Of a stretch of DNA of 64,000 bases, positions 1-64,000 are shown one piece after another. The notes below the pieces were generated by a model that saw nothing but the letters and a program-made list of their open reading frames with translations, had not been told where the DNA came from and did not search any database. The stretch lies in the NCBI GenBank assembly GCA_041651015.1, contig JBAZKA010000002.1, positions 6,163 through 70,162 of the forward strand, given 5' to 3'. Origin of the DNA: Patescibacteria group bacterium (lineage in GTDB: Bacteria > Patescibacteriota > Patescibacteriia > Magasanikbacterales > GWA2-37-8). The translations under genes were made by a program, and so were the position numbers. Numbering within the stretch: the first letter of the stretch is position 1; each line of letters opens with the position of its first letter.

Positions 1-167
1 ACCGCGTCCGCGACCTCGACCCGCCGTATGCATTCTGGTCGTGCTTGGACCAGATACCCAACGACAACGTCGCTCTTATGCCAAATCCTTTCTAGTTGGG
101 CGTGCAACACGCTCAACTGGCTTCAGACCTTTCGGGGCGTTTACCCGCAAGGTCTTTTTATTTACAT

Positions 168-197
168 TTGCATAAAACGCATAAAAAACTGTATAAT
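168..197 (+). promoter_or_regulatory. sigma70-like promoter (TTGCAT-18bp-TATAAT) upstream of rpiB
   Basis: TTGCAT at 168-173, TATAAT at 192-197, about 25 bp before the rpiB ATG. Confidence 0.4.
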
Positions 198-222
198 AGA
201 ACAATCAAATTAACCTTTTGCT

Positions 223-666
223 ATGATTTACATTGCTTCCGACCATCGCGGTTATCAGCTCAAAAAAGAGCTGGTTGATTTTATCAAAACCAAACTGGAC
301 AAAGAAATAATTGACTTAGGCCCGGATAAATACGATGAAGATGATGACTTTGTGGACTTCGCCATTCCTCTCGCCAAAAAAGTCTCGGCCGACAAAAATT
401 TATTTGGCATTTTGATTTGTGGCACGGGCCATGGTATGTGCATCGCGGCCAACAAGATAAACGGCGCGCGCGCCATCGTCGGCTATTCAATTTCCGGCGC
501 CGAACTGGGCCGTCAGGATAATGATGCCAACATACTGTGCTTAGCCGGACGGGTTTTGTCCAAAGACCATGCCGAAGCGATCGTGCGAAAATTTTTGGAA
601 ACCCCTTACAAAAATCTGGAAAGATATAATCGCCGTATTGAAAAAATTTCCGCGTTGGAAAAATAA
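223..666 (+). CDS. rpiB: ribose-5-phosphate isomerase B (RpiB/LacAB family)
   Basis: 147 aa; characteristic RpiB motifs (ICGTGHGMCIAANK, LCLAGRV). Confidence 0.85.
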   Translation: MIYIASDHRGYQLKKELVDFIKTKLDKEIIDLGPDKYDEDDDFVDFAIPLAKKVSADKNLFGILICGTGHGMCIAANKINGARAIVGYSISGAELGRQDNDANILCLAGRVLSKDHAEAIVRKFLETPYKNLERYNRRIEKISALEK

Positions 667-710
667 TGCGATGCCAATATACGAATGCATACGAATTATA
701 CGAATATGCC
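665..710 (+). repeat. iteron-like repeat copy A ((A/G)CGAAT x3 at ~10-11 bp spacing)
   Basis: tACGAATgcatACGAATtatACGAATatg; related copies at 33573-33616 (reverse), 34326-34372 and 34378-34420 (reverse). Confidence 0.6.
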
Positions 711-1344
711 AATAATTGTCCCTGCGGTTCTCACAAATTCATTTGACGAGTTCAAAAAGCTAATTACACGTTTGTCGCCAGTGTTTGGTTTGGTTCAAAT
801 AGACATCATGGACGGAGAATTTGTGGACAATAAATCATTTGATGAAATAGATAAAATAAATGAAATTGAAAATTTGCCGGATTTGGAACTGCACTTGATG
901 GTCCGGCATCCGCTCGCGGAAATGGAAAAATGGGCCAAGGTAAAAAATATAAAAAAAATAATCTTCCATCTTGAATCTTTAGACGACCCGCTTGAGGTAA
1001 TCAATACGATTCATGGGCGATGCGCCCAAACCGGCATTGCTATAAATCCGGAAACACCGCTAGAAAATGTTTTACCTTATTTGGACCGCATTAATGAAGT
1101 ATTATTCATGACAGTGCATCCGGGACACCAAGGCGCGCCATTTGTGCCGAAAGTCAAAAATAAAATTTTGGAATTTACTAATCTGGAAAATCGTCCACTC
1201 TGCGCCGTGGATGGTGGTATCAACGAAACCAACATCGCGGAAGTGAAAAGTTGGGGCGTGGAAGTGTTCTGCGTGGGAAGCGCGTTGACGAGAGCGGATA
1301 ATATCAATGAAATACACAAAAAACTAACTAAACTACTCAAATAA
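685..1344 (+). CDS. rpe: ribulose-phosphate 3-epimerase
   Basis: 219 aa; Rpe-like TIM-barrel motifs (VQIDIMDGEFV, MTVHPGHQG, AVDGGIN). First ATG lies inside the repeat; the real start may be ATG 706. Confidence 0.8.
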   Translation: MHTNYTNMPIIVPAVLTNSFDEFKKLITRLSPVFGLVQIDIMDGEFVDNKSFDEIDKINEIENLPDLELHLMVRHPLAEMEKWAKVKNIKKIIFHLESLDDPLEVINTIHGRCAQTGIAINPETPLENVLPYLDRINEVLFMTVHPGHQGAPFVPKVKNKILEFTNLENRPLCAVDGGINETNIAEVKSWGVEVFCVGSALTRADNINEIHKKLTKLLK

Positions 1345-1348
1345 TTTT

Positions 1349-2293
1349 ATGTTGGATTTACTGATCATCGGAGGCGCGGCCGCCGGTTCCAGCGCGGCGA
1401 TTTATGCAGCCAGGCGCAAACTAAATTTCAAAATCGTTACCGACAATATCGGCGGAGAAGTGGCTTTGGCCGGTGAAGTAAATAATTGGCCGGGCACCCA
1501 AAACATTCAAGGCTTTGAATTGGCGCAAAAATTCAATGAGCATGTTAAATCATACGGCGTGGAAGTTGACGAGGGTTGGCGCGTGGAATCCGTAGCGCGC
1601 GCCGAGGGATTTTTCATCGTCACGGCCAAAAATGCCAAAGGCGAAGAAAATAAATACGAAACCAAATCCGTTATTGTCGCGACCGGTATTCATCCGCGCC
1701 ATTTACGCATCCCGGGCGAAGAAGAATTTGCGCGCAAGGGTGTCACCTACTGCACTGTTTGCGACGGCCCGTTTTTCCGGGGCAAAACCACGGTCTCCAT
1801 CGGCGGAGGCAACAGCGTTTTGGAGTCGGTTATTATGATGTCAGGCATCGCGCAAAAAGTTTATTTGCTCACCATTGAACCAAACACGGCCGAGAAAAAA
1901 TTCGGCTTCCCGACCGGCGACGATGTTTTGATTGATAAAGTCAAATCACTGCCCAATGTGGAAATTGTTTACGACGCGAACACTTACGAAATTTTTGGCG
2001 ACACCAAAGTACGCGGTTTAAAATATCGCGACCTCACGGGCGAACACGATCTCGTCACTGACGGCATTATGATTCACGTCGGTATGATTCCCAACGCGCA
2101 ATTTTTGGATGTGGAAAAAGACCCAATCGGACAAATCATCGTGGACCAGAAATGCCGTACGTCTATACCGGGAATCTTTGCCGCCGGCGACGTCACCAAC
2201 ATCCCCTACAAACAAATCGGGGTATCAGCCGGCCAAGGCATTGTCGCGGCGCTCGCGGCCATTGAATATCTCAATAAAATTCCGTCCGTTTAA
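1349..2293 (+). CDS. trxB: thioredoxin reductase-like FAD/NAD(P)-dependent disulfide oxidoreductase
   Basis: GGAAAGSSAAIYAARR FAD motif, redox CTVCDG motif, GGGNS NAD motif, AAGD C-terminal motif. Confidence 0.8.
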   Translation: MLDLLIIGGAAAGSSAAIYAARRKLNFKIVTDNIGGEVALAGEVNNWPGTQNIQGFELAQKFNEHVKSYGVEVDEGWRVESVARAEGFFIVTAKNAKGEENKYETKSVIVATGIHPRHLRIPGEEEFARKGVTYCTVCDGPFFRGKTTVSIGGGNSVLESVIMMSGIAQKVYLLTIEPNTAEKKFGFPTGDDVLIDKVKSLPNVEIVYDANTYEIFGDTKVRGLKYRDLTGEHDLVTDGIMIHVGMIPNAQFLDVEKDPIGQIIVDQKCRTSIPGIFAAGDVTNIPYKQIGVSAGQGIVAALAAIEYLNKIPSV

Positions 2294-2334
2294 GCGGACG
2301 GTCCGCCTTGGGCGGAAAATAACCTTTATTATAT

Positions 2335-2649
2335 ATGGAACCACTCGCCTCATTTTTACCCACCTTGCCGTGGAGTTGGTGGGAAATTTATCTCAACATT
2401 ATTGCCATTGTCGGTACAATCATGCTTGTCTATGGAATTTTTTTAGAATCGGAAAAAAAGCAAGACACGATTTTTTTCATTGGCGCGTTTTGTCTGTTCA
2501 TCTACGCCTTTTGGCTTGGCAACACAATTTTTTGCGTGGCCATGGGCGGTTTTGCCGTGGCCTCGTTTATTGAAGTGCTTGAAATTGTGCTCGGCCGGCA
2601 TATTCACAGCCAAGAATTAATTGAAAAATATAAACATCCGGAAAAATAG
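2335..2649 (+). CDS. small hydrophobic membrane protein, unknown function
   Basis: 104 aa, 3 predicted TM segments, sits between trxB and the kinase. Confidence 0.4.
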   Translation: MEPLASFLPTLPWSWWEIYLNIIAIVGTIMLVYGIFLESEKKQDTIFFIGAFCLFIYAFWLGNTIFCVAMGGFAVASFIEVLEIVLGRHIHSQELIEKYKHPEK

Positions 2650-2672
2650 CTTTACTAACTTTATAACTTTGT

Positions 2673-3659
2673 ATGTACGATTTAATCACCGTCGGCGACG
2701 CGGTTGTTGATACTCATGTGAATATAGACAACGCCAGCGTGGAATGCGACGTGGATACGCGCGCCTGTCGTTTATGTTTGGATTACGCCAGCAAAATTCC
2801 CATTACCGGCAGTTTTCAATCTCTTGGCGGCAACGCGGCCAATGTCGCTTGTGGCGCGACCAAACTCGGGATGAATTCAGCCATCGTCACTTCTATCGGC
2901 GCGGATTCCAACGGCCGAATAATTTTGGAAGAATTAAAAAAATCCAAAGTGGATACTTCGCTCGTTTATCGGGACAAACAAACTCAAACGCGTTATTCCG
3001 TGGTTTTAAATTTTCGCGCCGAGCGCACGATTTTATCCTATCACGAAAAACGTAATTACAAATTGCCGAAAAAAATGCCGGCTACCGAGTGGATTTATTA
3101 CACCAGCATGAGCGGTGGATTTGAAAATTTGCAAAACGCGCTTCTACAGTATCTTGACGATCATCCGAGCGTTAAACTCGCTTACAATCCCGGATCATTT
3201 CAGTTAAAATCCGCCATGAATGAAGTCAAAGAAATTTTACCGCGCGCCGATCTGCTCATCGTGAATTTACAGGAGGCGGAATTAATCGCCGACACAACTT
3301 TAAAAAAAGAAAAAACGATCACCTCGTTGGTTCACAAACTATTGTCGCTCGGCGCGAAAGAAGTGGTTATTACCGATGCTGAACACGGCGCTATTGCCGG
3401 CAACACTGATGAAATTTGGTCAATGGATACATATAAAATTGAGGTAGTGTCCAAAACCGGCGCCGGCGATGCCTTTTCTGCGGCTTATCTCGCGGCTCGC
3501 AATTATGAACACGACATTCGCCTGGCCCTGACTTGGGGCGCGGCCATGAGCGCGGCCGTCATTGCCGAACACGGCCCGCAAAAAGGTCTGATCGGACAAA
3601 AGGCTCTGCAAAAAATGATTGACCGTTTTCCAAATATCAAACCAAAAAAGATATTTTAA
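2673..3659 (+). CDS. PfkB-family carbohydrate kinase (ribokinase-like)
   Basis: 328 aa; GGNAANVA and GAGDAF PfkB signature motifs. Confidence 0.75.
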   Translation: MYDLITVGDAVVDTHVNIDNASVECDVDTRACRLCLDYASKIPITGSFQSLGGNAANVACGATKLGMNSAIVTSIGADSNGRIILEELKKSKVDTSLVYRDKQTQTRYSVVLNFRAERTILSYHEKRNYKLPKKMPATEWIYYTSMSGGFENLQNALLQYLDDHPSVKLAYNPGSFQLKSAMNEVKEILPRADLLIVNLQEAELIADTTLKKEKTITSLVHKLLSLGAKEVVITDAEHGAIAGNTDEIWSMDTYKIEVVSKTGAGDAFSAAYLAARNYEHDIRLALTWGAAMSAAVIAEHGPQKGLIGQKALQKMIDRFPNIKPKKIF

Positions 3660-3671
3660 CAACTTTTTACA

Positions 3672-3708
3672 AAAAAACACCCCGCATGATGCGGAGTGTT
3701 TTTTATTC
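3672..3708. terminator. bidirectional intrinsic terminator
   Basis: A-run, stem caccccgcat/atgcggagtg, T-run; between convergent genes. Confidence 0.6.
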
Positions 3709-3711
3709 TAA

Positions 3712-4440
3712 TTATTTTATCCCGTAAAAATCCACTTGAATCGGTTTATCTATGCCGCGCATCATGTTCAAGTGGTTTTTTCTTTCCTCAAAAAATTCTT
3801 GCGCCAATTCGGCTTCGTCCAAACTTGGCGACGGCGCCAAATCCACCAAACCTAACTCAAAATAACGAGCCTTGGCGCGCATTTCACCGGCCAATGACGG
3901 ATGATATGACTCACGATCGGCCGCTAATTTTAATTTAGCGATCGCGTTTTTAATCTTATCCAAAATAGTTTTGTGTTCTTGAACTCGCGCCAAATACTTA
4001 TCTTTGTTCACACTGACAATTTCTTGCGCGGTAAACTTGGACAAATCATTTCTGGTTTTAATCAGCACTTGCGCGACCGCCAAACGATCATTGTTAGAAA
4101 AATAATTTATTGCCCGGCCAGAATAGACATCCCGCCAATTTAATCCGTAATCACGATATTTAACAAAATTTTCACCCAGCTCAGCCGGCAGATGAGACAA
4201 GAAAAAATGCTCGCCCAGCCGTTCCTCGGCGTCAGACAAAAACTCGCGATGAGCCGTTTGCCACGGCCAAAGTTCATAGCCAAATTTTATCATCAGGTTT
4301 TCAATTTTTTCCAAGGACGTTTCTTTGTTTCTTTCCCATTCATCACGCGCGCTTTGCATTCTAACAACAATTTCCGATGGTAAAAGCGGCGGGAGATTGT
4401 CCAGCGTCATTTGAAAAATGGAAATGGTATGTTGGGACAT
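3712..4440 (-). CDS. hypothetical protein
   Basis: 242 aa ORF with no recognisable motif; convergent with kinase gene. Confidence 0.5.
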   Translation of the reverse strand: MSQHTISIFQMTLDNLPPLLPSEIVVRMQSARDEWERNKETSLEKIENLMIKFGYELWPWQTAHREFLSDAEERLGEHFFLSHLPAELGENFVKYRDYGLNWRDVYSGRAINYFSNNDRLAVAQVLIKTRNDLSKFTAQEIVSVNKDKYLARVQEHKTILDKIKNAIAKLKLAADRESYHPSLAGEMRAKARYFELGLVDLAPSPSLDEAELAQEFFEERKNHLNMMRGIDKPIQVDFYGIK

Positions 4441-4443
4441 AAT

Positions 4444-4896
4444 TTAACGCCCTTTGATAATATACATGGCCACGCCCGCGGCCACCGACACATTCAAACT
4501 GTTTTTGATCCCGCGCATGGGCAATTCCACGCTCGCGTCGCAATATTTTAGCAAAGATTTGGTCACGCCGGTCTTTTCATTGCCGACCACAAGGGCAAGC
4601 GGAAACTTTGGTGTCCAATCAAAAATATTTATACTGGTTTTGGTTTGTTCCAAAGCGATTATATTATACCCCTTTTCACGCAAATCCCCAAGCAAGCGCC
4701 ATGTTTGTTTCACATACTCCCAAGGCACGGATTTTTCCGCGCCCAAAGACACTTTGTCCAATTGCGTATGCGGAGGACGGGCCGTATATCCGCAAAGATA
4801 GATTTTATCCACGCCCGCGCCATCCGCGGTCCGAAACATAGCGCCGACATTGTGGGCGCTGCGGATATCGGGCAAAATTAAAACAAATTTTTCCAT
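4444..4896 (-). CDS. SpoU/TrmH-family RNA 2'-O-methyltransferase (TrmL-like)
   Basis: 150 aa; SpoU motifs (PDIRSAHNVGAMFRTADGAG, ALVVGNEKTGV, LPMRGIKNSLNVSVAAGV). Confidence 0.8.
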   Translation of the reverse strand: MEKFVLILPDIRSAHNVGAMFRTADGAGVDKIYLCGYTARPPHTQLDKVSLGAEKSVPWEYVKQTWRLLGDLREKGYNIIALEQTKTSINIFDWTPKFPLALVVGNEKTGVTKSLLKYCDASVELPMRGIKNSLNVSVAAGVAMYIIKGR

Positions 4897-5299
4897 ATTA
4901 TTTAATCAAATATTATCACAACAAACCAGATAAATCAAAAACCACCCTATTTTGTAAAAAACCCGAGAAATTTATCTCGGGCTTTCAGGGTTCAATGGAA
5001 TCCGTACTCGACAAATATATTTTGTCGAAAATTCACGCTTTTGTCAACATAACCGTGAATAGATGTGATTTTTTCGGAATTATTCACGGTTATCAAGCTA
5101 CAACAAATAGCCATAATTACGTATCCGAAGCTCGCGCGCGAGATTTTCAAACGTATTGCCCTCCTCCATAATATCTGATATATTTAATTCATTATACCCC
5201 TCGGGGTATAACCCAAATTCATTAAAAATTTTATCATATTTTAGCGGTTTTTACCACTAGTTATGATAAAGGTAGTTCAGCGACATCGCTTCGCTCGTC

Positions 5300-5560
5300 G
5301 CTGAATGAGCCGCGCTTACAGCGTTGTCGTCTCGTCGCTTCGCGACGTCGCCGAACAACGCTTATACAAAATGTCCGTCGCCCGCTTGCGCGGCTCCGGC
5401 CACATTGTATAAGCGCGGCTCGTTATATGAAATACATGTTTTCCTTTTGGGCTTCGCCCAGCTCTTAAAAAGAATTCAATTTTGTTTTTTTATTAATTAA
5501 TGAGGGGGAATAAGGTGTTTTTTCCGCTGTCGCTACAAAAACGATTTATTTATAAGGGGA
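5300..5560 (+). repeat. island repeat copy 1 (long hairpin gagccgcgcttaca...tgtataagcgcggctc + conserved core gttatatgaNatacatgttttcc...gctcttaaaaagaat...)
   Basis: core about 70-80% identical to 13197-13320 and to the reverse complement of 15955-16090. Confidence 0.7.
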
Positions 5561-5599
5561 AAACGAATACAATAACTTTGCCTAACACGAAAATAGTTT

Positions 5600-7408
5600 A
5601 TGCCAAAAATTAAGGATATACCAAAAATTGATCGCCCAAGAGAAAGGTTTCTGAAAAAAGGAGCTGACGCACTTTCAAAAAGTGATCTTTTGGCAATTCT
5701 TTTAGGTAGTGGAATTAAGGGGAAAAATGTTAGACAACTTTCTGAAAGTATTATTAAAAAATTTGGTAAAAACTTTTTGAACATAACCGTTGATGATCTT
5801 TTAGAAATTTCAGGGATTGGACAAGCAAAAGCCCTCCAAATAGCGTCCGCAATATCATTAGTAAAAAGATTTTACGACGAAAACAAAACTAATGAAATCG
5901 TTATAAAAAATTCTCAAGATGTTTTATCCCTTACTTACGATTTAAGAGATAAGAAAAAAGAACATTTAGTTTGCCTTTATTTAAACGCACGAAATACTTT
6001 ACTAAAAAAAGAAATTGTCAGTATCGGTCTTTTAGATAAGGCATTACTGCATCCGAGAGAAATTTTTTATCCTGCAACCGAATTAAACGCCGCCAGCGTT
6101 ATTTTGGTTCACAATCACCCTTCGGGCGATTCTTCACCAAGCGAAAAAGACAACCAAATCATTGAAAAAATCGTACAAGCTGGTGAAATAATGGGAATAC
6201 CAGTTGTTGATTTCATTATCATTTCTGAAAATAATCATTACAGTTTCTACGAAAAATTAAATAAGCAAAAAGCAAGCGTTGATTATGTTGCAGACGGAAT
6301 ACAAGGCACACTTTTTGCCGTACTTGAAGTTGAAAAACCCGCCTACGAGGTAACGGCTATACAAAAAATTGATAAACCCTATTTCCACTTTTCAAAAACT
6401 CAAAATGATACCTTCCAATTGCAGAATAGAAGATATTTGGGCAATAAATACAAACTGCTCGGATTTATTGAAGATATTGTTGCTGAAAAATGCAACGGAA
6501 TAAAATCATTTTGTGATATTTTTGCGGGTACAGGTGTTGTCGGAGAAAGATTTAATAAGCCAGAAATAAAAATTATTTCGAATGACTTCCTTTTTACAAA
6601 TTATGTTTGCCTAAAAGCGTTCCTTGGTACAAATTCACCTATTCAGAAAATTGCAGATAAAATTGATATTCTCAATAGTTTAAAAACTGATCGAGATAAT
6701 TATTTTTCAAAATACTTTGGTAATACCTATTTTTCGCTAGAAAATGCTAGAAAGATTGGAGCAATCCGTGAAGAAATAGAAAAAATGGCCGAAACGGAAG
6801 AAGAAAAAAAAATTCTCATTTGTTCCTTAATTTATGCAGTTGATAAGGTTGCAAATACAGTCGGACATTATGACGCTTTTCGTAAAGATTTAGATATGCT
6901 ACAGCCATTAAAACTTTTGGCTCCCGATATTGACTACTTAAATAATGGAAATAACGAAATTTACAAAGAAGACGCAAACATCTTGATTAGAAAAATTGCT
7001 TGCGACGTTTTGTACATAGATCCGCCCTATAACTCGCGCCAATATTCAGATGCCTATCATTTACTGGAAAATTTAGCTGAATGGAAAAAACCTAATGTTG
7101 AAGGAATGGCAAAAAAAATGGACCGCTCTCACATAAAAAGTTCCTATTGTCTTAAAAATGCTACACAAGCATTTGAGGACTTGATTAAAAATGCTAATTG
7201 TAAACATATATTATTGTCTTATAATAACACTAGGGATTCAAAGGATGGACGTTCAAATGCCAGAATAAACGATAATGATATTTTACGGATATTAAAAAAT
7301 AAAGGTGAAGTAGAAATTTTTGAAAGAGATTACAAGGCCTTCACTGCTGGAAAAAGCAACGGCGACGGAAACGTCGAAAGAATTTTTTATTGTAATATAA
7401 CAAAATAA
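5600..7408 (+). CDS. fusion protein: N-terminal RadC-like JAB/MPN domain + C-terminal Dam-like (D12, alpha-class) N6-adenine DNA methyltransferase
   Basis: 602 aa. N-terminal half has helix-hairpin-helix and the RadC HNHPSG(x)SPS(x)D motif. C-terminal half has RYLGNKYKLL, FxGxG (DIFAGTGVVG) and DPPYNSRQY in Dam-family order. Confidence 0.75.
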   Translation: MPKIKDIPKIDRPRERFLKKGADALSKSDLLAILLGSGIKGKNVRQLSESIIKKFGKNFLNITVDDLLEISGIGQAKALQIASAISLVKRFYDENKTNEIVIKNSQDVLSLTYDLRDKKKEHLVCLYLNARNTLLKKEIVSIGLLDKALLHPREIFYPATELNAASVILVHNHPSGDSSPSEKDNQIIEKIVQAGEIMGIPVVDFIIISENNHYSFYEKLNKQKASVDYVADGIQGTLFAVLEVEKPAYEVTAIQKIDKPYFHFSKTQNDTFQLQNRRYLGNKYKLLGFIEDIVAEKCNGIKSFCDIFAGTGVVGERFNKPEIKIISNDFLFTNYVCLKAFLGTNSPIQKIADKIDILNSLKTDRDNYFSKYFGNTYFSLENARKIGAIREEIEKMAETEEEKKILICSLIYAVDKVANTVGHYDAFRKDLDMLQPLKLLAPDIDYLNNGNNEIYKEDANILIRKIACDVLYIDPPYNSRQYSDAYHLLENLAEWKKPNVEGMAKKMDRSHIKSSYCLKNATQAFEDLIKNANCKHILLSYNNTRDSKDGRSNARINDNDILRILKNKGEVEIFERDYKAFTAGKSNGDGNVERIFYCNITK

Positions 7409-7410
7409 CT

Positions 7411-9228
7411 ATGAAAAAACCTTGGTCAATTACTACAACACTAAGAAATCCCGAAAGATTGAGAGATTTTTTAATTGTTTTAAGACAACTTGAAAATTGC
7501 AAGTGGGATTTAGAAAGTCAGAAAAAATATCAAATTCTTTTGATAAAAGAGAGGGTTTACGGCTATGGAAGCAATCAATTTTACAATGGATTATCTCAAA
7601 AACAAATTGATTTAATTGACGATCAAACAAAAACAATTACCTTTGAACAAGCCGAAACGATTTTTAATGCTAAAAACTACGAAGATCCTTCAACGAGAGG
7701 GCGGCAATCAATAAATCCTCTTAAAAAATTCGGACTCGCTGTTATTAAAGACGAAAAAATCTGTATAACCAGCTTAGGAAAACTATTTTTAAAAGACGAT
7801 TTTGATCTTGGTGAAATATTTTTTAGAAGTTTTATTAAGTGGCAAATCCCAAATCCTGATAGCGATGACTATAAACTTGAAGATGGATACAATATAGAAC
7901 CATTTGTCGGCGTGCTTCATCTTATTCGGGAAGTAAATGAAAAATCTAGAAAATCAGGAGAAAAAGAAAAAGGAATAAGCAAGGAAGAATTTTCCTTATT
8001 TTGTCCAACCCTTGTTGATTATGAAGATATAGAGCTTTATTCTGAAAAAATTATTGCCCTACGGAAAAAACTTAAAGACAAAACGAAGCAAGAACAAAAA
8101 ACAATCCGCGACAAATATAAAAAAACTTTCGCACGGGAATTTCTTGGAAAATCAAATACTACAGAAATTCAAAAACTCTTAAAAAATCTCAAAGACTACG
8201 GAGATAACGCTATCAGATACTTCCGCCTAACTCGCTATATTTATATACGGGGTGGTGGTTTTTATATTGATCTGGAGCCGAGAAGATCAGTTGAAATCAA
8301 TGCTTTGTTGGATTTTGATAATGCTAAGTCGAAGACCTTTGAGACAAAAGAAAAATACTTAGACTATATTTCTGACATCTCGGAGCCAAAACTACCGTGG
8401 GAAACTAAAGAAAAGCTTACTGAAATTGCCATAAAATTACTTGAAGAAATAAAGTTGTTTGAACGAGAAACAAGGGTAACACCAAAAGTATTTTTGGATT
8501 ATCAAAAATTGGATGGAGATGGATTAAAAAAATTTATCAATGAACTGCGAAACTACCGAAGAGAGCTGCAGGACAAACAAAATCACCAAAAATCACAAGA
8601 TACGGAACAAATTAAATCCTACATTCAAGAACTTGAAAATATTTTTGAATCTGAAGATCGGCCAATACTGCTTGAAAAGTTGTCATCGCTAGGTCTGAAT
8701 GCCCTAAACGATGCATTAAAAATACAACCAAACTATCCAGTTGGTGATGATAACGAGCCAACATTTACGGCACCGGCAAACACGCCAGATATAGAGTGTT
8801 TTTATCAAGGTTTTAATGCTATCTGTGAGGTAACAATGCTAACGGGAAGAGATCAATGGTACAACGAGGGGCAACCAGTGATGAGACATTTAAGAGATTT
8901 TGAGAATAAACATAGCGATAAAACTACATATTGCTTGTTTATTGCTCCCCAAATGCACAGAGATACTATAAACACCTTTTGGACAGCCATAAAATACGAA
9001 TACGAGGGCAACAAACAAAGAATAATCCCTTTATCAATAAACAATTTCGTGTCTCTTTTAAAAATACTCGTACAAATAAAAACCGAGAATAAATTTTTAA
9101 AGCACAGCGAAATTGCTCGCCTATACGATGAAATAATTAATTCATCAAATTCTTTTAGCGATTCCGATGGTTGGCTTAGAAATATTCCCACCGCCATTTC
9201 GTCATGGCAAGAAAGCCTAAATTTTTAA
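7411..9228 (+). CDS. putative Type IIS restriction endonuclease, AlwI-family-like
   Basis: 605 aa. N-terminal W-x-I-T-T-x-R-N-P-E-R pattern recalled from RE_AlwI-family proteins. Located 2 bp after one methyltransferase and overlapping the next. Family assignment is from memory, not a search. Confidence 0.5.
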   Translation: MKKPWSITTTLRNPERLRDFLIVLRQLENCKWDLESQKKYQILLIKERVYGYGSNQFYNGLSQKQIDLIDDQTKTITFEQAETIFNAKNYEDPSTRGRQSINPLKKFGLAVIKDEKICITSLGKLFLKDDFDLGEIFFRSFIKWQIPNPDSDDYKLEDGYNIEPFVGVLHLIREVNEKSRKSGEKEKGISKEEFSLFCPTLVDYEDIELYSEKIIALRKKLKDKTKQEQKTIRDKYKKTFAREFLGKSNTTEIQKLLKNLKDYGDNAIRYFRLTRYIYIRGGGFYIDLEPRRSVEINALLDFDNAKSKTFETKEKYLDYISDISEPKLPWETKEKLTEIAIKLLEEIKLFERETRVTPKVFLDYQKLDGDGLKKFINELRNYRRELQDKQNHQKSQDTEQIKSYIQELENIFESEDRPILLEKLSSLGLNALNDALKIQPNYPVGDDNEPTFTAPANTPDIECFYQGFNAICEVTMLTGRDQWYNEGQPVMRHLRDFENKHSDKTTYCLFIAPQMHRDTINTFWTAIKYEYEGNKQRIIPLSINNFVSLLKILVQIKTENKFLKHSEIARLYDEIINSSNSFSDSDGWLRNIPTAISSWQESLNF

Positions 9229-9230
9229 AT

Positions 9231-10007
9231 ATGGGTATGAAAAAAAATATTATCTACAACGACGATTGCATAAACATACTTAACACGAAGATTGATAAGA
9301 GTTCTATTGATCTTGTCTTTGCCGACCCTCCGTACAATTTATCTGGCAATGGTCTAAAATGGCAGGGCAGCAAAACTGGTGGAGATTGGTATATGGTGAA
9401 TGAGCATTGGGACAAAATGACTGCCCCTGAATATCTACAATTTACCAGAAAATGGATCGGGGCTTGCCATAAAATTTTAAAAGACACAGGATCAATTTAT
9501 ATTGCATGTAGTTACCACAATATCGGTGAGGTAATGATTGTTTTGAAACAATTAGATTTCAAGATAAATAATATTATTACTTGGTACAAAACAAACGCCA
9601 TGCCGAATATGACAAGGAGGGTGTTTACTCACGCAACAGAATTTGTAATTTGGGCTGTTAAAGGTAGTGGATGGACTTTTAATTATAAAGATCTTAAAGA
9701 AATAAACCCTGAAAAACAAAAAGACGGAACCGAAAAACAAATGCGTGATTTTTGGGAATTACCCTTAGTTCAAGGCAAGGAAAGAATACGCGGAAAAGAC
9801 GGCAAAGCGTTACATCCAACTCAAAAACCAGAAGAAATGTTAAAAAGAATCATTTTAGCCAGTTCCAATGAAGGCGATACTGTTTTAGATCCATTTTTAG
9901 GAAGCGGGACAACTGCCGTTGTGGCTAAAAAATATGGTCGCAAGTGGATTGGGATTGAAAAAGAAAAGCAATATTTTAAGATTGCTGAAGAGCGAATAAA
10001 AAAATAA
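9231..10007 (+). CDS. beta-class N4-cytosine/N6-adenine DNA methyltransferase
   Basis: DPPY (FADPPYN) N-terminal and FxGxG (DPFLGSGTT) C-terminal, which is the beta-class order; ATG 9231 chosen to avoid overlap with upstream stop at 9228. Confidence 0.8.
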   Translation: MGMKKNIIYNDDCINILNTKIDKSSIDLVFADPPYNLSGNGLKWQGSKTGGDWYMVNEHWDKMTAPEYLQFTRKWIGACHKILKDTGSIYIACSYHNIGEVMIVLKQLDFKINNIITWYKTNAMPNMTRRVFTHATEFVIWAVKGSGWTFNYKDLKEINPEKQKDGTEKQMRDFWELPLVQGKERIRGKDGKALHPTQKPEEMLKRIILASSNEGDTVLDPFLGSGTTAVVAKKYGRKWIGIEKEKQYFKIAEERIKK

Positions 10008-10011
10008 ATTC

Positions 10012-11154
10012 ATGACCAGCACAAGAGAACAAAATGGCGGTTACTATGCAATTAAGGGTTTTACCTATCAATTTGATAAGTCTCTTTTAGAAATCCTTAA
10101 GAACCAAACGCAGGATGTCGAACTTGAACAAATTCAAGACATTGGGCTAAGCGATTACTATATTCAAGTTAAATACAAAGAAACTCAAAATTACGCCGAT
10201 TCAAAAATCAAACCAGCAGTGTTGCAATTATTAAAATGTTTTCTGGATGATAAAAATAAAAAATTCAAACTATATTGTTATTTTAAAGACAAATCGTCAC
10301 AGACAATCGCTTTAACCGATACCAAGCTTGATGAAATATTAGGTTCAGATAGTAGTGCTTACACGCAAAGTGATAAACAAGCTTTTGTGGGAAATTTCAC
10401 TTTGGAATTTTCAAGTAATTTTGAGAAGCAGTTTAGTGATCTTATAAAACTTATAAAAACCTGTTTTAGTTTAAAGACAGAGGAAGAGGCAACAACATAT
10501 CATGCAATATTTAAAGCAAATTTATTTGGTATAGCCATTAAAAAGAATCCAAAACAAAGAACAATAAATTATAAAAAACTAAAAGAAGTCGCTAACAGCA
10601 ACGAAAAAATAATATTTGATATAGCTTATTGTAAATATCTAAAGATGGAACGATATTTGAAGTATGTAAAAAAAGAGTATTTCACTTTCAAAAAAGTAAA
10701 TACTCCGAGCAAAGAAAGACTTTTTGTTGTTGAGATGGATAATTCAACAAGGGATGGAGATGCCATTCAAATCATAACAAATATAAAAAATCGATACTTC
10801 AAAAAGGATACATCCCCAGCTCCTTATGTTTGTTTATTTGGGATAGACAACGAAAGGATTGCTAATCTCAAACAAAAACTTTGGGACAAGGGGTTGATAT
10901 TTTCTGACGGCACACATTTTGATAGGGATAAATTTAGAATGACTGATCTTATTGCAGACACACATAATAACAATTGTGGTATAACATTTAAGCTTTTGTC
11001 ACTTGAACAATTACCTCTCTTTTTCAAAAAGAAACGACCCGATGAGACTTTTGTATTTTTAACATCTGGCGATGGAGAATGGCGAACAAAAGTTAAAGAA
11101 TTCAAAGAGTTTTATATTGGTCGCACAAAAAATATTACTAAAATAATTCAATAA
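10012..11154 (+). CDS. DUF4297-like (Cap4-type PD-(D/E)xK-like) putative nuclease, partner of HerA ATPase
   Basis: 380 aa. N-terminal GFTYQ motif and D...(I)QVK motif resemble REase-fold QxK variants. Immediately precedes HerA-like gene (4 bp gap). Confidence 0.45.
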   Translation: MTSTREQNGGYYAIKGFTYQFDKSLLEILKNQTQDVELEQIQDIGLSDYYIQVKYKETQNYADSKIKPAVLQLLKCFLDDKNKKFKLYCYFKDKSSQTIALTDTKLDEILGSDSSAYTQSDKQAFVGNFTLEFSSNFEKQFSDLIKLIKTCFSLKTEEEATTYHAIFKANLFGIAIKKNPKQRTINYKKLKEVANSNEKIIFDIAYCKYLKMERYLKYVKKEYFTFKKVNTPSKERLFVVEMDNSTRDGDAIQIITNIKNRYFKKDTSPAPYVCLFGIDNERIANLKQKLWDKGLIFSDGTHFDRDKFRMTDLIADTHNNNCGITFKLLSLEQLPLFFKKKRPDETFVFLTSGDGEWRTKVKEFKEFYIGRTKNITKIIQ

Positions 11155-11158
11155 ATTT

Positions 11159-12892
11159 ATGCCGGAAGTAAAAATTTCAGCTGAAGTTATCTCTGTCTTT
11201 CCAAACAAGGTTAGAATAGCAGTAAGCGATATTGAATCGTTTAAAATAGCTGGGGAACTCTTGGCGGTCGGCTCATATCTCAAAATTTTTGACAACAACG
11301 ACTGTTTTATTGTTGCAATAATAGAAAATTTCTCTATCGTGATGTCTGATCCAGATAAGGAAGGAAAAAGAGATAAGTCCTATATAGTCGAGGCTGTGCC
11401 TCTCGGATTTATCAATTCGAGTGGCGAATTTATTCGAGGTGGCAATAATATTGCAATTCCTCCAAAAACAGTCGAACCAGCTAAAAAAGAAGACATACAA
11501 AAAATATATGACGACATCAAAGATAAAGATCGATTTTGTTTCTCAAAATTAGCTCAAGACACCTCGATAACTGTTCCTGTTGATGGAAATAAATTTTTCA
11601 ATAAACACATCGCCATAGTTGGGTCTACAGGATCCGGTAAATCACATGCTTTGGCAAAAATAATTCAAGAGGCTATAAAAGAAAAAAATATTGGTTATAA
11701 TGGTTTAAATAATTCTCATATAATTATTTTCGACATTCACGATGAATATAAAACTGCGTTTTCTTCAGCCTCATACATTAACGTCGACCAATTAGTGCTC
11801 CCATATTGGCTTATGAACTCGGACGAACTCGAAGAATTGTTTTTAGAATCAGGTGATTTTAATAATTATAATCAAAGCTCAATCCTAAATAGGCTCGTCA
11901 CCGAGAATAAAAAATTAAATAACCCTGGCCAAAAAATCGAGTACGGTAGTCCAGTTGTATTCAAAATAAATGAAATTTTAAACTGTCTAGTTAACTTAAG
12001 CAAAGAGACAAAAAATTATAAAAATCAAGACGAAATTTCTATAAAGGGGGCCTCTAAAACTTTTAGTGGGGATAGTGAAAAATATAAATGTTATTTTGAA
12101 AAAATATTAGAATTTGAAGAACCGAAAGCGCAAAACTTTTCAAAAGGTAGTTTTGCGGATGGAAGTTTGGATAAATTTATCTCTAGATTAAAAAATAAAT
12201 ATTCTGACGCAAGGCTAAAATTTTTATTTGATCCTGCTGTAGAAAGTTTAAAATTTGAAGAAATTCTTCGTCAATTTATTTCTTACAAAACTGGCAAAGA
12301 ATCCAATGTCACAATAATTGATTTAAGTGGTGTCCCCTTTGAAGTATTAAGCATTACAGTATCCCTTATTTCAAGAATTTTGTTTGATTATGCTTATTTT
12401 TATAAAAAAACAAATACTTCATCAATTAACGAAACTCCATTATTGGTGGTATACGAAGAGGCGCATAAATATGTTCCAAAAAATCACTTGGCAAAATTCA
12501 ACGCATCGAGGTTTGCAATAGAGAGAATTGCAAAAGAAGGTAGAAAATATGGAATAACGTCTATAATTGTAAGCCAGAGGCCATCTGAAGTATCTGAAAC
12601 TATATTTTCACAGTGTAGCAATTTCATAGCGATGAGACTAACCAACCCAGAAGATCAAAATTATGTTCGTCGTCTTTTACCAGATACTCTTGGACCACTA
12701 ACAGAATCTTTACCAATACTCCAAGCTGGGGAGGCTCTATTAATTGGCGATTCTGTAGTTATGCCATCACTTGTAAAAATTGACCCATGCACAAATTCAC
12801 CATCATCAAATGATATTAAATATCTTGAAGAGTGGAAGAAAGAATGGAAAGATGTCGCGTTTGATCCAATAATTAAGAAGTGGCAAAAGTAA
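11159..12892 (+). CDS. HerA/FtsK-like (DUF87) ATPase
   Basis: 577 aa. Walker A IAIVGSTGSGKSH, Walker B LLVVYEEAHKY, SIIVSQRPSEV motif; N-terminal HAS-barrel-like region. Confidence 0.75.
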   Translation: MPEVKISAEVISVFPNKVRIAVSDIESFKIAGELLAVGSYLKIFDNNDCFIVAIIENFSIVMSDPDKEGKRDKSYIVEAVPLGFINSSGEFIRGGNNIAIPPKTVEPAKKEDIQKIYDDIKDKDRFCFSKLAQDTSITVPVDGNKFFNKHIAIVGSTGSGKSHALAKIIQEAIKEKNIGYNGLNNSHIIIFDIHDEYKTAFSSASYINVDQLVLPYWLMNSDELEELFLESGDFNNYNQSSILNRLVTENKKLNNPGQKIEYGSPVVFKINEILNCLVNLSKETKNYKNQDEISIKGASKTFSGDSEKYKCYFEKILEFEEPKAQNFSKGSFADGSLDKFISRLKNKYSDARLKFLFDPAVESLKFEEILRQFISYKTGKESNVTIIDLSGVPFEVLSITVSLISRILFDYAYFYKKTNTSSINETPLLVVYEEAHKYVPKNHLAKFNASRFAIERIAKEGRKYGITSIIVSQRPSEVSETIFSQCSNFIAMRLTNPEDQNYVRRLLPDTLGPLTESLPILQAGEALLIGDSVVMPSLVKIDPCTNSPSSNDIKYLEEWKKEWKDVAFDPIIKKWQK

Positions 12893-12959
12893 ATAAAACA
12901 AACAGACAAAAATTCCCTCCCCTTAAACCCCTTCCTTTTTGACTGTTTGTTTGAGAAGA

Positions 12960-13330
12960 AAGAAATAAGGAGTTTTGAATTTTGGGCATTCACCCCTGAC
13001 CCCTCTGCCCAAAATCCAAAACGGAAAAAGAAATTTTAAAATTTTTTAAAACAATTCCGACTGCTGTCGGAAAAAAGAAAAGGAATACATCAGCTAACAA
13101 CGAGTATCCGGTTACGGCTTTCCCCGAAAGCCTCCACCCAAATTTTTCTTTCGCTTCGCTTCAGAAAAACTTCGGATACTCGTAACGTTATATGACATAC
13201 ATGTTTTCCGTTGGGGCTGCCGCCCCGCTCTTAAAAAGAATCCGATTTCGTTTTTTGGTGATTGAGCGAGGGGAAATATAGTGTTTTCTTCGCTACGCTA
13301 CGAAAACCGAATTATTTAATAAAAAATATT
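12960..13330 (+). repeat. island repeat copy 2 (inverted partial core 12960-13030, hairpin aacgagtatccg...cggatactcgt 13088-13197, direct core 13197-13320)
   Basis: aligned by eye to copies 1 and 3. Confidence 0.7.
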
Positions 13331-14137
13331 ATGGCTGACAACTACTACGTTTACGTCTACATTGATCCTCGGAATTACGAGGAATTTTACTATGGAAAAG
13401 GCAAGGGCAACAGAAAAGTAGCGCACCTATATGATGAAAAAGACACAGAAAAAACTAAAATTATAAAAGCCATTCAAAAAGAGGGGCTTGAACCTATAAT
13501 TAAAGTGGTTGCAAAAGGATTATCAGAAAGTGATGCATTTTTAATCGAAAAAACTTTAATTTGGAAACTTGGAAAAAATTTATCAAATATTTCATCGGGT
13601 CATTTTTCAGATAAATTCAGGCCACATAATAGTTACCACCTTAATCTGAATAGTTTTGATTTTGCAAACGGAATTTTTTATGTAAATGTTGGCGAAGGCG
13701 AAACTCGGGCATGGAGAGATTGCCAAAATTTTGGCTTCTTGGCGGCTGGGCAAGGCACAAAGTGGAGCGAACCACTAAAAACATTGAATATCGGTGATAT
13801 TGTCGTGGCATACTTAAAACGAAAGGGATATGTCGGAATTGGTAGGGTAGTCGAAAAAGCCAAGCGGGTACTGGATTTTAAATTTGACGGAAAATCGCTA
13901 AAAACCCAAACTTTAGACAGCACCGATCTCTTTAAAAATTCAGATAATGAGAATACAGAATTTTTGGTCAAAATCGATTGGATTAAAAGCGTGCCGACAA
14001 ATGAAGCGAAGTGGAAAAATAATTCGGGACTATTTACAACACAATTAATTAAGGCATCACTTGAAAACCAGGTAAAAACAATTAATTTTTTAGAAAAAGA
14101 ATTCCATGTTAATTTTACGGACATAATGAACGATTGA
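13331..14137 (+). CDS. GIY-YIG nuclease fused to PUA-like (EVE-type) domain; putative modification-dependent endonuclease
   Basis: N-terminal YVYVYIDP...FYYGKGKGNRK is a GIY-YIG-type motif. C-terminal W-RDCQNFGFL...IGDIVVAYL...GYVGIGRVV resembles the EVE/PUA beta-barrel pattern. Start moved from 13262 to ATG 13331. Confidence 0.55.
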   Translation: MADNYYVYVYIDPRNYEEFYYGKGKGNRKVAHLYDEKDTEKTKIIKAIQKEGLEPIIKVVAKGLSESDAFLIEKTLIWKLGKNLSNISSGHFSDKFRPHNSYHLNLNSFDFANGIFYVNVGEGETRAWRDCQNFGFLAAGQGTKWSEPLKTLNIGDIVVAYLKRKGYVGIGRVVEKAKRVLDFKFDGKSLKTQTLDSTDLFKNSDNENTEFLVKIDWIKSVPTNEAKWKNNSGLFTTQLIKASLENQVKTINFLEKEFHVNFTDIMND

Positions 14138-14265
14138 TATATTTTATAAAATTATTAATTCCGCTAATTTTCAATTCATACTCAAATATACATATTAGTA
14201 AATTTGATTATTGGATTAATTGAAGCCCTTGTTGATAACTTTTTGTTAATAGTATAAAAATGGCT

Positions 14266-14290
14266 AATTTTAGCCATTTTTATAACTACT
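14266..14290. promoter_or_regulatory. palindromic operator-like site AAAAATGGCTAAttttTTAGCCATTTT
   Basis: near-perfect inverted repeat directly upstream of the -35; related GGCTAA..TTAGCC motifs at 15894-15917, 27680-27695 and 27807-27829. Confidence 0.45.
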
Positions 14291-14299
14291 TGACATAAT

Positions 14300-14329
14300 C
14301 AAAAAAATCATTTATAATATCATTATTCC
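14300..14329 (+). promoter_or_regulatory. near-consensus sigma70 promoter (TTGACA-18-TATAAT)
   Basis: TTGACA 14300-14305, TATAAT 14324-14329, about 40 bp upstream of ATG 14371. Confidence 0.6.
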
Positions 14330-14370
14330 TACACAAGTAGTACTTCACACTAAATTAATTAATTTTTCTT

Positions 14371-15096
14371 ATGAATCAAGAAAATAAACAAATAACTCCA
14401 CCATATTTGAGCATGGCAAAACTTGCCAAATTAGTTGAAATCGTGAAATCAAGAAACATGACCCAGGTTAATCCTACTCATTTTATCACTCAAGGATTCA
14501 GTCAGGCAGATGCATACGTTGCAATAAACTCATTGCGCTTCCTGGGTCTAGTAGATGACAACAATAATACCACCGATTTATTTCGTAAATTTCAATTAGT
14601 AGGAGAACAGGGCAAAAAAGGCATGGAGGAAGTAATAAAATCTGCATACTCTAAATTATTTGAATCATTCGCTAATGGGAATCCATACGATGAAGGAAAT
14701 GAAGATAATTTAATAAATGATTTCATGATTCAATATGCTATATCAAAAAGAATCGCGGGACCAGCATCAAAAGCATTTGTTTGGTTGTGCGAACAAGCTG
14801 GACTCAGAGAACAATCCATAAAAATACAAGAAAGAAAAATCCGTGTTACATCAACAAAAAAATTGGCAGATAAAAGTAACAACAAAAACAAACCGCAAGC
14901 TGACACAAAAAATGAAAATCCTACTGGAGTAGCTCTCACTCTTAATGGTGGTATTATCATATCAATACCAACAACGGACATAAGAACATCACAAGCAATT
15001 GCATTGGGCGAACTTAAAAGCGCCGTCGAGGAACTTAATAAGTTTGCATTAAAATATATTGTGGAAACCGAAACTAAAAATAATGATGCTGTATAG
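14371..15096 (+). CDS. hypothetical protein (helical N-terminal domain, Lys/Asn-rich linker, small C-terminal domain)
   Basis: 241 aa with no catalytic motif recognised; first gene of promoter-driven pair. Confidence 0.55.
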   Translation: MNQENKQITPPYLSMAKLAKLVEIVKSRNMTQVNPTHFITQGFSQADAYVAINSLRFLGLVDDNNNTTDLFRKFQLVGEQGKKGMEEVIKSAYSKLFESFANGNPYDEGNEDNLINDFMIQYAISKRIAGPASKAFVWLCEQAGLREQSIKIQERKIRVTSTKKLADKSNNKNKPQADTKNENPTGVALTLNGGIIISIPTTDIRTSQAIALGELKSAVEELNKFALKYIVETETKNNDAV

Positions 15097-15111
15097 CAAA
15101 CTTACCATACT

Positions 15112-15732
15112 ATGAATATCTATCTTGACGAATCATACAATCTCCAAAAAAATAAAGGGAAAATGTTTATAAGCATCAACGGGTTTGCTGTCCTTGATGA
15201 TAAAGTACTCCGCAAACGCTGGAAAATCGTTCGAAAGGATTATTTAAAAATGAAACGACGTATTCACGCGACTGATTCACGCTTTGAGGATCTCCGTGGA
15301 AAAAGTATAAAAATGCTTGGACGTCACGATGTAAATATTCTTTCGATATTCCAACTGACGCAAGAAATATCTCATGACTACTTTGATACAAATGGCATAA
15401 GATTTGATACCGTGTACACTTCTCTTCTTAAAAAACTATTCACTGATTTATCTCTTGGTGAATACAAGCAAGCACGCATAGTTATGGACGCGAGAAAGCA
15501 TAAAGGCGGGATACTTGGGGAAATCATTTTCCAAAAAACTATCGAGGGATTTCTTTCTGATAAATTCCCTTCAACACGCTGTGTGTTAAAACTTACGCCA
15601 TCCTACGCAGACATTCTGATTGAACTTGCAGACTTTGTGTCCAACACATTTTACAAAGAATATCAGCAAGATTCGGAACACATATTCAAGAAACTTGGAT
15701 TTCGGTTGATACAAATCAAAAACCCGCTATAA
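15112..15732 (+). CDS. DUF3800-like protein
   Basis: 206 aa. N-terminal MNIYLDESYN matches the conserved N-terminal D-E motif recalled for DUF3800; sits 15 bp after the upstream gene. Confidence 0.55.
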   Translation: MNIYLDESYNLQKNKGKMFISINGFAVLDDKVLRKRWKIVRKDYLKMKRRIHATDSRFEDLRGKSIKMLGRHDVNILSIFQLTQEISHDYFDTNGIRFDTVYTSLLKKLFTDLSLGEYKQARIVMDARKHKGGILGEIIFQKTIEGFLSDKFPSTRCVLKLTPSYADILIELADFVSNTFYKEYQQDSEHIFKKLGFRLIQIKNPL

Positions 15733-15871
15733 AAGCGGATTTCCGTAAGAGCCTTTTGGGAATGTCTTTGCTTCAACGAGATGTTCCTGAAAGAGAACGC
15801 CCTCCACAAAGCTTTACCCTAAGGACTTATCTTCTAAATACATTATAACATGAATAGCCGGTTTAGTCAAT
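15720..15871 (-). ncRNA. candidate small antisense/convergent transcript (promoter TTGACT-17-TATAAT at 15871-15843 on minus strand; terminator hairpin ccgct-tttat-agcgg + T-run at about 15745-15720)
   Basis: promoter and intrinsic terminator read directly on the minus strand; no ORF; transcript ends at the stop codon of the DUF3800-like gene. Confidence 0.3.
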
Positions 15872-15949
15872 GTACTGTGGATAATTATTAACATTTTGGC
15901 TAATTCAAGCCAAAATTATAGTACACTGGAGACAAAAATTAATGTTTTT

Positions 15950-16165
15950 GGCCGCCGGGCATTCACCCCTTTTGTTCCCCTCTGCCCTGCGCCCAAAAGC
16001 GACAAAAAACGAAATCGGATTCTTTTTAAGAGCCATTTGAATTGACGAAATAACGGAAAACATGTACATCATATAACAGCGTGTATGCGGCTACGGTTCC
16101 CCTATCGGCGAACCTCCGCCCATATCGCTAAGGCGACATCGCATACACGCGAACGTTGTACGAAA
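15950..16165 (-). repeat. island repeat copy 3 (inverted orientation; core 15955-16090, hairpin cgcgtgtatgcg...cgcatacacgc 16090-16160)
   Basis: reverse complement aligns with copies 1 and 2 (gttatatgatgtacatgttttccgtt...gctcttaaaaagaatccgatttcgtttttt). Confidence 0.7.
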
Positions 16166-16715
16166 TAAATTATTTACTAGCCCCACCAGCATTGAAGGGA
16201 GGTAACAATGAAATGGTGGCGAAAAGTGGTAGAAATCTATCACAACATGTTCAATGTGAAGTTCGCTGTCCTTTCGGCCGCCTTTAATGGTCTGGTCGCA
16301 ATGATGGTGAACATGGCACACAGCCCCGAGCAGTACCTGATGGCAGGACTTGCACAGGCGGCCTCAAGCTTCCTGTCAACCGGAGTCACGGCAAGAGTGG
16401 TTCAACACTTTTCGCCCATTCGGTCCGCGCCAGTCTCGTACTTCTTCGGAAGCTTGGTGCCTGCAACCATGACGTTTGTGATGAGCTTGGCAGTTCACCT
16501 TTGGAACAACACTCCAGAGGTTCTGGCAAGTTGTGTGGCTCCGACGGTCATCAGCTACACGACCAGCTACATCACAAACTACATCACCCGGCGTGGCTAC
16601 ATGCTGCCCGGAAACTACAAGGAGGTGCAAAAATGATCCCGCGTCAGCCTCCGAACAGGACTGACGCGGGACACTCACTCAATGAATGTGGGGCTAGTAA
16701 ATAATTTAGCCGATA
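16166..16715 (+). mobile_element. 550-bp unit bounded by perfect 19-bp inverted repeats (AAATTATTTACTAGCCCCA / TGGGGCTAGTAAATAATTT) carrying one GC-rich ORF
   Basis: IRs at 16166-16184 and 16697-16715; interior GC content clearly higher than flanks; 11-bp-stem hairpin after the ORF. Confidence 0.5.
16208..16636 (+). CDS. hypothetical hydrophobic protein (GC-rich, probably foreign)
   Basis: 142 aa; strong SD GGGAGGT 6 nt upstream of ATG; several hydrophobic segments. Confidence 0.5.
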   Translation: MKWWRKVVEIYHNMFNVKFAVLSAAFNGLVAMMVNMAHSPEQYLMAGLAQAASSFLSTGVTARVVQHFSPIRSAPVSYFFGSLVPATMTFVMSLAVHLWNNTPEVLASCVAPTVISYTTSYITNYITRRGYMLPGNYKEVQK

Positions 16716-16864
16716 TGCGGTTCAAGAAAAAAGTATAAATATTTTCAGCGGATATTTTTTTCTCTCACCCATATTTCGCACACATCTAAATAATATGGAA
16801 TGTGCGAAACATCGCATATCGGCATACGTTATCTGAAATTAAATTTCTGGACTATAATAAAATT

Positions 16865-17443
16865 ATGGATTTACGCATTTACAACGAGGCTAAGCAATTT
16901 GTTTTTGACTCTTTCAATAAAGCCGAAAAACCTTCGCAGATAAAACATTTTGTCAAAACAGTGCATTGGTTAAAAATTCTGTCGCCTAATGCCGATGAGG
17001 CGTTGCTCGTAGCGGCGATTGCTCACGATATCGAAAGGGCTTTTCGACAAAAAGATGTTTTAGAAAAAAAGACTTCAGCGGGTTTTACAAGTATAGAATT
17101 TTATCGTCTGCATGAAGAGCGTGGCGCTGAAATTATTGCTGAATTTCTAAAACATAAAAACGTGGATGACGGCTTTGTTGAAAGAGTTAAAAAGTTGGTT
17201 TCTCGACATGAAGAAGGCGGTGATGATGATCAAAACCTACTAAAAGATGCTGATAGCGTTAGCTTCTTTGAAACCAACGTTCCATTTTTTCTCGATAAAA
17301 AATCATTGGAAATTGGCAAGGAAAAAGTTAGACTGAAATTTGATTGGATGTATAATAGAATAACATCCGAAAAAGCGAAACAAATTGCTCAGCCTATGTA
17401 TGAAAAAGCAATTAGTGATTTAAACAAGGGTCCGGAAATTTAA
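16865..17443 (+). CDS. HD-domain phosphohydrolase
   Basis: H...HD motif (AAIAHDIER) and downstream D (LLKDAD); start placed at ATG 16865 (MDLRIYN). Confidence 0.6.
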   Translation: MDLRIYNEAKQFVFDSFNKAEKPSQIKHFVKTVHWLKILSPNADEALLVAAIAHDIERAFRQKDVLEKKTSAGFTSIEFYRLHEERGAEIIAEFLKHKNVDDGFVERVKKLVSRHEEGGDDDQNLLKDADSVSFFETNVPFFLDKKSLEIGKEKVRLKFDWMYNRITSEKAKQIAQPMYEKAISDLNKGPEI

Positions 17444-17543
17444 CATCAGATAACACGCGATATCCAAAATTCGCCTTCGCTTCGCTACGGAAAACATCGC
17501 ATACACGCGTACGTTATTGTAAAATTAGTTTAATTCAAACCAT

Positions 17544-17885
17544 ATGAAAAAAATAAACTGGACTCGCGTTATTTTCATCGTCGGTGTTATCGCCCTTTTA
17601 ATTGGCGCCATTGACCCCTTGGAGGGTTCGGTGATAATTGTAGCCGGTAGTGCGCTCATCGCGCTCGCGACATATTTAGCGCGCGACCGATACTGGAAAA
17701 TATTTTTCGCGTCTTTTGTATTGATTATAATGGGCGTGGCTCTTATGTTTTATATGTCGTCTCTCGGCGGTTTTGGCGGAGAATCTACTCTGTCTTGGGG
17801 GTGGGCCGCGCTTATGATTCCCTATCCGATCGGATGGCTGATGACCATAATTACGTTAATCGTCAAAGCTGTTAAAAAACAGTAA
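17544..17885 (+). CDS. small integral membrane protein, unknown function
   Basis: 113 aa, 3-4 TM helices. Confidence 0.45.
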   Translation: MKKINWTRVIFIVGVIALLIGAIDPLEGSVIIVAGSALIALATYLARDRYWKIFFASFVLIIMGVALMFYMSSLGGFGGESTLSWGWAALMIPYPIGWLMTIITLIVKAVKKQ

Positions 17886-17956
17886 GTAATAAATAAAATT
17901 GCCAACTGATAAAATATCCGATACACTTAATTAACATTAAACATTAACTTAAAAAT

Positions 17957-18532
17957 ATGCCAACACTCAAGGGGACCAAAACCGAGCAAAATTTGCTCAA
18001 ATCATTTGCCGGGGAGTGCCAAGCCCGCACGCGCTATGATTTTTTCGCCAGCGTGGCCAAAAAAGAAGGCTTGGAACAAATCAGCGCCATGTTTGCCGAA
18101 ACCGCGCTTAATGAAAAAGAACACGCCAAAAGATTTTTTAAATTTTTGGAAGGCGGAGCCGTGGAAATTACGGCCGGATATCCGGCGGGAAAAATCGGCG
18201 ATACTTTGAACAATCTCAAAGCCTCGGCTGATGGCGAAAATGAAGAATGGACAAAATTATATCCGGAGTTTGCTCAAGTCGCCGAAGAAGAAGGTTTCGC
18301 GGAAATTGCCTTAGCCTATCGCGCCATTGCCAAAGTGGAACAGGCGCACGAAAATCGTTACCGAAAATTATACGAGAGCTTAGAAGCGGGTAAAGTATTT
18401 GTGAAAGACGGCAAGATGATTTGGAAATGCCGGAACTGCGGATATTTACACGAAGGCGATAAAGCGCCGGATGTGTGTCCGTCGTGTCTCCACCCGCAAG
18501 CTTACTTTGAACTTTGGTGCGAGAATTACTAA
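17957..18532 (+). CDS. rbr: rubrerythrin
   Basis: ferritin-like ExxH motifs plus C-terminal rubredoxin-like CxxC...CxxC (CRNCGY...CPSC). Confidence 0.85.
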
Positions 18533-18542
18533 ATCTCAAATA

Positions 18543-18574
18543 AAAAATACTCCGCGCAAGCGGAGTATTTTTCA
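18543..18574. terminator. bidirectional intrinsic terminator
   Basis: AAAAAATACTCCGCGCAAGCGGAGTATTTTT between convergent rbr and ruvC. Confidence 0.7.
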
Positions 18575-19078
18575 TTTCTTTATCCGTTTTTTCCACAAAC
18601 TTTGTCCGGCGCAGAGCGCGACCGCGAGCGCGTCAGCCGCGTCATCGGATTTAATTTTTTTCGGCAAGCGCAAAATTGTCGCCACCACTTTTTGCATCTG
18701 ACCCTTTTCGGCTCGGCCATAACCGGTGATGGCTTGTTTAATTTGTAAAGGAGTAAATTCGTCCACCGGAATATTATTTTTAACGGCCGAGAGAAGTATC
18801 ACTCCCCTCGCCTGCCCGACCTTAATCGCGGTAGTCACATTGCGGAAGAAAAATAAATCCTCCACCGCCATGCGTGTGGGTTTGTATTTTTTGATAATGC
18901 GCGCCAGCTCGGAATCAATCTCGGCCAGGCGTTTCACAAACTCGCCTTTTACCGGCGTCTCAATGCACCCGCAAGCGATCGGTCGCCAATCACATTTGGC
19001 GCTTTTTGCAATCACGCCCCAGCCCACCCGACCGAAGCCCGGGTCAATTCCGAGAATTATTTCATTATTCATAATCAA
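18572..19078 (-). CDS. ruvC: Holliday junction resolvase RuvC
   Basis: N-terminal ILGIDPGFGRVGWGV and RuvC-length protein. Confidence 0.85.
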   Translation of the reverse strand: MIMNNEIILGIDPGFGRVGWGVIAKSAKCDWRPIACGCIETPVKGEFVKRLAEIDSELARIIKKYKPTRMAVEDLFFFRNVTTAIKVGQARGVILLSAVKNNIPVDEFTPLQIKQAITGYGRAEKGQMQKVVATILRLPKKIKSDDAADALAVALCAGQSLWKKRIKK

Positions 19079-19117
19079 GATATGCCACGATTTTAAGTAT
19101 TAGCAAGCGGAGAAAAT

Positions 19118-19843
19118 TTATTCCGCGTTGGTATACCAATCTTCAATGTCATCATTGTCTTCAAACTCACCAAATAAATTTTCCAATTTATGACTCAATT
19201 CCGGACTGGCCGTAATTTTATCTTTGGCCTCCCAAATCAAACCGGAATCCTTCGGCTCAATCCCTAGTTCTTTTAATTTATCCAAAACTTTTTTTAAGTT
19301 CTCCACCTTTGATTTAATTTCAATCAAACCATCGTCGCCATTTTGAATATCCTCGGCACCCGCATCCATCATCATGAGTTCAAATTCATCTCTATTCGTC
19401 AGCTGTTCATTGCTTATTACGGCAAATCCATATTGATTAAACATCCACATGACCGAGCCGGCGTTGCCCAGCGTACCGCCGTTGTCGGACAAAATATGTT
19501 TTAATTCTTGGACGGTTCTGTTTTTATTTTCCGTGACGGTTTTGATAATCACAGCCGTGCCGGACGGGCCATAACCCTCATAAATAATTTCTTCCATTTT
19601 ATTGCCGTCACCGCCTTCGCCCGTGCCTTTTTTGATAGAGCGTTCAATGTTGTCTTTGGGCATGCCCGCGGCTTTGGCTTTATCAATCGCCAGACGCAAA
19701 GAAAAATTCATCATCGGATCACCGCCGCCCTTGCCGGCCGCGACCGCGATAATTTTCGCCAATTTCGTAAAAGCATTACTGCGCAAAGCGTCCTGTTTGC
19801 CTTTTCTCCCTTGTATGTTGTGCCATTTACTGTGTCCCGACAT
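19118..19843 (-). CDS. yebC: YebC/PmpR-family transcriptional regulator
   Basis: MSGHSKWHNIQGRKGKQD N-terminus; start trimmed from 19999 to internal ATG. Confidence 0.8.
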   Translation of the reverse strand: MSGHSKWHNIQGRKGKQDALRSNAFTKLAKIIAVAAGKGGGDPMMNFSLRLAIDKAKAAGMPKDNIERSIKKGTGEGGDGNKMEEIIYEGYGPSGTAVIIKTVTENKNRTVQELKHILSDNGGTLGNAGSVMWMFNQYGFAVISNEQLTNRDEFELMMMDAGAEDIQNGDDGLIEIKSKVENLKKVLDKLKELGIEPKDSGLIWEAKDKITASPELSHKLENLFGEFEDNDDIEDWYTNAE

Positions 19844-20033
19844 ATTTATTTTATTATATATTATGGATATTGCCCGCCCCGCATAGAACGAGCGCAGCGA
19901 GTTATTGTGCGGGGTGCCATTTACTGTGACCGGACATAATGATAAAAATGATGGAAATGATAAAACTGATGAAAATGATATGACGCGTATTGATTTCATC
20001 TTATACTATATTTGTAGGATTTTCAAGGCAAAC

Positions 20034-20148
20034 AAAAAAACCTCCCGGGCTTCGTTTCACTACGCCCGGCAAGCTATGTTATCTTTCGAGCATTTTAAGA
20101 TAATCAAGCTTGCCCGGCATAACGTAGTGAAGCCGGGAGGTTTTTTGT
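20034..20148. terminator. unusually long (about 115 nt) nested hairpin flanked by A-run and T-run, downstream of rpoC
   Basis: arms cctcccgggcttc/gaagccgggagg, cactacg/cgtagtg, gcccggcaagc/gcttgcccggc, inner ttatctt/aagataa. Confidence 0.55.
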
Positions 20149-20160
20149 TTTATAATCTTT

Positions 20161-23100
20161 TTATCCTCGGAAACCGGTACCTGACGGAATCAAACGGCCG
20201 ATGATGACGTTTTCTTTCAAACCTTCCAAATAGTCAATCTTGCCGGTGATAGCCGTGTTGATAAGCACGCGAGCCGTCTCTTGGAACGAAGCGGCCGAGA
20301 GGAAACTCTGGGTAGAAAGTGAAACACGGGACACGCCGAGGAGTAATTCGCGGGCAGTCGCTTCTTTGACTCCGTCTTTGCGCGCCATGCGGTTGGAAAA
20401 TTCCAATTGGGCTTTTTCCACCACTTCGCCCGGGAGTAAATCCGTATCGCCGGCATCTTCCACATACACACGGCTGAACATCTGGCGGATGACGAGCTCC
20501 ATGTGCTTATCGTTCACTTTCTGGCCTTGCGAAGAATAAATGTTTTGCACTTCTTCCAGCACATAGCGTTGCACCGCGGCGCGTCCTTTGAGGTCAAAGA
20601 GTTCGTGCAAATTCACAGAACCATCAGTCAAACGAGAACCCTTTTCCACCATATCGCTATCCTTGACATACAACTTATAACCCAGCGGTATGATGTACTC
20701 GCGGACTTTCGGACCCGTGTAATTCAAAGTCATGGTATTCTTGCCGACTTTCACTTGGCTGGAATACTTGGCCTTGACTTCATCGCCGGATGAACCGCGC
20801 ACGAGCAAAATAGTTTCCGCTTCCACCATTTCACCGTCTTTAACCATCAGCTCGTCCTCGGCCGCAAATTTAATTTTGGTTTCATCCATTCCTTCAAAAT
20901 GGATTTTAATAATTTTTTGTCCACGGCGTCCTTCAAAAATTTTCTTGCCGGTCGGCGAAGTAATAATTTTACCATCCGCGTCTTCAATTTCAATCTTACC
21001 ATCCACATCGGCGAGGAAAGCCTGGTGTTTCGGATTACGGCATTCAAACAATTCTTCCACGCGAGGCAAACCTTGGGTGATATCCGAGCCGGCCACACCA
21101 CCGGTATGGAAAGTGCGGAGCGTGAGCTGGGTACCAGGTTCACCAATGGACTGAGCGGCGATGACGCCGACAGCCGTGCCCATTTCCGCCGGCTTGTTGT
21201 AAGACAAGTCAAAGCCATAACATTTCTGGCAGACGCCCTTGGGCAATTTACATTGCAACACCGAACGCACATGCACGGACTCAATCTTGGCTTCTTCAAT
21301 CGCGCGGGCGGCTTTCTCGTCAATAATTTCACCCTCTTTAACCAGAACTTTATTGCCCACCTTTACATCCGCCAGGGTATAACGCCCCCACACGCGGTCA
21401 GCTAATTTCTCGCCCATTTCTTGGGATTGAGCAGCGGTAAAGACTTCGCCGATGGTATCACCGCAATCATTATCCAAGACTACCACATCCTGCGAGACAT
21501 CCACGAGACGGCGAGTGAGATAGCCGGCGCCGGAAGTACGCAGAGCGGTATCAGACAAACCTTTGCGAGTACCATGCGAGGAGATAAAGTATTCCAAAGA
21601 GTTAAAACCTTCTTTGAAGTTGCCTTTGACCGGCAATTCCATAATATCTCCGGACGGAGAAGCAACCAAACCTTTCATACCGATTACCTGTCCGAGTTGA
21701 CCCCAAGTACCGCGGGCGCCCGAATCAATCATAGCGTAAACCGGACCGTTTTTATCCACGGCTTCTTGGTTGCCGGCCGCGACTTTGTCTTTGGTCTCGG
21801 TCCAGACTTCAATAATTTTTTGATGGCGCTCGGCTTGAGTGAGCAAACCTTCTTGATATTGCTCTTCCACCAAACGGATCAAGCCGTCTGCGTCTTTGAT
21901 AATCGCGTCCTTGGCGACAATCTTCGGGAAGTCGGCCATGCCGAGCGAATAGCCGGATTTAGTGGCATAACGGAAACCCAAATTTTTCAAATCATCCAAA
22001 AACTGGGCGGTCTTTTCCTGACCATAAAATTCCAAATGCAAAGAAATAATTTTGCTTAATTTCTTTTTACCGATGCCTTCATTGTAATATTGCATTTTGT
22101 CCGGCAGAACGGAATTGAAAATCATCCGGCCAATGGAAGTTTCCACGATCGTGCTTTGATCTTTCGGGAATTTGGTCATGTCCGTGAAACGTACTTTAAT
22201 TTTTTGGCCCAGAGTGATGACACGGCTCTTGTAAGCAAACATCGCGTCTTTTTCATTGGAGAAAGCTTTGACCGGTTTGTCTTCCACATCCATGCGAGTC
22301 AAATAGAAACAACCGAGGACGATGTCTTGAGACGGGGTAATGACCGGTTGGCCGGTAGCCGGTTTCAAAATATTTTTCTCGGCGGCCAACAAATTGTCCG
22401 CTTCCCAACGCGCTTCTTTGGATAATGGCAGGTGCACGGCCATCTGATCGCCGTCAAAGTCAGCGTTGAACGCGGTACAAACCAACGGATGCAATTGAAT
22501 GGCGTTGCCTTCAATCAAACGCGGGTGAAAAGCCTGGATACCGAGACGATGCAAGGTCGGAGCGCGGTTAAGCATGACGCGAGTAGTCTTGGTTAATTCT
22601 TCCAAGATATCCCAGACCTCATCGCGTTCGGATTCAATAAACCGTCCGGCACTGCGCACATTGTGCGCCAATTCGCGTTTGATAATCTCGGCCATGATAA
22701 ACGGTTTGAATAATTCCAAAGCCATGCGCTTGGGTAAACCGCATTCATCAATATTCAAATTCGGGCCGACCACGATTACCGAACGGCCGGAATAGTCCAC
22801 GCGTTTGCCGAGCAAGTTCTGGCGGAAACGTCCCTGCTTGCCTTTCAAAATATCGGCGAGCGAACGAAGCTGGCGTTTCTGGCCGGTAGAGGCGGTGACA
22901 GTCTTGGCATGGCGCGCGTTGTTGTCGATCAAAGCGTCAACCGCTTCTTGCAACATGCGTTTTTCATTTCGGCAAATTACTTCCGGCGCGTTGAGTTCAA
23001 TCAAACGCATCAAACGATTGTTGCGATTAATCACACGGCGGTACAAATCATTCAAATCAGAGGTGGCAAAACGTCCGCCATCCAAAGCGACCATCGGGCG

Positions 23101-24027
23101 TAAATCCGGCGGGATGACCGGCACGCATTTCATAATCATCCATTCCGGTCGGATTTTATTCATGAACAAACTTTTCAAAAGTTTGCGCCGGCGGATGATG
23201 CGTTCTAATTTCGCGCCTTTCGTGGTTTGTTGCTCTTCGGTCAAATGTTTTATCGTTTCTTCCAAATTCACCCGGCACAAAAGTTCGTGCACGCCTTCGG
23301 CGCCAATGGACGCCTCAAACAAATGTCCGTAGCGTAAAGATAATTCCTGATATTTATTTTCCGAAATAATGTGGAGCAGAGCGATCTCGCGTAATTCTTT
23401 ATCCGCGGCTTGGAAGTCTTCTTCCAAGGCTTTAATTTTGCGATTGGATTCGTCTTGAATTTTTTCCAAATCTTTGGCGCCAAGCTTCTTGTCATTGGCT
23501 TGTTTAATTTGTTGCGTCAATTCGTTTTCAATTTGTTTTTTCTTGCTCTTGAATTCCTGGCGCAAAAGTTCAAAGGTTTGCTTTTTACCGGCTTCGTCAA
23601 CTTTGGTGATAATAAATGAAGCAAAGTAAATAACTTTTTCCAGAGCTTGAGCCGACAAATCCAAAACCAAACCGACTTTGCTCGGCACCGAGCGTAAGAA
23701 CCAGATGTGCGCGACCGGCGTGGCCAATTCAATGTGGCCCATGCGTTCACGGCGGACCAATGAGGTGGTGACTTCCACTCCGCATTTGTCGCAGGTAATG
23801 CCTTTGTAGCGAATTTTCTTGTACTTTCCGCAGTAGCATTCCCAATCTTTGGTTGGACCAAAAATTTCTTCAGCAAACAAACCGCCCTTCTCGGGTTTTT
23901 GCGTGCGATAGTTGATCGTTTCCGGTTTTCGGACTTCTCCGAACGACCAGGCGCGAATGACTTCAGGCGATGCGATTTTGAGGCGGATGGCGTCAAAATC
24001 CAAAGTGTTTTGAGTGTCGCGATACAT
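20161..24027 (-). CDS. rpoC: DNA-directed RNA polymerase subunit beta'
   Basis: 1288 aa; NADFDGDQMAVH catalytic motif and zinc-finger CxxC pattern. Confidence 0.95.
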   Translation of the reverse strand: MYRDTQNTLDFDAIRLKIASPEVIRAWSFGEVRKPETINYRTQKPEKGGLFAEEIFGPTKDWECYCGKYKKIRYKGITCDKCGVEVTTSLVRRERMGHIELATPVAHIWFLRSVPSKVGLVLDLSAQALEKVIYFASFIITKVDEAGKKQTFELLRQEFKSKKKQIENELTQQIKQANDKKLGAKDLEKIQDESNRKIKALEEDFQAADKELREIALLHIISENKYQELSLRYGHLFEASIGAEGVHELLCRVNLEETIKHLTEEQQTTKGAKLERIIRRRKLLKSLFMNKIRPEWMIMKCVPVIPPDLRPMVALDGGRFATSDLNDLYRRVINRNNRLMRLIELNAPEVICRNEKRMLQEAVDALIDNNARHAKTVTASTGQKRQLRSLADILKGKQGRFRQNLLGKRVDYSGRSVIVVGPNLNIDECGLPKRMALELFKPFIMAEIIKRELAHNVRSAGRFIESERDEVWDILEELTKTTRVMLNRAPTLHRLGIQAFHPRLIEGNAIQLHPLVCTAFNADFDGDQMAVHLPLSKEARWEADNLLAAEKNILKPATGQPVITPSQDIVLGCFYLTRMDVEDKPVKAFSNEKDAMFAYKSRVITLGQKIKVRFTDMTKFPKDQSTIVETSIGRMIFNSVLPDKMQYYNEGIGKKKLSKIISLHLEFYGQEKTAQFLDDLKNLGFRYATKSGYSLGMADFPKIVAKDAIIKDADGLIRLVEEQYQEGLLTQAERHQKIIEVWTETKDKVAAGNQEAVDKNGPVYAMIDSGARGTWGQLGQVIGMKGLVASPSGDIMELPVKGNFKEGFNSLEYFISSHGTRKGLSDTALRTSGAGYLTRRLVDVSQDVVVLDNDCGDTIGEVFTAAQSQEMGEKLADRVWGRYTLADVKVGNKVLVKEGEIIDEKAARAIEEAKIESVHVRSVLQCKLPKGVCQKCYGFDLSYNKPAEMGTAVGVIAAQSIGEPGTQLTLRTFHTGGVAGSDITQGLPRVEELFECRNPKHQAFLADVDGKIEIEDADGKIITSPTGKKIFEGRRGQKIIKIHFEGMDETKIKFAAEDELMVKDGEMVEAETILLVRGSSGDEVKAKYSSQVKVGKNTMTLNYTGPKVREYIIPLGYKLYVKDSDMVEKGSRLTDGSVNLHELFDLKGRAAVQRYVLEEVQNIYSSQGQKVNDKHMELVIRQMFSRVYVEDAGDTDLLPGEVVEKAQLEFSNRMARKDGVKEATARELLLGVSRVSLSTQSFLSAASFQETARVLINTAITGKIDYLEGLKENVIIGRLIPSGTGFRG

Positions 24028-24054
24028 ATATTTGGTAGTCGTTAGAGAAGTGAA

Positions 24055-27000
24055 TTATTCAAAATCTTCTTTCTTGAGCATGGGAGGAGGCGGCAAATCG
24101 TCTTTTTTTGGATTCTCATCAACCGGTTCCAATTTTGCCACGTTATAATTACCCTGCTCATCGCGTTTCAGAAGTTCCACATCCAAAGCCAAGCCTTTCA
24201 ATTCTCTGACCAAGACATTAAATGATTCCGGCACATTCACTACTTTAATATCCTCGCCTTTGATAATGGCTTCATAGGCTTTAGAGCGTCCCGGCACATC
24301 ATCAGACTTGATGGTCAAAATTTCTTGCAGGATGTGAGCGGCGCCATAGGCCTCAATGGCCCAGACTTCCATTTCTCCGAAACGCTGACCACCGGATTGC
24401 GCGCGGCCGCCGAGCGGTTGCTGAGTAATGAGAGAATACGGACCAATGGAGCGTTGGTGAATCTTGTCTTCAACCATGTGGTTGAGTTTGAGCATGTAGT
24501 TGTAGCCGACCGTGACTTTGTGGTCAAACGGCTCGCCGGTGCGTCCATCAAAAAGATTTGATTGGCCGGTGACCGGAAAACCGGCACGGGTCAATTCATT
24601 TTTGATTTCTTCTTCGGTCACGCCATTGAAAGCCGGAGTCGCCACTTTATAATTTAATTCATTCGCGGCCAAACCCAAATGATTTTCCAAAATTTGGCCG
24701 AGGTTCATACGAGAGATAACGCCGAGCGGTGACAAAATAATATCTACCGGCGTGCCGTCCTCAAGGAAAGGCATGTCTTCCACCGGCACGACTTTGGAGA
24801 TAACACCTTTGTTGCCATGACGGCCGGACATTTTGTCGCCGACTTGAACTTTGCGCATATCAGCCACGCGAACGCGGACTTGCTTGATCACGCCCGGTTC
24901 CAATTTGTCGCCGTTCTCGGCCGAGAAAACCTGCACGTCAATCACTTTGCCGTGTTCGCCGTGTTCCAAATACAAAGATGAGTCGCGCACATCGCGAGCT
25001 TTTTCACCAAAGATGGCGCGCAATAATTTTTCTTCAGCGCTAAGTTCGGTCTCGCCCTTGGGCGTAATTTTACCCACCAAAATATCGCCGGATTTTACTT
25101 CGGCGCCAATGCGGACAATACCCTCGGCATCAAGATTTTTTAATTTTTCTTCAGACACGTTCGGTATATCCGAAGTGACGAGTTCGGGGCCGAGTTTGGT
25201 TTCGCGCACATCCACGGTGTAGTCTTCAATGTTGATGGAGGTATAGCGGTCGCGTTTCATGATTCTATCAGATACAATGACCGCGTCTTCATAGTTGAAA
25301 CCGTCCCAAATAAGGTAAGCGACCAATATATTCTGGCCAAGCGCCAATTCGCCGTCTTTGATACACGGACCATCAGACATAGCATCGCCCTTTTTCATTT
25401 TTTGTCCGATATTAACGGTCGGATGCTGATTGACGCAGGTGGCGGCATTGGAACGTAAGAATTTTTTCAAACTAAATTTGTGTTCCATGCCTTTTTTATC
25501 AGTCAAGACAATTTTACTGCCGTTGACTTCGGTGATTTCACCGTCAGCCGGGGCTTTGATGATATAGCCGGAATTGTCCGCGGCCGCTTTTTCCACACCG
25601 GTGCCGACCAGCGGAGGTTCTGGTTTGATACACGGCACGGCCTGGCGTTGCATGTTCGTACCCATGAGCGCGCGAGTGGCGTCGTCATGTTCCAAGAAAG
25701 GAATACAGGCAGTGGCCACGGAAATAATTTGCGTGGACGAGACATCCACAAAATCAATTGAAGCAGATTCAACCGTACCCGGTTTGCCGTAAATACGAGC
25801 CGCAACAATTTCATCCAAGAAGTAGCCTTTGTCGTCAACGCGGACCGTGGCCGGCGCCGTGACCATTTTTTCTTCGCGGAAAGAATTCAAATAAATAATC
25901 TCGCCGGTGAGACGCGGTTTAACCGAAATGGTTTTTAATTTTTTATCCGCCTCCAATTTTTTGGCTACGTCTTTGGTGATTTGCGTGCCATCTTTGAATC
26001 CGCCAACCGAGCCATTCAAAATTTCTCCTTCGGTGAGCGTGGCGTCGTTGTTAATCTCCTTCAAAACTTTTCGGTAAGGAGTTTCAATAAAACCAAATTC
26101 ATTGACGCGGGCAAAACTGGAAAGGTGGTTGACCAAACCAATGTTCGGACCTTCCGGCGTGGCAATCGGACAAATACGTCCGTAATGAGTATTATGGACA
26201 TCGCGCACTTCAAAGCCGGCACGATCGCGGGACAAACCGCCCGGACCGAGCGCGGACAAACGGCGCTTGTGTTCCAATTCAGAGAGCACGTTGATTTGAT
26301 CCATGAACTGCGAAAGCTGTGAGCTCATGAAAAATTCTTTGATGGCCGAGATGACCGGACGCGCGTTGATCAATTTGTTCGGCGTCAAATCATTCGGATC
26401 ATAAGTACTCATACGGTCTTTGACCACGCGTTCCATGCGGGCCAAACCAATGCGGAAACGATTTTGCACCAATTCCCCGACCGCGCGAATACGGCGGTTG
26501 CCGAGGTGATCAATATCATCCGGGTCTTCTTGGGTGGAATTCAAACGAATAACTTCTTTCACTACCAGCAATAATTTTTCCGCCGAAAAAACACGGTTAT
26601 CTTTTTTCTGATAATCCTCGGGTAAAAGTCCGAGGTCAAATTTTGTATCAAATTTATAAACGCCGACCGGAGATAAATCATAGCGGTCAAAATTGAAAAA
26701 CATGGCGTAAATCAAACTCTTGGCATTGTCGGCCGTGGCCAAATCACCCGGACGAATTTTTTTGTAAACTTCAATCAAACCTTCATCTGTGCTCTTGGCT
26801 AAATCCTTGGCAATAGTCGCTTCCACATAATCCACATGCGGATTCACATTCACGTCTTTCAAGGCTTCGCGCAATTTATCATCATCACCATAACCAAAAG
26901 CGCGGAGGAGCGAAGTCACCGCCACTTTGCGTTTGCGGTCAATCTTCACCCAGAGGACATTATTTTGATCAGTTTCAATTTCCAGCCAAGCACCGCGATT

Positions 27001-27492
27001 CGGAATAATCTTCGCGCCATAGTAACGACGGCCGCGAACATTTTCACCGGTAAAGAATACACCAGCCGAACGGATGAGCTGGGACACGACCACGCGCTCA
27101 ATACCATTCACGATAAATGTGCCTCGTTCAGTCATGACCGGCAAATCGCCCAAATAAATTTCTTGCGTTTTTGTCTGTCCGGTTTTTTTGTTGGACAATC
27201 TGGCGTTGACGCGGAGCGGGGCCTCGTAAGTCATGTTGCGGTCCCGGCAAACCATTTCGTCAAATTTCGGTTCGTCCAAATAATATTCTTCAAAAAATAA
27301 TTCCAAGTCGCGTTCGGAAAAATCCGTCATCGGCGATACTTCCTCAAAAAGTTCTTTAATGCCGAACTTTACAAAATTATCATAAGAATTTTTTTGCAAT
27401 TCTATCAAATCCGGAAACGCCATCGCATCTTTGATCGGGGTAAAGAAGCGGCGCGGTTCAGCGGTAATGCCACGGTATTTATATGAAGGCAT
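24055..27492 (-). CDS. rpoB: DNA-directed RNA polymerase subunit beta
   Basis: 1145 aa with conserved RpoB blocks. Confidence 0.95.
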   Translation of the reverse strand: MPSYKYRGITAEPRRFFTPIKDAMAFPDLIELQKNSYDNFVKFGIKELFEEVSPMTDFSERDLELFFEEYYLDEPKFDEMVCRDRNMTYEAPLRVNARLSNKKTGQTKTQEIYLGDLPVMTERGTFIVNGIERVVVSQLIRSAGVFFTGENVRGRRYYGAKIIPNRGAWLEIETDQNNVLWVKIDRKRKVAVTSLLRAFGYGDDDKLREALKDVNVNPHVDYVEATIAKDLAKSTDEGLIEVYKKIRPGDLATADNAKSLIYAMFFNFDRYDLSPVGVYKFDTKFDLGLLPEDYQKKDNRVFSAEKLLLVVKEVIRLNSTQEDPDDIDHLGNRRIRAVGELVQNRFRIGLARMERVVKDRMSTYDPNDLTPNKLINARPVISAIKEFFMSSQLSQFMDQINVLSELEHKRRLSALGPGGLSRDRAGFEVRDVHNTHYGRICPIATPEGPNIGLVNHLSSFARVNEFGFIETPYRKVLKEINNDATLTEGEILNGSVGGFKDGTQITKDVAKKLEADKKLKTISVKPRLTGEIIYLNSFREEKMVTAPATVRVDDKGYFLDEIVAARIYGKPGTVESASIDFVDVSSTQIISVATACIPFLEHDDATRALMGTNMQRQAVPCIKPEPPLVGTGVEKAAADNSGYIIKAPADGEITEVNGSKIVLTDKKGMEHKFSLKKFLRSNAATCVNQHPTVNIGQKMKKGDAMSDGPCIKDGELALGQNILVAYLIWDGFNYEDAVIVSDRIMKRDRYTSINIEDYTVDVRETKLGPELVTSDIPNVSEEKLKNLDAEGIVRIGAEVKSGDILVGKITPKGETELSAEEKLLRAIFGEKARDVRDSSLYLEHGEHGKVIDVQVFSAENGDKLEPGVIKQVRVRVADMRKVQVGDKMSGRHGNKGVISKVVPVEDMPFLEDGTPVDIILSPLGVISRMNLGQILENHLGLAANELNYKVATPAFNGVTEEEIKNELTRAGFPVTGQSNLFDGRTGEPFDHKVTVGYNYMLKLNHMVEDKIHQRSIGPYSLITQQPLGGRAQSGGQRFGEMEVWAIEAYGAAHILQEILTIKSDDVPGRSKAYEAIIKGEDIKVVNVPESFNVLVRELKGLALDVELLKRDEQGNYNVAKLEPVDENPKKDDLPPPPMLKKEDFE

Positions 27493-27858
27493 AAACTTTT
27501 TCTATAAATTATTTATTATTTATAAATTTAGTTGAAGAAAGTTTTGGAGGCGAACACAAAAAACTACCCTATTTGCGGGGTTTTTTGGAAAATCGTAAAA
27601 TTTAGTTTGATAGCAAGGTTGACATGAGTTTTGTTTTACCTTGCGCGGAGCTCAATTTTTAGGAAAAATTGGCCACGCTTAGCCAAAAATGGCTATGGTT
27701 GGATCGTGTTCGCACGACCCGAAGTTCAAAGTAGCTTGATTTTACCTGAAATCAATGATTTTGTCAACAGAAACGGCATTTGACCGGTTTGTCAAGTGTT
27801 TGCCAATTTTAGGCTAATCTTAGCCAAAAGATAATTATCCCGAAAAACTATATAATTG

Positions 27859-27920
27859 AGTTATCCACAGTTGGTGCACACAAACCCCTAATACATCTAT
27901 ATATAGGACAAAAAAACTGA
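27859..27920 (+). repeat. 62-bp direct repeat copy A flanking RM cassette
   Basis: gagttatccacagttgGTGcacacaaacccctaatacatctatatataggacaaaaaaac; about 57/62 identical to 30034-30095. Confidence 0.8.
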
Positions 27921-27992
27921 CACACTCAAGTGCAGGCCGTTTGGATATCTAGAATCGCGTCGCGGGTATCACCCACGCACCAGAAACTGCAT

Positions 27993-28970
27993 TTATTTTA
28001 GTTCGCCCAAAAATTTATTAAACCCGGCAGTATTGATAAAAAAGTTTTGCTTATTGCGCCGTAAATTTTGTTCAATGTTATCCAGCTGGTTAAGTATTTT
28101 CCCTTTGTTCATGCTCTTCCTGTCGGCGAATAAATTAAAGTACAAGCCATCCAAAAATGACATGTAGTGTATTCTTGGATTCGTTTCACTGAAACTAATG
28201 AATGCAATCACCTCGTTGATTTGTTTATCTTGACCGCCACCGCCTTCTTTCATGTGTTTGTGCTCAATGATAAATATATCTTTTTTGTTTCGTATCAAGA
28301 AATCCGGCATTTTTTGTTCTTTCTTTGCACTCCAAGAAAATTTTATTTTATAACTACTCAACAGACCTTGAAATAGCTTTTTCCCTTTTTTATCCGCCTC
28401 AACATACTTCTTATCACCCCGCGAAACAAAGTCGGCCAACGACTCTCCGTTGCATTTTTTGTATCCCGCTTTATCAAGAATCTTTGATACCTTGTAAATC
28501 CCCAAGTTGCCGCTTTCCTTGTGCGCCTTGGCATCTTTTCCTACCTGTAGCGTCGTCGGAGAATATCCATAAGATGCGTAAATACCGTGCCTCAATTCAA
28601 TATATTTGCCCACTACATTTTTTATTATGTTTAACTTTTCTTTGTCGCTCATTTTGTTGTAGAGACTATAGGAAATATCAACTACCGGCCAAAATGAAAC
28701 AAACTCGGAATAATTAATATTTTTGCATTTAACAATTTGCAATATCTTTTCTATTGCTTGTTTTTCGGTCACCTTATTTTTATTTTTTCTTGCAAAATTA
28801 TAGGCAGATATGCTTTCCAATAACTCGGAATTTTTTCTCATTAGGTCCGTTGGGTTGCTGGCATCTTTGGAGATAATCAGATTCCCATGTTTCAAATATA
28901 ATTCATCAATAATCGGTTCGGGATTTCTCAATGAAAATTGAAAAAGTTTTATGTTATCAATTTTTTTCAT
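27993..28970 (-). CDS. putative Type II restriction endonuclease (cognate of adjacent methyltransferase)
   Basis: 325 aa with no family recognised; possible (D/E)xK-like segment IIEHKH; overlaps methyltransferase gene by 14 bp in the same orientation. Confidence 0.4.
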   Translation of the reverse strand: MKKIDNIKLFQFSLRNPEPIIDELYLKHGNLIISKDASNPTDLMRKNSELLESISAYNFARKNKNKVTEKQAIEKILQIVKCKNINYSEFVSFWPVVDISYSLYNKMSDKEKLNIIKNVVGKYIELRHGIYASYGYSPTTLQVGKDAKAHKESGNLGIYKVSKILDKAGYKKCNGESLADFVSRGDKKYVEADKKGKKLFQGLLSSYKIKFSWSAKKEQKMPDFLIRNKKDIFIIEHKHMKEGGGGQDKQINEVIAFISFSETNPRIHYMSFLDGLYFNLFADRKSMNKGKILNQLDNIEQNLRRNKQNFFINTAGFNKFLGELK

Positions 28971-29976
28971 AAGTATATAAATTTAAACAGGAGTTCGGGC
29001 ACGCCAATGCATGGGCGTCCTCTAAAAACGCTCTGGCCGTCATATAATCCAGCCGGCGTCTCCGCTCGCCGTTCTTTTTATTTCCCTTGAACGGCGAAAG
29101 AAGCACATCTTTCGTCTTTTTCCTAAAATCATATAACATTTGGTTGCTGTATTCAATAATTTTATCAATCAGTTCACCGCGAGCGTCAACCTCTATTACC
29201 GTTATCAATCTTGAGCTTTGTTTTATATCTGACAAATCATAGTCTATCTCGTCGGGCCGCATAAATGAAATCGGTTTTTTCGGATTTGTTGTATCCACGG
29301 CGCGTAACGCAATCTGGCCGGTAGGCACGTTGAATTTCATACAAAAATTTCTTTGCGGTATGCGACGCATCCTTTCAAAATAACCCAATTTGCCAAGAAA
29401 TTCATCATTTTTATAAACGTTAATTTCATCGTATGTCTTATTTCTCCGATCAAAACAAATCACGCAAATAGGATTCTCGGTGTCGTTAAATAATTGATCT
29501 TCAATAATTGTAATACTGACGAGTCGATGTTTCGGAAAACTCGAATTGATAAAAGTTTCCGGTATTATCATTACACCGAAATCGCTTGATAAACATTTCT
29601 CAATAGCCAATTGATAAATATCATCAAACTTACAGACTTCAAAATATTTTTTTACATTTTCATATATTCCTTTTCTTTTGGCGCTATAATTCGTCAAATA
29701 TGGAGGGTTGGTAATAATGACCGATTTATCAATCCTTGGAATATCCAAAAGACTATCGTTAATTTTCCAATTCAAACTTCTATCAATATCTAATCCTTTT
29801 GTTTTTTTAAAGCCAATCTTTTTAGCAACATCCAATAAATCTCCGCCTCCGGCAAAAGGATCGTACGCGACTTCCGCGCCGGTGGACTTTATAAAATCCA
29901 AAACATGGTCAGTCAGCCAAAAATTATTTATAGTAAAAAATTGCCCAAGACTTTGTTTTTTGATAATGGCATTCAT
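28957..29976 (-). CDS. gamma-class N6-adenine DNA methyltransferase
   Basis: LGQFFT (motif X), DPFAGGGDLL (motif I), ITNPPY (motif IV), C-terminal target-recognition region. Confidence 0.8.
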   Translation of the reverse strand: MNAIIKKQSLGQFFTINNFWLTDHVLDFIKSTGAEVAYDPFAGGGDLLDVAKKIGFKKTKGLDIDRSLNWKINDSLLDIPRIDKSVIITNPPYLTNYSAKRKGIYENVKKYFEVCKFDDIYQLAIEKCLSSDFGVMIIPETFINSSFPKHRLVSITIIEDQLFNDTENPICVICFDRRNKTYDEINVYKNDEFLGKLGYFERMRRIPQRNFCMKFNVPTGQIALRAVDTTNPKKPISFMRPDEIDYDLSDIKQSSRLITVIEVDARGELIDKIIEYSNQMLYDFRKKTKDVLLSPFKGNKKNGERRRRLDYMTARAFLEDAHALACPNSCLNLYTYEKN

Positions 29977-30033
29977 AAATACATTATAGCCGATGTGGAA
30001 TAAAAAATACAGTTTACAAAAACTTCAAAAAGG

Positions 30034-30095
30034 AGTTATCCACAGTTGATACACACAAACCCCCTATTACATCTATATATAGGACAAAAAAACGG
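30034..30095 (+). repeat. 62-bp direct repeat copy B flanking RM cassette
   Basis: gagttatccacagttgATAcacacaaaccccctattacatctatatataggacaaaaaaac. Confidence 0.8.
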
Positions 30096-30133
30096 GCGGC
30101 CTATAACAGGCGGCCCGCTGAGGTACTACTTGC

Positions 30134-30763
30134 TCACGAAGAGAAAGGCGCGGGGTAATCCCCGCCAGCCAAGCTGCGAGGCGCTTCCAAAGACGTTTCT
30201 GCGTCATCTTCATCGTCGGACTGGCGCATCAATTCCTGTACCCTCTGATAAAAGACCTCTTCATCGGGGATTTTGTCCGAGAAATTTTCCCTCAAAGAAT
30301 CGACGATTTCGTGCAATGCTTTGCGAGTGGCAAGACGAGTCATGTGGGTGTATGTCAACCCAACACGCTCATCCGACCCGGGCGCAGTCGTTCTAAGTTG
30401 TTCAAACAGCTCTTGCAACTCGGCAAACGATGTATGGTGTTCATTTTCCCACCACTTGAAAATGAGGTCTTTGGCCCTGATGATTTGCACGCTTGATGCG
30501 AAGGATACACCAAAAGGAAACAGAAGACTGATACCAAGCACAACGGAAAACGACAATAAAATCCACTTAGTGATAATATTTGAAAAAATGTAATGGATAC
30601 CGAACGCTATCAATGCCAATAAAAATATCACCCCCAGCACGGAGATGAATTTGTTTAATACGGGCTTCGGCCACGCTCCGGCGCGGTCGATCTTTTCATC
30701 GGCTTCAGCTTTTTTCGCGGCCAATTGATGGTAGGCTACCATCTCGCGCATTTTTTCACTCAT
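30134..30763 (-). CDS. hypothetical membrane protein (two TM helices, acidic C-terminus)
   Basis: 209 aa; GC content higher than surroundings; intrinsic terminator on minus strand at about 30095-30125. Confidence 0.5.
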   Translation of the reverse strand: MSEKMREMVAYHQLAAKKAEADEKIDRAGAWPKPVLNKFISVLGVIFLLALIAFGIHYIFSNIITKWILLSFSVVLGISLLFPFGVSFASSVQIIRAKDLIFKWWENEHHTSFAELQELFEQLRTTAPGSDERVGLTYTHMTRLATRKALHEIVDSLRENFSDKIPDEEVFYQRVQELMRQSDDEDDAETSLEAPRSLAGGDYPAPFSS

Positions 30764-30892
30764 TTTTCCCCTCGTTTTTCTATGCCGTCAAACGGCATTT
30801 TGTTTTGAATGTGCGAACTCTCCAAATAACATAGCATAATTTTCCGCTCCGGTCAATAACGCATCCGTTGCGTACCAACTTAACTTGTCCAC

Positions 30893-31145
30893 ACCTTGAC
30901 ACAATCACGATACACAATTAAAATGTTTGTTAAGTAAACGAAAAATATTTTTCTCCAGCAAGCTGCGGTGGAGCTGATGTCTTAAGCCATTCAATTCTTG
31001 GAGACATCTCTCTCCTCCCTTCAACAATTTCTTTTAATTGTTATTGGGAGTCGTCCTCAAAATAGGATCGGACCTTAAATCATGCAGCTGCACTCGCAGC
31101 TTTTTGGAGAAAAGCCACCCGCCTCGCGCGGGTGTTTTTTGTTCA
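30893..31145 (+). ncRNA. candidate small RNA (promoter TTGACA-17-TAAAAT at 30893-30922; tandem intrinsic terminators at about 31080-31105 and 31110-31145)
   Basis: no ORF; contains CU-rich stretch atctctctcctccc (anti-SD-like). Terminators are agctgcactcgcagct+T5 and cacccgcctcgcgcgggtg+T6. Confidence 0.25.
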
Positions 31146-31217
31146 CAGTGCTTGGTTTGTTGCTTACCAAATAAAATGGTAAAATACAGCCGAACCTAAC
31201 CGGTGTAATTTTATATT

Positions 31218-33572
31218 ATGACCAGAACTTACAAACAAAGAAGCGCGCCGCATGACGAAGGAGGATTGGGCCCGAAAATTAGTCACGGCCTTTTATCCAT
31301 TTTACTTTTTGTCGTGGCCGGGCTCTCCACTTTGAGTTTTTTTGAAATGGCCGGCGTGGCGGGCAAATTCATTGATTCGTTACTCGCCATCACTTTTGGA
31401 CAAGTGCGCTATGTTTTTCCGGTAATACTTATTGTCATCGCCATACTCCTTATCAAGGACATGGAATATCATTACCGCTCCACACACATTTTGGGGGCAG
31501 TGATGTTTTTCTTGTCCTTTAATGGCATTGTCCACATTTATCAACCAGCCACGGAAATGGTTGACCAAGCCCTGCAAGGATACGGTGGCGGTTTAGTCGG
31601 GTTAATTCTCGGCTGGCCATTGGGAAATTACGTGGGCTTTTGGGGCGGGCTGATTATTTTAATCGGCGTACTTTTAATTTCTATAATATTTTTGTTTAAC
31701 ACTTCCCTCGCCGAACTGGTGGAGCTCAACAAAAAAGTTTTACTCGCCTTCGGTTGGATTGGCAAAAAAATTATTGACTTCTTTGGCACGTTCAAAACCG
31801 AAGAAAAATTACAGATGCGCATAGAGGGCGACTATGAGCCGGTCAAAAAATCCCAACCCGAGCCCGAAGAGGAAGAAGAGATTGAAGAAGAGCCGGAAGT
31901 CAAACCCGTGTTTGCCAAAAAAATTATTAAGGAGACAAAACCGACGGAAAAAGATGAACCCGAAGAAGAAACTATTGCTCGACCCACCACTTTGGACATC
32001 AATTACAAATGGCCGCCTTTGGAAATTTTATACAGTTCCAAAACCAAGCCGACTTCGGGCGACATCAACAGCAACGCCGCCATGATTCATGACACGCTAG
32101 CCAATTTTGGCATTGAGACCGAGATGGGCGAAATTCGCGTCGGCCCGACCGTCACGCAATATTCCCTCAAACCGGCCAAAGGCATCAAATTAACGCGTAT
32201 CACCGGCCTCTCTAATGACTTGGCGTTGGCTTTGGCCGCGCATCCGATCCGCATTGAAGCGCCTATTCCGGGCAAATCCCTCGTTGGCATTGAAGTGCCA
32301 AATGAAAAAGTGGCCATGGTGACACTGCGCGAACTTTTGGAATCACAAGAATACAAAACCAGAAAAAATAACGCCGCTATCGCGCTCGGCAAAGACGTGG
32401 CCGGCAAAGTTTGGTTTGCGGATTTACCAAAGATGCCACATTTACTTATCGCCGGTACGACCGGTTCGGGAAAAACTGTTTGTATCAACACAATTATTTT
32501 AAGTTTGCTTTATCAAAATTCTCCGGAGACTTTGCGCTTTATTATGGTAGACCCCAAGCGCGTAGAACTGACTTTGTACAACGGCATCCCGCATTTACTT
32601 ACGCCGGTTATCACTGACCCGGCCAAAACCGTGGCCGCGCTTAAATGGTGTATCAATGAAATGGAACGTCGCTTTGACACACTCGCTGCTATCGGTTGCC
32701 GCGACATACTTTCTTACAACGAAAAATCCAAAGACAAACTTCCTTACATTGTTTTCGTGATTGATGAACTCGCCGACCTCATGGCCATGGCCGCCTCAGA
32801 AGTGGAAGCGGGCATCATCCGCATCGCGCAAATGGCGCGCGCCGTGGGCATCCATCTGGTCGTCGCCACTCAGCGTCCGAGCGTGGAAGTTATCACCGGT
32901 CTGATGAAAGCCAACATTCCGGCGCGCATTGCTTTTTCCGTGGCTTCAATCATTGACTCGCGCACAATTTTGGATTGTCCGGGCGCGGAAAAATTACTCG
33001 GACGAGGCGACATGCTTTTCCTCACTTCTGACATGTCCAAACCCAAACGCATCCAGGGCGCTTTTGTGTCCGAAGAAGAAATGAAACGCGTAGTGGATTG
33101 CATCAAGGGCGACGAACCGCCGGTTTATGATGAGACGATAGTTTCCAAAACATCTTCAGCCGGAGGCACAATGAATATGTTTGGCGGTCCGAGCGATGAT
33201 CGCGATCAGCTTTTTGACGAGGCTAAAGCCACAGTTATTGAGTCGGGCAAGGCTTCTGCCTCACTCCTTCAACGCCGTATGAAAGTAGGCTATGCACGAG
33301 CTGCCCGATTGCTTGACGAATTAGAGGAAGCTGGTATAGTAGGACCGGCGGATGGAGCCAAACCGCGCGAGGTTTTCACCGAACATTTTATGGCTGATGC
33401 CGAGGAAGAAATGCCGGTTGAAGAAACCACTATGGACGCCGGCGGCACGGTGTTTGACGATAAAAATGATGAAGTTGATAAAGTTGATGAAAGTGATGAA
33501 CTTGATAAAAATCCGGACGAAAAAAATCCTGAAGAAATAACCAAAACGGATGAGCCGGAGCAGTACGCTTGA
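31218..33572 (+). CDS. ftsK: DNA translocase FtsK/SpoIIIE
   Basis: N-terminal TM segments, Pro/Glu-rich linker, Walker A GTTGSGKT, C-terminal gamma-domain-like winged helix. Confidence 0.9.
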   Translation: MTRTYKQRSAPHDEGGLGPKISHGLLSILLFVVAGLSTLSFFEMAGVAGKFIDSLLAITFGQVRYVFPVILIVIAILLIKDMEYHYRSTHILGAVMFFLSFNGIVHIYQPATEMVDQALQGYGGGLVGLILGWPLGNYVGFWGGLIILIGVLLISIIFLFNTSLAELVELNKKVLLAFGWIGKKIIDFFGTFKTEEKLQMRIEGDYEPVKKSQPEPEEEEEIEEEPEVKPVFAKKIIKETKPTEKDEPEEETIARPTTLDINYKWPPLEILYSSKTKPTSGDINSNAAMIHDTLANFGIETEMGEIRVGPTVTQYSLKPAKGIKLTRITGLSNDLALALAAHPIRIEAPIPGKSLVGIEVPNEKVAMVTLRELLESQEYKTRKNNAAIALGKDVAGKVWFADLPKMPHLLIAGTTGSGKTVCINTIILSLLYQNSPETLRFIMVDPKRVELTLYNGIPHLLTPVITDPAKTVAALKWCINEMERRFDTLAAIGCRDILSYNEKSKDKLPYIVFVIDELADLMAMAASEVEAGIIRIAQMARAVGIHLVVATQRPSVEVITGLMKANIPARIAFSVASIIDSRTILDCPGAEKLLGRGDMLFLTSDMSKPKRIQGAFVSEEEMKRVVDCIKGDEPPVYDETIVSKTSSAGGTMNMFGGPSDDRDQLFDEAKATVIESGKASASLLQRRMKVGYARAARLLDELEEAGIVGPADGAKPREVFTEHFMADAEEEMPVEETTMDAGGTVFDDKNDEVDKVDESDELDKNPDEKNPEEITKTDEPEQYA

Positions 33573-33616
33573 CGTATTCGTATAATTCGCATGCATTCGC
33601 ATATTTGTATCGCCTT
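33573..33616 (-). repeat. iteron-like repeat copy B (reverse orientation)
   Basis: reverse complement reads GCGAATgcatGCGAATtatACGAATa. Confidence 0.55.
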
Positions 33617-34324
33617 ATGTCTGTTTTTAGTTCCAAAAAACTTTCAGACACAGAACCGCGTTTCGGCGCAAAATTGAGACAAGCGCGCGAAGTTTTTGGC
33701 GTTGATATGGCTACTGCCGGACGCGCGGTTGGAATTCCGGAAAAATATTTGTCCGCTCTGGAAAAAAATCGTTTCGCCGATTTGCCCAAAGCTAAAGTTT
33801 ATCGCTTAAGTTATGTCCGCGAATACGCGAAATTTTTACACCTGGATGAAAATCTAATGGCCGAACAATTTCTCAAAGAAAACGGTTTGAAGGGCGTGGG
33901 CGTGATTCACCCGAAAAAATTTCTACGCAATACTCCCCTGTTCTCCATTTCTATTTTTGCTAGAAATTTGTTGGTCGCGAGTTTTATCTTGCTTTTTGCC
34001 GGTTACCTATCATTCCAAGTCAAAAGAGTACTTGAACCGCCTAAGTTAACCGTGTATAATCCGGCCGAGGGTATTACGGTCACCGAGCAAAGTATTACCG
34101 TGCAGGGCGAGACTGAAAAAGAATGCCAGTTGGCTATCAATGGCCAGGAAATAATGCCTGATGAAAAAGGTAATTTCAATTTGACGATTGATTTGGCAAA
34201 CGGGCTCAATACCATTACTGTCACCGCAACCAAAAAACACGGCAAAATTTCCACAGTCACGCGCCATATTGTGGTCAAAAGCATTGGCAAAGGCGCGGGC
34301 AAAATCCTTACTTATTCAAATTAA
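33617..34324 (+). CDS. RodZ-like protein (XRE-type HTH, TM segment, C-terminal Ig-like domain)
   Basis: HTH region RFGAKLRQAREVFGVDMATAGRAVGIPEKYLSALE; one TM; start moved to ATG 33617. Confidence 0.55.
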   Translation: MSVFSSKKLSDTEPRFGAKLRQAREVFGVDMATAGRAVGIPEKYLSALEKNRFADLPKAKVYRLSYVREYAKFLHLDENLMAEQFLKENGLKGVGVIHPKKFLRNTPLFSISIFARNLLVASFILLFAGYLSFQVKRVLEPPKLTVYNPAEGITVTEQSITVQGETEKECQLAINGQEIMPDEKGNFNLTIDLANGLNTITVTATKKHGKISTVTRHIVVKSIGKGAGKILTYSN

Positions 34325-34325
34325 T

Positions 34326-34420
34326 TACGCGATGCAAATATACAAATGCATTCGAATAATACTAATGTCGCGACAATGATTCGTATAATTAGTATGCATT
34401 CGTATATTGGCATCGCATTT
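34326..34420. repeat. inverted pair of iteron-like repeats (copies C 34326-34372 and D 34378-34420) forming an imperfect palindrome of about 95 bp upstream of recA
   Basis: copy C ACAAATgcatTCGAATaatACTAAT; reverse complement of copy D ACGAATgcatACTAATtatACGAAT. Confidence 0.6.
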
Positions 34421-34430
34421 ATATTCGTAT

Positions 34431-35504
34431 ATGGCAAAACAAATCAGCGACGAAGTAAAGGAAAAATTAAAAGCGGCCGAAAGCGCGATTGAGCAAATCA
34501 AATCCCGTTTTGGCGAAGGTGCAATTATGAAATTGGGTGAAGCGAGAAAAATGCAAGTTGATGCGGTGCCAACAGGTTGTTTATCACTGGACATCGCTCT
34601 CGGTGTTGGCGGAGTACCGCGCGGACGCGTAATTGAAATTTATGGACCGGAAGCGTCTGGAAAAACCACTCTGGCCCAACACATCGTGGCCGAAGTGCAA
34701 AAACTCGGTGGCATTGCCGCGTTTGTTGATGCCGAGCACGCGCTAGACCCTGACTATGCCAAAAAAATCGGCGTGAAAGTTGACGAAATGTTAATTTCCC
34801 AACCTGATACCGGTGAACAAGCTTTGGAAATCGTAGACACGCTCGTGCGTTCCAATGCCGTGGATGTGGTAGTTGTGGACTCGGTGGCCGCGCTCGTGCC
34901 CAAAGCCGAAATTGAAGGTGACATGGGCGATTCTCACATGGGTTTGCAAGCGCGCCTGATGTCTCAAGCATTGCGCAAATTGACCGGCATAATTTCCAAA
35001 TCCAAAACTGTGGTCATTTTCATCAACCAAACCCGCATGAAAATCGGTGTGGTCTTTGGCAACCCGGAAACGACCACCGGTGGTATGGCTCTCAAATTTT
35101 ACTCTTCAGTCCGCATTGAAGTGCGCCGTTCAGCCCAAATTAAACAGGGCGATAAAATTATTGGCAACCGCGTCAAAGTTAAAATCGTCAAAAACAAAGT
35201 GGCCCCGCCGTTTACCACCACTGAATTTGATATTATGTACAACGAAGGCATCTCGGTTTCGGGCGATGCCTTGGATACGGCCGTCACCTATCATGTGGTG
35301 GACAAACGAGGTAACAGTTATATGTTTGGTGAAGAAAAATTAGGCGTGGGCCGTGAAACCGCCAAAGCATATTTGCGCGCCAATCCGAAATTGATTGATA
35401 AAATCAAAGCTCTGACTTTCAAAAAAGCCGAGGAAGGCGAACCAGAAGAGGGCGTGGGCGTGCAATCGGCAGACAACGAAGTTCCCCCGCCGAGTGAGGA
35501 ATAG
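34431..35504 (+). CDS. recA: recombinase RecA
   Basis: Walker [11 protein letters not shown]1/L2 regions; ATG 34431 preferred over the TTG 34407 given in the ORF track. Confidence 0.95.
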
Positions 35505-35653
35505 GCCAGACAACGGTAAACAAAACAAATACCCCGAATAGTTCGGGGTATTTGTTTTGGGCTTTTTATTATTTTAATGTTTTGTGCTATAATACATCCG
35601 GATAAAAATATACTGGGCGCCGACTCGGTGTCCTTTTGCGCTAATCATAATAT

Positions 35654-37381
35654 ATGCTTCCAATTAAACTCTTGGAGGAGGTAGTGGAAAAATACGAATT
35701 GATAAAGGACGAAAAAAAATGGGCGGAAATTAAAAAGGAGGCGCAAACCAATAACAAAAACGTTGAGGAATTACTATTCGCGAATAATCTCGTGGATGAA
35801 ACGACCCTTTTTACCAAAGTGGCCGAACATTTAAATTTGCCATTTGTCACCTTAAAGGGACGCGAAATCAAGCACGAAGTCTTAAATCTAGTGCCCAACC
35901 CGCTCGCTCTCACCCACAACTTAGTCGCCTACGACAAAGACGAACAATATATTCGTTTGGCTATGACTGATCCGACCGATATTGAGTCGGCGGAATTTAT
36001 TCGGCGCAAAACAGGACTGGAGCCGACCATCGCCGTCACCTCGCCCACGGAAATGCGCGATGCTTTACATTTTTACAGTTCCAGTTTGGAAGAAGAATTC
36101 AAAGTTATCCAAGAGAGAACCGCCGAAGCCACATCAGGCGGCGACTTGAAAAAAGTAGCCGAAGAACTGCCGATTGTCAATGTGGTCAACAGTATTTTGG
36201 AACACGCCATTTACGAAGGCGCCTCGGACATTCATATTGAACCCAATGAACTGGATGTAAGCATCCGTTACCGTGTGGATGGAATTTTACGCGCCACCAT
36301 GTCATTGCCAAAAGCCTTGCAGAGCGGCATCACGGCCAGAATAAAAATCCTGGCCAATTTGCGCTTGGATGAACACATGATCCCGCAGGACGGCCGTTTT
36401 AAAATTGAAATTCAAAATGACAAAATCGCTTTTCGTGTTTCCATTATGCCGGTATATGATGGTGAAAAAATCGTGATGCGTTTGTTACCCGAAGGAGTGA
36501 AGTCCCTTACTTTGGACGAACTGGGATTTTCCGATCATGACAAAGAAATTATTTTACGCTCCATCAAAAAACCAAACGGCATGATTCTGGTCACTGGTCC
36601 GACCGGTTCGGGTAAAACCACTACCTTGTATTCGGTTTTAACTTTGCTCAACCAGCCGGGCGTAAACATCGGTACAATTGAAGATCCGATTGAGTACCGC
36701 GTCAAAGGCATCAACCAAAGCCAAATCAATCCCAAAGTCGGATTTACTTTTGCCTCGGGCTTGCGCGCTTTTTTGCGCCAAGATCCGAACATCATTATGG
36801 TAGGAGAAATCCGCGATGGCGAGACAGCTGAAATAGCTGTACACGCGGCCATGACCGGACACTTGGTACTATCTACTCTGCACACCAATGATGCGCCGAC
36901 AACCCTACCCCGTTTAATTGACATGAACGTGCCGGCATTCCTCGTCGCTTATACCGCCAATGTGATTGTCGCTCAGCGTCTCCTGCGCCGTATCTGCAAA
37001 AATTGCAAAAAAGAATACACAATTGACAAAGAATCGGTCAAAGAGTTGGGCAAGGCCTTTGGTGTGGAAAAAATTGTTTCATTGTTTGAAAATAACGGCG
37101 CCTTGAAAAAAGGCGAGAAAACACTTGAGGGCATGACTTTTTATAAGGGCGAGGGTTGCTCCAAGTGCAACCAAACCGGTTATAAAGGCCGTCTCGGTAT
37201 TTATGAGGTAATGGATATCAACGAACCAATTATTAAAGCGATCAACGAGCATGCCACGGCCGCGGATATCAAAGCGGCTGCCCAGAAAAACGGCATGATA
37301 TGTATGAGTGAAGATGGTTTGATAAAAGCAAAAAACGGTTTTACCACCATCAGTGAAGTTCTCCGCGTCACCAAAGAATAA
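35654..37381 (+). CDS. pilB: type IV pilus assembly ATPase PilB/GspE
   Basis: Walker A GPTGSGKTTT, Asp box, His box, tetracysteine motif CKNC...CSKC. Confidence 0.85.
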   Translation: MLPIKLLEEVVEKYELIKDEKKWAEIKKEAQTNNKNVEELLFANNLVDETTLFTKVAEHLNLPFVTLKGREIKHEVLNLVPNPLALTHNLVAYDKDEQYIRLAMTDPTDIESAEFIRRKTGLEPTIAVTSPTEMRDALHFYSSSLEEEFKVIQERTAEATSGGDLKKVAEELPIVNVVNSILEHAIYEGASDIHIEPNELDVSIRYRVDGILRATMSLPKALQSGITARIKILANLRLDEHMIPQDGRFKIEIQNDKIAFRVSIMPVYDGEKIVMRLLPEGVKSLTLDELGFSDHDKEIILRSIKKPNGMILVTGPTGSGKTTTLYSVLTLLNQPGVNIGTIEDPIEYRVKGINQSQINPKVGFTFASGLRAFLRQDPNIIMVGEIRDGETAEIAVHAAMTGHLVLSTLHTNDAPTTLPRLIDMNVPAFLVAYTANVIVAQRLLRRICKNCKKEYTIDKESVKELGKAFGVEKIVSLFENNGALKKGEKTLEGMTFYKGEGCSKCNQTGYKGRLGIYEVMDINEPIIKAINEHATAADIKAAAQKNGMICMSEDGLIKAKNGFTTISEVLRVTKE

Positions 37382-37383
37382 AT

Positions 37384-38487
37384 ATGCCGGAAAAAGAATC
37401 CCCACAAACACTTGCGGCGCGCGCAAACGCCTGGGTTGAACGCCATCTCGGGCGAGTTCCTTTTGTCCAAAAATTCATGTTCATCCACCACTTGGAAATC
37501 ATGTCCAAGGCCGGATTGTCCATTATTAACAGTTTGCAAGTTCTGGCGGCGGAAATTGAAAATAAAAAATTGAAACACATAGTCGGTGAAATTAAAGCTG
37601 AAGTGGAAACCGGCAAGCAACTTTCCGAGGTGCTAGCAAAATATCCCAATGTTTTCCCGCATATTTATGTCAACATGGTGGCGGCCGGTGAAATATCCGG
37701 AAAATTAGATGACGCCTTGGGGCAAATCAGCGACCAAATGCAAAAATCCCAACGCCTAAACGCTAAAGTTCGCGGCGCCATGATTTACCCGTGCGTAATT
37801 ATGGTGGCCATGGTTGGCATCGCTCTATTCGTAGTTTTTTATATCATGCCGAAAATCTTAGTCATGTTCACCGAGATGGACGCCAAGTTGCCGCTTGCCA
37901 CCAGAATTTTAATCGCCATCACTCACTTTGGCCAAAATTATTGGTGGGCGATCTTTATTGCAATTGCAGCCGCGATTTTTGGCTATTCAAGGGCATTGCG
38001 AATCCCCAAATTTAAACACACAATACACAATCTAATATTATCTTTACCTATTTTTGGCATTATTGTTATCAAAGTAAATTTGGCGCGATTTACCCTTACT
38101 CTCTCGTCTTTACTTTCCTCCACCATCCCGATCGTGGACGCGGTCCGAATTTCATCCGAGGTTTTAAATAATGTAGTTTACCGCGAGCAGTTGGCCGTTG
38201 CCACCGAGGGTCTGAAGCAGGGGCAGGCGCTTTCGCAAATTTTAAGTGCTTACAAAAAAACTTTTCCGCCCATGGTGACGGAAATGGTCATGGTCGGCGA
38301 GCAAACCGGACGTATTGAAAAAATGTTAAAGGAACTTTCCGAATATTACAATAATGAAGTGGAAGAAACAATGAACAATTTTACTGCCATCATTGAACCG
38401 GTAATTATTCTGATGCTCGGCGTGGGCACGGCCGGCATCGCCATTGCTGTAATCATGCCAATGTATTCATTGGCTCAAAGCGTTTAA
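37384..38487 (+). CDS. pilC: type IV pilus platform protein PilC/GspF
   Basis: 367 aa; two GspF repeats with 3 TM segments. Confidence 0.85.
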   Translation: MPEKESPQTLAARANAWVERHLGRVPFVQKFMFIHHLEIMSKAGLSIINSLQVLAAEIENKKLKHIVGEIKAEVETGKQLSEVLAKYPNVFPHIYVNMVAAGEISGKLDDALGQISDQMQKSQRLNAKVRGAMIYPCVIMVAMVGIALFVVFYIMPKILVMFTEMDAKLPLATRILIAITHFGQNYWWAIFIAIAAAIFGYSRALRIPKFKHTIHNLILSLPIFGIIVIKVNLARFTLTLSSLLSSTIPIVDAVRISSEVLNNVVYREQLAVATEGLKQGQALSQILSAYKKTFPPMVTEMVMVGEQTGRIEKMLKELSEYYNNEVEETMNNFTAIIEPVIILMLGVGTAGIAIAVIMPMYSLAQSV

Positions 38488-38492
38488 TCGTT

Positions 38493-39593
38493 ATGTTGAT
38501 CAACAACCCATTCAACGGCGCGTTCGGACTGGACATCGGCGATACAACGGTGAAACTTTTGCGTCTAAAAAAATACTGGCGTCCGAAACATGGAATATAT
38601 TTTGACATCAAAGATATTCGGCAAATCAATTTACCGGCCGGCTGTATTGAATCCGGTGAGATTTTGCAACCGGAACTGGTAAAGGAAAAATTAAAAGTAT
38701 TGCTTGGCAAACATGGTCGTTCACCGGCCGTCAAGGCCCCCTGGGTGGTGGTAAATTTACCCGTAGCCAAATCGTTTTTAAAGCTAATCCGCATCAACGC
38801 GTCAGAAGAGGAAATCAATGACCAAGCGGTCCGATTTGAAGCCTCCAAACATTTGCCCATGGATATGAAAGACATGGACGTCGACTGGCAAATTATCAAA
38901 AACGGCGACAACGCTGCCGGAGTCACTTCCATTTTAGTTGGGGCCGCGCCCAAGGCCATAACCAATTCATATTGCGAACTACTTGAATCAATCGGGTTGG
39001 CTCCGCTAGCGCTGGAAGTGGAAGATTTATCGGTCGCTCGTTCCCTTATCACTGCCAATAAGACATACGAAAACGAAGCCAGAGCCATTTTAGATCTCGG
39101 CGGCTCGCAATCCAGCATGATTATATATGATAAGGGCAGTATTCAATTTAGCGCGCTTATTCCTTTTTCCGGCGATTTGATTGACACGGCTCTAACACAA
39201 AGATTAAACATAGAACGCGTCAAAGCAACTCAGCTTAAAAATGACAATGGTTTAAACTTCGTTAACGAGTATCCGGACTATTTAAAAGTCATGACCGAGA
39301 TGTCGGAAAAATTAGTGGAAAATATTTATCAAAAAATTCTTTTCTATCGCGACCATTTTTACAAACCAAACCCCATTACGCATATCACTATGTCCGGCGG
39401 TTTGTCATCCATGACAAATCTGGATAAATTTTTGACTGATAAACTGCAAACCGAAACCCGTCCGGGCAATGTTTGGAAAAATCTTTTTAATGACAACCTT
39501 GGGGAGGACCGCAACTCGGGGTTATCGCTCGCCGCGGCAATAGGCCTGGCGATTCGCGCCGCCTCTTGGCCGATTGAAAAACAAAAATTATGA
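38493..39593 (+). CDS. pilM: type IV pilus assembly protein PilM (actin-like ATPase)
   Basis: GLDIGDTTVKLL N-terminal phosphate-1 motif; 366 aa. Confidence 0.8.
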   Translation: MLINNPFNGAFGLDIGDTTVKLLRLKKYWRPKHGIYFDIKDIRQINLPAGCIESGEILQPELVKEKLKVLLGKHGRSPAVKAPWVVVNLPVAKSFLKLIRINASEEEINDQAVRFEASKHLPMDMKDMDVDWQIIKNGDNAAGVTSILVGAAPKAITNSYCELLESIGLAPLALEVEDLSVARSLITANKTYENEARAILDLGGSQSSMIIYDKGSIQFSALIPFSGDLIDTALTQRLNIERVKATQLKNDNGLNFVNEYPDYLKVMTEMSEKLVENIYQKILFYRDHFYKPNPITHITMSGGLSSMTNLDKFLTDKLQTETRPGNVWKNLFNDNLGEDRNSGLSLAAAIGLAIRAASWPIEKQKL

Positions 39594-40138
39594 TGAATTT
39601 AAATTTGAATTTTTTGCCGCAAAAAAATCGCCGTGATATTATCACTGTCTCTTGGCTGGGTTTGGCTTTAAATGTAATTCGTTCTACTGTTTTCGCGCTT
39701 ATTATATTTGATGCATTTCTCGTTTTGCTTTGGTATGCGATTGATGAACAAAATGCCGTCCTCACCCGCCAATCAAACGAATCCGTCGGCAATAGTGCTT
39801 TCTACGGTCAAGAAATAGCTTATATCAACAAAAAAATCAGTGCCTTATCACAAGCCGGCAGCAGTTTTGGCATGCTCACACCCAGATTTTATACCATTAT
39901 TGATAATCTACCAGCCGACATTAAATTAAGGAATTTAAATGTCGGTCTTGACCAATCCGCTTCCATGATGCTCGCCGGCACGGCTAAAACGCGCGACTCC
40001 ATGATTGCTTACGCCGAAGAATTACAGAAAATCTCTTGGATTGAGTCTGTAGTTTTGCCAAAAAGTTTACTCTTGCAAAAAGAAAACATAGATTTTAATT
40101 TAGAGATTACATTAAAACCGATTTCTACCGATCTATGA
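39590..40138 (+). CDS. pilN: PilN-like fimbrial assembly protein
   Basis: N-terminal LNFLPQKNRR motif followed by TM; 4-bp overlap with pilM. Confidence 0.6.
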   Translation: MMNLNLNFLPQKNRRDIITVSWLGLALNVIRSTVFALIIFDAFLVLLWYAIDEQNAVLTRQSNESVGNSAFYGQEIAYINKKISALSQAGSSFGMLTPRFYTIIDNLPADIKLRNLNVGLDQSASMMLAGTAKTRDSMIAYAEELQKISWIESVVLPKSLLLQKENIDFNLEITLKPISTDL

Positions 40139-40680
40139 AAATGTCACCATTAAAATCAATTATTGTCTTTACGGTAATACTCGCGACGGTCGTTGTCGCA
40201 CTGATAGTCGGCGCCTTTATTGTTCAAAATAAAATTGTCGCCGGCAGTATGGCGGTAAACGAACAAATTGAACGGTTAAATAAAAAACGTCTTACCGCGG
40301 AAAATTTGCGCAGTAATTTAGCATTGGCGAAAGACGTCAAAACGCAGATTGCCAATTATGACAGCTTGCTTTTGCCTCAAAGCGCCGAATTGGAACTAAT
40401 CACCGATTTGGAAAATATCGCCGCAAAAAATAAAGTAAATCAAAGAATCGACGCTTCAAATCTTGATAATTACACAAACGGAAAAATAGAAATCACCCTA
40501 AATGTCTCCGGCACTTATACTGATGTTCTAAAATACATTTCCAGTTTGGAACAATACAAATATTTAATCACCATTGAACGCATAGATTTCTCTCCCGGCG
40601 CCTCCAACCCGACTGACGGCAACTCTCAACCGCGCGCGTCTTCGCAGATAAAAATTTCCTTATATGCAAATCCTGAATAA
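40135..40680 (+). CDS. PilO-like protein
   Basis: single N-terminal TM then coiled coil; position after pilN. Confidence 0.45.
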   Translation: MKMSPLKSIIVFTVILATVVVALIVGAFIVQNKIVAGSMAVNEQIERLNKKRLTAENLRSNLALAKDVKTQIANYDSLLLPQSAELELITDLENIAAKNKVNQRIDASNLDNYTNGKIEITLNVSGTYTDVLKYISSLEQYKYLITIERIDFSPGASNPTDGNSQPRASSQIKISLYANPE

Positions 40681-41068
40681 ATCAGCCAACCTAACGCGCC
40701 CGGCGCACACTTCGGCGCAAAGCCGAAAAAATTATTCTATCTGGTTGAGTGTACAATTCTCTTTAATTTTTATTATTGCCGTTGCACTGACTATTGAGGG
40801 TTTTCTTGTTTACCGAAATACGTTAAAACTTTTGAACAGTTCCAATCAGTACATGATGGACAAAGCCGGTATTGAAGCCTCCACTGAAATAAACCAAAAC
40901 GGATTAAAACAAACCGAACTGATCATGGACAAAAAACAAAAACCACCGACTCCTCCGGAAAAACTCAGGAATATTTTTCAATTTGACTCTTACGCAATTA
41001 TATATACCGGCGGTATTGTTGCCCCCGCCACCTCATCAACTACGGCCACAACTTCAATCTCGGAATAA
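40664..41068 (+). CDS. hypothetical membrane protein in pilus operon
   Basis: 134 aa, one TM, no motif recognised. Confidence 0.35.
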   Translation: MQILNKSANLTRPAHTSAQSRKNYSIWLSVQFSLIFIIAVALTIEGFLVYRNTLKLLNSSNQYMMDKAGIEASTEINQNGLKQTELIMDKKQKPPTPPEKLRNIFQFDSYAIIYTGGIVAPATSSTTATTSISE

Positions 41069-41074
41069 TATATT

Positions 41075-42280
41075 ATGGACGAACCGGCCATTAACTCACA
41101 CTGCTTTACCTTGGGAAATTTTCCTGAACTATCTTCGGCTGAAATTGTTTCTCTGCTAAAACTCACGGCGAATGATTATAATTATTCGCCTCCTTTTTTA
41201 TTTGTGGACAAAAAAATTGATGATCCCGCCGCGCTTGCCGTTGCTCTTGGCGGCACTATCAAAATCGGCCGGGTAATCGGCCGTTGCCAAAACGAAGACG
41301 AGCTGGTGGAAATTATTTCCGATGAATTGTCGGAAATACAAACAAAAAAAATATTCGGTTTGAGCTATTATTCAGACGAGGAAAACGATGAGCGAGTTGA
41401 TTTCGTGGAACAACTGGGCAAGGCCGTAAAAAAACATTTAACCGAAACAGGCGCCGGCGCGCGCTACGTATATAATCGCGAGGCTGTTTTATCTTCAGTT
41501 ACGGTTACAAAAAATAATTTGACCAAAAAAGGCCGCGAGTTTATCATCATCAACAATAAAAATAATTATCTGGTAGTACTGACTCTGGCTGTCCAGCCGT
41601 TTGAGGACTGGGGCGCACGGGATTTTGGCCGTCCCGGACGCGACGATTTGAGCGGGATGTTGCCGCCAAAATTGGCGCGTATGATGTTAAATCTGGCCGG
41701 CTTATCACCCGAAAAGACAATTTTGGACCCCTTTTGCGGCTCCGGCACCATACTGTCCGAGGCCCTGGCCTGCGGATACCGCCATCTCATTGGCGCGGAC
41801 ATTTCCGAACGAGCCGTTAACGATACGGCCAAAAATATTGAATGGCTGCAAAATTGCAAACCGGAACTACACGCGGAAATACAAATTTTCGCCGCCGACG
41901 CCGCTGAAATAAACAAAAAAATTCCGTCAAAATCAGTGGATGGAATTATCGCTGAACCTTATTTGGGCAAACCGCTGAGAGGACACGAACCAAAAGAAAT
42001 TTTAAATCAGCAGGCGGATGAATTGAAACAAATATATTTACGCGCCTTTGCCGAGTTTAAAAAAATATTAAAACCTAACGGTAAAATTATATTTATTATC
42101 CCGCGTTTTCGCACCGGAGATGAATGGGTAAAAATTAACTGTCTCAAAGAAATTGAGGCAATGGGTTTTACAGCCGAACCACTCTTTTCTTTTAAAGACA
42201 AAAAACTTTTCTCTCTTCTATATTGGAGAAACAATCAACATGTTGGCCGTGAAATTTGGAAATTTACTTTACAACCGTAG
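41075..42280 (+). CDS. class I SAM-dependent methyltransferase (Trm11/RlmL-like, UPF0020-type)
   Basis: DPFCGSGT SAM motif and AEPYLG (NPPY-like) motif. Confidence 0.55.
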   Translation: MDEPAINSHCFTLGNFPELSSAEIVSLLKLTANDYNYSPPFLFVDKKIDDPAALAVALGGTIKIGRVIGRCQNEDELVEIISDELSEIQTKKIFGLSYYSDEENDERVDFVEQLGKAVKKHLTETGAGARYVYNREAVLSSVTVTKNNLTKKGREFIIINNKNNYLVVLTLAVQPFEDWGARDFGRPGRDDLSGMLPPKLARMMLNLAGLSPEKTILDPFCGSGTILSEALACGYRHLIGADISERAVNDTAKNIEWLQNCKPELHAEIQIFAADAAEINKKIPSKSVDGIIAEPYLGKPLRGHEPKEILNQQADELKQIYLRAFAEFKKILKPNGKIIFIIPRFRTGDEWVKINCLKEIEAMGFTAEPLFSFKDKKLFSLLYWRNNQHVGREIWKFTLQP

Positions 42281-43391
42281 CGGCCGTAGCTGAAGAAGAC
42301 GATGATAACGTCGTTAGTGTCCGAGCGGATACTGTGGTTAGAGGCTTCACTGTGATGGTGGAAGTCGCTATGTTGGTTGTACCGGTTGACGAAGCAGTTG
42401 TAGCATGGGTCGCGGAAGAACTTGTATCGGTTGACGCGCCAGATGCGTCAACCGCGTTAGTCGCGGATACAGTCGTAGTTGCGGCCGTATCTTGAGTAGT
42501 GGTTACAGTATTAGTATTCTGGGAACTATTTTTTTCTTCATTAATAGTTTCAACGTATAATTCTTGCGATTGCACTTCGGTTAAGCCCAGAGACTCGGCT
42601 GATTTCAGCTGATTAGTAATCTTCAAATCTGCTTCAATCGCGCGTATAATCCACGCTTGTTCAAGTAATTTCTTCGGAGATACCCTGACCCAATCCGCGA
42701 GCTTCGCGGTTTTTTTGGTTAAAGCTTCAATATCGGCCGCGGCCACAACTACATATTTACCTTCGCCGACAACGGCTTCTTGCCCGATAATCGCTTCACC
42801 GGTGGCCGGATTTAAAGCGCGAACCGTCACCTGATGTTCCGAACCAATGATGGTTGTAGCATCTTTCGCAAAACTAACACCAAACGCGGTACCGCGGACG
42901 GCAGCCACGGCATTTGATGTCTGTACTTCCCAAAACGATTCGGGTGTGGCCAACTTTATTATTTTTGACCACATATTCCCCGCCGCTAATTTGAGCCTAA
43001 CGCTTAAAGTTTTATTTGTTTCGTTATACGAGCCAACGGAAATTACAACGCGCGTGTTTGAATCCAATCGTGCCACCGAACCGTCCGGAAAAACAATGTT
43101 GGCCAAACCAGTTTCATTGGTTTCAACTTGAGCTCCCTCGTTTAATTCATCACCGGTCAGTAAAGTTGTGCTTGGCGTATTGGTCGCGGTTAAATAAACT
43201 CCACCGGCAATAACTTGGATCCACGGTTTGCTAATTTGCGGTTCTTCAACTGTCGGCGTGGTCGTGACGGTTTCAGTCATTTGAACAGGCTGGGGCTGTT
43301 CAACAACTTTTTTGTTGCCACAACCTGTAAGCAGCATGGCGCCGGCGACAAACATCACAAATGCAATAATAACTCCAATGGTGCGTTTCAT
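42264..43391 (-). CDS. lipoprotein with FecR-like domain and Thr/Ser/Ala-rich C-terminal region
   Basis: lipobox LLTGC; low-complexity C-terminus. Confidence 0.5.
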   Translation of the reverse strand: MKRTIGVIIAFVMFVAGAMLLTGCGNKKVVEQPQPVQMTETVTTTPTVEEPQISKPWIQVIAGGVYLTATNTPSTTLLTGDELNEGAQVETNETGLANIVFPDGSVARLDSNTRVVISVGSYNETNKTLSVRLKLAAGNMWSKIIKLATPESFWEVQTSNAVAAVRGTAFGVSFAKDATTIIGSEHQVTVRALNPATGEAIIGQEAVVGEGKYVVVAAADIEALTKKTAKLADWVRVSPKKLLEQAWIIRAIEADLKITNQLKSAESLGLTEVQSQELYVETINEEKNSSQNTNTVTTTQDTAATTTVSATNAVDASGASTDTSSSATHATTASSTGTTNIATSTITVKPLTTVSARTLTTLSSSSSATAATVVK

Positions 43392-43411
43392 AAAAAAATT
43401 GATTATTATAA

Positions 43412-44488
43412 TTACGCGTTAATGTGAAAATATATTACATCCCCGTCTTTAACAATATAATCTTTCCCTTCCAAACGCATCTTACCGGTTTCTTTTATTT
43501 TACTCCACCCGCCAAATTTTACAAAATCCTGCCAGTCAACCACATCGGCCTTAATAAATCCTTTTATAAAATCCGTATGAATCACTCCGGCCGCCTCGGG
43601 CGCTTTGGCTCCAATACGCACAGTCCAAGCGCGGGTTTCAGGCTCGCCACTGGTCAAAAATGTGGCTAAATTTAGCAGTTTATAGCTAGCTTTAATCAGT
43701 CTATCCAAACCTGTCTCAGCCAAGCCCACACTTATTAAGTATTCAGCGGCTTCTTCCGGGCTTAAATCCGCCAATTCAGCCTCCATCTTTGCGCAGATGG
43801 AAATTTGTCCGGTTAACTCATTGGTTAATTTAATTGCATCATCCTTGGCAATTTCATCAGTGTTCAAGACATAAAGCATGGGTTTCATTGTCAGCAGACA
43901 CAATTCCTTCATCTCAACTTTTTCTTCATCCGAATAATCCAACTCGCGCGCCGAGCCGCCGTTTTCCAGATGTTTATAAACTCGTTCCAATAACTCAATG
44001 GATTTTTGAAAATCCTTGGCTGCCGCGCCTTTGGCATTTTTCTTGGTTGTGTCTAAACGCTTGCCCACGGTTTGTAAATCCGCCAGTGCGAGCTCCATAT
44101 TAATTACCTCGGCGTCATCAATCGGACTGATTTTATTGTTCACGTGAATCACGTTGGGGTCGGAAAACCCGCGCACCACTTGCGCAATAGCGTCCACCTC
44201 GCGGATGTGCGATAAAAATTTATTGCCCAAACCCTCACCCTTGGATGCGCCTGCCACCAAACCGGCAATGTCCACAAATTCAATCACGGTCGGGACAATT
44301 TTTTGCGATTTTGATATCTCGGCTAATTTAGCCAAACGTTCATCGGGAACTTCAACCACACCGACGTTAGGGTCAATGGTACAAAAAGGGTAATTTTGAG
44401 CGTTGGCTTGTTTACTGCGGGTCAAAGCGTTAAACAATGTTGATTTTCCCACATTGGGCAGACCGACAATTCCAACAGAAAGGGACAT
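43412..44488 (-). CDS. ychF: ribosome-binding ATPase YchF
   Basis: GIVGLPNVGKSTLFNALT G1 motif; TGS-like C-terminus. Confidence 0.9.
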   Translation of the reverse strand: MSLSVGIVGLPNVGKSTLFNALTRSKQANAQNYPFCTIDPNVGVVEVPDERLAKLAEISKSQKIVPTVIEFVDIAGLVAGASKGEGLGNKFLSHIREVDAIAQVVRGFSDPNVIHVNNKISPIDDAEVINMELALADLQTVGKRLDTTKKNAKGAAAKDFQKSIELLERVYKHLENGGSARELDYSDEEKVEMKELCLLTMKPMLYVLNTDEIAKDDAIKLTNELTGQISICAKMEAELADLSPEEAAEYLISVGLAETGLDRLIKASYKLLNLATFLTSGEPETRAWTVRIGAKAPEAAGVIHTDFIKGFIKADVVDWQDFVKFGGWSKIKETGKMRLEGKDYIVKDGDVIYFHINA

Positions 44489-44553
44489 AGGTGATTTATT
44501 ATATAATAGTGGTGATATTATCGCTTAAAATACTAAATAATGCAAGATGTTTC

Positions 44554-44581
44554 TTGACAATTTATATATCTAATGTATAAT
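44554..44581 (+). promoter_or_regulatory. sigma70-like promoter of tRNA-Ala (TTGACA-16-TATAAT)
   Basis: TTGACA 44554-44559, TATAAT 44576-44581; tRNA starts about 12 nt downstream. Confidence 0.55.
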
Positions 44582-44593
44582 ATTGTGCATTAT

Positions 44594-44670
44594 GGGCCTT
44601 TAGCTCAGCTGGCTAGAGCGCTTCCATGGCATGGAAGAGGTCAAGGGTTCAAATCCCTTAAGGTCCACCA
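44594..44670 (+). tRNA. tRNA-Ala (anticodon GGC), CCA encoded
   Basis: cloverleaf folded by hand: acceptor GGGCCTT/AAGGTCC with G3:U70, anticodon loop AUGGCAU, T-loop TTCAAAT. Confidence 0.85.
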
Positions 44671-44671
44671 A

Positions 44672-44706
44672 AAAAATCAGCCCGCTTGTTCGGACTGATT
44701 TTTTTA
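44672..44706. terminator. bidirectional intrinsic terminator
   Basis: AAAAAAATCAGCCCGCTTGTTCGGACTGATTTTTTT. Confidence 0.6.
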
Positions 44707-44708
44707 CA

Positions 44709-47603
44709 TCATAATTCAATTTTTGGCTCTACTGACTTGTCTGCAGAAGCCGGCGGTTTTGTCTCTAACACCGGAGGCACACTGGGCGCTGGAGGCTCAA
44801 CCTTGCCCGCGAACATTGGCACATCAATCTTTACCACTTCGTTTTTCTCTTTAATCTTAATATCCGGACTGGTGGCTTTTTCATAGCCCGCCTTTTCAAA
44901 GGTCACATAATAATCGTTCGGACCAACCATAAAGGAATATCGTCCTTTGCCATCCGTGATTTCCGTGGCAATAAGTTTGTTGAACTGTTTACTAAAGAGA
45001 CGAGCCACTACGTGATTAATCGGTTTCTTGTCTGACTTGTCATAAACAATACCCCAGTTCTTAGGCTTTTTTGGTATGGCCAAGCGTCGGAACATAATAT
45101 AAAGCAAAACTTGGAAAACCAGGAATCCAATCGTCCAGGCATTTGGTAAGATAATAACTGCAAGCAAACCGGCGGCAATGGAAAGCGAGGCAATAAACTT
45201 TTGCGCCTCGCGCAACCACTTATCAATAATAATACGACGCGGGGTTTTATCTTTGACGCCAATCGGATCAAGCGGAATATTGGCTGTGATGGTGGCATAT
45301 TTATCATCAACATGTAATGGTTCGCCGTGATACAGATCCAGATAACCGGTATCTTCTTTTAAGTCTTGCAAAATTTTTGTTGGGAAAGTAAAACCGTCTT
45401 TGGTCACCTCAATCCTATATAATCCGGGATCAATAAAGAATGAGTATCGTCCCTCGCCGTCAGTGACGCGAGATTGAACAATGCGTCCGGTCTTCGCATC
45501 CAGCAAGCGAACCACGGCCAGATCAACGGGAATTTTTGTGAGCGAATTGTATACCACGCCCCATTTTTTGCGTCGTCTATAGCCAAGCAAGAATATCGGT
45601 TGGAAGAATATATAGCGTAAATACGCGATGATATTTGAAAGTACAGCCGGAATTGTGGCAATGGCGGCTGCAGCCAAGGCAATAGGCGCCACCTGATTCT
45701 CAGCCGCTTTTTCCACCACCGGGTCATTGCGGCTTTCAATTATTTTTGACGTTTGCTCGCCGACCACATCGGCCACATAAGCGGCCTTTTCCGAGACCGG
45801 CACTGTTGTATCCAATAAGTCCATGGCCGCGACCAAATTTATTGAACGATTGATAATATGGTCTGTCACCTGAAAACCACTTGTCTGTATTCGACGATAA
45901 CCATTGGCTTCAGCAATTAGGCGATAAGATCCGTTAGGCACCGTGAAGCCCCAAGTGCCATATTCATCAGAATTAGCATTGGCCACTGTCACGTAATTAT
46001 TTCCGGAAAGTTGTTGTAATTGAATATACGCGCCGATAAGCGACGAGGTTCCACCATCAGCATCTTTGCCAATGACTTTACCACGGCTCGCGACCGAAAC
46101 GCTAAACGGTACCACAGCTTGTTCGTCTGTGCCATATTGCACAGTCAGCGCCGCATGTGTCGTACCAACGGCGGATAAACCGGGCACGTCCACCGCGTAC
46201 ATTCTCAAACCATTGTCATAATATAAGCGATATGATTTTTCTCCGATGAGCAATTCCACGGACGAAACTTGTTCTTTTATCCCGCTAATATCGGCCGCAA
46301 CAGTAAAGGGCGAGGCAGCTAACACATGTACGGTACGTGAGGAATCTGGCGTTGTCTCCACAGTTCTATTGGCTAAATAAAATTTCAAATTGGAAGCCGT
46401 GAAATATTGATCAACCACTTCCTCAATGACACCCGTCACTTCGGTGGAAGTGGTAATGGTCGGACAAATAAAATCCCCAAAGACGAATTCATTATTGTCA
46501 TTCTCGCTGACACAACCCGTGTCGGCCATATCAATCAAACCGTCACTGTCATTATCAGCACCATCACTACACTGTGGCGTAGTACTGGCTGTGGTCGGAC
46601 ATTCGGCCGAAGTACCACCACCGGCTACTGGCGTGCCGGTCGCGCAAACAAAATCACCAGACAAAAGTTCATTATTATCGGTGACGTCGCTGCAACCGGT
46701 ATCGCTCGGAAAATCAATCTCACCATCGCCATCATTGTCCATACCATCATTGCACTGAGCTGTAATAGCGCTGGCTGAACAACCGAGTGCGGCGCAAGTC
46801 AAATCATTAAACTCATAAGTGCGCGTCATGCTGTTGCCGGCTTTGTCTGATACATTTACCGTCACTTCAACTTTTAGTTCCGGAGTTAAATTATTTACCG
46901 GATCAATAATAATTGAATACCACTTATCATCCGTACCATGGGCGGTCTGGGAAATATTGGCATCCAGCGTAATTCCATTTTGAACTACTGTCGAGCTGAA
47001 CGTGCTCATATTTAAACCCGAACCATCATCGCGCAAATCAAATATAATATTCTGTCCGACCGGATGATTTGGTTTGCCCGCGACCGGATTTAAATTGGAC
47101 ATATACGGCGGCGCCGTCTCACAATACCCATCAATCACGGTAAACGACGCTGACCCAACATCGGTCAAAATATTTACACTGGTCGGATAATCGGCAATTT
47201 TACTGGTGACATCATCAGTTGTATTTAAAATTCCCAAATTTAACGAGCCGTTCGCGCTGGGCGTAATAGAAATCGTAGCAAAATCCAAACCACCGCCTGT
47301 CACATTACCGCTATATCCATATAAACCCAAGTAGCCTGATGGCGTACCGGGCGGTGTGCCATAGGCGGAAAATGATCCGGCCCCGCTAATTCCATAAGCC
47401 CCGGTTCCCGTATGACTCACATAAATCTGCGCGCCGTTTGACGTAGCGCTACCGGTATCCATCTTAACATGGACAGTCGCCGCGCATCCTTTTATCAAAG
47501 TGCCGGAACTGGGTTCAAAATAAAAACCGGCGGCCAGCGCATTGGTATGAAGCAGACAAAATCCAAACGCGGTAAATAATATAAATAGCAGGAATTTTTT
47601 CAT
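44709..47603 (-). CDS. large secreted cell-surface protein (calcium-binding DxDxDG-like repeats, Ig-like domains, C-terminal TM segments)
   Basis: signal peptide; repeated C-x-DG-x-DND-x-DG-x-ID motifs. Confidence 0.6.
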   Translation of the reverse strand: MKKFLLFILFTAFGFCLLHTNALAAGFYFEPSSGTLIKGCAATVHVKMDTGSATSNGAQIYVSHTGTGAYGISGAGSFSAYGTPPGTPSGYLGLYGYSGNVTGGGLDFATISITPSANGSLNLGILNTTDDVTSKIADYPTSVNILTDVGSASFTVIDGYCETAPPYMSNLNPVAGKPNHPVGQNIIFDLRDDGSGLNMSTFSSTVVQNGITLDANISQTAHGTDDKWYSIIIDPVNNLTPELKVEVTVNVSDKAGNSMTRTYEFNDLTCAALGCSASAITAQCNDGMDNDGDGEIDFPSDTGCSDVTDNNELLSGDFVCATGTPVAGGGTSAECPTTASTTPQCSDGADNDSDGLIDMADTGCVSENDNNEFVFGDFICPTITTSTEVTGVIEEVVDQYFTASNLKFYLANRTVETTPDSSRTVHVLAASPFTVAADISGIKEQVSSVELLIGEKSYRLYYDNGLRMYAVDVPGLSAVGTTHAALTVQYGTDEQAVVPFSVSVASRGKVIGKDADGGTSSLIGAYIQLQQLSGNNYVTVANANSDEYGTWGFTVPNGSYRLIAEANGYRRIQTSGFQVTDHIINRSINLVAAMDLLDTTVPVSEKAAYVADVVGEQTSKIIESRNDPVVEKAAENQVAPIALAAAAIATIPAVLSNIIAYLRYIFFQPIFLLGYRRRKKWGVVYNSLTKIPVDLAVVRLLDAKTGRIVQSRVTDGEGRYSFFIDPGLYRIEVTKDGFTFPTKILQDLKEDTGYLDLYHGEPLHVDDKYATITANIPLDPIGVKDKTPRRIIIDKWLREAQKFIASLSIAAGLLAVIILPNAWTIGFLVFQVLLYIMFRRLAIPKKPKNWGIVYDKSDKKPINHVVARLFSKQFNKLIATEITDGKGRYSFMVGPNDYYVTFEKAGYEKATSPDIKIKEKNEVVKIDVPMFAGKVEPPAPSVPPVLETKPPASADKSVEPKIEL

Positions 47604-47608
47604 ATAAA

Positions 47609-48592
47609 TTATACGGCGTCGCCGCGCATGTTAAAGTTGGTCAACACAGCGCTGATGTCCAAGACATCAACCGCGCCGTCACGATTTAAATCAAAAATTT
47701 TTTGGCTGGAATTAAACTCTATGTCTTCTTTAGACACATCCAGAATATCCACAAAGTTATCTTTTAACCCAGTCCCCTGCACATCTCCGGTATAAAGATA
47801 AAATGTATTGGCTTGAGTAAAATCCAAAGTTGTATTTGAACCATTGACGATATTCACATTTATTATACGTTTAGCCAGATGCGCTTCGCCCTTCAGCATG
47901 GCGTCATAAGTCCCAACCGGAATTCCATTGCCGGAAATAGTGGTGGAACCGGTGGCGCCAAAAGATAAGTCCGTGGAATATGCCAACGCTTTGGTCGTGG
48001 AATCATACAGACGCAAAGTCGCGCCCATATCATAGTTCCCACCGGTCTTGGGCACGCGTTTTTCCGGTTTTGCCAATATTATTAAATTATTTTTGAACTC
48101 AGACGCGAGCGTGGAAAACATTCCGGTAGCCGTGCCGGGATTGCCATAAGTATCCAGACAGGAAATCAAAAAATAATAATCTGTGCCCATGAGTAAACCG
48201 GATAAATCAGCATAAAAAGACGAGCCCGAACCCGCTACTGTTGCCGAATGGCCATAAGCGGTTGACTCGCCATAATAAAAAGTACAATTCAAAATTGCAT
48301 TGTCATCCACCGCGGTCCACGAAACAGTGCTGGTCGTAAAATTAACAGTTGAAGACACGTTGGAAATAACCGGCGGGTTGGTATCAGTAGGACCGCCACC
48401 CGGAGGTTCTTCCGGTTCTTCTTCAGTACTGGATGTCACGCGCAAAGACACGTCAATATCTTGACTGGCAGAATATAATAAATCTTTGGCCCGCGCCACA
48501 AAACACCCCCCAATTAAGATTGCGGTGACTAATAATATTTTTATTTTAAATTTTAAACTCATACTACATTTTTTTCTTTTGGTTTTTTGCAA
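47609..48592 (-). CDS. secreted protein with fibronectin-III-like and C-terminal dockerin-like repeats
   Basis: signal peptide; DLNRDGAVDVLD dockerin-type Ca-binding loop. Confidence 0.5.
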   Translation of the reverse strand: MQKTKRKKCSMSLKFKIKILLVTAILIGGCFVARAKDLLYSASQDIDVSLRVTSSTEEEPEEPPGGGPTDTNPPVISNVSSTVNFTTSTVSWTAVDDNAILNCTFYYGESTAYGHSATVAGSGSSFYADLSGLLMGTDYYFLISCLDTYGNPGTATGMFSTLASEFKNNLIILAKPEKRVPKTGGNYDMGATLRLYDSTTKALAYSTDLSFGATGSTTISGNGIPVGTYDAMLKGEAHLAKRIINVNIVNGSNTTLDFTQANTFYLYTGDVQGTGLKDNFVDILDVSKEDIEFNSSQKIFDLNRDGAVDVLDISAVLTNFNMRGDAV

Positions 48593-49433
48593 CCCCTACT
48601 ATCGCGATAATTATGATAAGTATCAAAAAAATAGAGCATGGCGGAAAATACCAAACAGTTTTAGTCGCCACCGCTGTTTGACCGGTCAATCCGTATTTGA
48701 TTTTGTATTGAAATTCATATGGCCCGGGCAAATTAAAATTTTTCACTTTAATTTCACCGCCATATTTACGCGCCGCGCCCGGAAGGAGCATGGCTTCACT
48801 TATCACTTTTTGATCCACTACAATATGACCGAGCCAATTTCGCGCGCTTATATTCACGTCTACCGGTACTGACGCCGCGCCATTATTAAGGATGGAAAAT
48901 GTGAACGGCCATTTATTACCAACAATGGATCGCGGAACCGTTGTCTCCGTAATAATCAGCGACTCCTGCACCATGCCGGCGACCTGCAAAACCAAAACAG
49001 ATATAATTTGCCCGCCCACCCCAATACTTTTTTCAGATTTGAGCGATGTTTGCTCCGCAGTCAGACCCAGGTAGTAAGACCCGGCTTTAGCGTCATTTGG
49101 CACGTTTATTTCAAAGACCACTTCTTTGGCTTGGCCGGGCGCCAACTCCACATATTTGTCTTTCGCCACCACCCAGCTCTCGGCGATATTCATCCCTGAT
49201 CCATAAATGATTGCGCCATCAGCCGACTGTTTCGCCCCCAATACCTTCAAGGCGTATTTTCTCTTGGTATTACTTGAATTAACAATAGATACAATCGCCG
49301 TCTGATCGGCCGAACCGGGCGCTACGGAAATCTGCTGTTTGAGCGGCCCCACTTGAAAACCCGCCGAACACTCGGAAGTAAATAATACATTGATCAGCGC
49401 AGCGGCAAATATTGTTATTAATATTTTTTTCAC
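48564..49433 (-). CDS. cell-surface protein (DUF916-like, C-terminal TM anchor)
   Basis: signal peptide and C-terminal hydrophobic anchor followed by KNQKKK. Confidence 0.45.
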   Translation of the reverse strand: MKKILITIFAAALINVLFTSECSAGFQVGPLKQQISVAPGSADQTAIVSIVNSSNTKRKYALKVLGAKQSADGAIIYGSGMNIAESWVVAKDKYVELAPGQAKEVVFEINVPNDAKAGSYYLGLTAEQTSLKSEKSIGVGGQIISVLVLQVAGMVQESLIITETTVPRSIVGNKWPFTFSILNNGAASVPVDVNISARNWLGHIVVDQKVISEAMLLPGAARKYGGEIKVKNFNLPGPYEFQYKIKYGLTGQTAVATKTVWYFPPCSIFLILIIIIAIVGVAKNQKKKM

Positions 49434-49442
49434 ATTATAAAA

Positions 49443-50084
49443 CTAAATATTGGCCGCGGCGGCAAATGAAATTGATTGCGCGTAATCACCGACAGCAGTT
49501 GACGCGCTTTTTGATGCTTTAAAACCCAATTCAATATTACTCGCGTTAGTTTCTCCATCATAAGAAGCTATGATCGTTCCCGTAGCCACAGCCGTATCGC
49601 CAATTATTAAACTGTCCGAACCAAGGGCGGCATAACCATATTCTTCCTGACCGGCTGTCACCGCACCATCTGCTACGTCGGTGATAGACGACCCGGAGAC
49701 TCCGGTGACGGAAAGCGAATAACCGGTGGAACTGTCAGTCCCAATAGTAATTGTGGTTGAAGCAATATTTACACTTGAAGTGCTTAACGTACCAAGGTCT
49801 AATGATTCATCGCTAATATCAAACGACAAATAACCGCGTTCCATATATTGATAACCGGCGCGGATTTCATAAATACTTGAAGAAGAATAGCCTGATGACA
49901 ATTCGCCGGAAGTGTCCTGCAAAATAAACGACCCTGCCGCCTGATAACCACCGCCGTTTTGCACACTATCGGCATAAATCTGATAATTAGCCGACGACAT
50001 TTCCGAAGCAACCGGATGTGGCATTCCGATTAAAATCAAACCGATCGCAATAAACGCCACCATTGACTTCATACGTAAATTCAT
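49443..50084 (-). CDS. secreted Ser/Gly/Thr-rich protein
   Basis: signal peptide; low-complexity beta-rich sequence. Confidence 0.45.
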   Translation of the reverse strand: MNLRMKSMVAFIAIGLILIGMPHPVASEMSSANYQIYADSVQNGGGYQAAGSFILQDTSGELSSGYSSSSIYEIRAGYQYMERGYLSFDISDESLDLGTLSTSSVNIASTTITIGTDSSTGYSLSVTGVSGSSITDVADGAVTAGQEEYGYAALGSDSLIIGDTAVATGTIIASYDGETNASNIELGFKASKSASTAVGDYAQSISFAAAANI

Positions 50085-50089
50085 TCTTA

Positions 50090-52384
50090 TTATTCAGCAA
50101 CTGTTCCGCCGCCAACCAATGTTCTAATCTTTGCCACAATGTCTTTATTATCGGGATTCAACTCTTTAACTTTATAATAATATTGTAAAGCTTGTGTTTT
50201 GTCCCCTTTGGCTTCATACAACAAACCCAAACTATAAAGCGCGTTTGAATATCCTGGTTGTAATCTTATCGCCTCTTTCCAAAGAGATTCAGCATCATCA
50301 CGGTCTTTGTCTTTATTACGATTATACAGAATACGTCCAAAATCGTAGAGAATGGATGCCTCGGATGACCCGCCATTATTTAAGGCCTTCTTGTAAGCGT
50401 CAACCGCCTCATCCATTTTACTTTGTTGTTCGTATGTCCCGGCCAGAGCCACATACGCATCCAGATAATCGGCTTTTAACTCAGTCGCCTCTTTATAACT
50501 CTTTACCGCGTTATCATAATCTTTTGACAAATAATAATTGTTACCGAGACGCAAAGCGAGCAATGGATTGGTCGGTTCCAAATCTTTGGCCGTTTGCCAT
50601 GACTTGAGCGCCCAAGTTCGCGCCTCGGGCACAAGCACGGCCGCGTTCTCATACATCACCGCCAGGTTCTCCCAAATTGCCACTGACTTTGGTGATAAAT
50701 CCGTGGCTGTCCTAGCTTCGTTCACGGCCAATGCCACATTTGAACTTACGTTTTGCAAATCAGCTGAACTGGTACTATTCACCAATTTTACCGCTTGCGC
50801 CAAATACACTTGGGCTAAAGCTGAATGATACAAATCAGAACCATTGCGCAAAGACAGCGCATTTTGCAAATCCGCCTGTGCCTTGTCATAATCCGTTTCC
50901 ACGGTCGCTTTGGCGTAATTCACTTCCGCCATATACAATCTGGCACCCCACACACCAACCATGATCAAACCGGCGAGCACAACAATCATTATAAAAGAAA
51001 AGGTTAAACTATATTGTGGTGTATCTTCCATTTCCCATTGTTTCAATTTTACCACCTCGGAATTGGCAAACGACAAACCAGAAATAACCAAACCGAGAAG
51101 CATCCACCACAACCACCACAACACCGGACCAAAAAATATTATGGACATTGAGCCGGTGAGCACAAGCCACGCCGCCGCTGATGCAAAAATATCAATGCGA
51201 ATATCCGAGTCATCAGAAATATCAGCATTACGCTGAGATAATTGTGACACTCTTTTGAACCATACATTAAAGACATGCCCAACCGCGTACAAAACGACAA
51301 ATAAAATTACCAAGACAAACAAAACCCCGCTTTCAGACATCAAGGCAAAAAATGTTGAGTAGGGCTGACTAAATCTAAGCGACCACACCCATGAATCAGT
51401 ATTAAATTCCACGGCGCGATATTTGGAAAAATCCACATTAAATGTGCCGGGACCGCTACCGATAATAAAGTCCTTTGCGCCGCTCGTAATTGTCTTCAGC
51501 CCGATTGTCCACGAAGGCGATGAGCCCAAAGAAATTTCCGCCGGCACCGATGTCTGCATGGCACGCGGTGTTCCGAAAGCAATAAATACCACGGTCAAAA
51601 CCAGCATGGCAAAAAGCGCCGAGACCCATCCTAGCCGGACTTCTTTCATAAAACTGACGCCAATCAACAAAAGAATGATCAACCCGGCTATTACCACCCA
51701 CCAGAGCACGCTAAAACTTAATAAAATTAAACTAACAAAAGATAAAACCGTAACGGAAAAATACACTAATGTTTTTACTAGTGACAAATTACGCTTCAAC
51801 ATATTGCCGGCCGCGAGAATAAATACGACTGCCATCCATAAACCAAACGGCGTGTTTAACTTATCCACGGTATTCAAGGCGCCGGGAAACATTAAGCCAA
51901 TCAAATCAAAATTAAAAATTGCCTTGATCGCAAATATAAGCGACGTAAATCCGCCCACATAAATTATCACCTCTATCATTTTGTTCCAACGAGACCGCGA
52001 GTTGATGATATTTACAATCAAAAAATAAAATACCGCCAAAAAAATCAAATAGGTATAATTAAAGATAAAATATTCGTTTCGCCCCAAAAATGAATCATAG
52101 CGATTAGCGGAAAAAATTGAGGAAAACAAGGCGACCAGCAAAAGCCCCAATATTGGCAAATCCATGATTGAACGCCGGAACGACAATGACTTGGAAATAA
52201 CCATCTTGGCCACAAATAATATCACATTAACCAAGAGCAGGCATATAAACACATACTGTTTTGGTATGATATAGAAATTCGCCAAATTTTTGTCCATGAA
52301 AAGCGGAATCACCACTGCATTCACCAAAAGAAAAACATAGGACAATGTGTCCAGCACCTTCAACAATTTTTGGTTTGCCAACAT
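50090..52384 (-). CDS. polytopic membrane protein (O-antigen-ligase/glycosyltransferase-like TM core) with C-terminal TPR repeats
   Basis: more than 10 TM helices followed by several TPR-like repeats. Confidence 0.6.
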   Translation of the reverse strand: MLANQKLLKVLDTLSYVFLLVNAVVIPLFMDKNLANFYIIPKQYVFICLLLVNVILFVAKMVISKSLSFRRSIMDLPILGLLLVALFSSIFSANRYDSFLGRNEYFIFNYTYLIFLAVFYFLIVNIINSRSRWNKMIEVIIYVGGFTSLIFAIKAIFNFDLIGLMFPGALNTVDKLNTPFGLWMAVVFILAAGNMLKRNLSLVKTLVYFSVTVLSFVSLILLSFSVLWWVVIAGLIILLLIGVSFMKEVRLGWVSALFAMLVLTVVFIAFGTPRAMQTSVPAEISLGSSPSWTIGLKTITSGAKDFIIGSGPGTFNVDFSKYRAVEFNTDSWVWSLRFSQPYSTFFALMSESGVLFVLVILFVVLYAVGHVFNVWFKRVSQLSQRNADISDDSDIRIDIFASAAAWLVLTGSMSIIFFGPVLWWLWWMLLGLVISGLSFANSEVVKLKQWEMEDTPQYSLTFSFIMIVVLAGLIMVGVWGARLYMAEVNYAKATVETDYDKAQADLQNALSLRNGSDLYHSALAQVYLAQAVKLVNSTSSADLQNVSSNVALAVNEARTATDLSPKSVAIWENLAVMYENAAVLVPEARTWALKSWQTAKDLEPTNPLLALRLGNNYYLSKDYDNAVKSYKEATELKADYLDAYVALAGTYEQQSKMDEAVDAYKKALNNGGSSEASILYDFGRILYNRNKDKDRDDAESLWKEAIRLQPGYSNALYSLGLLYEAKGDKTQALQYYYKVKELNPDNKDIVAKIRTLVGGGTVAE

Positions 52385-52633
52385 AATTATGAATTAATTA
52401 ATAATTATTTATATAGATTTCACGCATTTATTTATTGAATGCGTCTTTACATAATTATATCATATATATAGACCTATGTTAACTGTGCATAAGATAATTT
52501 TCGCGTAGCATCGTTTACCTCGCAACAACAGTAAATATATTTTCTCCGGCAGTCGGTTGCGCACGCGGCACACAAGATTGATAAAATTTATTTATCGCCG
52601 TTAATGTTTTATCAACACACCTGACTACCTTCA

Positions 52634-52659
52634 GTTTGTATACACTAGTGTATACAAAC
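52634..52659. promoter_or_regulatory. perfect 26-bp palindrome GTTTGTATACACTAGTGTATACAAAC, copy 1 of 3
   Basis: identical copies at 53385-53410 and 53644-53669. Confidence 0.8.
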
Positions 52660-52720
52660 ATCCACTTTATGAGCAGGTTATGCACAGACTTATCCACAAT
52701 GCTTTGCGTTGTGTAGGTGG

Positions 52721-52792
52721 GTTCGATTCCTTGTTTTATATATAATAAAAAGCGCATAAATGCGCTTTTTATTATGTGGACCTGGGGGGAAT
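52721..52792. repeat. 72-bp direct repeat copy 1 (contains terminator hairpin AAAAAGCGCATAAATGCGCTTTTT and a copy of the last about 17 nt of tRNA-Ala)
   Basis: identical to 52925-52996. Confidence 0.8.
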
Positions 52793-52924
52793 TCCGCATC
52801 GTCTCGTCCGCCCTAGGCGGACTCGACTCTTTGTCCTGGGCAGCGGCGGACTTCCACCGGAAGTCCGCCGACACTCGTCAGCTCGTTTTTGCTTCCGCAA
52901 AAACTTCGCGCCTCGTTCCTGCCC

Positions 52925-52996
52925 GTTCGATTCCTTGTTTTATATATAATAAAAAGCGCATAAATGCGCTTTTTATTATGTGGACCTGGGGGGAAT
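52925..52996. repeat. 72-bp direct repeat copy 2 (overlaps true 3' end of tRNA-Ala(CGC) and its terminator)
   Basis: identical to 52721-52792. Confidence 0.8.
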
Positions 52997-53051
52997 CGAA
53001 CCCCCGCCTCAGCAATGCGAATGCCGCATAATACCACTTTACTACAGGCCC
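52981..53051 (-). tRNA. tRNA-Ala (anticodon CGC)
   Basis: hand-folded: acceptor GGGCCUG/CAGGUCC with G3:U70, anticodon loop UUCGCAU, T-arm GGGGGTTCGATTCCCCC, discriminator A, CCA not encoded. Confidence 0.8.
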
Positions 53052-53128
53052 TGATGTTGTTTTGCTGGATTATATCACAATAAAAAAATAAATCAAGACT
53101 TCATCTGTTCCCCGCCTGCCATCGCCTG

Positions 53129-53200
53129 TGCCCCCAGTATGAATCGAACACACATCCACCCCTTAGGACGGGGTTGTTCTATCCATTGAACTATGGGGGC
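53129..53200 (-). tRNA. tRNA-Arg (anticodon CCU)
   Basis: hand-folded: acceptor GCCCCCA/TGGGGGC, D-arm GTTC-AATGGATA-GAAC, anticodon stem ACCCC/GGGGT with loop GUCCUAA, T-loop TTCGATT. Confidence 0.75.
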
Positions 53201-53300
53201 TCAGGCAAGGGCGGGCAGGTATCCGCACCGACGCCTATTCGGGGTCGGTGCCCCGACTTTACGTCGGGGTTGAACTACGGGGACGACTATACTTTATTTA
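53201..53300 (-). other. degenerate 5'-part copy of tRNA-Arg with GC-rich hairpin insertions (pseudo-tRNA fragment)
   Basis: minus strand reads ...CCCCGTAGTTCAACCCCGACGTAAAGTCGGGG CACCGACCCCGAATAGGCGTCGGTG..., aligning to the 5' half of the real tRNA-Arg. Confidence 0.4.
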
Positions 53301-53384
53301 TTGTGGCTAGGGGTTGTTCCACACCAGACATGCCTTTCGCGTATCCGAGGCGGGCAGGTCGAAGTTAGACTTCGTGGCCTTTAC

Positions 53385-53410
53385 GTTTGTATACACTAGT
53401 GTATACAAAC
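53385..53410. promoter_or_regulatory. 26-bp palindrome copy 2
   Basis: GTTTGTATACACTAGTGTATACAAAC. Confidence 0.8.
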
Positions 53411-53643
53411 AGACTGATTGTAGCAAAATCCTTACTCATGTGAAACAATCATACCAAACTTTGAAACAAAAATCAAGTAATACAGTTTTCGCCGAAATTA
53501 GCCAAATTCCTAATGTTCCACATGAAACAACGCGTATTCGTGAAAATTGTGGAAAAACCATGCCTGAATTCTGCATATAAATCATGCCTATCAGCACGTA
53601 TTATTGACTAACCAAAATATCTTAACCCCCTATAAATGTACCA

Positions 53644-53669
53644 GTTTGTATACACTAGTGTATACAAAC
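53644..53669. promoter_or_regulatory. 26-bp palindrome copy 3
   Basis: GTTTGTATACACTAGTGTATACAAAC. Confidence 0.8.
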
Positions 53670-53730
53670 TCATGCGCATTACTAAGAATTAATCGCGCCC
53701 AAGCAACAAATGACAGCCTAGAGATCTGTA

Positions 53731-53750
53731 TTTGTTCCACGTGGAACAAA
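53731..53750. promoter_or_regulatory. perfect 20-bp palindrome TTTGTTCCACGTGGAACAAA upstream of rmuC
   Basis: GTTCC-ACGT-GGAAC core; about 150 bp upstream of rmuC ATG. Confidence 0.6.
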
Positions 53751-53898
53751 TAGCAACCCTAGATGACAACATGACTAATAAGTGGTACAATTACAAAAAT
53801 GACGACTATTACCTCATATGATATTAATAATAGCGCTAATCGTGATTGCCCTAACCGCGATCATCATATATACTAGTATCAAAGATAAAATATAATCT

Positions 53899-54978
53899 AT
53901 GAATACCTTTTCAATTCTCGCGTTCTCCGCATTAATTGTCATAACTGCCGCCTTGGTGACAATCATCGTCCGTCTGACCAAAAAACAGGCCACTCCAACC
54001 GACCAAGGCCCCTATCTTTTGATACAAAACCAGATTCAGGAACTGGCCCGGCTGGTAGACTCCAAAATTTCCGAGACAAACAAAGCCATGAACGACACGC
54101 AATCCTCTTTACACAAAACGATTCAAACCCAATTTGGCCAAAATATCAAAGTCATCACCGATATCACCGAGCGTTTAACTAAACTGGATGAAACAAATAA
54201 ACAAATTATTGGTTTTGCCGATCAACTGCAAAGTTTGGAAGATGTTTTGCAAAATCCCAAACAACGAGGTATTCTCGGCGAATACTTTTTGGAAAACGTC
54301 TTGAAAAATGTTTTACCGCCCGGCAGTTTCCAGATGCAATATAAATTTCCCGATGGCGATATTGTGGACGCGGTGGTGTTTGTAAAAGACAAACTCATAC
54401 CAATTGACTCCAAGTTTAGCTTGGAAAACTATAATAAAATCGTGGCAGAAAAGGATCCCGAACGCCGGACTGAGCTGGAAAAACTTTTTAAAAATGATTT
54501 GAAAAACCGTATTGATGAAACAAGCAAATACATCAAACCTAAAGAGGGGACTATGGATTTCGCGTTTATGTTTATCCCGGCCGAAGGAATATATTATGAT
54601 TTACTGATCAACCAGGTCGGGGCAATGAAAATCAACACTCATGATTTGATTGAATACGCTTTTAAGGAAAAACGCGTGATTATTGTCTCGCCAACATCTT
54701 TTCTCGCTTATTTGCAAACCGTCATGCAAGGGTTGCGCGCTTTACAAATTGAAGAAACAGCCAAAGAAATCCGCCAGAGGGTGGAGGATTTGGGCAAGCA
54801 TTTGCTGGCTTATGATGAATATTTAAAAAAATTAGGCAATAATTTGTCCACAACCGTAAACGCCTATAATATTTCTTATAAAGAATTTAATAAGATTGAT
54901 AAGGATGTGATAAAAATCGCCGGCGGTGAAAAAATCATTGAGCCGTTGGTGTTGGATAAACCGAGAATTGATGAGTAA
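53899..54978 (+). CDS. rmuC: DNA recombination protein RmuC
   Basis: N-terminal TM, long coiled coil, RmuC motifs QRGILGEYFLENVL and MFIPAEGIYY. Confidence 0.85.
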   Translation: MNTFSILAFSALIVITAALVTIIVRLTKKQATPTDQGPYLLIQNQIQELARLVDSKISETNKAMNDTQSSLHKTIQTQFGQNIKVITDITERLTKLDETNKQIIGFADQLQSLEDVLQNPKQRGILGEYFLENVLKNVLPPGSFQMQYKFPDGDIVDAVVFVKDKLIPIDSKFSLENYNKIVAEKDPERRTELEKLFKNDLKNRIDETSKYIKPKEGTMDFAFMFIPAEGIYYDLLINQVGAMKINTHDLIEYAFKEKRVIIVSPTSFLAYLQTVMQGLRALQIEETAKEIRQRVEDLGKHLLAYDEYLKKLGNNLSTTVNAYNISYKEFNKIDKDVIKIAGGEKIIEPLVLDKPRIDE

Positions 54979-54982
54979 GCAT

Positions 54983-55010
54983 TGACAAAAATGAAAATTT
55001 GGTGTATAAT
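54983..55010 (+). promoter_or_regulatory. near-consensus sigma70 promoter (TTGACA-16-TATAAT)
   Basis: drives the small ORF at 55068. Confidence 0.55.
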
Positions 55011-55067
55011 CCAAACAAATTCGTTCATTCATCGCGCCTCGGCGAAATCTGAGGCAAGGAGGAAATC

Positions 55068-55259
55068 ATGGCAAAACAACACTGGAATAATCGTCCGTCA
55101 GTCGTGCTGTGGTGGAACGGCAATGAATATATTCCCTGTCAAGTTATCTCGACATCCAAAGGTACTATTCGCATTCGTATCGCCGAGGGAAATTTTGTCG
55201 GACGCACAATCGAGATCGCAAATTCCTCATTGAATCCTGCAAATATGGTTTTGATGTGA
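55068..55259 (+). CDS. small hypothetical protein (63 aa)
   Basis: strong SD AAGGAGG 7 nt upstream of ATG; consensus promoter upstream; terminator-like hairpin at about 55296-55320. Confidence 0.5.
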   Translation: MAKQHWNNRPSVVLWWNGNEYIPCQVISTSKGTIRIRIAEGNFVGRTIEIANSSLNPANMVLM

Positions 55260-55401
55260 TGAAACAGCTCTTTCTTTCCGCAAAACCCCGCCACGTGGCT
55301 CCGTTCTCGGAGTCTTCTTTTTTACTTAGTGAGGGGTTTGACAAAAAATCATTTTTGCGTTATCATTACAACGCTCTCATTTAGAAATCAAATTTATATT
55401 T

Positions 55402-55653
55402 ATGCCAAATAAGCAAAATGCTAAAAAGGCTTTGCGACAAAACGCCAAGCGACGCGCTCGCAACATGGTGCGCAAAGACGCTTTCCGTGATGCTATCAGA
55501 AACGCAAACAAGGCGACAAGTAAAGAAGAAGCTCTGAAAATCGCCCGCGCGGCGCAAAAGGCCTTGGACAAAGCATCCAAAACTCGAGCCATCCGAAAAA
55601 AAACCGCTGCTCGCAAATTGTCCCGCTTGATGAAGAAGGTCAACGCGAAATAA
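55402..55653 (+). CDS. rpsT: 30S ribosomal protein S20
   Basis: 83 aa; Lys/Arg/Ala-rich with typical S20 N-terminus NAKKALRQNAKRRARN. Confidence 0.9.
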   Translation: MPNKQNAKKALRQNAKRRARNMVRKDAFRDAIRNANKATSKEEALKIARAAQKALDKASKTRAIRKKTAARKLSRLMKKVNAK

Positions 55654-55659
55654 TAAATT

Positions 55660-55690
55660 AAAACATCAGCCCCGGGCTGATGTTTTTTTA
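55660..55690. terminator. bidirectional intrinsic terminator
   Basis: AAAACATCAGCCCCGGGCTGATGTTTTTTT. Confidence 0.7.
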
Positions 55691-55707
55691 TTACGCGCAG
55701 CTCGAAT

Positions 55708-56382
55708 CTATTTTTTCTTGGCCGCCATGTCCATGTCCCAAATCATTTTTTGTGTTTTATATACCACCAAACACAGGCCGACAAATGAAAAAGCCAAAAT
55801 AAACGGCAGGACCCGGCCCATATAGGTCTTGCCAAAATATATTATCAATGTGTTGATGATAATAAACAACAAGCGAATTTCCGTCGGGCCGATATACAAG
55901 AAAAATTGCTTAAATTTATTAGTGACCGCGAAATCCAAATATGAATTCACCATGAACGCACCGAGTATGGCCATTACGAAAAAAATTGTGTAATCATAAC
56001 GATCGGGCATAATCAAGGCATAACCAATTAGAACCGAAAACAAGAACATATAATCCAAAAAGTGGTCCATGTAATAGCCCCACTTAATCGTTCCCGTATC
56101 ACGATAACGACCCAAAGCGCCGTCCAGCAAATCCGTGACATACTGCAAAAAAATTGCCAATGAAACCAACCACAACCAATGGACATTGGACTTCGCCATG
56201 TAACTGGCTCCAACTATTATTAGACACCATGGAATTGTCATTAAGGTCAAATGATAGCCTTCCAGCCATAAAGGGATCTTCGGCACGACATAATCGCGAA
56301 ATTTCACATCCCAGGCATAAAAAATAGACGTTCCGAATTTTTTATCACCGGCGAACGAAGTGTTGTCGTCTTTTTCTGGCAT
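55708..56382 (-). CDS. CDP-alcohol phosphatidyltransferase-family membrane protein
   Basis: D-x2-DG-x2-GR...G-x3-D-x3-D pattern (VTDLLDGALGRY...MDHFLDYMF); multiple TM helices. Confidence 0.65.
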   Translation of the reverse strand: MPEKDDNTSFAGDKKFGTSIFYAWDVKFRDYVVPKIPLWLEGYHLTLMTIPWCLIIVGASYMAKSNVHWLWLVSLAIFLQYVTDLLDGALGRYRDTGTIKWGYYMDHFLDYMFLFSVLIGYALIMPDRYDYTIFFVMAILGAFMVNSYLDFAVTNKFKQFFLYIGPTEIRLLFIIINTLIIYFGKTYMGRVLPFILAFSFVGLCLVVYKTQKMIWDMDMAAKKK

Positions 56383-56405
56383 ATTTTATAAAACAATATT
56401 TAATC

Positions 56406-57386
56406 CTATAATTTTCCCACAAACAAATCAACGAGGAAATCATGTTTGGCCACGCCGGTTTTCACGCCGACATCAATATTTAGAAGTTCATCGTAAATAC
56501 GTCGTAAATCTGGCAAACTAAAACGACGGACTTGGGCCAAAGATTTTTTGGCCACGAATGGATGAATACCGAGGGCTTTGGCAATCTGGTCGCTGGTTAA
56601 GTTATCTTCACGCTCCCACAAATCCCGCATCTGCACGAGAATCTTAAACTGCCGGAGCATCATAGCAAAAATATAGCCGTCGTCTTGCCCGAGTTTTCGT
56701 TCATCGGTCAAAAGTTTGTAAGCCAGCTTTTTATTGTCCGCGGCAATGGCATCAATTAAATTAAAAATATTATCTTCAAGTTTTTCCTCGGCAAACAACG
56801 CCACGTCGGCCGAAAGAATTTCGCCGCCTTTTTTGTAGGCGATCAATTGATCAATGACAGAATTAACAAGCCACATGTCTTTGCCAATATCATCGGCAAT
56901 TTTTTGCGCCGCCATTCTATCTATGGACGCGCCGCGCGCCGTGACTTCTTTGACAATCCAATTTACCAGTTCATTGCGGTCCATGGCTGGAAACTCATAA
57001 GCGTATTTTTGTTTTTTCAAAATCTCGGCGAGTTTCTTGGCTTCATTGGTTTTACCGATTGCTTCAGCTTGCCAGATAATCGCTACATTGGCCTCAGGCA
57101 ATTTGTTTTCATTAATTATCTCGGATAATTTATCCAAAAAATCTTTATTGCTGGAAGATAGGGGATTTTTCAAAACAATCATTCGCTTTTCGGCGAGAAA
57201 CGGCAAAGCCAAAAGCTCGCCGACCATTTTATTCGGTTCGTCTTTTTGCGCGTCAAACGAGAGGGTGTTGAAGCCCTGCGGGTCGCGCTTAGCCTTGAAT
57301 TCATTGACGCTTTGGCGCAAAAAGTTGTGGCTGCGCCAATCGTCTTCACCGTAAATATATAGAAGCATAACGGTATCATCATACAA
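56406..57386 (-). CDS. holA: DNA polymerase III delta subunit (HolA-like)
   Basis: 326 aa; clamp-loader-like three-domain architecture; located next to polA. Confidence 0.6.
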   Translation of the reverse strand: MYDDTVMLLYIYGEDDWRSHNFLRQSVNEFKAKRDPQGFNTLSFDAQKDEPNKMVGELLALPFLAEKRMIVLKNPLSSSNKDFLDKLSEIINENKLPEANVAIIWQAEAIGKTNEAKKLAEILKKQKYAYEFPAMDRNELVNWIVKEVTARGASIDRMAAQKIADDIGKDMWLVNSVIDQLIAYKKGGEILSADVALFAEEKLEDNIFNLIDAIAADNKKLAYKLLTDERKLGQDDGYIFAMMLRQFKILVQMRDLWEREDNLTSDQIAKALGIHPFVAKKSLAQVRRFSLPDLRRIYDELLNIDVGVKTGVAKHDFLVDLFVGKL

Positions 57387-57527
57387 TGTTAGAGGCGGGT
57401 TGGCAAATTATAGTGATACTTTTGCCTTTTTAGTTGTTAACTTGTTGACAACTTTTTACCCATTATCAAAAACAAAAGTTGTCAACTGAATGACAATTAA
57501 ATAGACGACTTACCCGATAACACCGGC

Positions 57528-60197
57528 CTATTTCACCTCGCCCCAATTATCCGCCGCGTTCACCTCGGCCACGACCGGCACGCGCAATTTAACCACGTTT
57601 TCCATGGCTTCTTTTATTATTTTGGAAACGTCATCAATCAAATTTTCTTTCACTTCAAAAATCAACTCGTCATGAACCTGCAACAACATCCTCGCGTCTT
57701 CAGACGAATATTTATTTAGTGCGCTGTTCACCGCCACCATCGCCATTTTCATGAGGTCGGCAGCCGTGCCTTGCACCGGATGGTTGATGGCCATGCGCTC
57801 GGCGCCGGAACGGATCTGATAATTACTCACATTAATTTCCGGAATATAACGCCGGCGTCCAAAAAGAGTTTCCACATAACCGGACTGGCGCGCGAACTCC
57901 AGCGTGGAATCTAAATATTTTTTCACCCCGCTGAATTGTTCAAAATATTTATCAATAAATTGTTTGGCTTCGTATTGAGTCAAGTCCACTCGCGCGCTGA
58001 GCCCGTACGAGCCCATACCATAAAGCACGCCAAAGTTTACCTGCTTGGCGGCGCTGCGCATTTCCTTGGTGACCTCGTCCAACGGGACGTTGTTCACAAT
58101 CGCGGCCGTGGCTCTATGAATATCCTCGCCCTTCTCAAAAATCTCAATCATTTTTTTGTCTTCGGCGAGCGAGGCGACAATGCGAAGTTCAATCTGTGAA
58201 TAATCAGCGCTGATTAATTTATTACCGGATTCAGCGATAAAACATTTACGAATTTCATTGCCCAATTCCCCGCGGATGGGAATGTTTTGCAAATTCGGGT
58301 CCGAGCTGGACAGGCGTCCGGTGGCGGTAATGGCTTGGTTGTAAGTGGTGTGCACGCGCCCGGTTTTGGGATTTACTAATTTTGGCAACACGTCCACATA
58401 AGTATTTTGCAATTTGGTCAGCTCGCGCCATTTTTCTATTTCATCAATAATCGGATGAAGTCCGCGCATTTTTTCCAATTCGGCTTGCGCCGTGGACAAA
58501 CCGGTTTTGCCTTTTTTGATGCCAAGCGCGGGAATGTCCATTTTTTCAAACAACACTTCGCGTAACTGGTTAGGCGAACCAATGTTGAATTCTCCGCCGG
58601 CATGCTCGTAAATCTTCTCCGTAATTTGCTTAACTTCGCACATCAGATGTTCGGACAAACGCTGTAATTCTTTCAAATCAATTTTCACGCCGTTTAACTC
58701 CATCCGGGCAAGTATCAAAGCCACTGGGATTTCCAATTTGACAAGCAAGTCTAAATTGTTGGCCGTGGATAATTCATTTTCTAAAATTAATTTTACCGAG
58801 GAAATCCGGCACCAATCTTCGGCCTCGGCGCGTTTATCAATGCCGAACAAACCGGCCTGACCGGCGCCGACTTTTCTTTCCGAACCCAAATATTTCAAAG
58901 CCAAACTATTTTCGTCATGCGCCCGCGTGCCCGGGTTCAACAAGTACGAAGCGAGCATCAAATCAAAAAGTTTGCATTTGACGTTCACGTTGCGCAAAAA
59001 TAATATTTTTACGAATTTCTTTATATCATGAACACATACTTCAATTGACTCGTCAGAAAAAATTTCCGTCAAATTATCAAATAAATTTTCCGGAATAAAA
59101 TACGCGTTATTATCAATTGCCGCGACAAAACCTTCTGGTTTGAAACTATAAACATCGGCATTAACGCCAATGACTTTGAACGCCACCGAACCAATATCTT
59201 TTATTTTTTTAATCAAATCTTTGGCGCCGGCCTTGTCCGCAATTTCATAATACTCAATATTCTTGGCGGTAATTTTTTTGTTAGTCTTTTTTTCCATTTT
59301 CGGCATTTCAGATTCCTCGCCCGGCAAACGACGCACCAATGAATAAAATTCCAACTCACGAAAAATATTAATAACTTTTTCCCGGTCAAAATCCTTGGCT
59401 CGGCATTGTTCCAAATTAAAATCCACATCCGGCACGTCCTGATCAATCGTCGCCAAATCATAACTCATTCGCGCGCTGGCCTCGCCATCAACCAATTTTT
59501 TTATCACGCCGGGTTTAATTTTTTCTTCAATTCCCGCTATTTTTATTTGTTTATATATTTCTTCCAGATTACCAAACTTCTGCAAAAGATCCACTGCGGT
59601 TTTTTCACCAATGCCGGGCACGCCCGGAATATTGTCTGACGCATCGCCGCGCAAAGCTTTATAATCTATCATTTGGTCGGGTGAAAAACCAAAAGTGTTT
59701 TTTACTTCTTTCGCGTCATACACCACGGTGTCGCTCATGCCTTTGCGCAAAGTAAAAACTTTTGTATTTCCACCCACAAGCTGCAGAGTGTCTTTGTCGC
59801 CGGTGACGATCATGATTTCCAAATCAGAATTATTTTTGTTTTTCTTTACCACGGTGCCGATGACATCATCAGCCTCATAACCGGATTTTTCGTAAATCGG
59901 GATATTAAACGCCTGCACTAAATCATGCACCAGAGGAATCTGATCATATAATTCTTGGTCGGCTTTAACGCGGGTGGCTTTGTATTTATCAAATTTTTCG
60001 TGGCGGAAAGTCGGGCCCTTCACATCAAAAGTCACCGCGATATATTCAGGTTTCAAATCATGCCAAGCCTTGAGAAGCATGGAAGCAAAGCCGTAAACCG
60101 CATTGACCATACGCCCATCTTTGGTGGTCATCGGAGGTAGGGCGTGGTAGGCCCTGTGTATTATTGCATTACCGTCAATAATAATTAATCTTTTCAT
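57528..60197 (-). CDS. polA: DNA polymerase I
   Basis: 5'-3' exonuclease N-terminus, polymerase motifs A (DYSQIELR), B (RRxAKxxNFGxxYG) and C (QVHDELIFE). Confidence 0.95.
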   Translation of the reverse strand: MKRLIIIDGNAIIHRAYHALPPMTTKDGRMVNAVYGFASMLLKAWHDLKPEYIAVTFDVKGPTFRHEKFDKYKATRVKADQELYDQIPLVHDLVQAFNIPIYEKSGYEADDVIGTVVKKNKNNSDLEIMIVTGDKDTLQLVGGNTKVFTLRKGMSDTVVYDAKEVKNTFGFSPDQMIDYKALRGDASDNIPGVPGIGEKTAVDLLQKFGNLEEIYKQIKIAGIEEKIKPGVIKKLVDGEASARMSYDLATIDQDVPDVDFNLEQCRAKDFDREKVINIFRELEFYSLVRRLPGEESEMPKMEKKTNKKITAKNIEYYEIADKAGAKDLIKKIKDIGSVAFKVIGVNADVYSFKPEGFVAAIDNNAYFIPENLFDNLTEIFSDESIEVCVHDIKKFVKILFLRNVNVKCKLFDLMLASYLLNPGTRAHDENSLALKYLGSERKVGAGQAGLFGIDKRAEAEDWCRISSVKLILENELSTANNLDLLVKLEIPVALILARMELNGVKIDLKELQRLSEHLMCEVKQITEKIYEHAGGEFNIGSPNQLREVLFEKMDIPALGIKKGKTGLSTAQAELEKMRGLHPIIDEIEKWRELTKLQNTYVDVLPKLVNPKTGRVHTTYNQAITATGRLSSSDPNLQNIPIRGELGNEIRKCFIAESGNKLISADYSQIELRIVASLAEDKKMIEIFEKGEDIHRATAAIVNNVPLDEVTKEMRSAAKQVNFGVLYGMGSYGLSARVDLTQYEAKQFIDKYFEQFSGVKKYLDSTLEFARQSGYVETLFGRRRYIPEINVSNYQIRSGAERMAINHPVQGTAADLMKMAMVAVNSALNKYSSEDARMLLQVHDELIFEVKENLIDDVSKIIKEAMENVVKLRVPVVAEVNAADNWGEVK

Positions 60198-60516
60198 ATC
60201 AAATTAAGCCACTTGCCCCGTAGCGGTCGCGGAGCGACCTGCTACTGGGGTCTATAATGATAAGTCTTTTCATACCCCGTAGAAGAATTTTGAATTAATC
60301 ATATTTCGTTAATAAACAGGGTCGCTCTTTATTTGCTAGCAATCCCAATTAATCCCGTGGCCGATAAATTGATTTTGCCCTATGGGCAAAATCGTTCAAA
60401 ATTTCTCTACGGGGCATATTTACATCCATTTTACGCTATTCTACGTCCGCTGGCAAACCTTGACGATATCGGCATATCGTGATAATATATGTTTCCACTA
60501 CGAACAGGAGGAAACG

Positions 60517-60651
60517 ATGTTATACATAAAAGAAGAATCATATTTTCGCCTTTTTTTATGTGGTCTCGGCACTTACTTCGCCGTAACCGTCGGGGGAGCT
60601 TGCCTCGGCCTGCTCATTTCAAAGATCTTCGGCCTCACCCTGCCTTTTTAA
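60517..60651 (+). CDS. 44-aa hydrophobic peptide (MLYIKEESYFRLFLCGLGTYFAVTVGGACLGLLISKIFGLTLPF)
   Basis: SD AGGAGG 6 nt upstream; TTGACG-17-GATAAT promoter about 40 bp upstream; intrinsic terminator at about 60672-60705. Confidence 0.4.
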   Translation: MLYIKEESYFRLFLCGLGTYFAVTVGGACLGLLISKIFGLTLPF

Positions 60652-60746
60652 CTCACCGGCTCAAAACCCGCAGATGTCCGTCGCGAACTCGCCTCGGACT
60701 TTTTTATTTAAAAAAAATAACCCCAACAAATCTGGGATTATTTTTG

Positions 60747-60818
60747 AGGTACCGGTGGGAATTGCACCCACGCATAGAGGTTTTGCAGACCTCTGCCTTA
60801 CTGCTTGGCTACGGTACC
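60747..60818 (-). tRNA. tRNA-Cys (anticodon GCA)
   Basis: hand-folded: acceptor GGTACCG/CGGTACC, 3-bp D-stem, anticodon stem GAGGT/ACCTC with loop CUGCAAA, discriminator U73. Confidence 0.75.
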
Positions 60819-60845
60819 AAAATAAATTGTGTTTAATACTTAATA

Positions 60846-60935
60846 CGTTGTGGAGTTTTGTCTCCCTGCGGGAGACCTTACTGCCCCGCCCAAGGCGGGC
60901 GCGCCTAGGGCGCGTTGGCCACGGTACCAAATTTC
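60846..60935 (-). other. pseudo-tRNA: duplicate of tRNA-Cys 5' part interrupted by GC-rich hairpins
   Basis: minus strand GGTACCGTGGCCAACGCGCCCTAGGCGCGCCCGCCTTGGGCGGGGCAGTAAGGTCTCCCGCAGGGAGAC; no T-arm or 3' acceptor strand. Confidence 0.45.
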
Positions 60936-60977
60936 GTGTTAAAAATATAACACGAAAATGATTTTATTTCAAGACGC

Positions 60978-62306
60978 CTACTTTACGTATTTGAGTGGGT
61001 TAACCCGAGCGCCGTTTACTCTCACTTCAAAATGTAAATGAATACCGGTGACGCCGCGCACATTTCCCGTGTTACCCATAAGACCGATTGTCTGCCCGGC
61101 TTTAACATAATCACCGACACTCACTAATAATTTATTGTTGTGACCATATAACGTGATCACGCCATTGCCATGGTCAATTATAATAACACAGCCATAACCA
61201 CTATTCCAACCACACTGGGATTTAGTGACAGTGCCGGCTCGGGCGGCGTAGTTCGGCGTATTTAATTTGCTGGCCAAATCCAAACCTAAATGACGCCAAC
61301 TATAATACTGGGTGATGGTCCTGGCCGCGCTCGGCCAAACATAACCGGACACCGAAGCGGATTGACCGGATGATGCCGGCACAGTACCGGTATATTTTCC
61401 TTGTGAGGTTGTGTAAGTTGATTTTGGACGAACCGCCACTTGCACAGCAGTGCCATTTGGAATCATGATTCTTTTACCAATAACCAGATCAGTGCCGTCT
61501 TCGCTCAGTCCATTGAAAATAACTATGTCCTCGGCTTTTGCGCCATAGGTGGAAGCAATTTTTTTCAAAGTGTCGCCTTTCTTGATTGTGTGCATCACAC
61601 CCGTGGTCGGCGGTATGTGCAATTTATCTCCCGGACGAAGCAAGGTTGTATAACTAATGCCGTTTTCCCACATTAGCGTGGAAATGCTCACGCCATAACG
61701 ATAAGCAATACTGGAAAGAGAGTCTCCGGGCTGTATTGTATAGTCCATCACTTCCTTGCGGCTGACGTTAACGATGGCAGCCCCGCTCATAATTACTGGT
61801 TTACCAACAGCTCCGGACAAAGCAAAAGTCCCCAACTCTATATTCAAATTATTTTCTTCGGTGACCGCGCCAAGTGTAGGCTCGCTTTGAACCACTCCGC
61901 TTTTCCAAGCGGGCGCTTCGGTGGTCTGGGCGGTAGTTGCCTCGGCGGAAATTTCTTCGTAATCATAGCTTTCACCCGGACCAAATAATTTGTAAGCCAT
62001 GGTCTTTTGACCGGGATGAACACCTAATTCCTGAGATAGTATCTTGGTTTGAGGCAAGGCTGAGACAAATAAAACGACTAAAAGTATAATTTGCAAATTA
62101 CTTCTTTTTAACCACCAAATTTTGTCAGTTCCCAGGCCTATCTTTTTTAGAAAATATTCCAACTTATAATTCCAAAACGCAAAAAAACGCCAAATAAAAA
62201 CGAAAAATTTGGCTATGTGCAGGTAAATATTCTTTCCAGACCACCAAAGGAATTTTTTTATTCCCACCAAGAGATACAGAATTTTCAACAGCAGTTTGTA
62301 TTTCAT
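60978..62306 (-). CDS. M23-family peptidase with LysM domains
   Basis: two LysM-like segments plus C-terminal M23 motifs HxxxD and LHFEV. Confidence 0.85.
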   Translation of the reverse strand: MKYKLLLKILYLLVGIKKFLWWSGKNIYLHIAKFFVFIWRFFAFWNYKLEYFLKKIGLGTDKIWWLKRSNLQIILLVVLFVSALPQTKILSQELGVHPGQKTMAYKLFGPGESYDYEEISAEATTAQTTEAPAWKSGVVQSEPTLGAVTEENNLNIELGTFALSGAVGKPVIMSGAAIVNVSRKEVMDYTIQPGDSLSSIAYRYGVSISTLMWENGISYTTLLRPGDKLHIPPTTGVMHTIKKGDTLKKIASTYGAKAEDIVIFNGLSEDGTDLVIGKRIMIPNGTAVQVAVRPKSTYTTSQGKYTGTVPASSGQSASVSGYVWPSAARTITQYYSWRHLGLDLASKLNTPNYAARAGTVTKSQCGWNSGYGCVIIIDHGNGVITLYGHNNKLLVSVGDYVKAGQTIGLMGNTGNVRGVTGIHLHFEVRVNGARVNPLKYVK

Positions 62307-62401
62307 AACTTGACTTTTGGTGCCATAATAGCATATTATATTTATCGCATAAAAGCAAGATGAGAGAGATTGCTATATTATTAATTAATTTAACCATTCT
62401 C

Positions 62402-64000
62402 TATGACACAAAGTGTCATCATAGTGGCTCTGGGGGCGATTCTGCCCGCCCTGATCGCCGTAGCATACGGCATTGTCTTGATCCGTTGGATCAACAAGCA
62501 GCCGGCCGGCGATGATCGCATGCAAGCGATCGCCCGCGCCATCCAAGATGGCGCCAAAGCCTACTTGGGCCGACAATACAAAACCATCGCCATTGTCGCG
62601 GCCGTAATGTTCATAGTCATTGGCCTCGTAACAGATTGGATTACCGGTTTTGGCTTTTTGGTCGGTGCTTTTCTATCCGGCGCGACCGGTATTATTGGCA
62701 TGAACATTTCTGTCCGCGCCAATGTACGCACGGCTGAAGCGGCTAAAAAGGGTTTTAAACAAGCTATGAACATGGCGGTGCGCGGCGGTTCCATCACCGG
62801 TTTGCTGGTGGCCGGTCTGGCTTTGCTTGGTGTCTCCGGATTTTATCTTTTAACCAATGATATTAGCGCCTTGATCGGTCTCGGATTTGGCGCTTCTCTT
62901 ATTTCTATTTTTGCTCGTATCGGCGGAGGTATCTTTACCAAAGCAGCTGATGTTGGCGCCGACTTGGTCGGTAAAGTGGAAAAAGGAATTCCTGAAGATG
63001 ACCCGCGCAACCCGGCTGTTATTGCCGATAACGTTGGCGATAATGTCGGCGATTGCGCCGGCATGGCCGCGGATTTGTTTGAAACATACGCTGTCACTGT
63101 CGTGGCCGCCATGGTACTCGCATCATTACTTTTCCCGGGCAACAATAAAATTTTAGTTCTCCCGCTTTTACTCGGCGGTGTTTCTATTATTGCTTCCATC
63201 CTCGGAACATTCTTTATCCGCGTGGGTGAAGATAAAAAAGTGATGAAAGCGCTCTACAAGGGTTTGATTGCATCTGGAATTTTTGCTCTTATCGGTTTTT
63301 ATCCCCTGACAAAATGGTTGGCAATCGGGTTGGATGGAATAACCTCCCTGCATCTTTATTTTACAGCAATTATCGGTTTAATTTTGACTGGTGTGATGGT
63401 GTTTGTCACCGAATATTACACTTCACAAAATTATAAACCAGTGCAAGATATTGCCAAAGCTTCCACCACCGGCCACGGCACAAATATAATTTCCGGTTTA
63501 GCTGTCTCTATGAAAGCCACGGCACTGCCCGTGCTCGCGATTGTGGCTGCCATCCTTCTTTCTTATTGGCTCGCTGGAATTTTTGGCGTGGCCATTGCCG
63601 CTGTCGCCATGTTGTCGCTGACTGGTATCATTGTTACTATTGATGCTTATGGTCCAATCACGGATAATGCCGGCGGTATTGCCGAAATGGCAAATCTGCC
63701 AAAAGAAGTCCGAGATATTACCGATCCGTTAGATGCAGTCGGCAACACAACCAAGGCTGTGACCAAAGGTTATGCGATTGCTTCAGCCGGACTCGCCGCG
63801 CTCGTCTTGTTCGCTGACTTCACTCACAAACTTCCGGAATCAACTGTATTTTTAATTAATGACCCGAAAGTTCTCGCCGGTTTATTCATCGGTGGTTTGC
63901 TCCCGTATTTGTTTGGCGCCATGCTTATGGAATCTGTGGGCAAGGTCGCGGGCAAAGTGGTAGAGGAAGTCCGCAGACAATTCAAAGAAATTGTCGGCAT
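62402..64000 (+). CDS. hppA: membrane-bound proton-translocating pyrophosphatase (partial, continues past window end)
   Basis: H+-PPase motifs [21 protein letters not shown] and GGG(I/A)[14 protein letters not shown]; no stop before position 64000. Confidence 0.85.

Follow-up and report, generated by a model that had tools for sequence, protein, structure and literature searches.

Our data indicate that positions 5113-17890 of the window (the whole 64-kb stretch of Patescibacteria DNA analysed here, 64,000 nucleotides long) most probably constitute an integron-like platform of non-canonical type, comprising a deleted tyrosine-recombinase gene, an attI-like site and a cassette array. The comparison also supports the view that the hairpin sites between the cassettes behave like the attC sites of integrons. 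All sequences come from metagenome-assembled genomes, whose binning and taxon labels are uncertain. A first-pass annotation of this DNA had described a repeat family used either as a recombination site for modular acquisition or as a MITE-like element, and the former reading is backed by same-strand arrays, covarying stems, the association with a recombinase and cassette swaps in two related contigs (L103, L104).

The island opens with the remnant of the recombinase gene (5113-5169, minus strand), in which the first 19 codons (MEEGNTFENLARELRIRNY) are followed by unrelated DNA; they encode the same residues as the start of the intact gene in L103, and an alignment of the window with L103 and L104 reveals the deletion. 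Next to it, on the plus strand like all hairpin sites, type A cores and cassettes named below, lies the attI-like region (5170-5277) with the palindrome TTATACCCCTCGGGGTATAA at 5192-5211 and the junction ...TTATGATAAAGGTA↓GTT between 5274 and 5275. An ORF-less unit, termed U (5275-5421; single-strand DNA fold z = -6.9), combines a GTTCAGCGAC...GTCGCTGAA hairpin with the variant hairpin site H1 (5345-5432; 26 bits with our hairpin model R1). Cassettes may carry a core repeat in two forms, type A at the 5' end and type B, inverted, at the 3' end. Cassette 1 begins with a type A core (5422-5553, from sequence matches), encodes a RadC-Dam methylase fusion, an AlwI endonuclease, an N4/N6 methylase, an unknown protein and a HerA ATPase according to Pfam (5600-12892), and ends in a degenerate type B core (12966-13098, minus strand), to which the 3' ends of this cassette in L098 and L100 are homologous. 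At 7.7 kb it is far above the typical size of integron cassettes. Hairpin site H2 (13087-13197; 103 bits, E = 4.8e-22, fold z = -4.7), a three-way junction with R-box flanks, leads into cassette 2 with GIY-YIG, DUF5343 and DUF3800 proteins (13331-15732; Pfam) between a type A core (13187-13319) and a type B core (15941-16077, minus strand), both placed by sequence matches, and is followed by H3 (16066-16165; 100.5 bits, z = -3.3). Two further sites, H4 and H5, which went beyond the first-pass annotation, delimit three more single-gene cassettes. Cassette 3 (16155-16710; 142-aa ORF at 16208-16636) has its own terminal inverted repeats (I10; 16166-16195 and 16679-16708), which are 90% complementary and reach an own-end score of 17. 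H4 (16699-16838; 59.4 bits, z = -5.3) precedes cassette 4 (16828-17454), where an HD/DUF4202 protein (16865-17443) is enclosed by the inverted repeats GTTATCTGAAATTAAATTTCTGGAC (16828-16852) and GTCCGGAAATTTAACATCAGATAAC (17430-17454). H5 (17443-17523; 24.7 bits) is decayed, lacking the first inner hairpin and any stable fold (z = +1.9), and cassette 5 (17513-17890) holds a 113-aa ORF at 17544-17885. Since there is no hairpin site 3' of cassette 5, the array ends here. Altogether it consists of six co-oriented units, the ORF-less one and five cassettes, with a hairpin site between units.

GC-rich hairpins of roughly 100 nt had been noted before, and they are real and fold beyond shuffles; their fold, however, is a three-way junction, and it occurs five times in the window (R1 scan; starts at 5345, 13087, 16066, 16699 and 17443, all on the plus strand). 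The stems of this ~100-nt DNA fold covary strongly and the junction bases are conserved. On one side, ...ACATCATATAAC forms the 3' end of a cassette, and on the other side AAC↓GTTnnnnGAAAT forms the 5' end of the next. Other Patescibacteria genomes yielded 146 sites over 85 loci, a sample that is biased because most loci were recruited through a core 21-mer (three loci are unbiased). All 41 loci with at least two sites have them on the same strand (chance ~3e-23), with a median spacing of 814 bp. These arrays reach six sites per 8-kb block and run on across adjacent contig blocks, giving 8 sites in L060 + L039 and 10 sites in L051 + L083, the latter adjoining a recombinase. Over 130 sites, 93.2% of the cells expected to pair are paired, compared to 64% in shuffles and ~40% with the partner slid. 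Compensatory changes are found at 24 of 25 pairs, and none of 500 shuffles reached the observed covariation. The TAAC...GTT boundary is conserved to at least 80%, and the R' boxes are partly canonical (GTTAGGC) and partly not (GTTATAT).

The arrays are associated with a tyrosine recombinase, whose family is the largest that recurs among the loci (19 of them). In 13 of the 19, the gene is divergent and lies within ~0.5 kb of a cassette start, either a type A core or the variant GTTnnnnGAAAT junction. Three homologues chosen independently of the core have divergent hairpin sites as well, and every recombinase examined has cassettes alongside; the protein is divergent and ~270 aa long in all members. 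In the relatives, arrays begin at an attI-like tyrosine-recombinase core adjoining the recombinase gene, with the form TTCGYATAA-N7-TTAnnnGAA, i.e. two 9-bp arms and a 7-bp spacer (for example TTCGTATAAAAACGAGTTATATGAA). The junction TTCGYATAA...AACGA↓GTTAnnnGAAAT is located 70-230 nt away from the start of the recombinase gene in L012, L050, L053, L056, L059, L068, L078 and L088 and likewise in L092, L093 and L095, and is also present in L104. An attI-like site upstream of and adjoining a divergent recombinase gene is one of the features by which integrons are recognised.

A further such feature is cassette content that varies at one attI between related strains. L103 and L104, two contigs from one metagenome, have the left flank of the window in common and carry an intact recombinase gene in place of the 19 codons. 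Behind the ...AAAGGTA↓GTT junction, which is the same in all three, the cassettes of the window, L103 and L104 differ, which answers in the affirmative the earlier suggestion to look for different cassettes in related strains. In L103, unit U occurs twice, on both sides of an extra cassette. A look-up with the exact SpoU and rubrerythrin proteins returned the same strain alone (L091, which breaks at 5294) or nothing. A tblastn search for an integrase in the window found none because the gene is reduced to the 19-codon remnant. With the gene deleted, the array here is therefore frozen or reliant on a copy elsewhere, and loss of the gene here but not in a 97.5%-identical relative suggests that the recombinase is dispensable.

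Against the PDB, the best match of the family profile is IntI4 (2a3v, VchIntIA; 232.6 bits), and the C-terminal tail ...SPL is IntI-like. Profile positions 5-182 align to residues 4-184 of 2a3v and positions 193-272 to residues 238-317, leaving ten profile positions opposite 53 residues of IntI4. As reportedly applied in IntegronFinder and by Messier and Roy in 2001, the criterion for an integron is the IntI-specific additional domain around patch III. The recombinase lacks this domain of ~43 aa and thereby falls outside that definition; with 223 bits it also stays below the cut-off of TIGR02249 (265). The additional domain is regarded as the defining feature of integron integrases (PMC9668308).

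This raises the alternative that the recombinase is a housekeeping Xer protein (XerA/XerS/XerH style) with dif beside its gene, and that the cassettes are IMEX-like elements which hijack Xer and are stacked at dif via folded hairpins as in CTX phage. The missing insertion would fit, as would the profile scores on archaeal XerA (222.6 bits for 4a8e, and 208.6 bits), which are nearly as high as that on IntI4, the more than 7,300 homologues of ~270 aa spread widely across CPR lineages under the JGI name XerD, and the dif-type form of the attI-like site, whose 9-bp arms are inverted around a 7-bp spacer. However, a housekeeping role agrees poorly with a gene deleted in the window and kept in the 97.5%-identical relative, and the L092 recombinase with its array is found ~6 kb from dnaA, unexpected for a terminus site. 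Cassettes beside every recombinase examined, up to six sites per 8-kb block and 8-10 across adjacent blocks, likewise speak against it, as do the IntI-like SPL tail and the sites themselves, which are long covarying three-way junctions and not 28-bp duplex sites. On balance, we consider the Xer explanation improbable.

A pattern search of the 64-kb window places GTTATATGANNTACATGTTTTCC at 5422-5444 (+), 13187-13209 (+) and 16055-16077 (-), and GCTCTTAAAAAGAATCCGATTTCGTTTTTT at 5461-5490 (+, 3 mismatches), 13227-13256 (+) and 16004-16033 (-), with 0.00 matches expected in shuffles for each and no further copies of either across the 64 kb. All three core copies of the first-pass annotation are thus present, and an inverted partial core that it had located at 12960-13030 turned out to belong to an inverted core (~12966-13098) that is complete, though degenerate. 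Its third copy is inverted with respect to the core, but the accompanying hairpin lies on the plus strand like all others. A core placed before the first gene of a module, as had been proposed, describes type A well; type B, in contrast, sits inverted at the 3' end and adjoins the last stop codon. Among the collected loci, a same-strand ORF start follows 32 of 37 type A cores, and 38 of 40 type B cores lie against an opposite-strand stop. The core is a widespread long version of the cassette ends, with ~70 nt in common. In the A and B cores, neither sigma-70-like promoters nor intrinsic terminators turn up beyond what shuffles give, and a role as promoter or terminator lacks support; a small ORF was discarded, as the frame differs among copies and it is the hairpins that covary. 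Scanning viral contigs with the core 21-mer identified four related phage contigs, which contain the 21-mer alone and no hairpin site, and the core 30-mer gave zero matches. Where core-bearing cassettes abut, the inverted B core, the hairpin site and the A core form a near-palindrome of ~400 nt (e.g. window 12966-13319, L077, L085).

More generally, each cassette is bounded by inverted repeats of its own, 20-26 nt long, in which positions 10-11 always hold a mismatch of AA against TG. Their complementarity scores 11.3 within a cassette, compared to 4.0 across one hairpin and 5.0 +/- 4.6 for random pairs, and such repeats also link the ends of cassettes without A and B cores. Inside the arrays, 91 of 100 ORFs are on the strand of the hairpin sites, and the cargo is diverse, with 79 Pfam families among 79 ORFs. 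The restriction-modification trio of cassette 1 reappears with 90.6% nucleotide identity in WWE3 and Moranbacteria contigs in different genomic contexts; cassettes are common to distant lineages, and homology stops at the sites. The pairing of cassette ends argues against the MITE-like reading of the first-pass annotation, according to which a non-autonomous transposon of ~450 bp (inverted core, hairpin and core, with TIRs) was inserted repeatedly and the "cassettes" are host DNA between insertions. The near-palindrome at abutting cassettes has the shape expected of such an element, but the repeats match between the ends of one cassette and not across one hairpin, genes are strictly oriented with respect to the A and B ends and arrays are unidirectional. 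Moreover, both target-site duplications and a transposase are absent, and the arrays are tied to a tyrosine recombinase and a defined junction, so we regard this explanation as very unlikely.

A conserved sequence with covarying stems right upstream of operons would also be compatible with a structured RNA, i.e. a 5' leader, riboswitch-like motif or small RNA regulating the downstream defence genes. The pairs in the hairpin sites, however, are Watson-Crick in 91.6%, G.T in 1.5% and A.C in 2.0% of cases; hence, selection for pairing acts on the DNA and favours neither strand. Unlike in RNA structures, G-U is as rare as other mismatches and the complement strand is paired equally well. A search of 4800-18000 against Rfam 15 gave no match at the gathering threshold or even at E = 10 (two chance matches lie elsewhere), the fold recurs behind the 3' ends of cassettes, and differences between strains break exactly at G↓TT, all of which leaves the RNA explanation with very little probability. 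REP/BIME-type repeats that are ubiquitous between genes and unlinked to variable DNA, the outcome named in the first-pass annotation as contradicting its view, account for intergenic, hairpin-forming repeats and nothing more, and can practically be dismissed because the five hairpin sites and every core are confined to 5.2-17.6 kb of the 64-kb window, with zero in the remaining 46 kb, and other genomes contain 1-3 exact core matches each. Besides, retrons, bridge/omega RNAs and IS200/IS605 ends were dropped as no reverse transcriptase or transposase is present, a ribozyme as Rfam has no ribozyme match, and a 100-bp target duplication as H2 and H3, the hairpins on either side, are not alike in sequence.

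For the integron-like platform, we propose the following mechanism, which is modelled in part on integrons. By analogy, the recombinase would bind the attI-like core and could also bind the folded stem of a hairpin site, where the R box and the P1 helix, with three bulged bases, may mimic that core. The substrate would be the single-stranded folded site, and strand exchange is predicted at or near G↓TT, the crossover point again being taken from integrons. The cassette would leave as a circle, its own ends pairing and thereby lengthening the stem, and may then go back in at the attI-like site.

According to a recent survey, a recognisable complete integron was lacking from 97% of the contigs with "integron-type" recombinases, and novel attC sites were put forward as one explanation (PMC13323075). 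The system described here is a candidate example. The definition of integrons and the search for them rest on the IntI-specific domain and the canonical attC model, and both would probably miss it. We found no description of such a system in the CPR/Patescibacteria integron literature, of which our coverage was incomplete, so that novelty is not proven thereby. If active, the system would give Patescibacteria, a large share of bacterial diversity, a gene-capture platform that has gone unrecognised and that moves accessory genes (restriction-modification, Fic, DUF3800 and others) between phylum-level lineages, and it would mean that folded-site cassette recombination is possible without the additional domain of IntI. 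Going further, and with about even chances of being right, the Patescibacteria (CPR) may own a widespread integron class that is invisible to standard tools and defined by an integrase without the IntI-specific domain, three-way-junction attC equivalents whose stems are lengthened by cassette-end repeats, and a conserved 5'/3' chassis on many cassettes. Such a class could connect Xer recombinases with the integrases of integrons, either as sister or as ancestral form, and it may be the main path of defence-gene exchange across CPR lineages. Recombination without the additional domain would bear directly on the evolution of integrons from Xer-like recombinases and on the origin of cassettes, for both of which the conserved A/B chassis and the ORF-less units are concrete leads.

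In comparison with known systems, the platform shares with chromosomal (sedentary) integrons a divergent tyrosine recombinase adjoining the insertion site, whose best match among solved structures is VchIntIA, and co-oriented, mostly single-gene cassettes (median spacing here 814 bp) with diverse, mostly accessory or defence cargo that differs from strain to strain. Integron arrays without an integrase are known as CALINs. Canonical attC sites have the R boxes R''...R' = RYYYAAC / GTTRRRY. Here, too, the sites are folded and imperfectly palindromic, with structure conserved more than sequence, and have the boundary AAC ... G↓TT, the R'' and R' boxes coming from the two ends of the same cassette. 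In contrast, the recombinase of ~270 aa does without the ~43-aa IntI-specific domain, which canonical integrases need for attC recombination, a point against the integron-like reading. Whereas attC is a simple bulged hairpin with an unpaired spacer, the hairpin site is a three-way junction with conserved bases (GGYTACGG, CCTCCRCCCAWAT, ACATC) and a central region paired with a 3-nt bulge. Further differences are the complementarity that extends 20-70 nt past the R box into the cassette ends with the fixed AA/TG mismatch, the long conserved 5'/3' "chassis" common to many cassettes, and some multi-gene cassettes of up to 7.7 kb. With Xer-exploiting elements (IMEX such as CTX phage, and the pdif modules of Acinetobacter plasmids), the system has in common an Xer-like recombinase without accessory domains and a core site with two arms around a short spacer; in CTX phage, too, a folded single-stranded hairpin mimics the duplex site, and in pdif modules, inverted sites enclose the genes. 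Unlike these elements, it forms long unidirectional arrays of structured ~100-nt junctions beside the recombinase gene, the recombinase appears dispensable and there is no phage or plasmid backbone. Archaeal XerA is close in sequence (222.6 bits to 4a8e) and similar in size, but works on a single dif for dimer resolution, without cassette arrays.

The three repeat copies that the first-pass annotation had placed in the window were recovered at their coordinates: a 23-nt pattern, GTTATATGANNTACATGTTTTCC (21 specified bases), lies at 5422 (+), 13187 (+) and 16077 (-), and the 30-mer GCTCTTAAAAAGAATCCGATTTCGTTTTTT at 5461 (+), 13227 (+) and 16033 (-), with no further copy of either in the whole 64 kb and zero matches in window shuffles. 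The partial inverted core described at 12960-13030 is also present, as part of a full-length, degenerate inverted core at ~12966-13098, and the gene content between the repeats agrees with that earlier reading, with a RadC-Dam fusion, AlwI endonuclease, N4/N6 methylase, an unknown protein and HerA in the first module and GIY-YIG, DUF5343 and DUF3800 in the second. No Rfam family was found for the repeats, even at E = 10. A core-pattern scan in which each species was represented by one genome yielded 86 stretches, nearly all from metagenome-assembled Patescibacteria (CPR) genomes of many lineages, and their alignment separated two core types, A (GTTATATGA-AA-TACATG...) and B (GTTATATGA-TG-TACATG..., terminating in a long covarying hairpin). 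Core pairs inside one locus always consist of one A and one inverted B; a same-strand ORF starts 70-330 nt 3' of the type A core in 32 of 37 cases, and the type B core abuts the stop codon of an opposite-strand ORF in 38 of 40. Given this strict polarity, the module reads H - A> genes> <B - H, where H denotes the ~100-nt hairpin domain. The domain 5' of type B corresponds, in reverse complement, to that 5' of type A, so H is a direct repeat on one strand and the cores alone are inverted, which corrects the earlier view of an inverted hairpin copy.

Both core types are long and contain internal covarying hairpins. At 15842-15870 (-), where 200 nt separate the DUF3800 stop codon from the type B core, there is a strong match to a sigma-70-like promoter (TTGACT, 17 nt, TATAAT, upstream TG; 11/12), which reads antisense into cassette 2. 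In four related phage contigs (L001-L004, IMG/VR), the 21-mer GTTATATGATCTACATGTTTTCC lies next to a tRNA gene, and both the remainder of the core and the hairpin site are absent from these contigs. Elsewhere in the window, an exact 72-nt duplication (52721-52792 and 52925-52996) adjoins tRNA genes (region 52631-53670), and there are three copies of the palindrome GTTTGTATACACTAGTGTATACAAAC (52632, 53383, 53642).

Judged from 15 H sequences, H folds as a three-way junction with compensatory changes in 17 of 25 pairs. R1, the covariance model built from these sequences, identifies five sites in the window, every one on the + strand: H1 (5345-5432, 26 bits), H2 (13087-13197, 103 bits), H3 (16066-16165, 100 bits), H4 (16699-16838, 59 bits) and H5 (17443-17523, 25 bits). 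In the 85 other loci, R1 detects 146 sites at a median spacing of 814 bp; wherever a locus has more than one site (41 loci), all of its sites share a strand (chance ~3e-23). Over 130 sites, in an alignment that was fitted to R1, 93.2% of the H cells are paired; column shuffles give 64% and slid partners ~40%. Compensatory change is seen at 24 of the 25 pairs, and none of 500 shuffles attains the observed covariation. Watson-Crick pairs make up 91.6% in this set, G.T 1.5% and A.C 2.0%. Wobble pairs are thus as scarce as other mismatches and without strand bias, which points to pairing at the DNA level and not to an RNA structure. Single-stranded DNA folding gives z-scores of -6.9, -4.7, -3.3 and -5.3 for H1-H4 and of +1.9 for H5, which is decayed.

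For consecutive H sites we took the first 36 nt beyond H(i-1), the 5' end of cassette i, and compared them with the last 36 nt ahead of H(i), its 3' end, in reverse complement. The two ends of each cassette i are cassette-specific inverted repeats of 20-26 nt (for example GTTAGCTGA-AA-TTTTAAAATTTATTT with GTTAGCTGA-TG-TTTTAAAATTTATTT), with a mean score of 11.3 for ends of the same cassette, 4.0 for the two ends meeting across one H and 5.0 +/- 4.6 for random pairs. In nearly all cassettes the two ends differ by AA versus TG at positions 10-11. Window cassettes 3 and 4 have the same end pattern, and their end sequences are not related to those of cores A and B. Such a pattern would be expected for circular cassettes that are opened at their junction, on G|TT or immediately before it, like in integrons. 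The "conserved core" of the first-pass annotation is then one widespread long version (~70 nt shared) of cassette ends. Of 100 array-internal ORFs of 90 aa or longer, 91 share the strand of H. The cargo is very diverse (79 ORFs, 79 Pfam families); among it are Fic, SAM methyltransferases, NUDIX, HAD hydrolases and restriction-modification enzymes. Besides, arrays contain ORF-less mini-units without cargo, in which a short hairpin GTTnnnnGAC-ATCGCTTCGCTC-GTCnnnnAAC comprises R' box, loop and R'' box (L036 1052-1114 and 3892-3954; L030 2085-2147; L079 3849-3913; three copies in L051; window 5275-5344); these may be empty cassettes. A recombinase-adjacent array (L092 6192-6794) also holds co-oriented genes for an IS200/IS605-type Y1 transposase and an HNH endonuclease.

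In an all-against-all ORF comparison across loci, the dominant family is a ~270-aa tyrosine recombinase (19 loci), which in 13 of the 19 is divergent from, and at most ~0.5 kb off, the cassette start, either a type A core or a variant GTTnnnnGAAAT junction. Between recombinase and first cassette there is no GC-rich H; instead, we find an AT-rich site ending TTCG(T/C)ATAA-AAACGAG-TTATATGAA, with two inverted 9-bp arms around a 7-bp spacer, as in a classical tyrosine-recombinase core. TTCGYATAA is found once more ~45 nt upstream of it. In our reading, the folded H stem (R box GTTATATGA/TCATATAAC plus helix P1 with ...TCGCATAC) reproduces these attI-like arms with a 3-nt bulge on one strand. Three recombinase homologues chosen without the core (L092, L093, L095) have H sites upstream on the divergent strand. 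A ~45-nt motif of tandem ATTCG(T/C)ATA repeats, sharing the word TTCGTATAA with the arms, directly precedes three unrelated gene starts (658-712 (-), 33569-33618 (+), 34379-34426 (+)) and may be a promoter or operator.

Scored against solved structures (PDB), the family profile matches Vibrio cholerae IntI4 (2a3v, 232.6 bits), archaeal XerA (4a8e, 222.6 bits; 5hxy, 208.6 bits) and XerD (1a0p, 144.7 bits). The IntI4 alignment falls into two stretches, with 10 profile positions opposite 53 IntI4 residues (185-237), so the family lacks the IntI-specific additional domain, the defining feature of integron integrases (PMC9668308). The C-terminal tail ...YTHVxxxxxxxIKSPL is retained and IntI-like. 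Databases contain thousands of such proteins under generic names ("tyrosine-type recombinase/integrase", "site-specific tyrosine recombinase/integron integrase", "XerD").

The window derives from a 241-kb contig of a metagenome-assembled Patescibacteria genome, and searching metagenomes with a 26-nt stretch of the window's left flank retrieved two contigs from one sample, L103 (97.5% identity to 5113-5433) and L104 (82-85% in the flanks). Both keep an intact recombinase gene between the SpoU methylase gene and the junction (273 aa in L104; the N-terminal 177 aa up to the contig end in L103), whereas the window retains the first 19 codons (5169 to 5113, -) followed by unrelated DNA; the integrase gene has therefore been deleted in its lineage. 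All three share the junction ...TTATGATAAAGGTA|GTT (5274|5275 in the window) and diverge beyond it: the window continues with an ORF-less unit U (5275-5421) and the RM cassette, L103 with U, another cassette (ATTGTACGAAAT..., 119-aa ORF), an H site and a second U, and L104 directly with a variant type A core and a methylase cassette. Related strains thus carry different cassettes past one junction, a positive outcome for the check that the first-pass annotation had suggested. Independently of these contigs, the RM trio of cassette 1 recurs at 90.6% nucleotide identity in WWE3 and Moranbacteria contigs within different genomic neighbourhoods; both retain the degenerate B core, followed in WWE3 by an H site. 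This 7.7-kb multi-gene cassette has an internal swappable slot, occupied by the unknown protein and HerA in the window (9990-12895), by GmrSD in L098 (14468-16555) and by DUF6119 in L100 (14417-15937). Outside the slot, conservation of the RM trio and of the 3' end in the WWE3 and Moranbacteria contigs amounts to 78-91% nucleotide identity, and no hairpin site is present at the break of the slot.

The data themselves show the anatomy, the covariation, the polarity, the association with a recombinase and the strain polymorphism. They are best explained by an integron-like platform in which the integrase gene has been deleted and the array behind an attI-like site comprises one ORF-less unit and five cassettes. 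By analogy with integrons, strand exchange would take place at or just before G|TT, single-stranded DNA would be the recombination substrate and cassettes would pass through circular intermediates. The main rival holds that the enzyme is the housekeeping Xer of the lineage and that the cassettes are IMEX-like elements stacked at dif. Four observations make this less likely: the recombinase gene is lost in the window and kept in a near-identical relative, one locus lies ~6 kb from dnaA, the sites are long structured junctions and cassettes adjoin every recombinase examined. MITE, RNA and REP readings each fail specific tests (cassette-end pairing, H base-pair types and H-site distribution, respectively).

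Many array-carrying TPA_asm genomes are labelled "Gammaproteobacteria" (L019, L024, L026, L027, L029, L032, L034, L042, L070, L080-L082, L090 and others), and a few contigs fall into bins assigned to Micrarchaeota, Methanobacteriaceae or Bacteroidota. Wrong labels or wrong binning probably account for these cases, with cross-phylum transfer as a possible alternative. In the literature searched, whose coverage is incomplete, we found no description of integrons of such kind in CPR bacteria, and one survey explicitly suspects undetected attC types (PMC13323075). By analogy, the integron-like platform seems to operate as integrons do, and co-oriented ORFs and diverse cargo are common to both. In contrast, its recombinase departs from integron integrases in their defining feature, and compared with attC sites, H forms a three-way junction, its central region is paired with a bulge, its stems reach into the cassette ends and its chassis is conserved.

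Follow-up and report, generated by a model that had tools for sequence, protein, structure and literature searches.

A three-gene restriction-modification cassette with a DUF4297-HerA pair at its 3' end in a Patescibacteria bacterium: a probable two-layer antiviral operon built from two modules

AlwI, which recognizes GGATC 4/5, and MlyI, PleI and BstNBI-BspD6I, which recognize GAGTC, are Type IIS systems. For its asymmetric site the AlwI system uses two methyltransferase activities (PMC4081073). In the DUF4297-HerA system, also called Hailibu (structures 8xau/8xav, 8ziq and 9c1m), HerA hexamers and twelve DUF4297 subunits form an ATP-driven complex with non-specific DNA-degrading activity in vitro (PMC11291478). 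The characterized pairs give protection without any further gene, and hence do not need restriction for their function (PMC11291478); like Sir2+HerA, DUF4297+HerA is inhibited by a Mu-Gam-like phage protein (bioRxiv 10.1101/2024.04.14.589459). The trigger of DUF4297-HerA is stated as unknown in the structural papers (PMC11291478; PMC12198126). Defence modules have also been described within restriction loci, including prrC in EcoPrrI (PMC12707154), tgvAB in a Type I system of Vibrio cholerae (PMC11411939), and the candidates obtained by 'guilt-by-embedding' (bioRxiv 10.1101/2024.01.29.577857).

The locus described here lies on a Patescibacteria contig, of which a stretch of 64,000 nucleotides (the window) was analysed. 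Five open reading frames occupy positions 5600-12892 of the plus strand, with junctions of 2, -25, 4 and 4 nt in the ORF list of the window:

5600-7408, plus strand: fusion of RadC (UPF0758_N and JAB domains) to an alpha-class (D12) N6-adenine DNA methyltransferase, 602 aa (Pfam, PADLOC and motifs)
7411-9228, plus strand: AlwI-family Type IIS-type restriction (or nicking) endonuclease, 605 aa (Pfam RE_AlwI, 8e-82)
9204-10007, plus strand: beta-class (N6_N4) DNA methyltransferase, CcrM/HinfI-like, 267 aa (Pfam N6_N4_Mtase, 5e-64)
10012-11154, plus strand: putative divergent DUF4297 (Cap4-like PD-(D/E)xK) nuclease subunit, 380 aa (PADLOC, NCBIfam and PDB matches)
11159-12892, plus strand: HerA/FtsK-type hexameric ATPase, partner of DUF4297, 577 aa (Pfam DUF87, 1e-35)

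The region probably encodes two layers of antiviral defence in one operon, formed by the joining of two modules that are mobile independently of each other. Module 1 (5600-10007) would be a Type IIS-style restriction-modification cassette of three genes, widespread and conserved, and module 2 (10012-12892) a DUF4297-HerA nuclease-translocase pair. As only 4 nt separate this pair from the last restriction gene, it probably shares the transcript of the restriction operon and is translationally coupled to it.

A first-pass annotation of the sequence had described the five genes as overlapping or at most 4 bp apart, and the gaps of 2-4 nt and single 25-nt overlap bear this out. It had regarded terminators between the genes as a sign of independent units; a terminator scan found no terminator-like site on the plus strand at any of the gene junctions, and the packing is operon-like. 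The overlap between the endonuclease and beta methyltransferase genes may shrink to a gap of 2 or 8 nt with a start at Met10 or Met12, as many homologues of the methyltransferase can be aligned only from residue 10 or 12 and public annotation gives it a different start. Tight spacing by itself is weak evidence of an operon because Patescibacteria genomes are compact. An internal promoter upstream of DUF4297 is also possible, since a sigma-70-like match (TTGAAA-16-TAAGAT, 9955-9982) sits 30 nt ahead of the DUF4297 start, in a scan that discriminates poorly in AT-rich DNA (55 matches against 36 +/- 8 expected).

All five family assignments made in the first pass were upheld by Pfam, PADLOC, NCBIfam and PDB matches, that of DUF4297 tentatively. 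The first protein matches Pfam RadC (2e-37), UPF0758_N (1.5e-22) and MethyltransfD12 (6e-33) as well as PADLOC MTase_II (1e-112), with an intact JAMM motif HNHPSGDSSPSEKD (171-184), FAGTG at 308 and DPPY at 474; in 50 of 54 related loci one ORF encodes the whole fusion. The endonuclease covers positions 4-441 of the 441 in the Pfam RE_AlwI model (8e-82), matches PADLOC PDLC03393 over its full length (1e-134), and has abundant homologues at 70-97% identity. Its closest solved structure is the large subunit of N.BspD6I (PDB, 1e-34, low identity), with whose catalytic segment PD459...E473-V-T is aligned. In the second methyltransferase DPPY at 41 precedes FLGSG at 231, which is the beta-class order, and the score against the NCBIfam CcrM model is 264 bits, under the equivalog cut-off. 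In both methyltransferases the SAM and DPPY motifs are intact, and about 80 loci conserve the two together with the endonuclease.

Two methyltransferases of different classes beside one AlwI-family enzyme fit, at the level of domains and motifs, the Type IIS design, as the first-pass annotation had expected of this layout, most likely with one methyltransferase for each strand of an asymmetric site. The RE_AlwI-family endonuclease with its aligned PD...E stretch and the two predicted methyltransferase activities are shared with AlwI and, for the endonuclease, with MlyI, PleI and BstNBI-BspD6I. Unlike in those systems, the methyltransferases are separate genes flanking the endonuclease rather than one fused chain, and one is alpha-class with an N-terminal RadC/JAB region while the other is beta-class and CcrM-like. 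A GGATC-like or GAGTC-like recognition site is possible, as is nickase behaviour; k-mer avoidance carries little information here (GGATC, z = -1.4; GAGTC, z = -0.8), with GATC alone depleted overall in the host part (196 observed against 349 expected).

The cassette was then traced in metagenomic relatives, where RadC-D12, AlwI and beta methyltransferase genes occur together in nearly all of about 80 loci. None of the 80 carries an intact DUF4297-HerA, one having a 38-aa remnant. The cassette's 3' end is a variable slot. Located 3-15 nt behind the beta methyltransferase, it is often empty and elsewhere holds AAA_13/PDC-S06 (11 loci, with PrrC-like C-termini), Mrr_cat/PDC-S02 plus HerA, OLD/AriA-like, Gabija (GajA+GajB), DUF6119 or PDC-S05 genes, which may act as other backup effectors in these sister loci.

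These loci bear on the possibility that the five genes are one obligate system, in which the endonuclease only nicks, like the BstNBI/BspD6I large subunit without its small subunit, and DUF4297-HerA destroys the duplex. The label of the best PADLOC model ('Type II nicking endonuclease'), the nickase N.BspD6I as nearest solved structure, and the absence of a small-subunit ORF from the operon would agree with it. Set against this are the roughly 80 occurrences of the cassette without DUF4297-HerA, the low identity to N.BspD6I, and the behaviour of AlwI and MlyI, members of this family that cleave both strands by forming transient homodimers (PMC3017599). We regard this explanation as very improbable.

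In module 2, HerA matches PADLOC PDLC02188 (8e-251) and 8xau, a solved DUF4297-HerA complex (2.4e-187), and scores 842 bits against NCBIfam HerA_antiphage_2, just short of the equivalog cut-off of 850; the correspondence to the published nuclease plus HerA architecture proposed in the first pass is thereby borne out. The Walker A motif claimed there is present (GSTGSGKS, 155-162), but for Walker B there is a Walker-B-like LLVVYEEAH at about 428-436, recognized by eye, and the scripted Walker B pattern gave no match. The 380-aa protein contains the motifs GFTYQ (16-20) and QVK (52-54), as had been noted, and residues G9, G10, Y12, Q20, D22, E39, D43, Q52 and K54 show no variation among 45 homologues. 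It matches PADLOC DUF4297 (5e-39), PDB chain 8xav_G (1.3e-18) and NCBIfam NF042945 (DUF4297_antiphage; 1.6e-48, 166 bits, below the 300-bit cut-off), and has no Pfam match, PF14130 included, even at E<=10. The first-pass annotation had made its reading depend on AlwI and DUF4297 matches of the 605-aa and 380-aa proteins; the former is found in Pfam, the latter in PADLOC, NCBIfam and PDB but not in Pfam. On the PADLOC, sub-cut-off NCBIfam and solved-chain matches, without PF14130, we accept the protein as a putative member of a divergent DUF4297 subfamily.

The locus resembles Hailibu in its DUF4297-then-HerA order, here 4 nt apart, and in the conserved nuclease D...QxK residues and Walker A. 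It differs in its divergent DUF4297 (no PF14130 match, 166 bits against the 300-bit cut-off), in the position of the pair at the 3' end of a restriction-modification operon without an upstream region of its own, and in its host, a Patescibacteria bacterium. With DndFGH and SspE-type systems it shares a host DNA-marking function, a HerA/FtsK-type motor and a nuclease, and there are weak DndH matches (PADLOC, 7.5e-12; DptH 7es4, 1.6e-06); unlike those systems it has no phosphorothioation genes, and the mark would be adenine methylation within a restriction-modification system that has its own endonuclease.

Across related loci, a HerA homologue lies directly 3' of DUF4297 in essentially all cases, as in the co-oriented pair here, and no relative of this DUF4297 subfamily was found in viral contigs. 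Between loci with 74-85% identical DUF4297 proteins, similarity starts at the ATG and ends at the HerA stop codon, and stand-alone copies have their own upstream intergenic region of about 100-130 nt. Judged from these alignments, DUF4297-HerA is a bare two-ORF module without a conserved upstream region. No third gene after HerA is common to all loci. Where one does follow, it is PDDEXK_1 in the Type I-linked clade alone, a pair of small ORFs in the L173 clade alone, or rhuM in embedded loci.

The pair is docked to Type I, Type II, Type IIG/ISP-like and Type III systems and to a second AlwI-family system, a composite whose endonuclease has an identity of only 25%. A restriction gene abuts the pair in 14 of 79 distinct loci, five of them with the order hsdM-hsdS-pair-rhuM-hsdR; restriction genes were detected by seed sequences, so that this and the other counts are lower bounds. 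In about three quarters of the related loci this seed-based search detected no adjacent restriction gene.

The endonuclease of the present operon is absent from all loci found by the DUF4297-alignment scan. The first-pass annotation had proposed a single composite defence cassette acquired as a unit, to be checked by the co-occurrence of the five genes in related genomes; the distribution of the cassette and the homology bounded by the DUF4297 ATG and the HerA stop codon point the other way. As read from these comparisons, the operon is a junction of two separately mobile modules, not an ancestral unit, and its acquisition as one piece is therefore unsupported. The broader idea that the coupling to restriction-modification is meaningful was strengthened, since the pair is recurrently docked to many restriction types.

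The same reassessment applies to the island repeat that the first-pass annotation had placed on both sides of the operon. The operon lies within a low-GC island (30-36% GC against 43-48% in the flanks, by GC profile) that contains two repeats:

5422-5528, plus strand: repeat A copy 1, 70-180 nt ahead of the first gene, core GTTATATGA-ATACATGTTTTCC...GCTCTTAAAAAGAAT.C.ATTT.GTTTTTT
13187-13294, plus strand: repeat A copy 2, direct, heading the next cassette (13331-15732)
16003-16077, minus strand: repeat A copy 3, inverted, abutting repeat B copy 2 at the right end of the low-GC island
12984-13032, plus strand: repeat B copy 1, GGGCATTCACCCCT..CCCCTCTGCCC..AAAA, 90 nt past the HerA stop codon
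15957-16009: repeat B copy 2, from the repeat search

A 30-mer of repeat A occurs three times in the 64 kb with up to 3 mismatches, and a 14-mer of repeat B twice, with none expected in either case. The flanking repeat is therefore real, but it is not a marker of the five genes as one transferred piece, because repeat A also bounds the neighbouring, unrelated three-gene cassette. Since copies 1 and 2 of repeat A have about 125 nt in common, reaching to within 20-55 nt of a start codon, it may be a shared promoter or leader. An integron reading, suggested by GTTAT-type ends and attC-like hairpins near 5350-5425 and 13100-13190, was rejected: on alignment these represent the shared A/B repeat architecture, lack clear attC symmetry and are common to the neighbouring cassette. 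No recombinase was found among the neighbouring ORFs (scan of 1349-4896 and 13331-18532), and the repeats matched no known RNA in an Rfam scan of 4800-18000 (E<=0.1).

Modules found independently of each other could have come together by juxtaposition alone, as autonomous systems packed by defence-island dynamics and genome streamlining, co-transcribed at most and additive in their protection; the restriction cassette would then be a stable carrier because post-segregational killing helps to maintain its locus. This explanation, to which we give a little less than an even chance, would account for a slot that takes many unrelated effectors, and published work describes defence genes embedded in Type I restriction, BREX and DISARM loci as a general phenomenon (bioRxiv 10.1101/2024.01.29.577857). 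DUF4297 proteins of 80-85% identity lie behind unrelated restriction types, which also argues against specific protein-protein co-adaptation. It accounts less well for the arrangement of the docked loci: restriction genes make up about 14-16 of the 17 upstream genes that abut the pair but none of the upstream neighbours lying more than 100 nt off, and the pair is co-oriented in 23 of 23 loci with a detectable restriction gene. In addition, the pair's own upstream region has been lost, which implies dependence on the restriction transcript.

Relatives of the pair in the hsdS-hsdR slot beside rhuM recall the embedded prrC, tgvAB and 'guilt-by-embedding' modules, as does the present co-oriented second module at the end of a restriction operon. 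The present operon departs from those loci in having a Type II/IIS cassette as its host system and in carrying the module at the 3' end of that cassette instead of inside it; in contrast to the anticodon nuclease or Type IV enzyme of prrC and tgvAB, its effector is a DNA nuclease-translocase. A PrrC/RloC-type module was rejected as an identification, as neither DUF4297 nor HerA matches PrrC or AAA_13 and only the genomic position is analogous. That position, equivalent in several loci to the slot of prrC in its Type IC locus (PMC12707154), together with the PrrC-like C-termini behind the cassette in sister loci, would be compatible with a guard function, in which restriction-modification proteins hold DUF4297-HerA inactive until a phage anti-restriction protein releases it and abortive infection follows. 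We find this improbable: near-identical pairs partner Type I, II, IIS and IIG enzymes that have no common surface, characterized pairs defend without a restriction partner (PMC11291478), and no interaction domain is evident.

For the two-module operon, homology suggests that the methyltransferases would mark host DNA and the endonuclease would cut unmarked incoming DNA. Pairing may give the non-specific degrader its expression and, plausibly, its substrate, namely free DNA ends from restriction of unmethylated DNA; as such ends arise by restriction of unmethylated DNA, the restriction system would supply the self/non-self discrimination. We infer such a mechanistic coupling, for example through restriction-made ends feeding HerA. 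Taken further, DUF4297-HerA could be a generic amplifier of restriction that lacks a promoter and trigger of its own, takes expression and substrate from whichever system it is docked to, and loads on ends or nicks in unmethylated DNA, a proposal that we consider unlikely though worth stating. If true, it would answer how a non-specific nuclease is activated and spares host DNA, both stated open questions in the structural papers (PMC11291478; PMC12198126), and would explain its block by a DNA-end-binding Gam-like phage protein.

Defence genes embedded in restriction loci have been reported before; the linkage described here was not found in the literature searched. The comparisons indicate that DUF4297-HerA, without a conserved upstream region, has docked repeatedly to many types of restriction system, using a slot also taken by PrrC-like, Gabija-like and OLD-like modules. 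With them, 'guilt-by-embedding' reaches beyond Type I, BREX and DISARM loci to a docking slot at the 3' end of a Type II/IIS cassette, and a Patescibacteria bacterium with a small genome is seen to carry a substantial layered defence.

The five genes of the operon lie on the forward strand of the window:

5600-7408, +, gene 1, RadC-D12 methyltransferase
7411-9228, +, gene 2, AlwI-family endonuclease
9204-10007, +, gene 3, beta-class methyltransferase
10012-11154, +, gene 4, DUF4297 protein
11159-12892, +, gene 5, HerA

The family assigned to each gene in the first-pass annotation was borne out by Pfam, PADLOC, NCBIfam and PDB comparisons and by motifs, with the caveat that the nuclease of protein 4 belongs to a divergent DUF4297 subfamily. 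Protein 1 joins a full RadC (UPF0758_N and a JAB domain whose HxHx7Sx2D motif is intact) to a D12-class methyltransferase in which FAGTG precedes DPPY. Protein 2 belongs to the AlwI family of endonucleases (RE_AlwI, 8e-82) and also matches a PADLOC model labelled 'nicking endonuclease' (1e-134). Among solved structures it is closest to the N.BspD6I large subunit (1e-34), in an alignment that includes the PD...EVT stretch. Its recognition site is possibly GGATC-like or GAGTC-like, and a k-mer test of the window did not resolve the two. Protein 3 is a CcrM-like beta-class methyltransferase. Protein 4 lacks a Pfam match, also with the threshold relaxed to E<=10. It is recognised by the DUF4297 models of PADLOC and NCBIfam, aligns with three solved DUF4297 chains and retains the invariant nuclease residues D43...Q52-x-K54. 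Protein 5 aligns at 2.4e-187 with HerA of the solved DUF4297-HerA complex.

Successive ORFs are spaced by 2, -25, 4 and 4 nt, the stop codon of each preceding gene lying 2-4 nt from the following ATG at the junctions. The 25-nt overlap of genes 2 and 3 may instead be a gap of 2 or 8 nt, since the alignment to many homologues of protein 3 begins only at residue 10 or 12 and the public annotation chooses another start for gene 3. By exact-sequence look-up, the window belongs to a 241-kb contig of a Patescibacteria metagenome-assembled genome, where the public entries for the five genes are consecutive from MFA5127651 onward. The operon sits in a stretch of 30-36% GC (about 5.0-15.8 kb) within DNA of 43-48% GC, next to a SpoU methylase gene on one side and rubrerythrin, ruvC and yebC on the other. 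No terminator-like site was found on the + strand at any of its gene junctions. A promoter-like match at 9955-9982 could serve gene 4 by its position, and such matches are so frequent in the AT-rich DNA of the window that they are uninformative. Shine-Dalgarno sequences are absent before all five genes (5570-5600, 7381-7411, 9982-10012 and 11129-11159 inspected), in contrast to a nearby gene at 16208 with GGAGG (16190-16210); their absence from the island genes is consistent with foreign origin or with dependence on translational coupling.

The first-pass annotation had read the five genes as a single composite defence cassette acquired as a unit, a reading that the distribution of the two parts does not bear out. 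A metagenome scan with the endonuclease as query gave 80 loci (L092-L171), nearly all with the three-gene order of the window and none with an intact DUF4297-HerA pair; RadC and the D12 domain form a single ORF in 50 of 54 cassette loci. One of these loci, L137, holds a 38-aa DUF4297 N-terminal remnant at 8851-8964 (MNNNGGHYAIKGFLYQFDKALREILRNPSKKVGIEKRM, then a stop), 1.5 kb downstream of its AlwI-type cassette and without HerA, which looks like the decayed relic of a separate, independent pairing. Conversely, the AlwI-family endonuclease of the window is absent from all scanned DUF4297-HerA loci (79 recovered from genomes with aligned DUF4297 homologues as the query, and further ones from exact look-ups). 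In practically every one of these loci HerA comes directly after DUF4297. Where DUF4297 is 74-88% identical to that of the window, the upstream partner is highly varied:

Upstream partners of closely related DUF4297-HerA pairs, with distance to the pair
Type I hsdMSR operon, 3-6 nt
MjaI-type Type II system, 388 nt
ResIII and N6_Mtase/Eco57I enzyme pair, 6 nt
Methyltransferase cluster, 6 nt
Second AlwI-family system, 5 nt, 11 contigs
No restriction system, two cases

In the second AlwI-family system, a RadC-D12 fusion is accompanied by a D12 methyltransferase and by an endonuclease of 511 aa that is only 25% identical to that of the window. Similarity between these loci runs from the DUF4297 start codon to the HerA stop, so that what moves is a bare pair of ORFs. 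Copies that stand alone possess their own upstream region of roughly 100-130 nt. Directly after HerA, the Type I-linked clade carries a PDDEXK_1 nuclease (L001 12801-13550; L175 11793-12545) and the second AlwI-linked clade two short ORFs (102 and 129 aa) without a family match (L173 8293-8992); no extra gene of either type follows HerA in the window.

The slot directly after the beta-class methyltransferase gene of L092-L171 is likewise variable, with occupants usually 3-15 nt away, and is empty in some loci:

Occupants of the slot
AAA_13 protein of about 790 aa (PADLOC PDC-S06) with a PrrC-like C-terminus, 11 loci
Mrr_cat nuclease (PDC-S02) and another HerA
OLD/AriA-like ATPase
GajA and GajB (Gabija)
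DUF6119 protein
PDC-S05 protein
Serine recombinase

Several occupants are PADLOC candidates prefixed PDC-S or PDC-M, which we presume to originate from the published study of embedded defence genes (bioRxiv 10.1101/2024.01.29.577857).

Docking to restriction genes extends beyond this operon. With duplicate loci removed and restriction genes labelled by the sequences annotated in this analysis, such a gene abuts the pair in 14 of 79 distinct DUF4297-HerA loci and lies within 1 kb in four more, counts that are lower bounds set against no genome-wide baseline. Five of the 14 have the embedded order hsdM-hsdS-[DUF4297-HerA]-rhuM-hsdR. Wherever a restriction gene was detected at all (23 loci), it shares the orientation of the pair, without exception. 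Upstream genes beyond 100 nt served as an internal control; they encode TPR, AAA_15, UvrA, Macro, TIR and integrase proteins, and none is a restriction gene. The hosts include Flavobacteriia, Deltaproteobacteria, Cyanobacteria, Scalindua and one Methanosarcinales archaeon. The restriction partners include systems of Type I, Type II, Type IIG (Eco57I/MmeI-like) and Type III (mod-rhuM-res), and this promiscuity makes a guard model in the style of PrrC less likely for DUF4297-HerA.

In the Type I-embedded loci a RhuM-family gene always stands between HerA and hsdR (L042 5399-6475; L044 3539-4636; L071 10375-11406 and 11357-12421; L081 12075-13106). The RhuM copies of a deltaproteobacterial and a Methanosarcinales assembly share 85% identity, which points to a recent move of the whole embedded block between domains.

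RadC (an HhH-like N-domain and JAB, metal site intact) heads the first methyltransferase of AlwI-family cassettes (window 5600-6260; L092-L171; L173 1236-3053; further RadC at L014 600-1115 and L001 1435-1941). When two different cassettes are compared, conservation is higher in the RadC part (74%) than in the methyltransferase part (42%). Free-standing RadC genes adjoin methyltransferases in other DUF4297-HerA loci.

The A and B repeats that flank the operon also bound the adjacent low-GC, three-gene cassette at 13331-15732 (A 13187-13294; B 15957-16009). It encodes a GIY-YIG protein whose N-terminus is PD-T4-3-like and whose C-terminus is PDC-S11-like, a PDC-M34A-like DUF5343 protein and a DUF3800 protein, and is probably a further defence cassette. 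Copies of a 40-nt repeat (AAACATCGCATACACGCG.ACGTTAT...) are spaced 670-690 nt apart (16134-16173, 16807-16846, 17492-17531), each shortly ahead of a small ORF (113-213 aa), one of them with an HD domain; the repeat also occurs inverted near 5352-5382. It may be a shared promoter/leader or a cassette boundary. Within the host DNA of the window (1-5000 and 16001-64000), GATC is strongly depleted (196 observed against 349 expected), and the most avoided 5-mer is GTAAC/GTTAC (21 against 49), which suggests past or present restriction pressure at these sites that is unrelated to the operon or not resolvable from it.

By homology, genes 1-3 would form a methylation-protected Type IIS-style restriction system, and genes 4-5 a HerA6:DUF4297(12) complex that degrades DNA in an ATP-driven, sequence-non-specific manner (PMC11291478). 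The pair would be co-transcribed and translationally coupled with the restriction operon, and the two could provide layered defence. We favor a substrate-based link, as the partner enzymes of the pair have only the breaking of unmodified DNA in common. Simple hitch-hiking, with additive protection, is a strong rival. Double-strand breaks activate RloC, which is related to the AAA_13 proteins of the slot (PMC12707154), and a Mu-Gam-like phage protein blocks both DUF4297+HerA and Sir2+HerA (bioRxiv 10.1101/2024.04.14.589459).

Defence genes embedded in Type I restriction, BREX and DISARM loci have already been published (bioRxiv 10.1101/2024.01.29.577857), as have the embedded prrC (PMC12707154) and tgvAB (PMC11411939). 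In the literature searched, no paper ties DUF4297-HerA to restriction systems. The operon is built of known parts on a known organising principle, and the specific, recurrent linkage of DUF4297-HerA with restriction is undescribed in that literature. The trigger of DUF4297-HerA is stated to be unknown in the structural papers (PMC11291478; PMC12198126), and it is on this mechanistic question that the recurrent linkage bears.

Follow-up and report, generated by a model that had tools for sequence, protein, structure and literature searches.

A RadC head and a linker resembling a beta-clamp-binding motif on a methyltransferase of a predicted mobile type IIS restriction-modification operon

The window analysed here (the whole 64-kb stretch of DNA) contains, at 5600..7408 (+), a gene coding for a protein of 602 aa in which RadC is joined through a linker to a D12 methyltransferase. 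The gene leads a tightly packed operon within a defence island of low GC content. The gene is a single frame with an ATG start and zero internal stops, and neither a RadC nor a methyltransferase domain was found in the other reading frames across 5600-7408. From the N- to the C-terminus, Pfam and NCBIfam models delineate a full-length RadC (helix-hairpin-helix, HhH, plus JAB), a linker of ~55 aa and an alpha-class D12 adenine methyltransferase. The UPF0758_N/HhH domain (aa 4-78, 5609..5833, +; Pfam PF20582, E 1.5e-22) appears in the AlphaFold2 model of the head alone as a helical bundle with pLDDT of 77-91. The JAB/MPN domain (aa 102-219, 5903..6256, +) matched Pfam PF04002 (E 2.2e-37, 128 bits, cut-off 22.1) and the RadC homolog in PDB entry 2qlc (E 1.5e-25), and the models of the whole RadC family were also above their cut-offs, i.e., the NCBIfam equivalog NF000642 (219 bits, cut-off 180) and TIGR00608 (211 bits, cut-off 134). 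The JAB metal motif is complete, with E154 (in HPRE, nt 6059-6061) and H171-x-H173-x7-S181-x2-D184 (nt 6110-6151), residues 171-184 reading H171-N-H-P-S-G-D-S-S-P-S-E-K-D184. The window protein thus shares with the RadC/YicR family (structure 2QLC) the N-terminal HhH and a JAB with the E..HxHx7SxxD motif. However, a canonical RadC stands alone and has about 220 aa (solo representatives stop at about aa 219 of the alignment), whereas here it is followed by a conserved tail of 30 aa and the C-terminal methyltransferase, and leads a restriction operon.

The methyltransferase domain (6434..7405, +) matched Pfam PF02086 over aa 279-536 (E 5.9e-33, 115 bits, cut-off 22) and the PADLOC model MTase_II PDLC03373 (E 1.4e-112). 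Motif X is RRYLGNK (RRYLGNKYKLL begins at aa 277), and motif I, FAGTG (aa 308-312, nt 6521-6535), lies ~160 aa ahead of motif IV, DPPY (aa 474-477, nt 7019-7030), with the target-recognition region in between, which is the alpha-class order. The original prediction had read the protein from its motifs as RadC with a helix-hairpin-helix fused to a Dam-like methylase, and the Pfam and NCBIfam searches upheld both domain assignments, with the D12 motifs in the places and alpha-class order it gave. Its term "Dam-like" is right for the class (D12 alpha) and wrong for the subfamily, since the Dam model TIGR00571 gave 24.7 bits, under its cut-off of 114.85. Most likely, this enzyme belongs to the pair of strand-specific methylases that serves a type IIS system and is not a GATC Dam. 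No confident contacts between domains were found in the AlphaFold2 models of the full protein or of the head plus linker peptide.

The link to a restriction-modification (RM) system, also proposed from the sequence, was borne out by the genes that follow. An AlwI/BspD6I-family type IIS (possibly nicking) restriction endonuclease (7411..9228, +; Pfam RE_AlwI PF09491, E 8e-82) starts 3 nt past the stop codon; it resembles N.BspD6I from the PDB (E 1e-34) and was assigned by PADLOC to REase_II, "Type II nicking endonuclease" (E 1.2e-134). Next comes a second methyltransferase, beta-class N6_N4 and CcrM-like (9204..10007, +; Pfam PF01555, E 5e-64), whose gene overlaps that of the endonuclease by 25 nt, which indicates co-transcription. 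We infer that this second enzyme acts on the other strand of the asymmetric site. The same tightly packed operon continues with an anti-phage pair (10012..12892, +) of DUF4297 (10012-11154) and HerA (11159-12892), matched by NCBIfam NF042945 and NF042944 and by PADLOC, HerA at E 8e-251. The type IIS systems with strand-specific methylases (FokI/StsI, BstNBI/BspD6I-type) share with the window the D12 alpha motifs, an AlwI/BspD6I endonuclease and a second methylase. We know of no characterised type IIS methylase that carries a RadC or LexA head or a clamp-like leader, and a literature search also found none.

Upstream of the gene is a conserved non-coding element that we call E1 (5413..5599, +), 78-100% identical in nucleotides to the upstream region of a related locus, L013. 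It was also found upstream of the genes of loci L002, L031 and L038, and there is a second copy within the window at 13187-13330. As a candidate structured RNA, E1 matched nothing in Rfam, showed no covariation and could form just a weak hairpin, and a sigma-70 scan revealed no clear promoter in it. Probably, it is the promoter/operator and leader of the operon. The GC content of the RadC head (32.5%) is that of the island, the flanks being at 44-45%. Capture of a host radC by an inserted RM cassette was ruled out by this island-like GC content together with a 98% nucleotide match in a lineage with different flanks. The RadC part travels with the RM cassette and is not a neighbouring host repair gene. 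Sequence comparison identifies the RadC-D12 fusion as an apparently functional protein of three parts and as the predicted first methyltransferase of a mobile type IIS RM operon.

The original prediction regarded the fusion as an unusual architecture. Instead, it belongs to a large, conserved and horizontally mobile family, with the RadC head found on C5 and N6_N4 methylases too. The search for relatives recovered 193 RadC-methyltransferase fusions across several phyla, among them many Patescibacteria lineages, Gammaproteobacteria (on 2-Mb contigs), Nitrospirae and others. The best 120 database relatives have 540-636 aa, come from contigs of up to 4.9 Mb and contain both Pfam domains in every case. 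Since an error at the junction had been a concern, the region 6250-6430 was checked; it is in frame, and all of these 120 relatives share the junction, as do loci recovered from the genomes of 41 GTDB species. A frameshift, a lost stop or a chimeric assembly at 6250-6300 was ruled out by the single frame and by the presence of the same junction in hundreds of assemblies. RadC-methyltransferase, AlwI endonuclease and second methyltransferase are collinear in loci L001-L012 and L032. The metal motif E..HxHx7SxxD is intact in 191 of the 193 fusions, and dN/dS is ~0.03 in the RadC part and 0.05-0.10 in the methyltransferase part; RadC is under strong purifying selection. That the protein is an artefact or a decaying pseudogene, two genes joined by error with a remnant of RadC, is therefore extremely improbable, given the identical in-frame junction in hundreds of independent assemblies, the dN/dS of the head and catalytic motifs that are all intact. 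The cassettes have clearly been transferred across phyla, from Patescibacteria to Proteobacteria. Published fusions of RadC are to ArdC, DnaG primase, DinG helicase and polyvalent proteins, none to RM methylases, and our literature search found no direct report of RadC-methyltransferase fusions or of clamp-binding bacterial methylases. The RadC-headed methylases are thus a large and mobile family for which we found no description in the literature.

The two halves of the protein have different histories. Compared with L013, the RadC of the window is 100% identical in amino acids and 98% in nucleotides (dS 0.10), but the methyltransferase is just 42% identical in amino acids. The opposite is the case for L001, where RadC is 84% identical in nucleotides (dS 1.14) and the methyltransferase 93% (dS 0.32). 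The two identity profiles cross at nt 6280-6330, within the linker, and these opposite patterns indicate that the head was exchanged by recombination. The head of the window shares up to 81% identity with heads located on C5 methylases, against 62-65% with those on orthologous D12 methylases. The C5 methylases with this head adjoin HpaII+Vsr, MTaX1 or NgoFVII-like partners, and some of these systems have a separate C-protein-like HTH gene upstream; the same head was also found on an N6_N4 methylase. In the representative set searched, the head and the linker peptide that follows it (the neck) were joined solely to DNA methyltransferases, of three unrelated classes. The N-terminal 250 aa make up a portable "head and neck" module that recombination has carried between methylase classes. 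The window acquired its own copy recently, upstream promoter region included, and E1 was exchanged jointly with the RadC head.

The linker (aa 220-277, 6257..6430, +) is predicted to be disordered. In the full-length AlphaFold2 model, the block-mean pLDDT is 28-50 across it, with almost all of aa 222-284 below 50, and in the head-only model it is 43-57; for aa 230-259, the block means are 28-34 and 43-47, respectively. Within this segment lies a conserved peptide, D228-Y-V-A-D-G-I-Q-G-T-L-F-A-V-L-E-V-E-K-P-A-Y249 (6281..6346, +), with the core Q235-G-T-L-F239 at nt 6302-6316, whose family form, DYVADGxQxxLFDLLE, is nearly invariant. The letters around the core are DYVADGIQGTLFAVLE. The point at which the head was exchanged by recombination falls in this peptide as well. 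Among 92 non-redundant fusions, Q235 is invariant, and Y229, G233, L238 and F239 are conserved in at least 90%. The pattern Qxx[LMIF]F occurs in 192 of the 193 fusions (P0151 is the one without it) and is ~230-fold denser in the linkers than in the rest of the proteins. The peptide is kept at the amino acid level, and third codon positions vary freely; a role of the linker as a DNA recombination (att-like) site was ruled out on these grounds.

The QxxLF core, located in a predicted-disordered segment, resembles the motif with which bacterial proteins bind the beta-sliding clamp. A 2024 review of the clamp gives this motif as Q-phi-x-[L/M]-[F/L] or Q-phi-x-[L/M]-x-[F/L], found in disordered regions or at termini and with acidic flanks. 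In the window, Q, L and F fit, and the core is flanked by D228, D232 and E243/E245, but position 2 is G and not aliphatic; in RadC-headed proteins, this position is mostly G, A or N. The non-aliphatic residue predicts a weak affinity for the clamp, presumably comparable to that of the internal QADMF of Pol III alpha. The DYVADG and EKPxY parts of the neck are left unexplained by clamp binding. Similar motifs occur away from RadC. Of 85 orthologues with a LexA head, 69 have QLP[LFM]F (canonical QLPLF) in an otherwise unrelated linker, and 9 of 60 representatives of unheaded D12 methylases have the motif in their N-terminal leader (e.g., MSAAQLALF, QLNLSF and QLFLF), compared with 1.07 +/- 1.01 in shuffles. 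It was absent from the HTH_3-headed relatives. Since the motif does not depend on the class of methylase, the family of endonuclease or the type of head, and since the cassettes move across phyla, its partner is expected to be a protein that all bacteria have. The dnaN gene is absent from the 64-kb window. The 2024 review lists no methyltransferase among the partners of the clamp, which makes the proposal novel, yet also leaves it with no bacterial precedent.

A simpler possibility is that RadC keeps its ordinary cellular job, the fusion just ensuring co-transfer and co-expression, and that the peptide is a spacer or the tail of a RadC subfamily. RadC is widespread and often located on mobile elements, a few standalone RadC have related tails (P0186, NYIRETTQEIMALDF; P0257, LYVGDG...), and most RadC fusions depart from the canonical residue at position 2 of the motif. 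We nevertheless regard such a passive role as unlikely, because in the representative set searched head and neck occur only on DNA methyltransferases, three unrelated classes of them, because the head is under stronger constraint than the methylase, and because the Q..LF core turns up independently in LexA-headed and unheaded enzymes.

The nature of the alternative heads is also informative. LexA heads (HTH plus S24) are found on orthologous D12 methylases in about 85 clusters; in 74 of the 85, the Ala-Gly cleavage site is preserved along with the catalytic Ser and Lys, and these genes lead the same endonuclease/second-methylase operon. One of them was named "Modification methylase StsI" by its source. 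HTH_3 heads were also found on orthologous methylases. We searched for a LexA box upstream of the LexA-headed genes and saw no clear palindrome, with only two distinct promoters at hand. An N-terminal DNA-binding module at the head of the operon recalls the arrangement of the autoregulating methylases of the SsoII/EcoRII type and of control by C-proteins. However, the SsoII type has a sequence-specific N-terminal HTH, whereas the head in the window is HhH plus metallo-JAB, in which the Pfam search found no HTH; HTH_3 or LexA HTH domains occupy the same position solely in relatives of the window methylase. HhH domains bind DNA without sequence specificity, and RadC is for this reason a poor candidate for an operator-specific repressor. 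A second likeness is to LexA and to the protease-repressor pairs ImmA/ImmR, IrrE/DdrO and CapP/CapH, which turn on mobile-element or defence genes upon DNA damage; the shared feature is a DNA-binding domain plus a peptidase heading a defence operon. Protease-repressor pairs are separate genes and the module of the window is covalently fused to an enzyme, but LexA literally takes the place of RadC in the orthologous operons. RadC itself is not known to act as a peptidase or as a regulator.

LexA cleaves itself. In a similar way, or in that of the CapP/CapH and ImmA/ImmR pairs, the JAB domain might cut the linker peptide (whether in cis or in trans) and free the methyltransferase, perhaps upon the appearance of single-stranded DNA. 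The JAMM site is complete in 191 of 193 fusions, the conserved peptide is placed exactly between the domains, the LexA in the equivalent position is an intact autopeptidase, and polyvalent proteins free their domains via embedded peptidases. Several observations make such a self-processing polyprotein quite unlikely. The AlphaFold models do not place the peptide in the active site (the linker is of low confidence in both), LexA cuts between HTH and S24 and not at the linker to the methylase, and in unheaded methylases the motif is at the extreme N-terminus, where cleavage makes no sense. The JAB of the RadC type has, moreover, been argued to be without a groove for a ubiquitin-like tail and proposed to act on nucleic acids. 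Some relatives with no JAB domain retain HhH and the same neck, so JAB catalysis is apparently not always required.

Another function suggested by analogy is that of an establishment or anti-restriction module, in which the head, like the RadC domains that polyvalent proteins of conjugative elements contain, would help an arriving cassette to survive in its new host. It would act on the incoming DNA, by processing or shielding it, during modification by the methylase. Polyvalent proteins are encoded on plasmids, integrative and conjugative elements (ICE) or phages and delivered early into the recipient (Iyer et al. 2017). The clear transfer of the cassettes across phyla fits this idea. However, whereas polyvalent proteins are borne by mobile elements, the gene in the window sits in a chromosomal defence operon beside its cognate endonuclease, as do its relatives. 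The plasmid (PLSDB) and phage (INPHARED) records gave no match to at least 80% of the query, only separate domains, and IMG/VR viral contigs contained head-less relatives (e.g., L052) and no fusion. We consider this explanation very unlikely.

The original prediction suggested that the fusion could link the RM system to DNA repair or anti-restriction. The clamp-like linker and the LexA or HTH domains in the same position point rather to tethering to the replisome and/or control responsive to DNA damage. We give about even chances to a reading in which the restriction methylases of this family are tethered to the replisome and carry an accessory head of the DNA-binding/peptidase kind; clamp binding and the function of RadC are its predicted parts. 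The proposed tether is read from a five-residue pattern. The QxxLF core of the neck would bind the beta-sliding clamp (DnaN) and hold the methylase at the replisome, which would let new DNA be modified ahead of the action of the endonuclease. Asymmetric sites would profit in particular, each daughter duplex there losing one of the two strand-specific marks. The RadC head would be an accessory DNA-binding/peptidase module, the positional equivalent of a self-cleaving LexA or a simple HTH, and most plausibly would couple the methylase, or the expression of the operon that it leads, to single-stranded or damaged DNA. Such a system could be the bacterial counterpart of DNMT1-PCNA, in which a PIP box brings the eukaryotic maintenance methyltransferase to the sliding clamp. 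Both have a Q-x-x-hydrophobic motif in a disordered N-terminal region and would follow a logic of replication-coupled methylation, although the clamp (PCNA versus beta), the class of motif and the family of methylase all differ, and the bacterial interaction is only predicted. More tentatively, it is possible that many bacterial RM methylases are recruited to the fork by a beta-clamp peptide, and that RadC is a clamp- or fork-associated DNA-binding metallohydrolase serving as a control head responsive to damage or single-stranded DNA and interchangeable with LexA.

RadC is nearly universal in bacteria and is found in competence regulons and mobile elements. To our knowledge, no biochemical activity has been demonstrated for it, and its function has been open for decades. 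Its covalent tie to an enzyme of known function, in a position interchangeable with LexA, provides a handle on its role. The clamp motif, if it acts as proposed, would explain how nascent DNA is protected from the cell's own endonucleases, above all at asymmetric type IIS sites, and would add a new class of clients to the beta-clamp hub, itself a drug target. The modularity of head, neck and body, with recent recombination in the linker, shows how modules for regulation or targeting can be exchanged among RM systems without a change of specificity, and the transfer of these cassettes between phyla bears on gene flow in uncultivated lineages.

The gene at positions 5600-7408 (+) of the window encodes a selected, mobile, three-part type IIS restriction-modification (RM) methyltransferase, in which a RadC head and a linker peptide (neck) are swappable parts in front of the methylase (body). 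It is one frame of 602 amino acids without internal stops, in which Pfam places UPF0758_N (aa 4-78), the RadC JAB domain (aa 102-219, E 2e-37) and MethyltransfD12 (aa 279-536, E 6e-33); none of the other frames carries either domain. The RadC part exceeds the NCBIfam equivalog cut-off (219 bits, cut-off 180) and its JAMM site is complete (E154 and H171-x-H-x7-S-x2-D184), which bears out the RadC assignment of the original prediction. The motifs quoted there were found in their places, and those of the methylase (RRYLGNK, FAGTG and DPPY) come in alpha-class order. However, the designation “Dam-like” holds at class level only, since the Dam subfamily model gave 24.7 bits, below its cut-off of 114.85. 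The 120 best database relatives (540-636 aa, 75-92% identity, on contigs of up to 4.9 Mb) all carry both domains. The reading of the fusion as a frameshift or assembly artefact is refuted. Nor is the architecture unusual, as had been supposed: we collected 193 RadC-methyltransferase fusions from many lineages, 191 of them with the JAMM motif kept. When one genome was scanned for each GTDB species, the fusion turned up in numerous Patescibacteria lineages, in two ca. 2-Mb gammaproteobacterial replicons, in Nitrospirae, Margulisiibacteriota, Spirochaetaceae and Desulfaltia, and on a single short contig assigned by binning to Thermoplasmatota. Public databases list these proteins under the name “DNA repair protein RadC” or “adenine-specific DNA-methyltransferase.”

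The gene is the first of an operon of five co-directional genes that overlap or lie at most 5 nt apart. It is followed by an AlwI/BspD6I-family endonuclease (7411-9228; Pfam E 8e-82; N.BspD6I E 1e-34), a CcrM-like N6_N4 methyltransferase (9204-10007), and a DUF4297-HerA anti-phage pair (10012-12892). The top PADLOC model for the endonuclease is a type II nicking endonuclease, matched over the full length (E 1.2e-134), and next to it we noticed no gene for a small subunit of the R.BspD6I kind, so the system may restrict by nicking. The region from ca. 5.4 to 16.1 kb has a GC content of 30 to 35% (genome, 44 to 45%) and, since the RadC part is equally low (32.5%), RadC belongs to this imported island and is not a host repair gene. 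Further candidate defence genes of the island code for a GIY-YIG protein matching the PD-T4-3/PDC-S11 models (13331-14137), a DUF5343 protein matching PDC-M34A (14371-15096), and a DUF3800 protein (15112-15732). The defence island of L013, a related locus from another genome, is arranged in parallel (12246-15276, equivalent to 10012-12892 here), with SIR2-HerA after the RadC-headed RM system where the window has DUF4297-HerA, as though one effector had replaced the other beside HerA. Outside the island, the window holds the host RecA plus type IV pilus/T2SS-F and PilM proteins (34407-35504 and 37384-39593), which fits a Patescibacteria-like host that may be naturally competent; neither dnaN nor a second radC was found in the 64 kb.

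Two conserved non-coding elements accompany these genes. E1, directly upstream of the fusion (5413-5599, +), is repeated at 13187-13330 (+) and, inverted and partial, at 16003-16077; its core, GGGGTATAAGGTGTTTTCTCCGCTCCGCTACGAAAACGATTTATTTATAAGGGGAAAACGAATACAATA, is >90% conserved, and a variable hairpin of ca. 80 nt precedes each full copy in the window. It stands before defence cassettes of several kinds, from different lineages (L002, L013, L015 with three copies, L016, L020 with two, L026, L031, and L038). As neither an Rfam match nor covariation was found, E1 is probably a portable promoter/operator. E2 (12893-13186; 13906-14102 in L001, 14465-14598 in L002, 15289-15582 in L013, and also in L015, L016, and L020) is placed in several loci after the last gene of the cassette, and the two elements together enclose the RM+HerA block as cassette boundaries would.

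The related loci fall into two groups, A, with the same operon as the window, and B, in which the RadC part is 91 to 100% identical to that of the window but the D12 methylase only ca. 43%, the second methylase also differs, the endonuclease is a distant AlwI-family member of 505 aa, and SIR2-HerA stands in the place of DUF4297-HerA. Compared with L013 (group B), the head is identical in amino acids (98% nt, dS 0.10) and the methyltransferase 42% identical (aa), whereas L001 (group A) shares 84% nt in the head (dS 1.14) and 93% in the methyltransferase (dS 0.32). By sliding-window identity, the segment from 5413 to ca. 6290 (E1 plus RadC) is L013-like and that from ca. 6300 L001-like, so the gene is a recent recombinant with its junction in the linker. 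The joint transfer of E1 and head is compatible with a putative regulator-operator unit. The same head is borne by C5 cytosine methyltransferases (ca. 45 of the 120 best matches to P0151, a fusion used as query), including proteins from a Bathymodiolus symbiont and Thioglobus, next to HpaII+Vsr, MTaX1 or NgoFVII-like genes, and was also seen on an N6_N4 methylase. Heads on C5 enzymes reach 81% identity to that of the window versus 62 to 65% on orthologous D12 enzymes, i.e., the phylogeny of the head is decoupled from that of the body. Two RadC-C5 genes on one 808-kb contig (L047, 7001-8953; L048, 7001-8530) are 87% identical (92% nt) over their first 425 aa, comprising head, neck and the first 165 aa of the methylase, and then diverge completely, a pattern which suggests that specificity modules have been exchanged while the head was shared.

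Pairwise dN/dS values (ca. 0.03 for the RadC part, 0.05 to 0.10 for the methyltransferase) indicate that the head is the more constrained part. Passive co-expression of RadC with the enzyme is disfavoured because head and neck, in the representative set searched, are exclusive to methylases and both are strongly constrained. Published RadC fusions involve HhH, ArdC, DnaG and DinG domains and polyvalent proteins, with a nuclease-like role proposed. An anti-restriction or establishment role, as with polyvalent proteins, is likewise disfavoured here, since the PLSDB plasmids and INPHARED phages searched hold no fusion; among IMG/VR viral contigs only head-less relatives were found, such as a 357-aa orphan methylase (L052).

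RadC is not the only head. Close orthologues of the window methylase (60 to 67% identical, ca. 85 clusters at 90% identity) have a complete LexA in its place and lead the same endonuclease/second-methylase operon; in 74 of 85, the Ala-Gly cleavage site is retained, along with the catalytic Ser and Lys. In five loci, the LexA (HTH + S24)-D12 gene, its LexA intact in cleavage site and catalytic residues (8001-9695 in L042, L043, and L046; 7142-8833 in L044; 7495-9186 in L045), leads an AlwI-endonuclease/N6_N4-methylase operon, and in most of these loci a gene for a large serine recombinase lies a few kb further downstream. Other relatives bear HTH_3, S24 alone, the HhH half of RadC, or no head; P0401, P0402, and P0434 have lost JAB and keep the RadC HhH and a QESLF or QKPLF neck before a C5 methyltransferase. 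The common denominator is a DNA-binding domain, often with its natural partner peptidase.

The RadC parts of the fusions run ca. 30 aa past the end of standalone RadC, into a neck of the form D-Y-V-A-D-G-x-Q-x-[S/T/G]-L-F-D-L-L-E-x-E-K-P-x-Y, present whatever the methylase class. Q235 never varies among 92 non-redundant sequences, in which Y229, G233, L238, and F239 show conservation of 90% or more. Since the codons differ synonymously, it is the peptide, rather than a DNA site, that is under selection. In 192 of the 193 linkers there is a Qxx[LMIF]F match (0.019 per residue, versus 0.00008 elsewhere in the same proteins). In AlphaFold2 models, the RadC domains are well resolved (block-mean pLDDT mostly 77 to 93) and aa 222-265 are at 43 to 57, with no docking of the neck predicted. 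Self-cleavage by JAB at the neck is less likely, given that JAB-less variants retain the neck and unheaded methylases bear the motif at their N terminus. As the motif turns up irrespective of methylase class, of endonuclease family and of head type, and the cassettes cross phyla, its partner should be a universal bacterial protein, for which the beta clamp is the obvious candidate. Save for position 2, where substitution is tolerated at reduced affinity, the neck matches the published clamp-binding motif (QL[S/D]LF; more broadly Q-phi-x-[L/M]-[F/L], plus a hexapeptide variant), which usually lies in disordered regions or termini with acidic flanks. Two independent lines of sequence comparison support this reading of the neck. 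The otherwise unrelated linker of the LexA-headed orthologues has QLP[LFM]F in 69 of 85, and a clamp-type motif occurs in the N-terminal leader of 9 of 60 D12 representatives (clusters at ≤50% identity) without RadC or LexA head (MSAAQLALF, QLNLSF, QLFLF), two or three of which resemble fragments of RadC fusions (shuffle expectation, 1.07 ± 1.01; maximum, 5 in 1,000). The partners in a comprehensive clamp review include no methyltransferase, and a plasmid methylase described as acting at the replication fork has no clamp motif.

We classify the finding as an RM methyltransferase bearing accessory modules at its N terminus, whose sequences were already public; the literature searched yielded no description of RadC-headed RM methylases, of LexA displacing RadC, or of a clamp-binding-like motif on bacterial methylases. 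With low to moderate confidence, the RadC head would be a DNA-binding metallohydrolase, comparable in role to the LexA/HTH heads, coupling the methylase or its operon to single-stranded or damaged DNA. With moderate confidence, we infer tethering of the enzyme to DnaN by the neck, which would allow methylation of nascent DNA at the replication fork. Replication of an asymmetric site would leave one of two strand-specific marks on each daughter duplex, and rapid re-methylation would reduce self-restriction, above all if the endonuclease nicks, as passing forks would convert its nicks into breaks.
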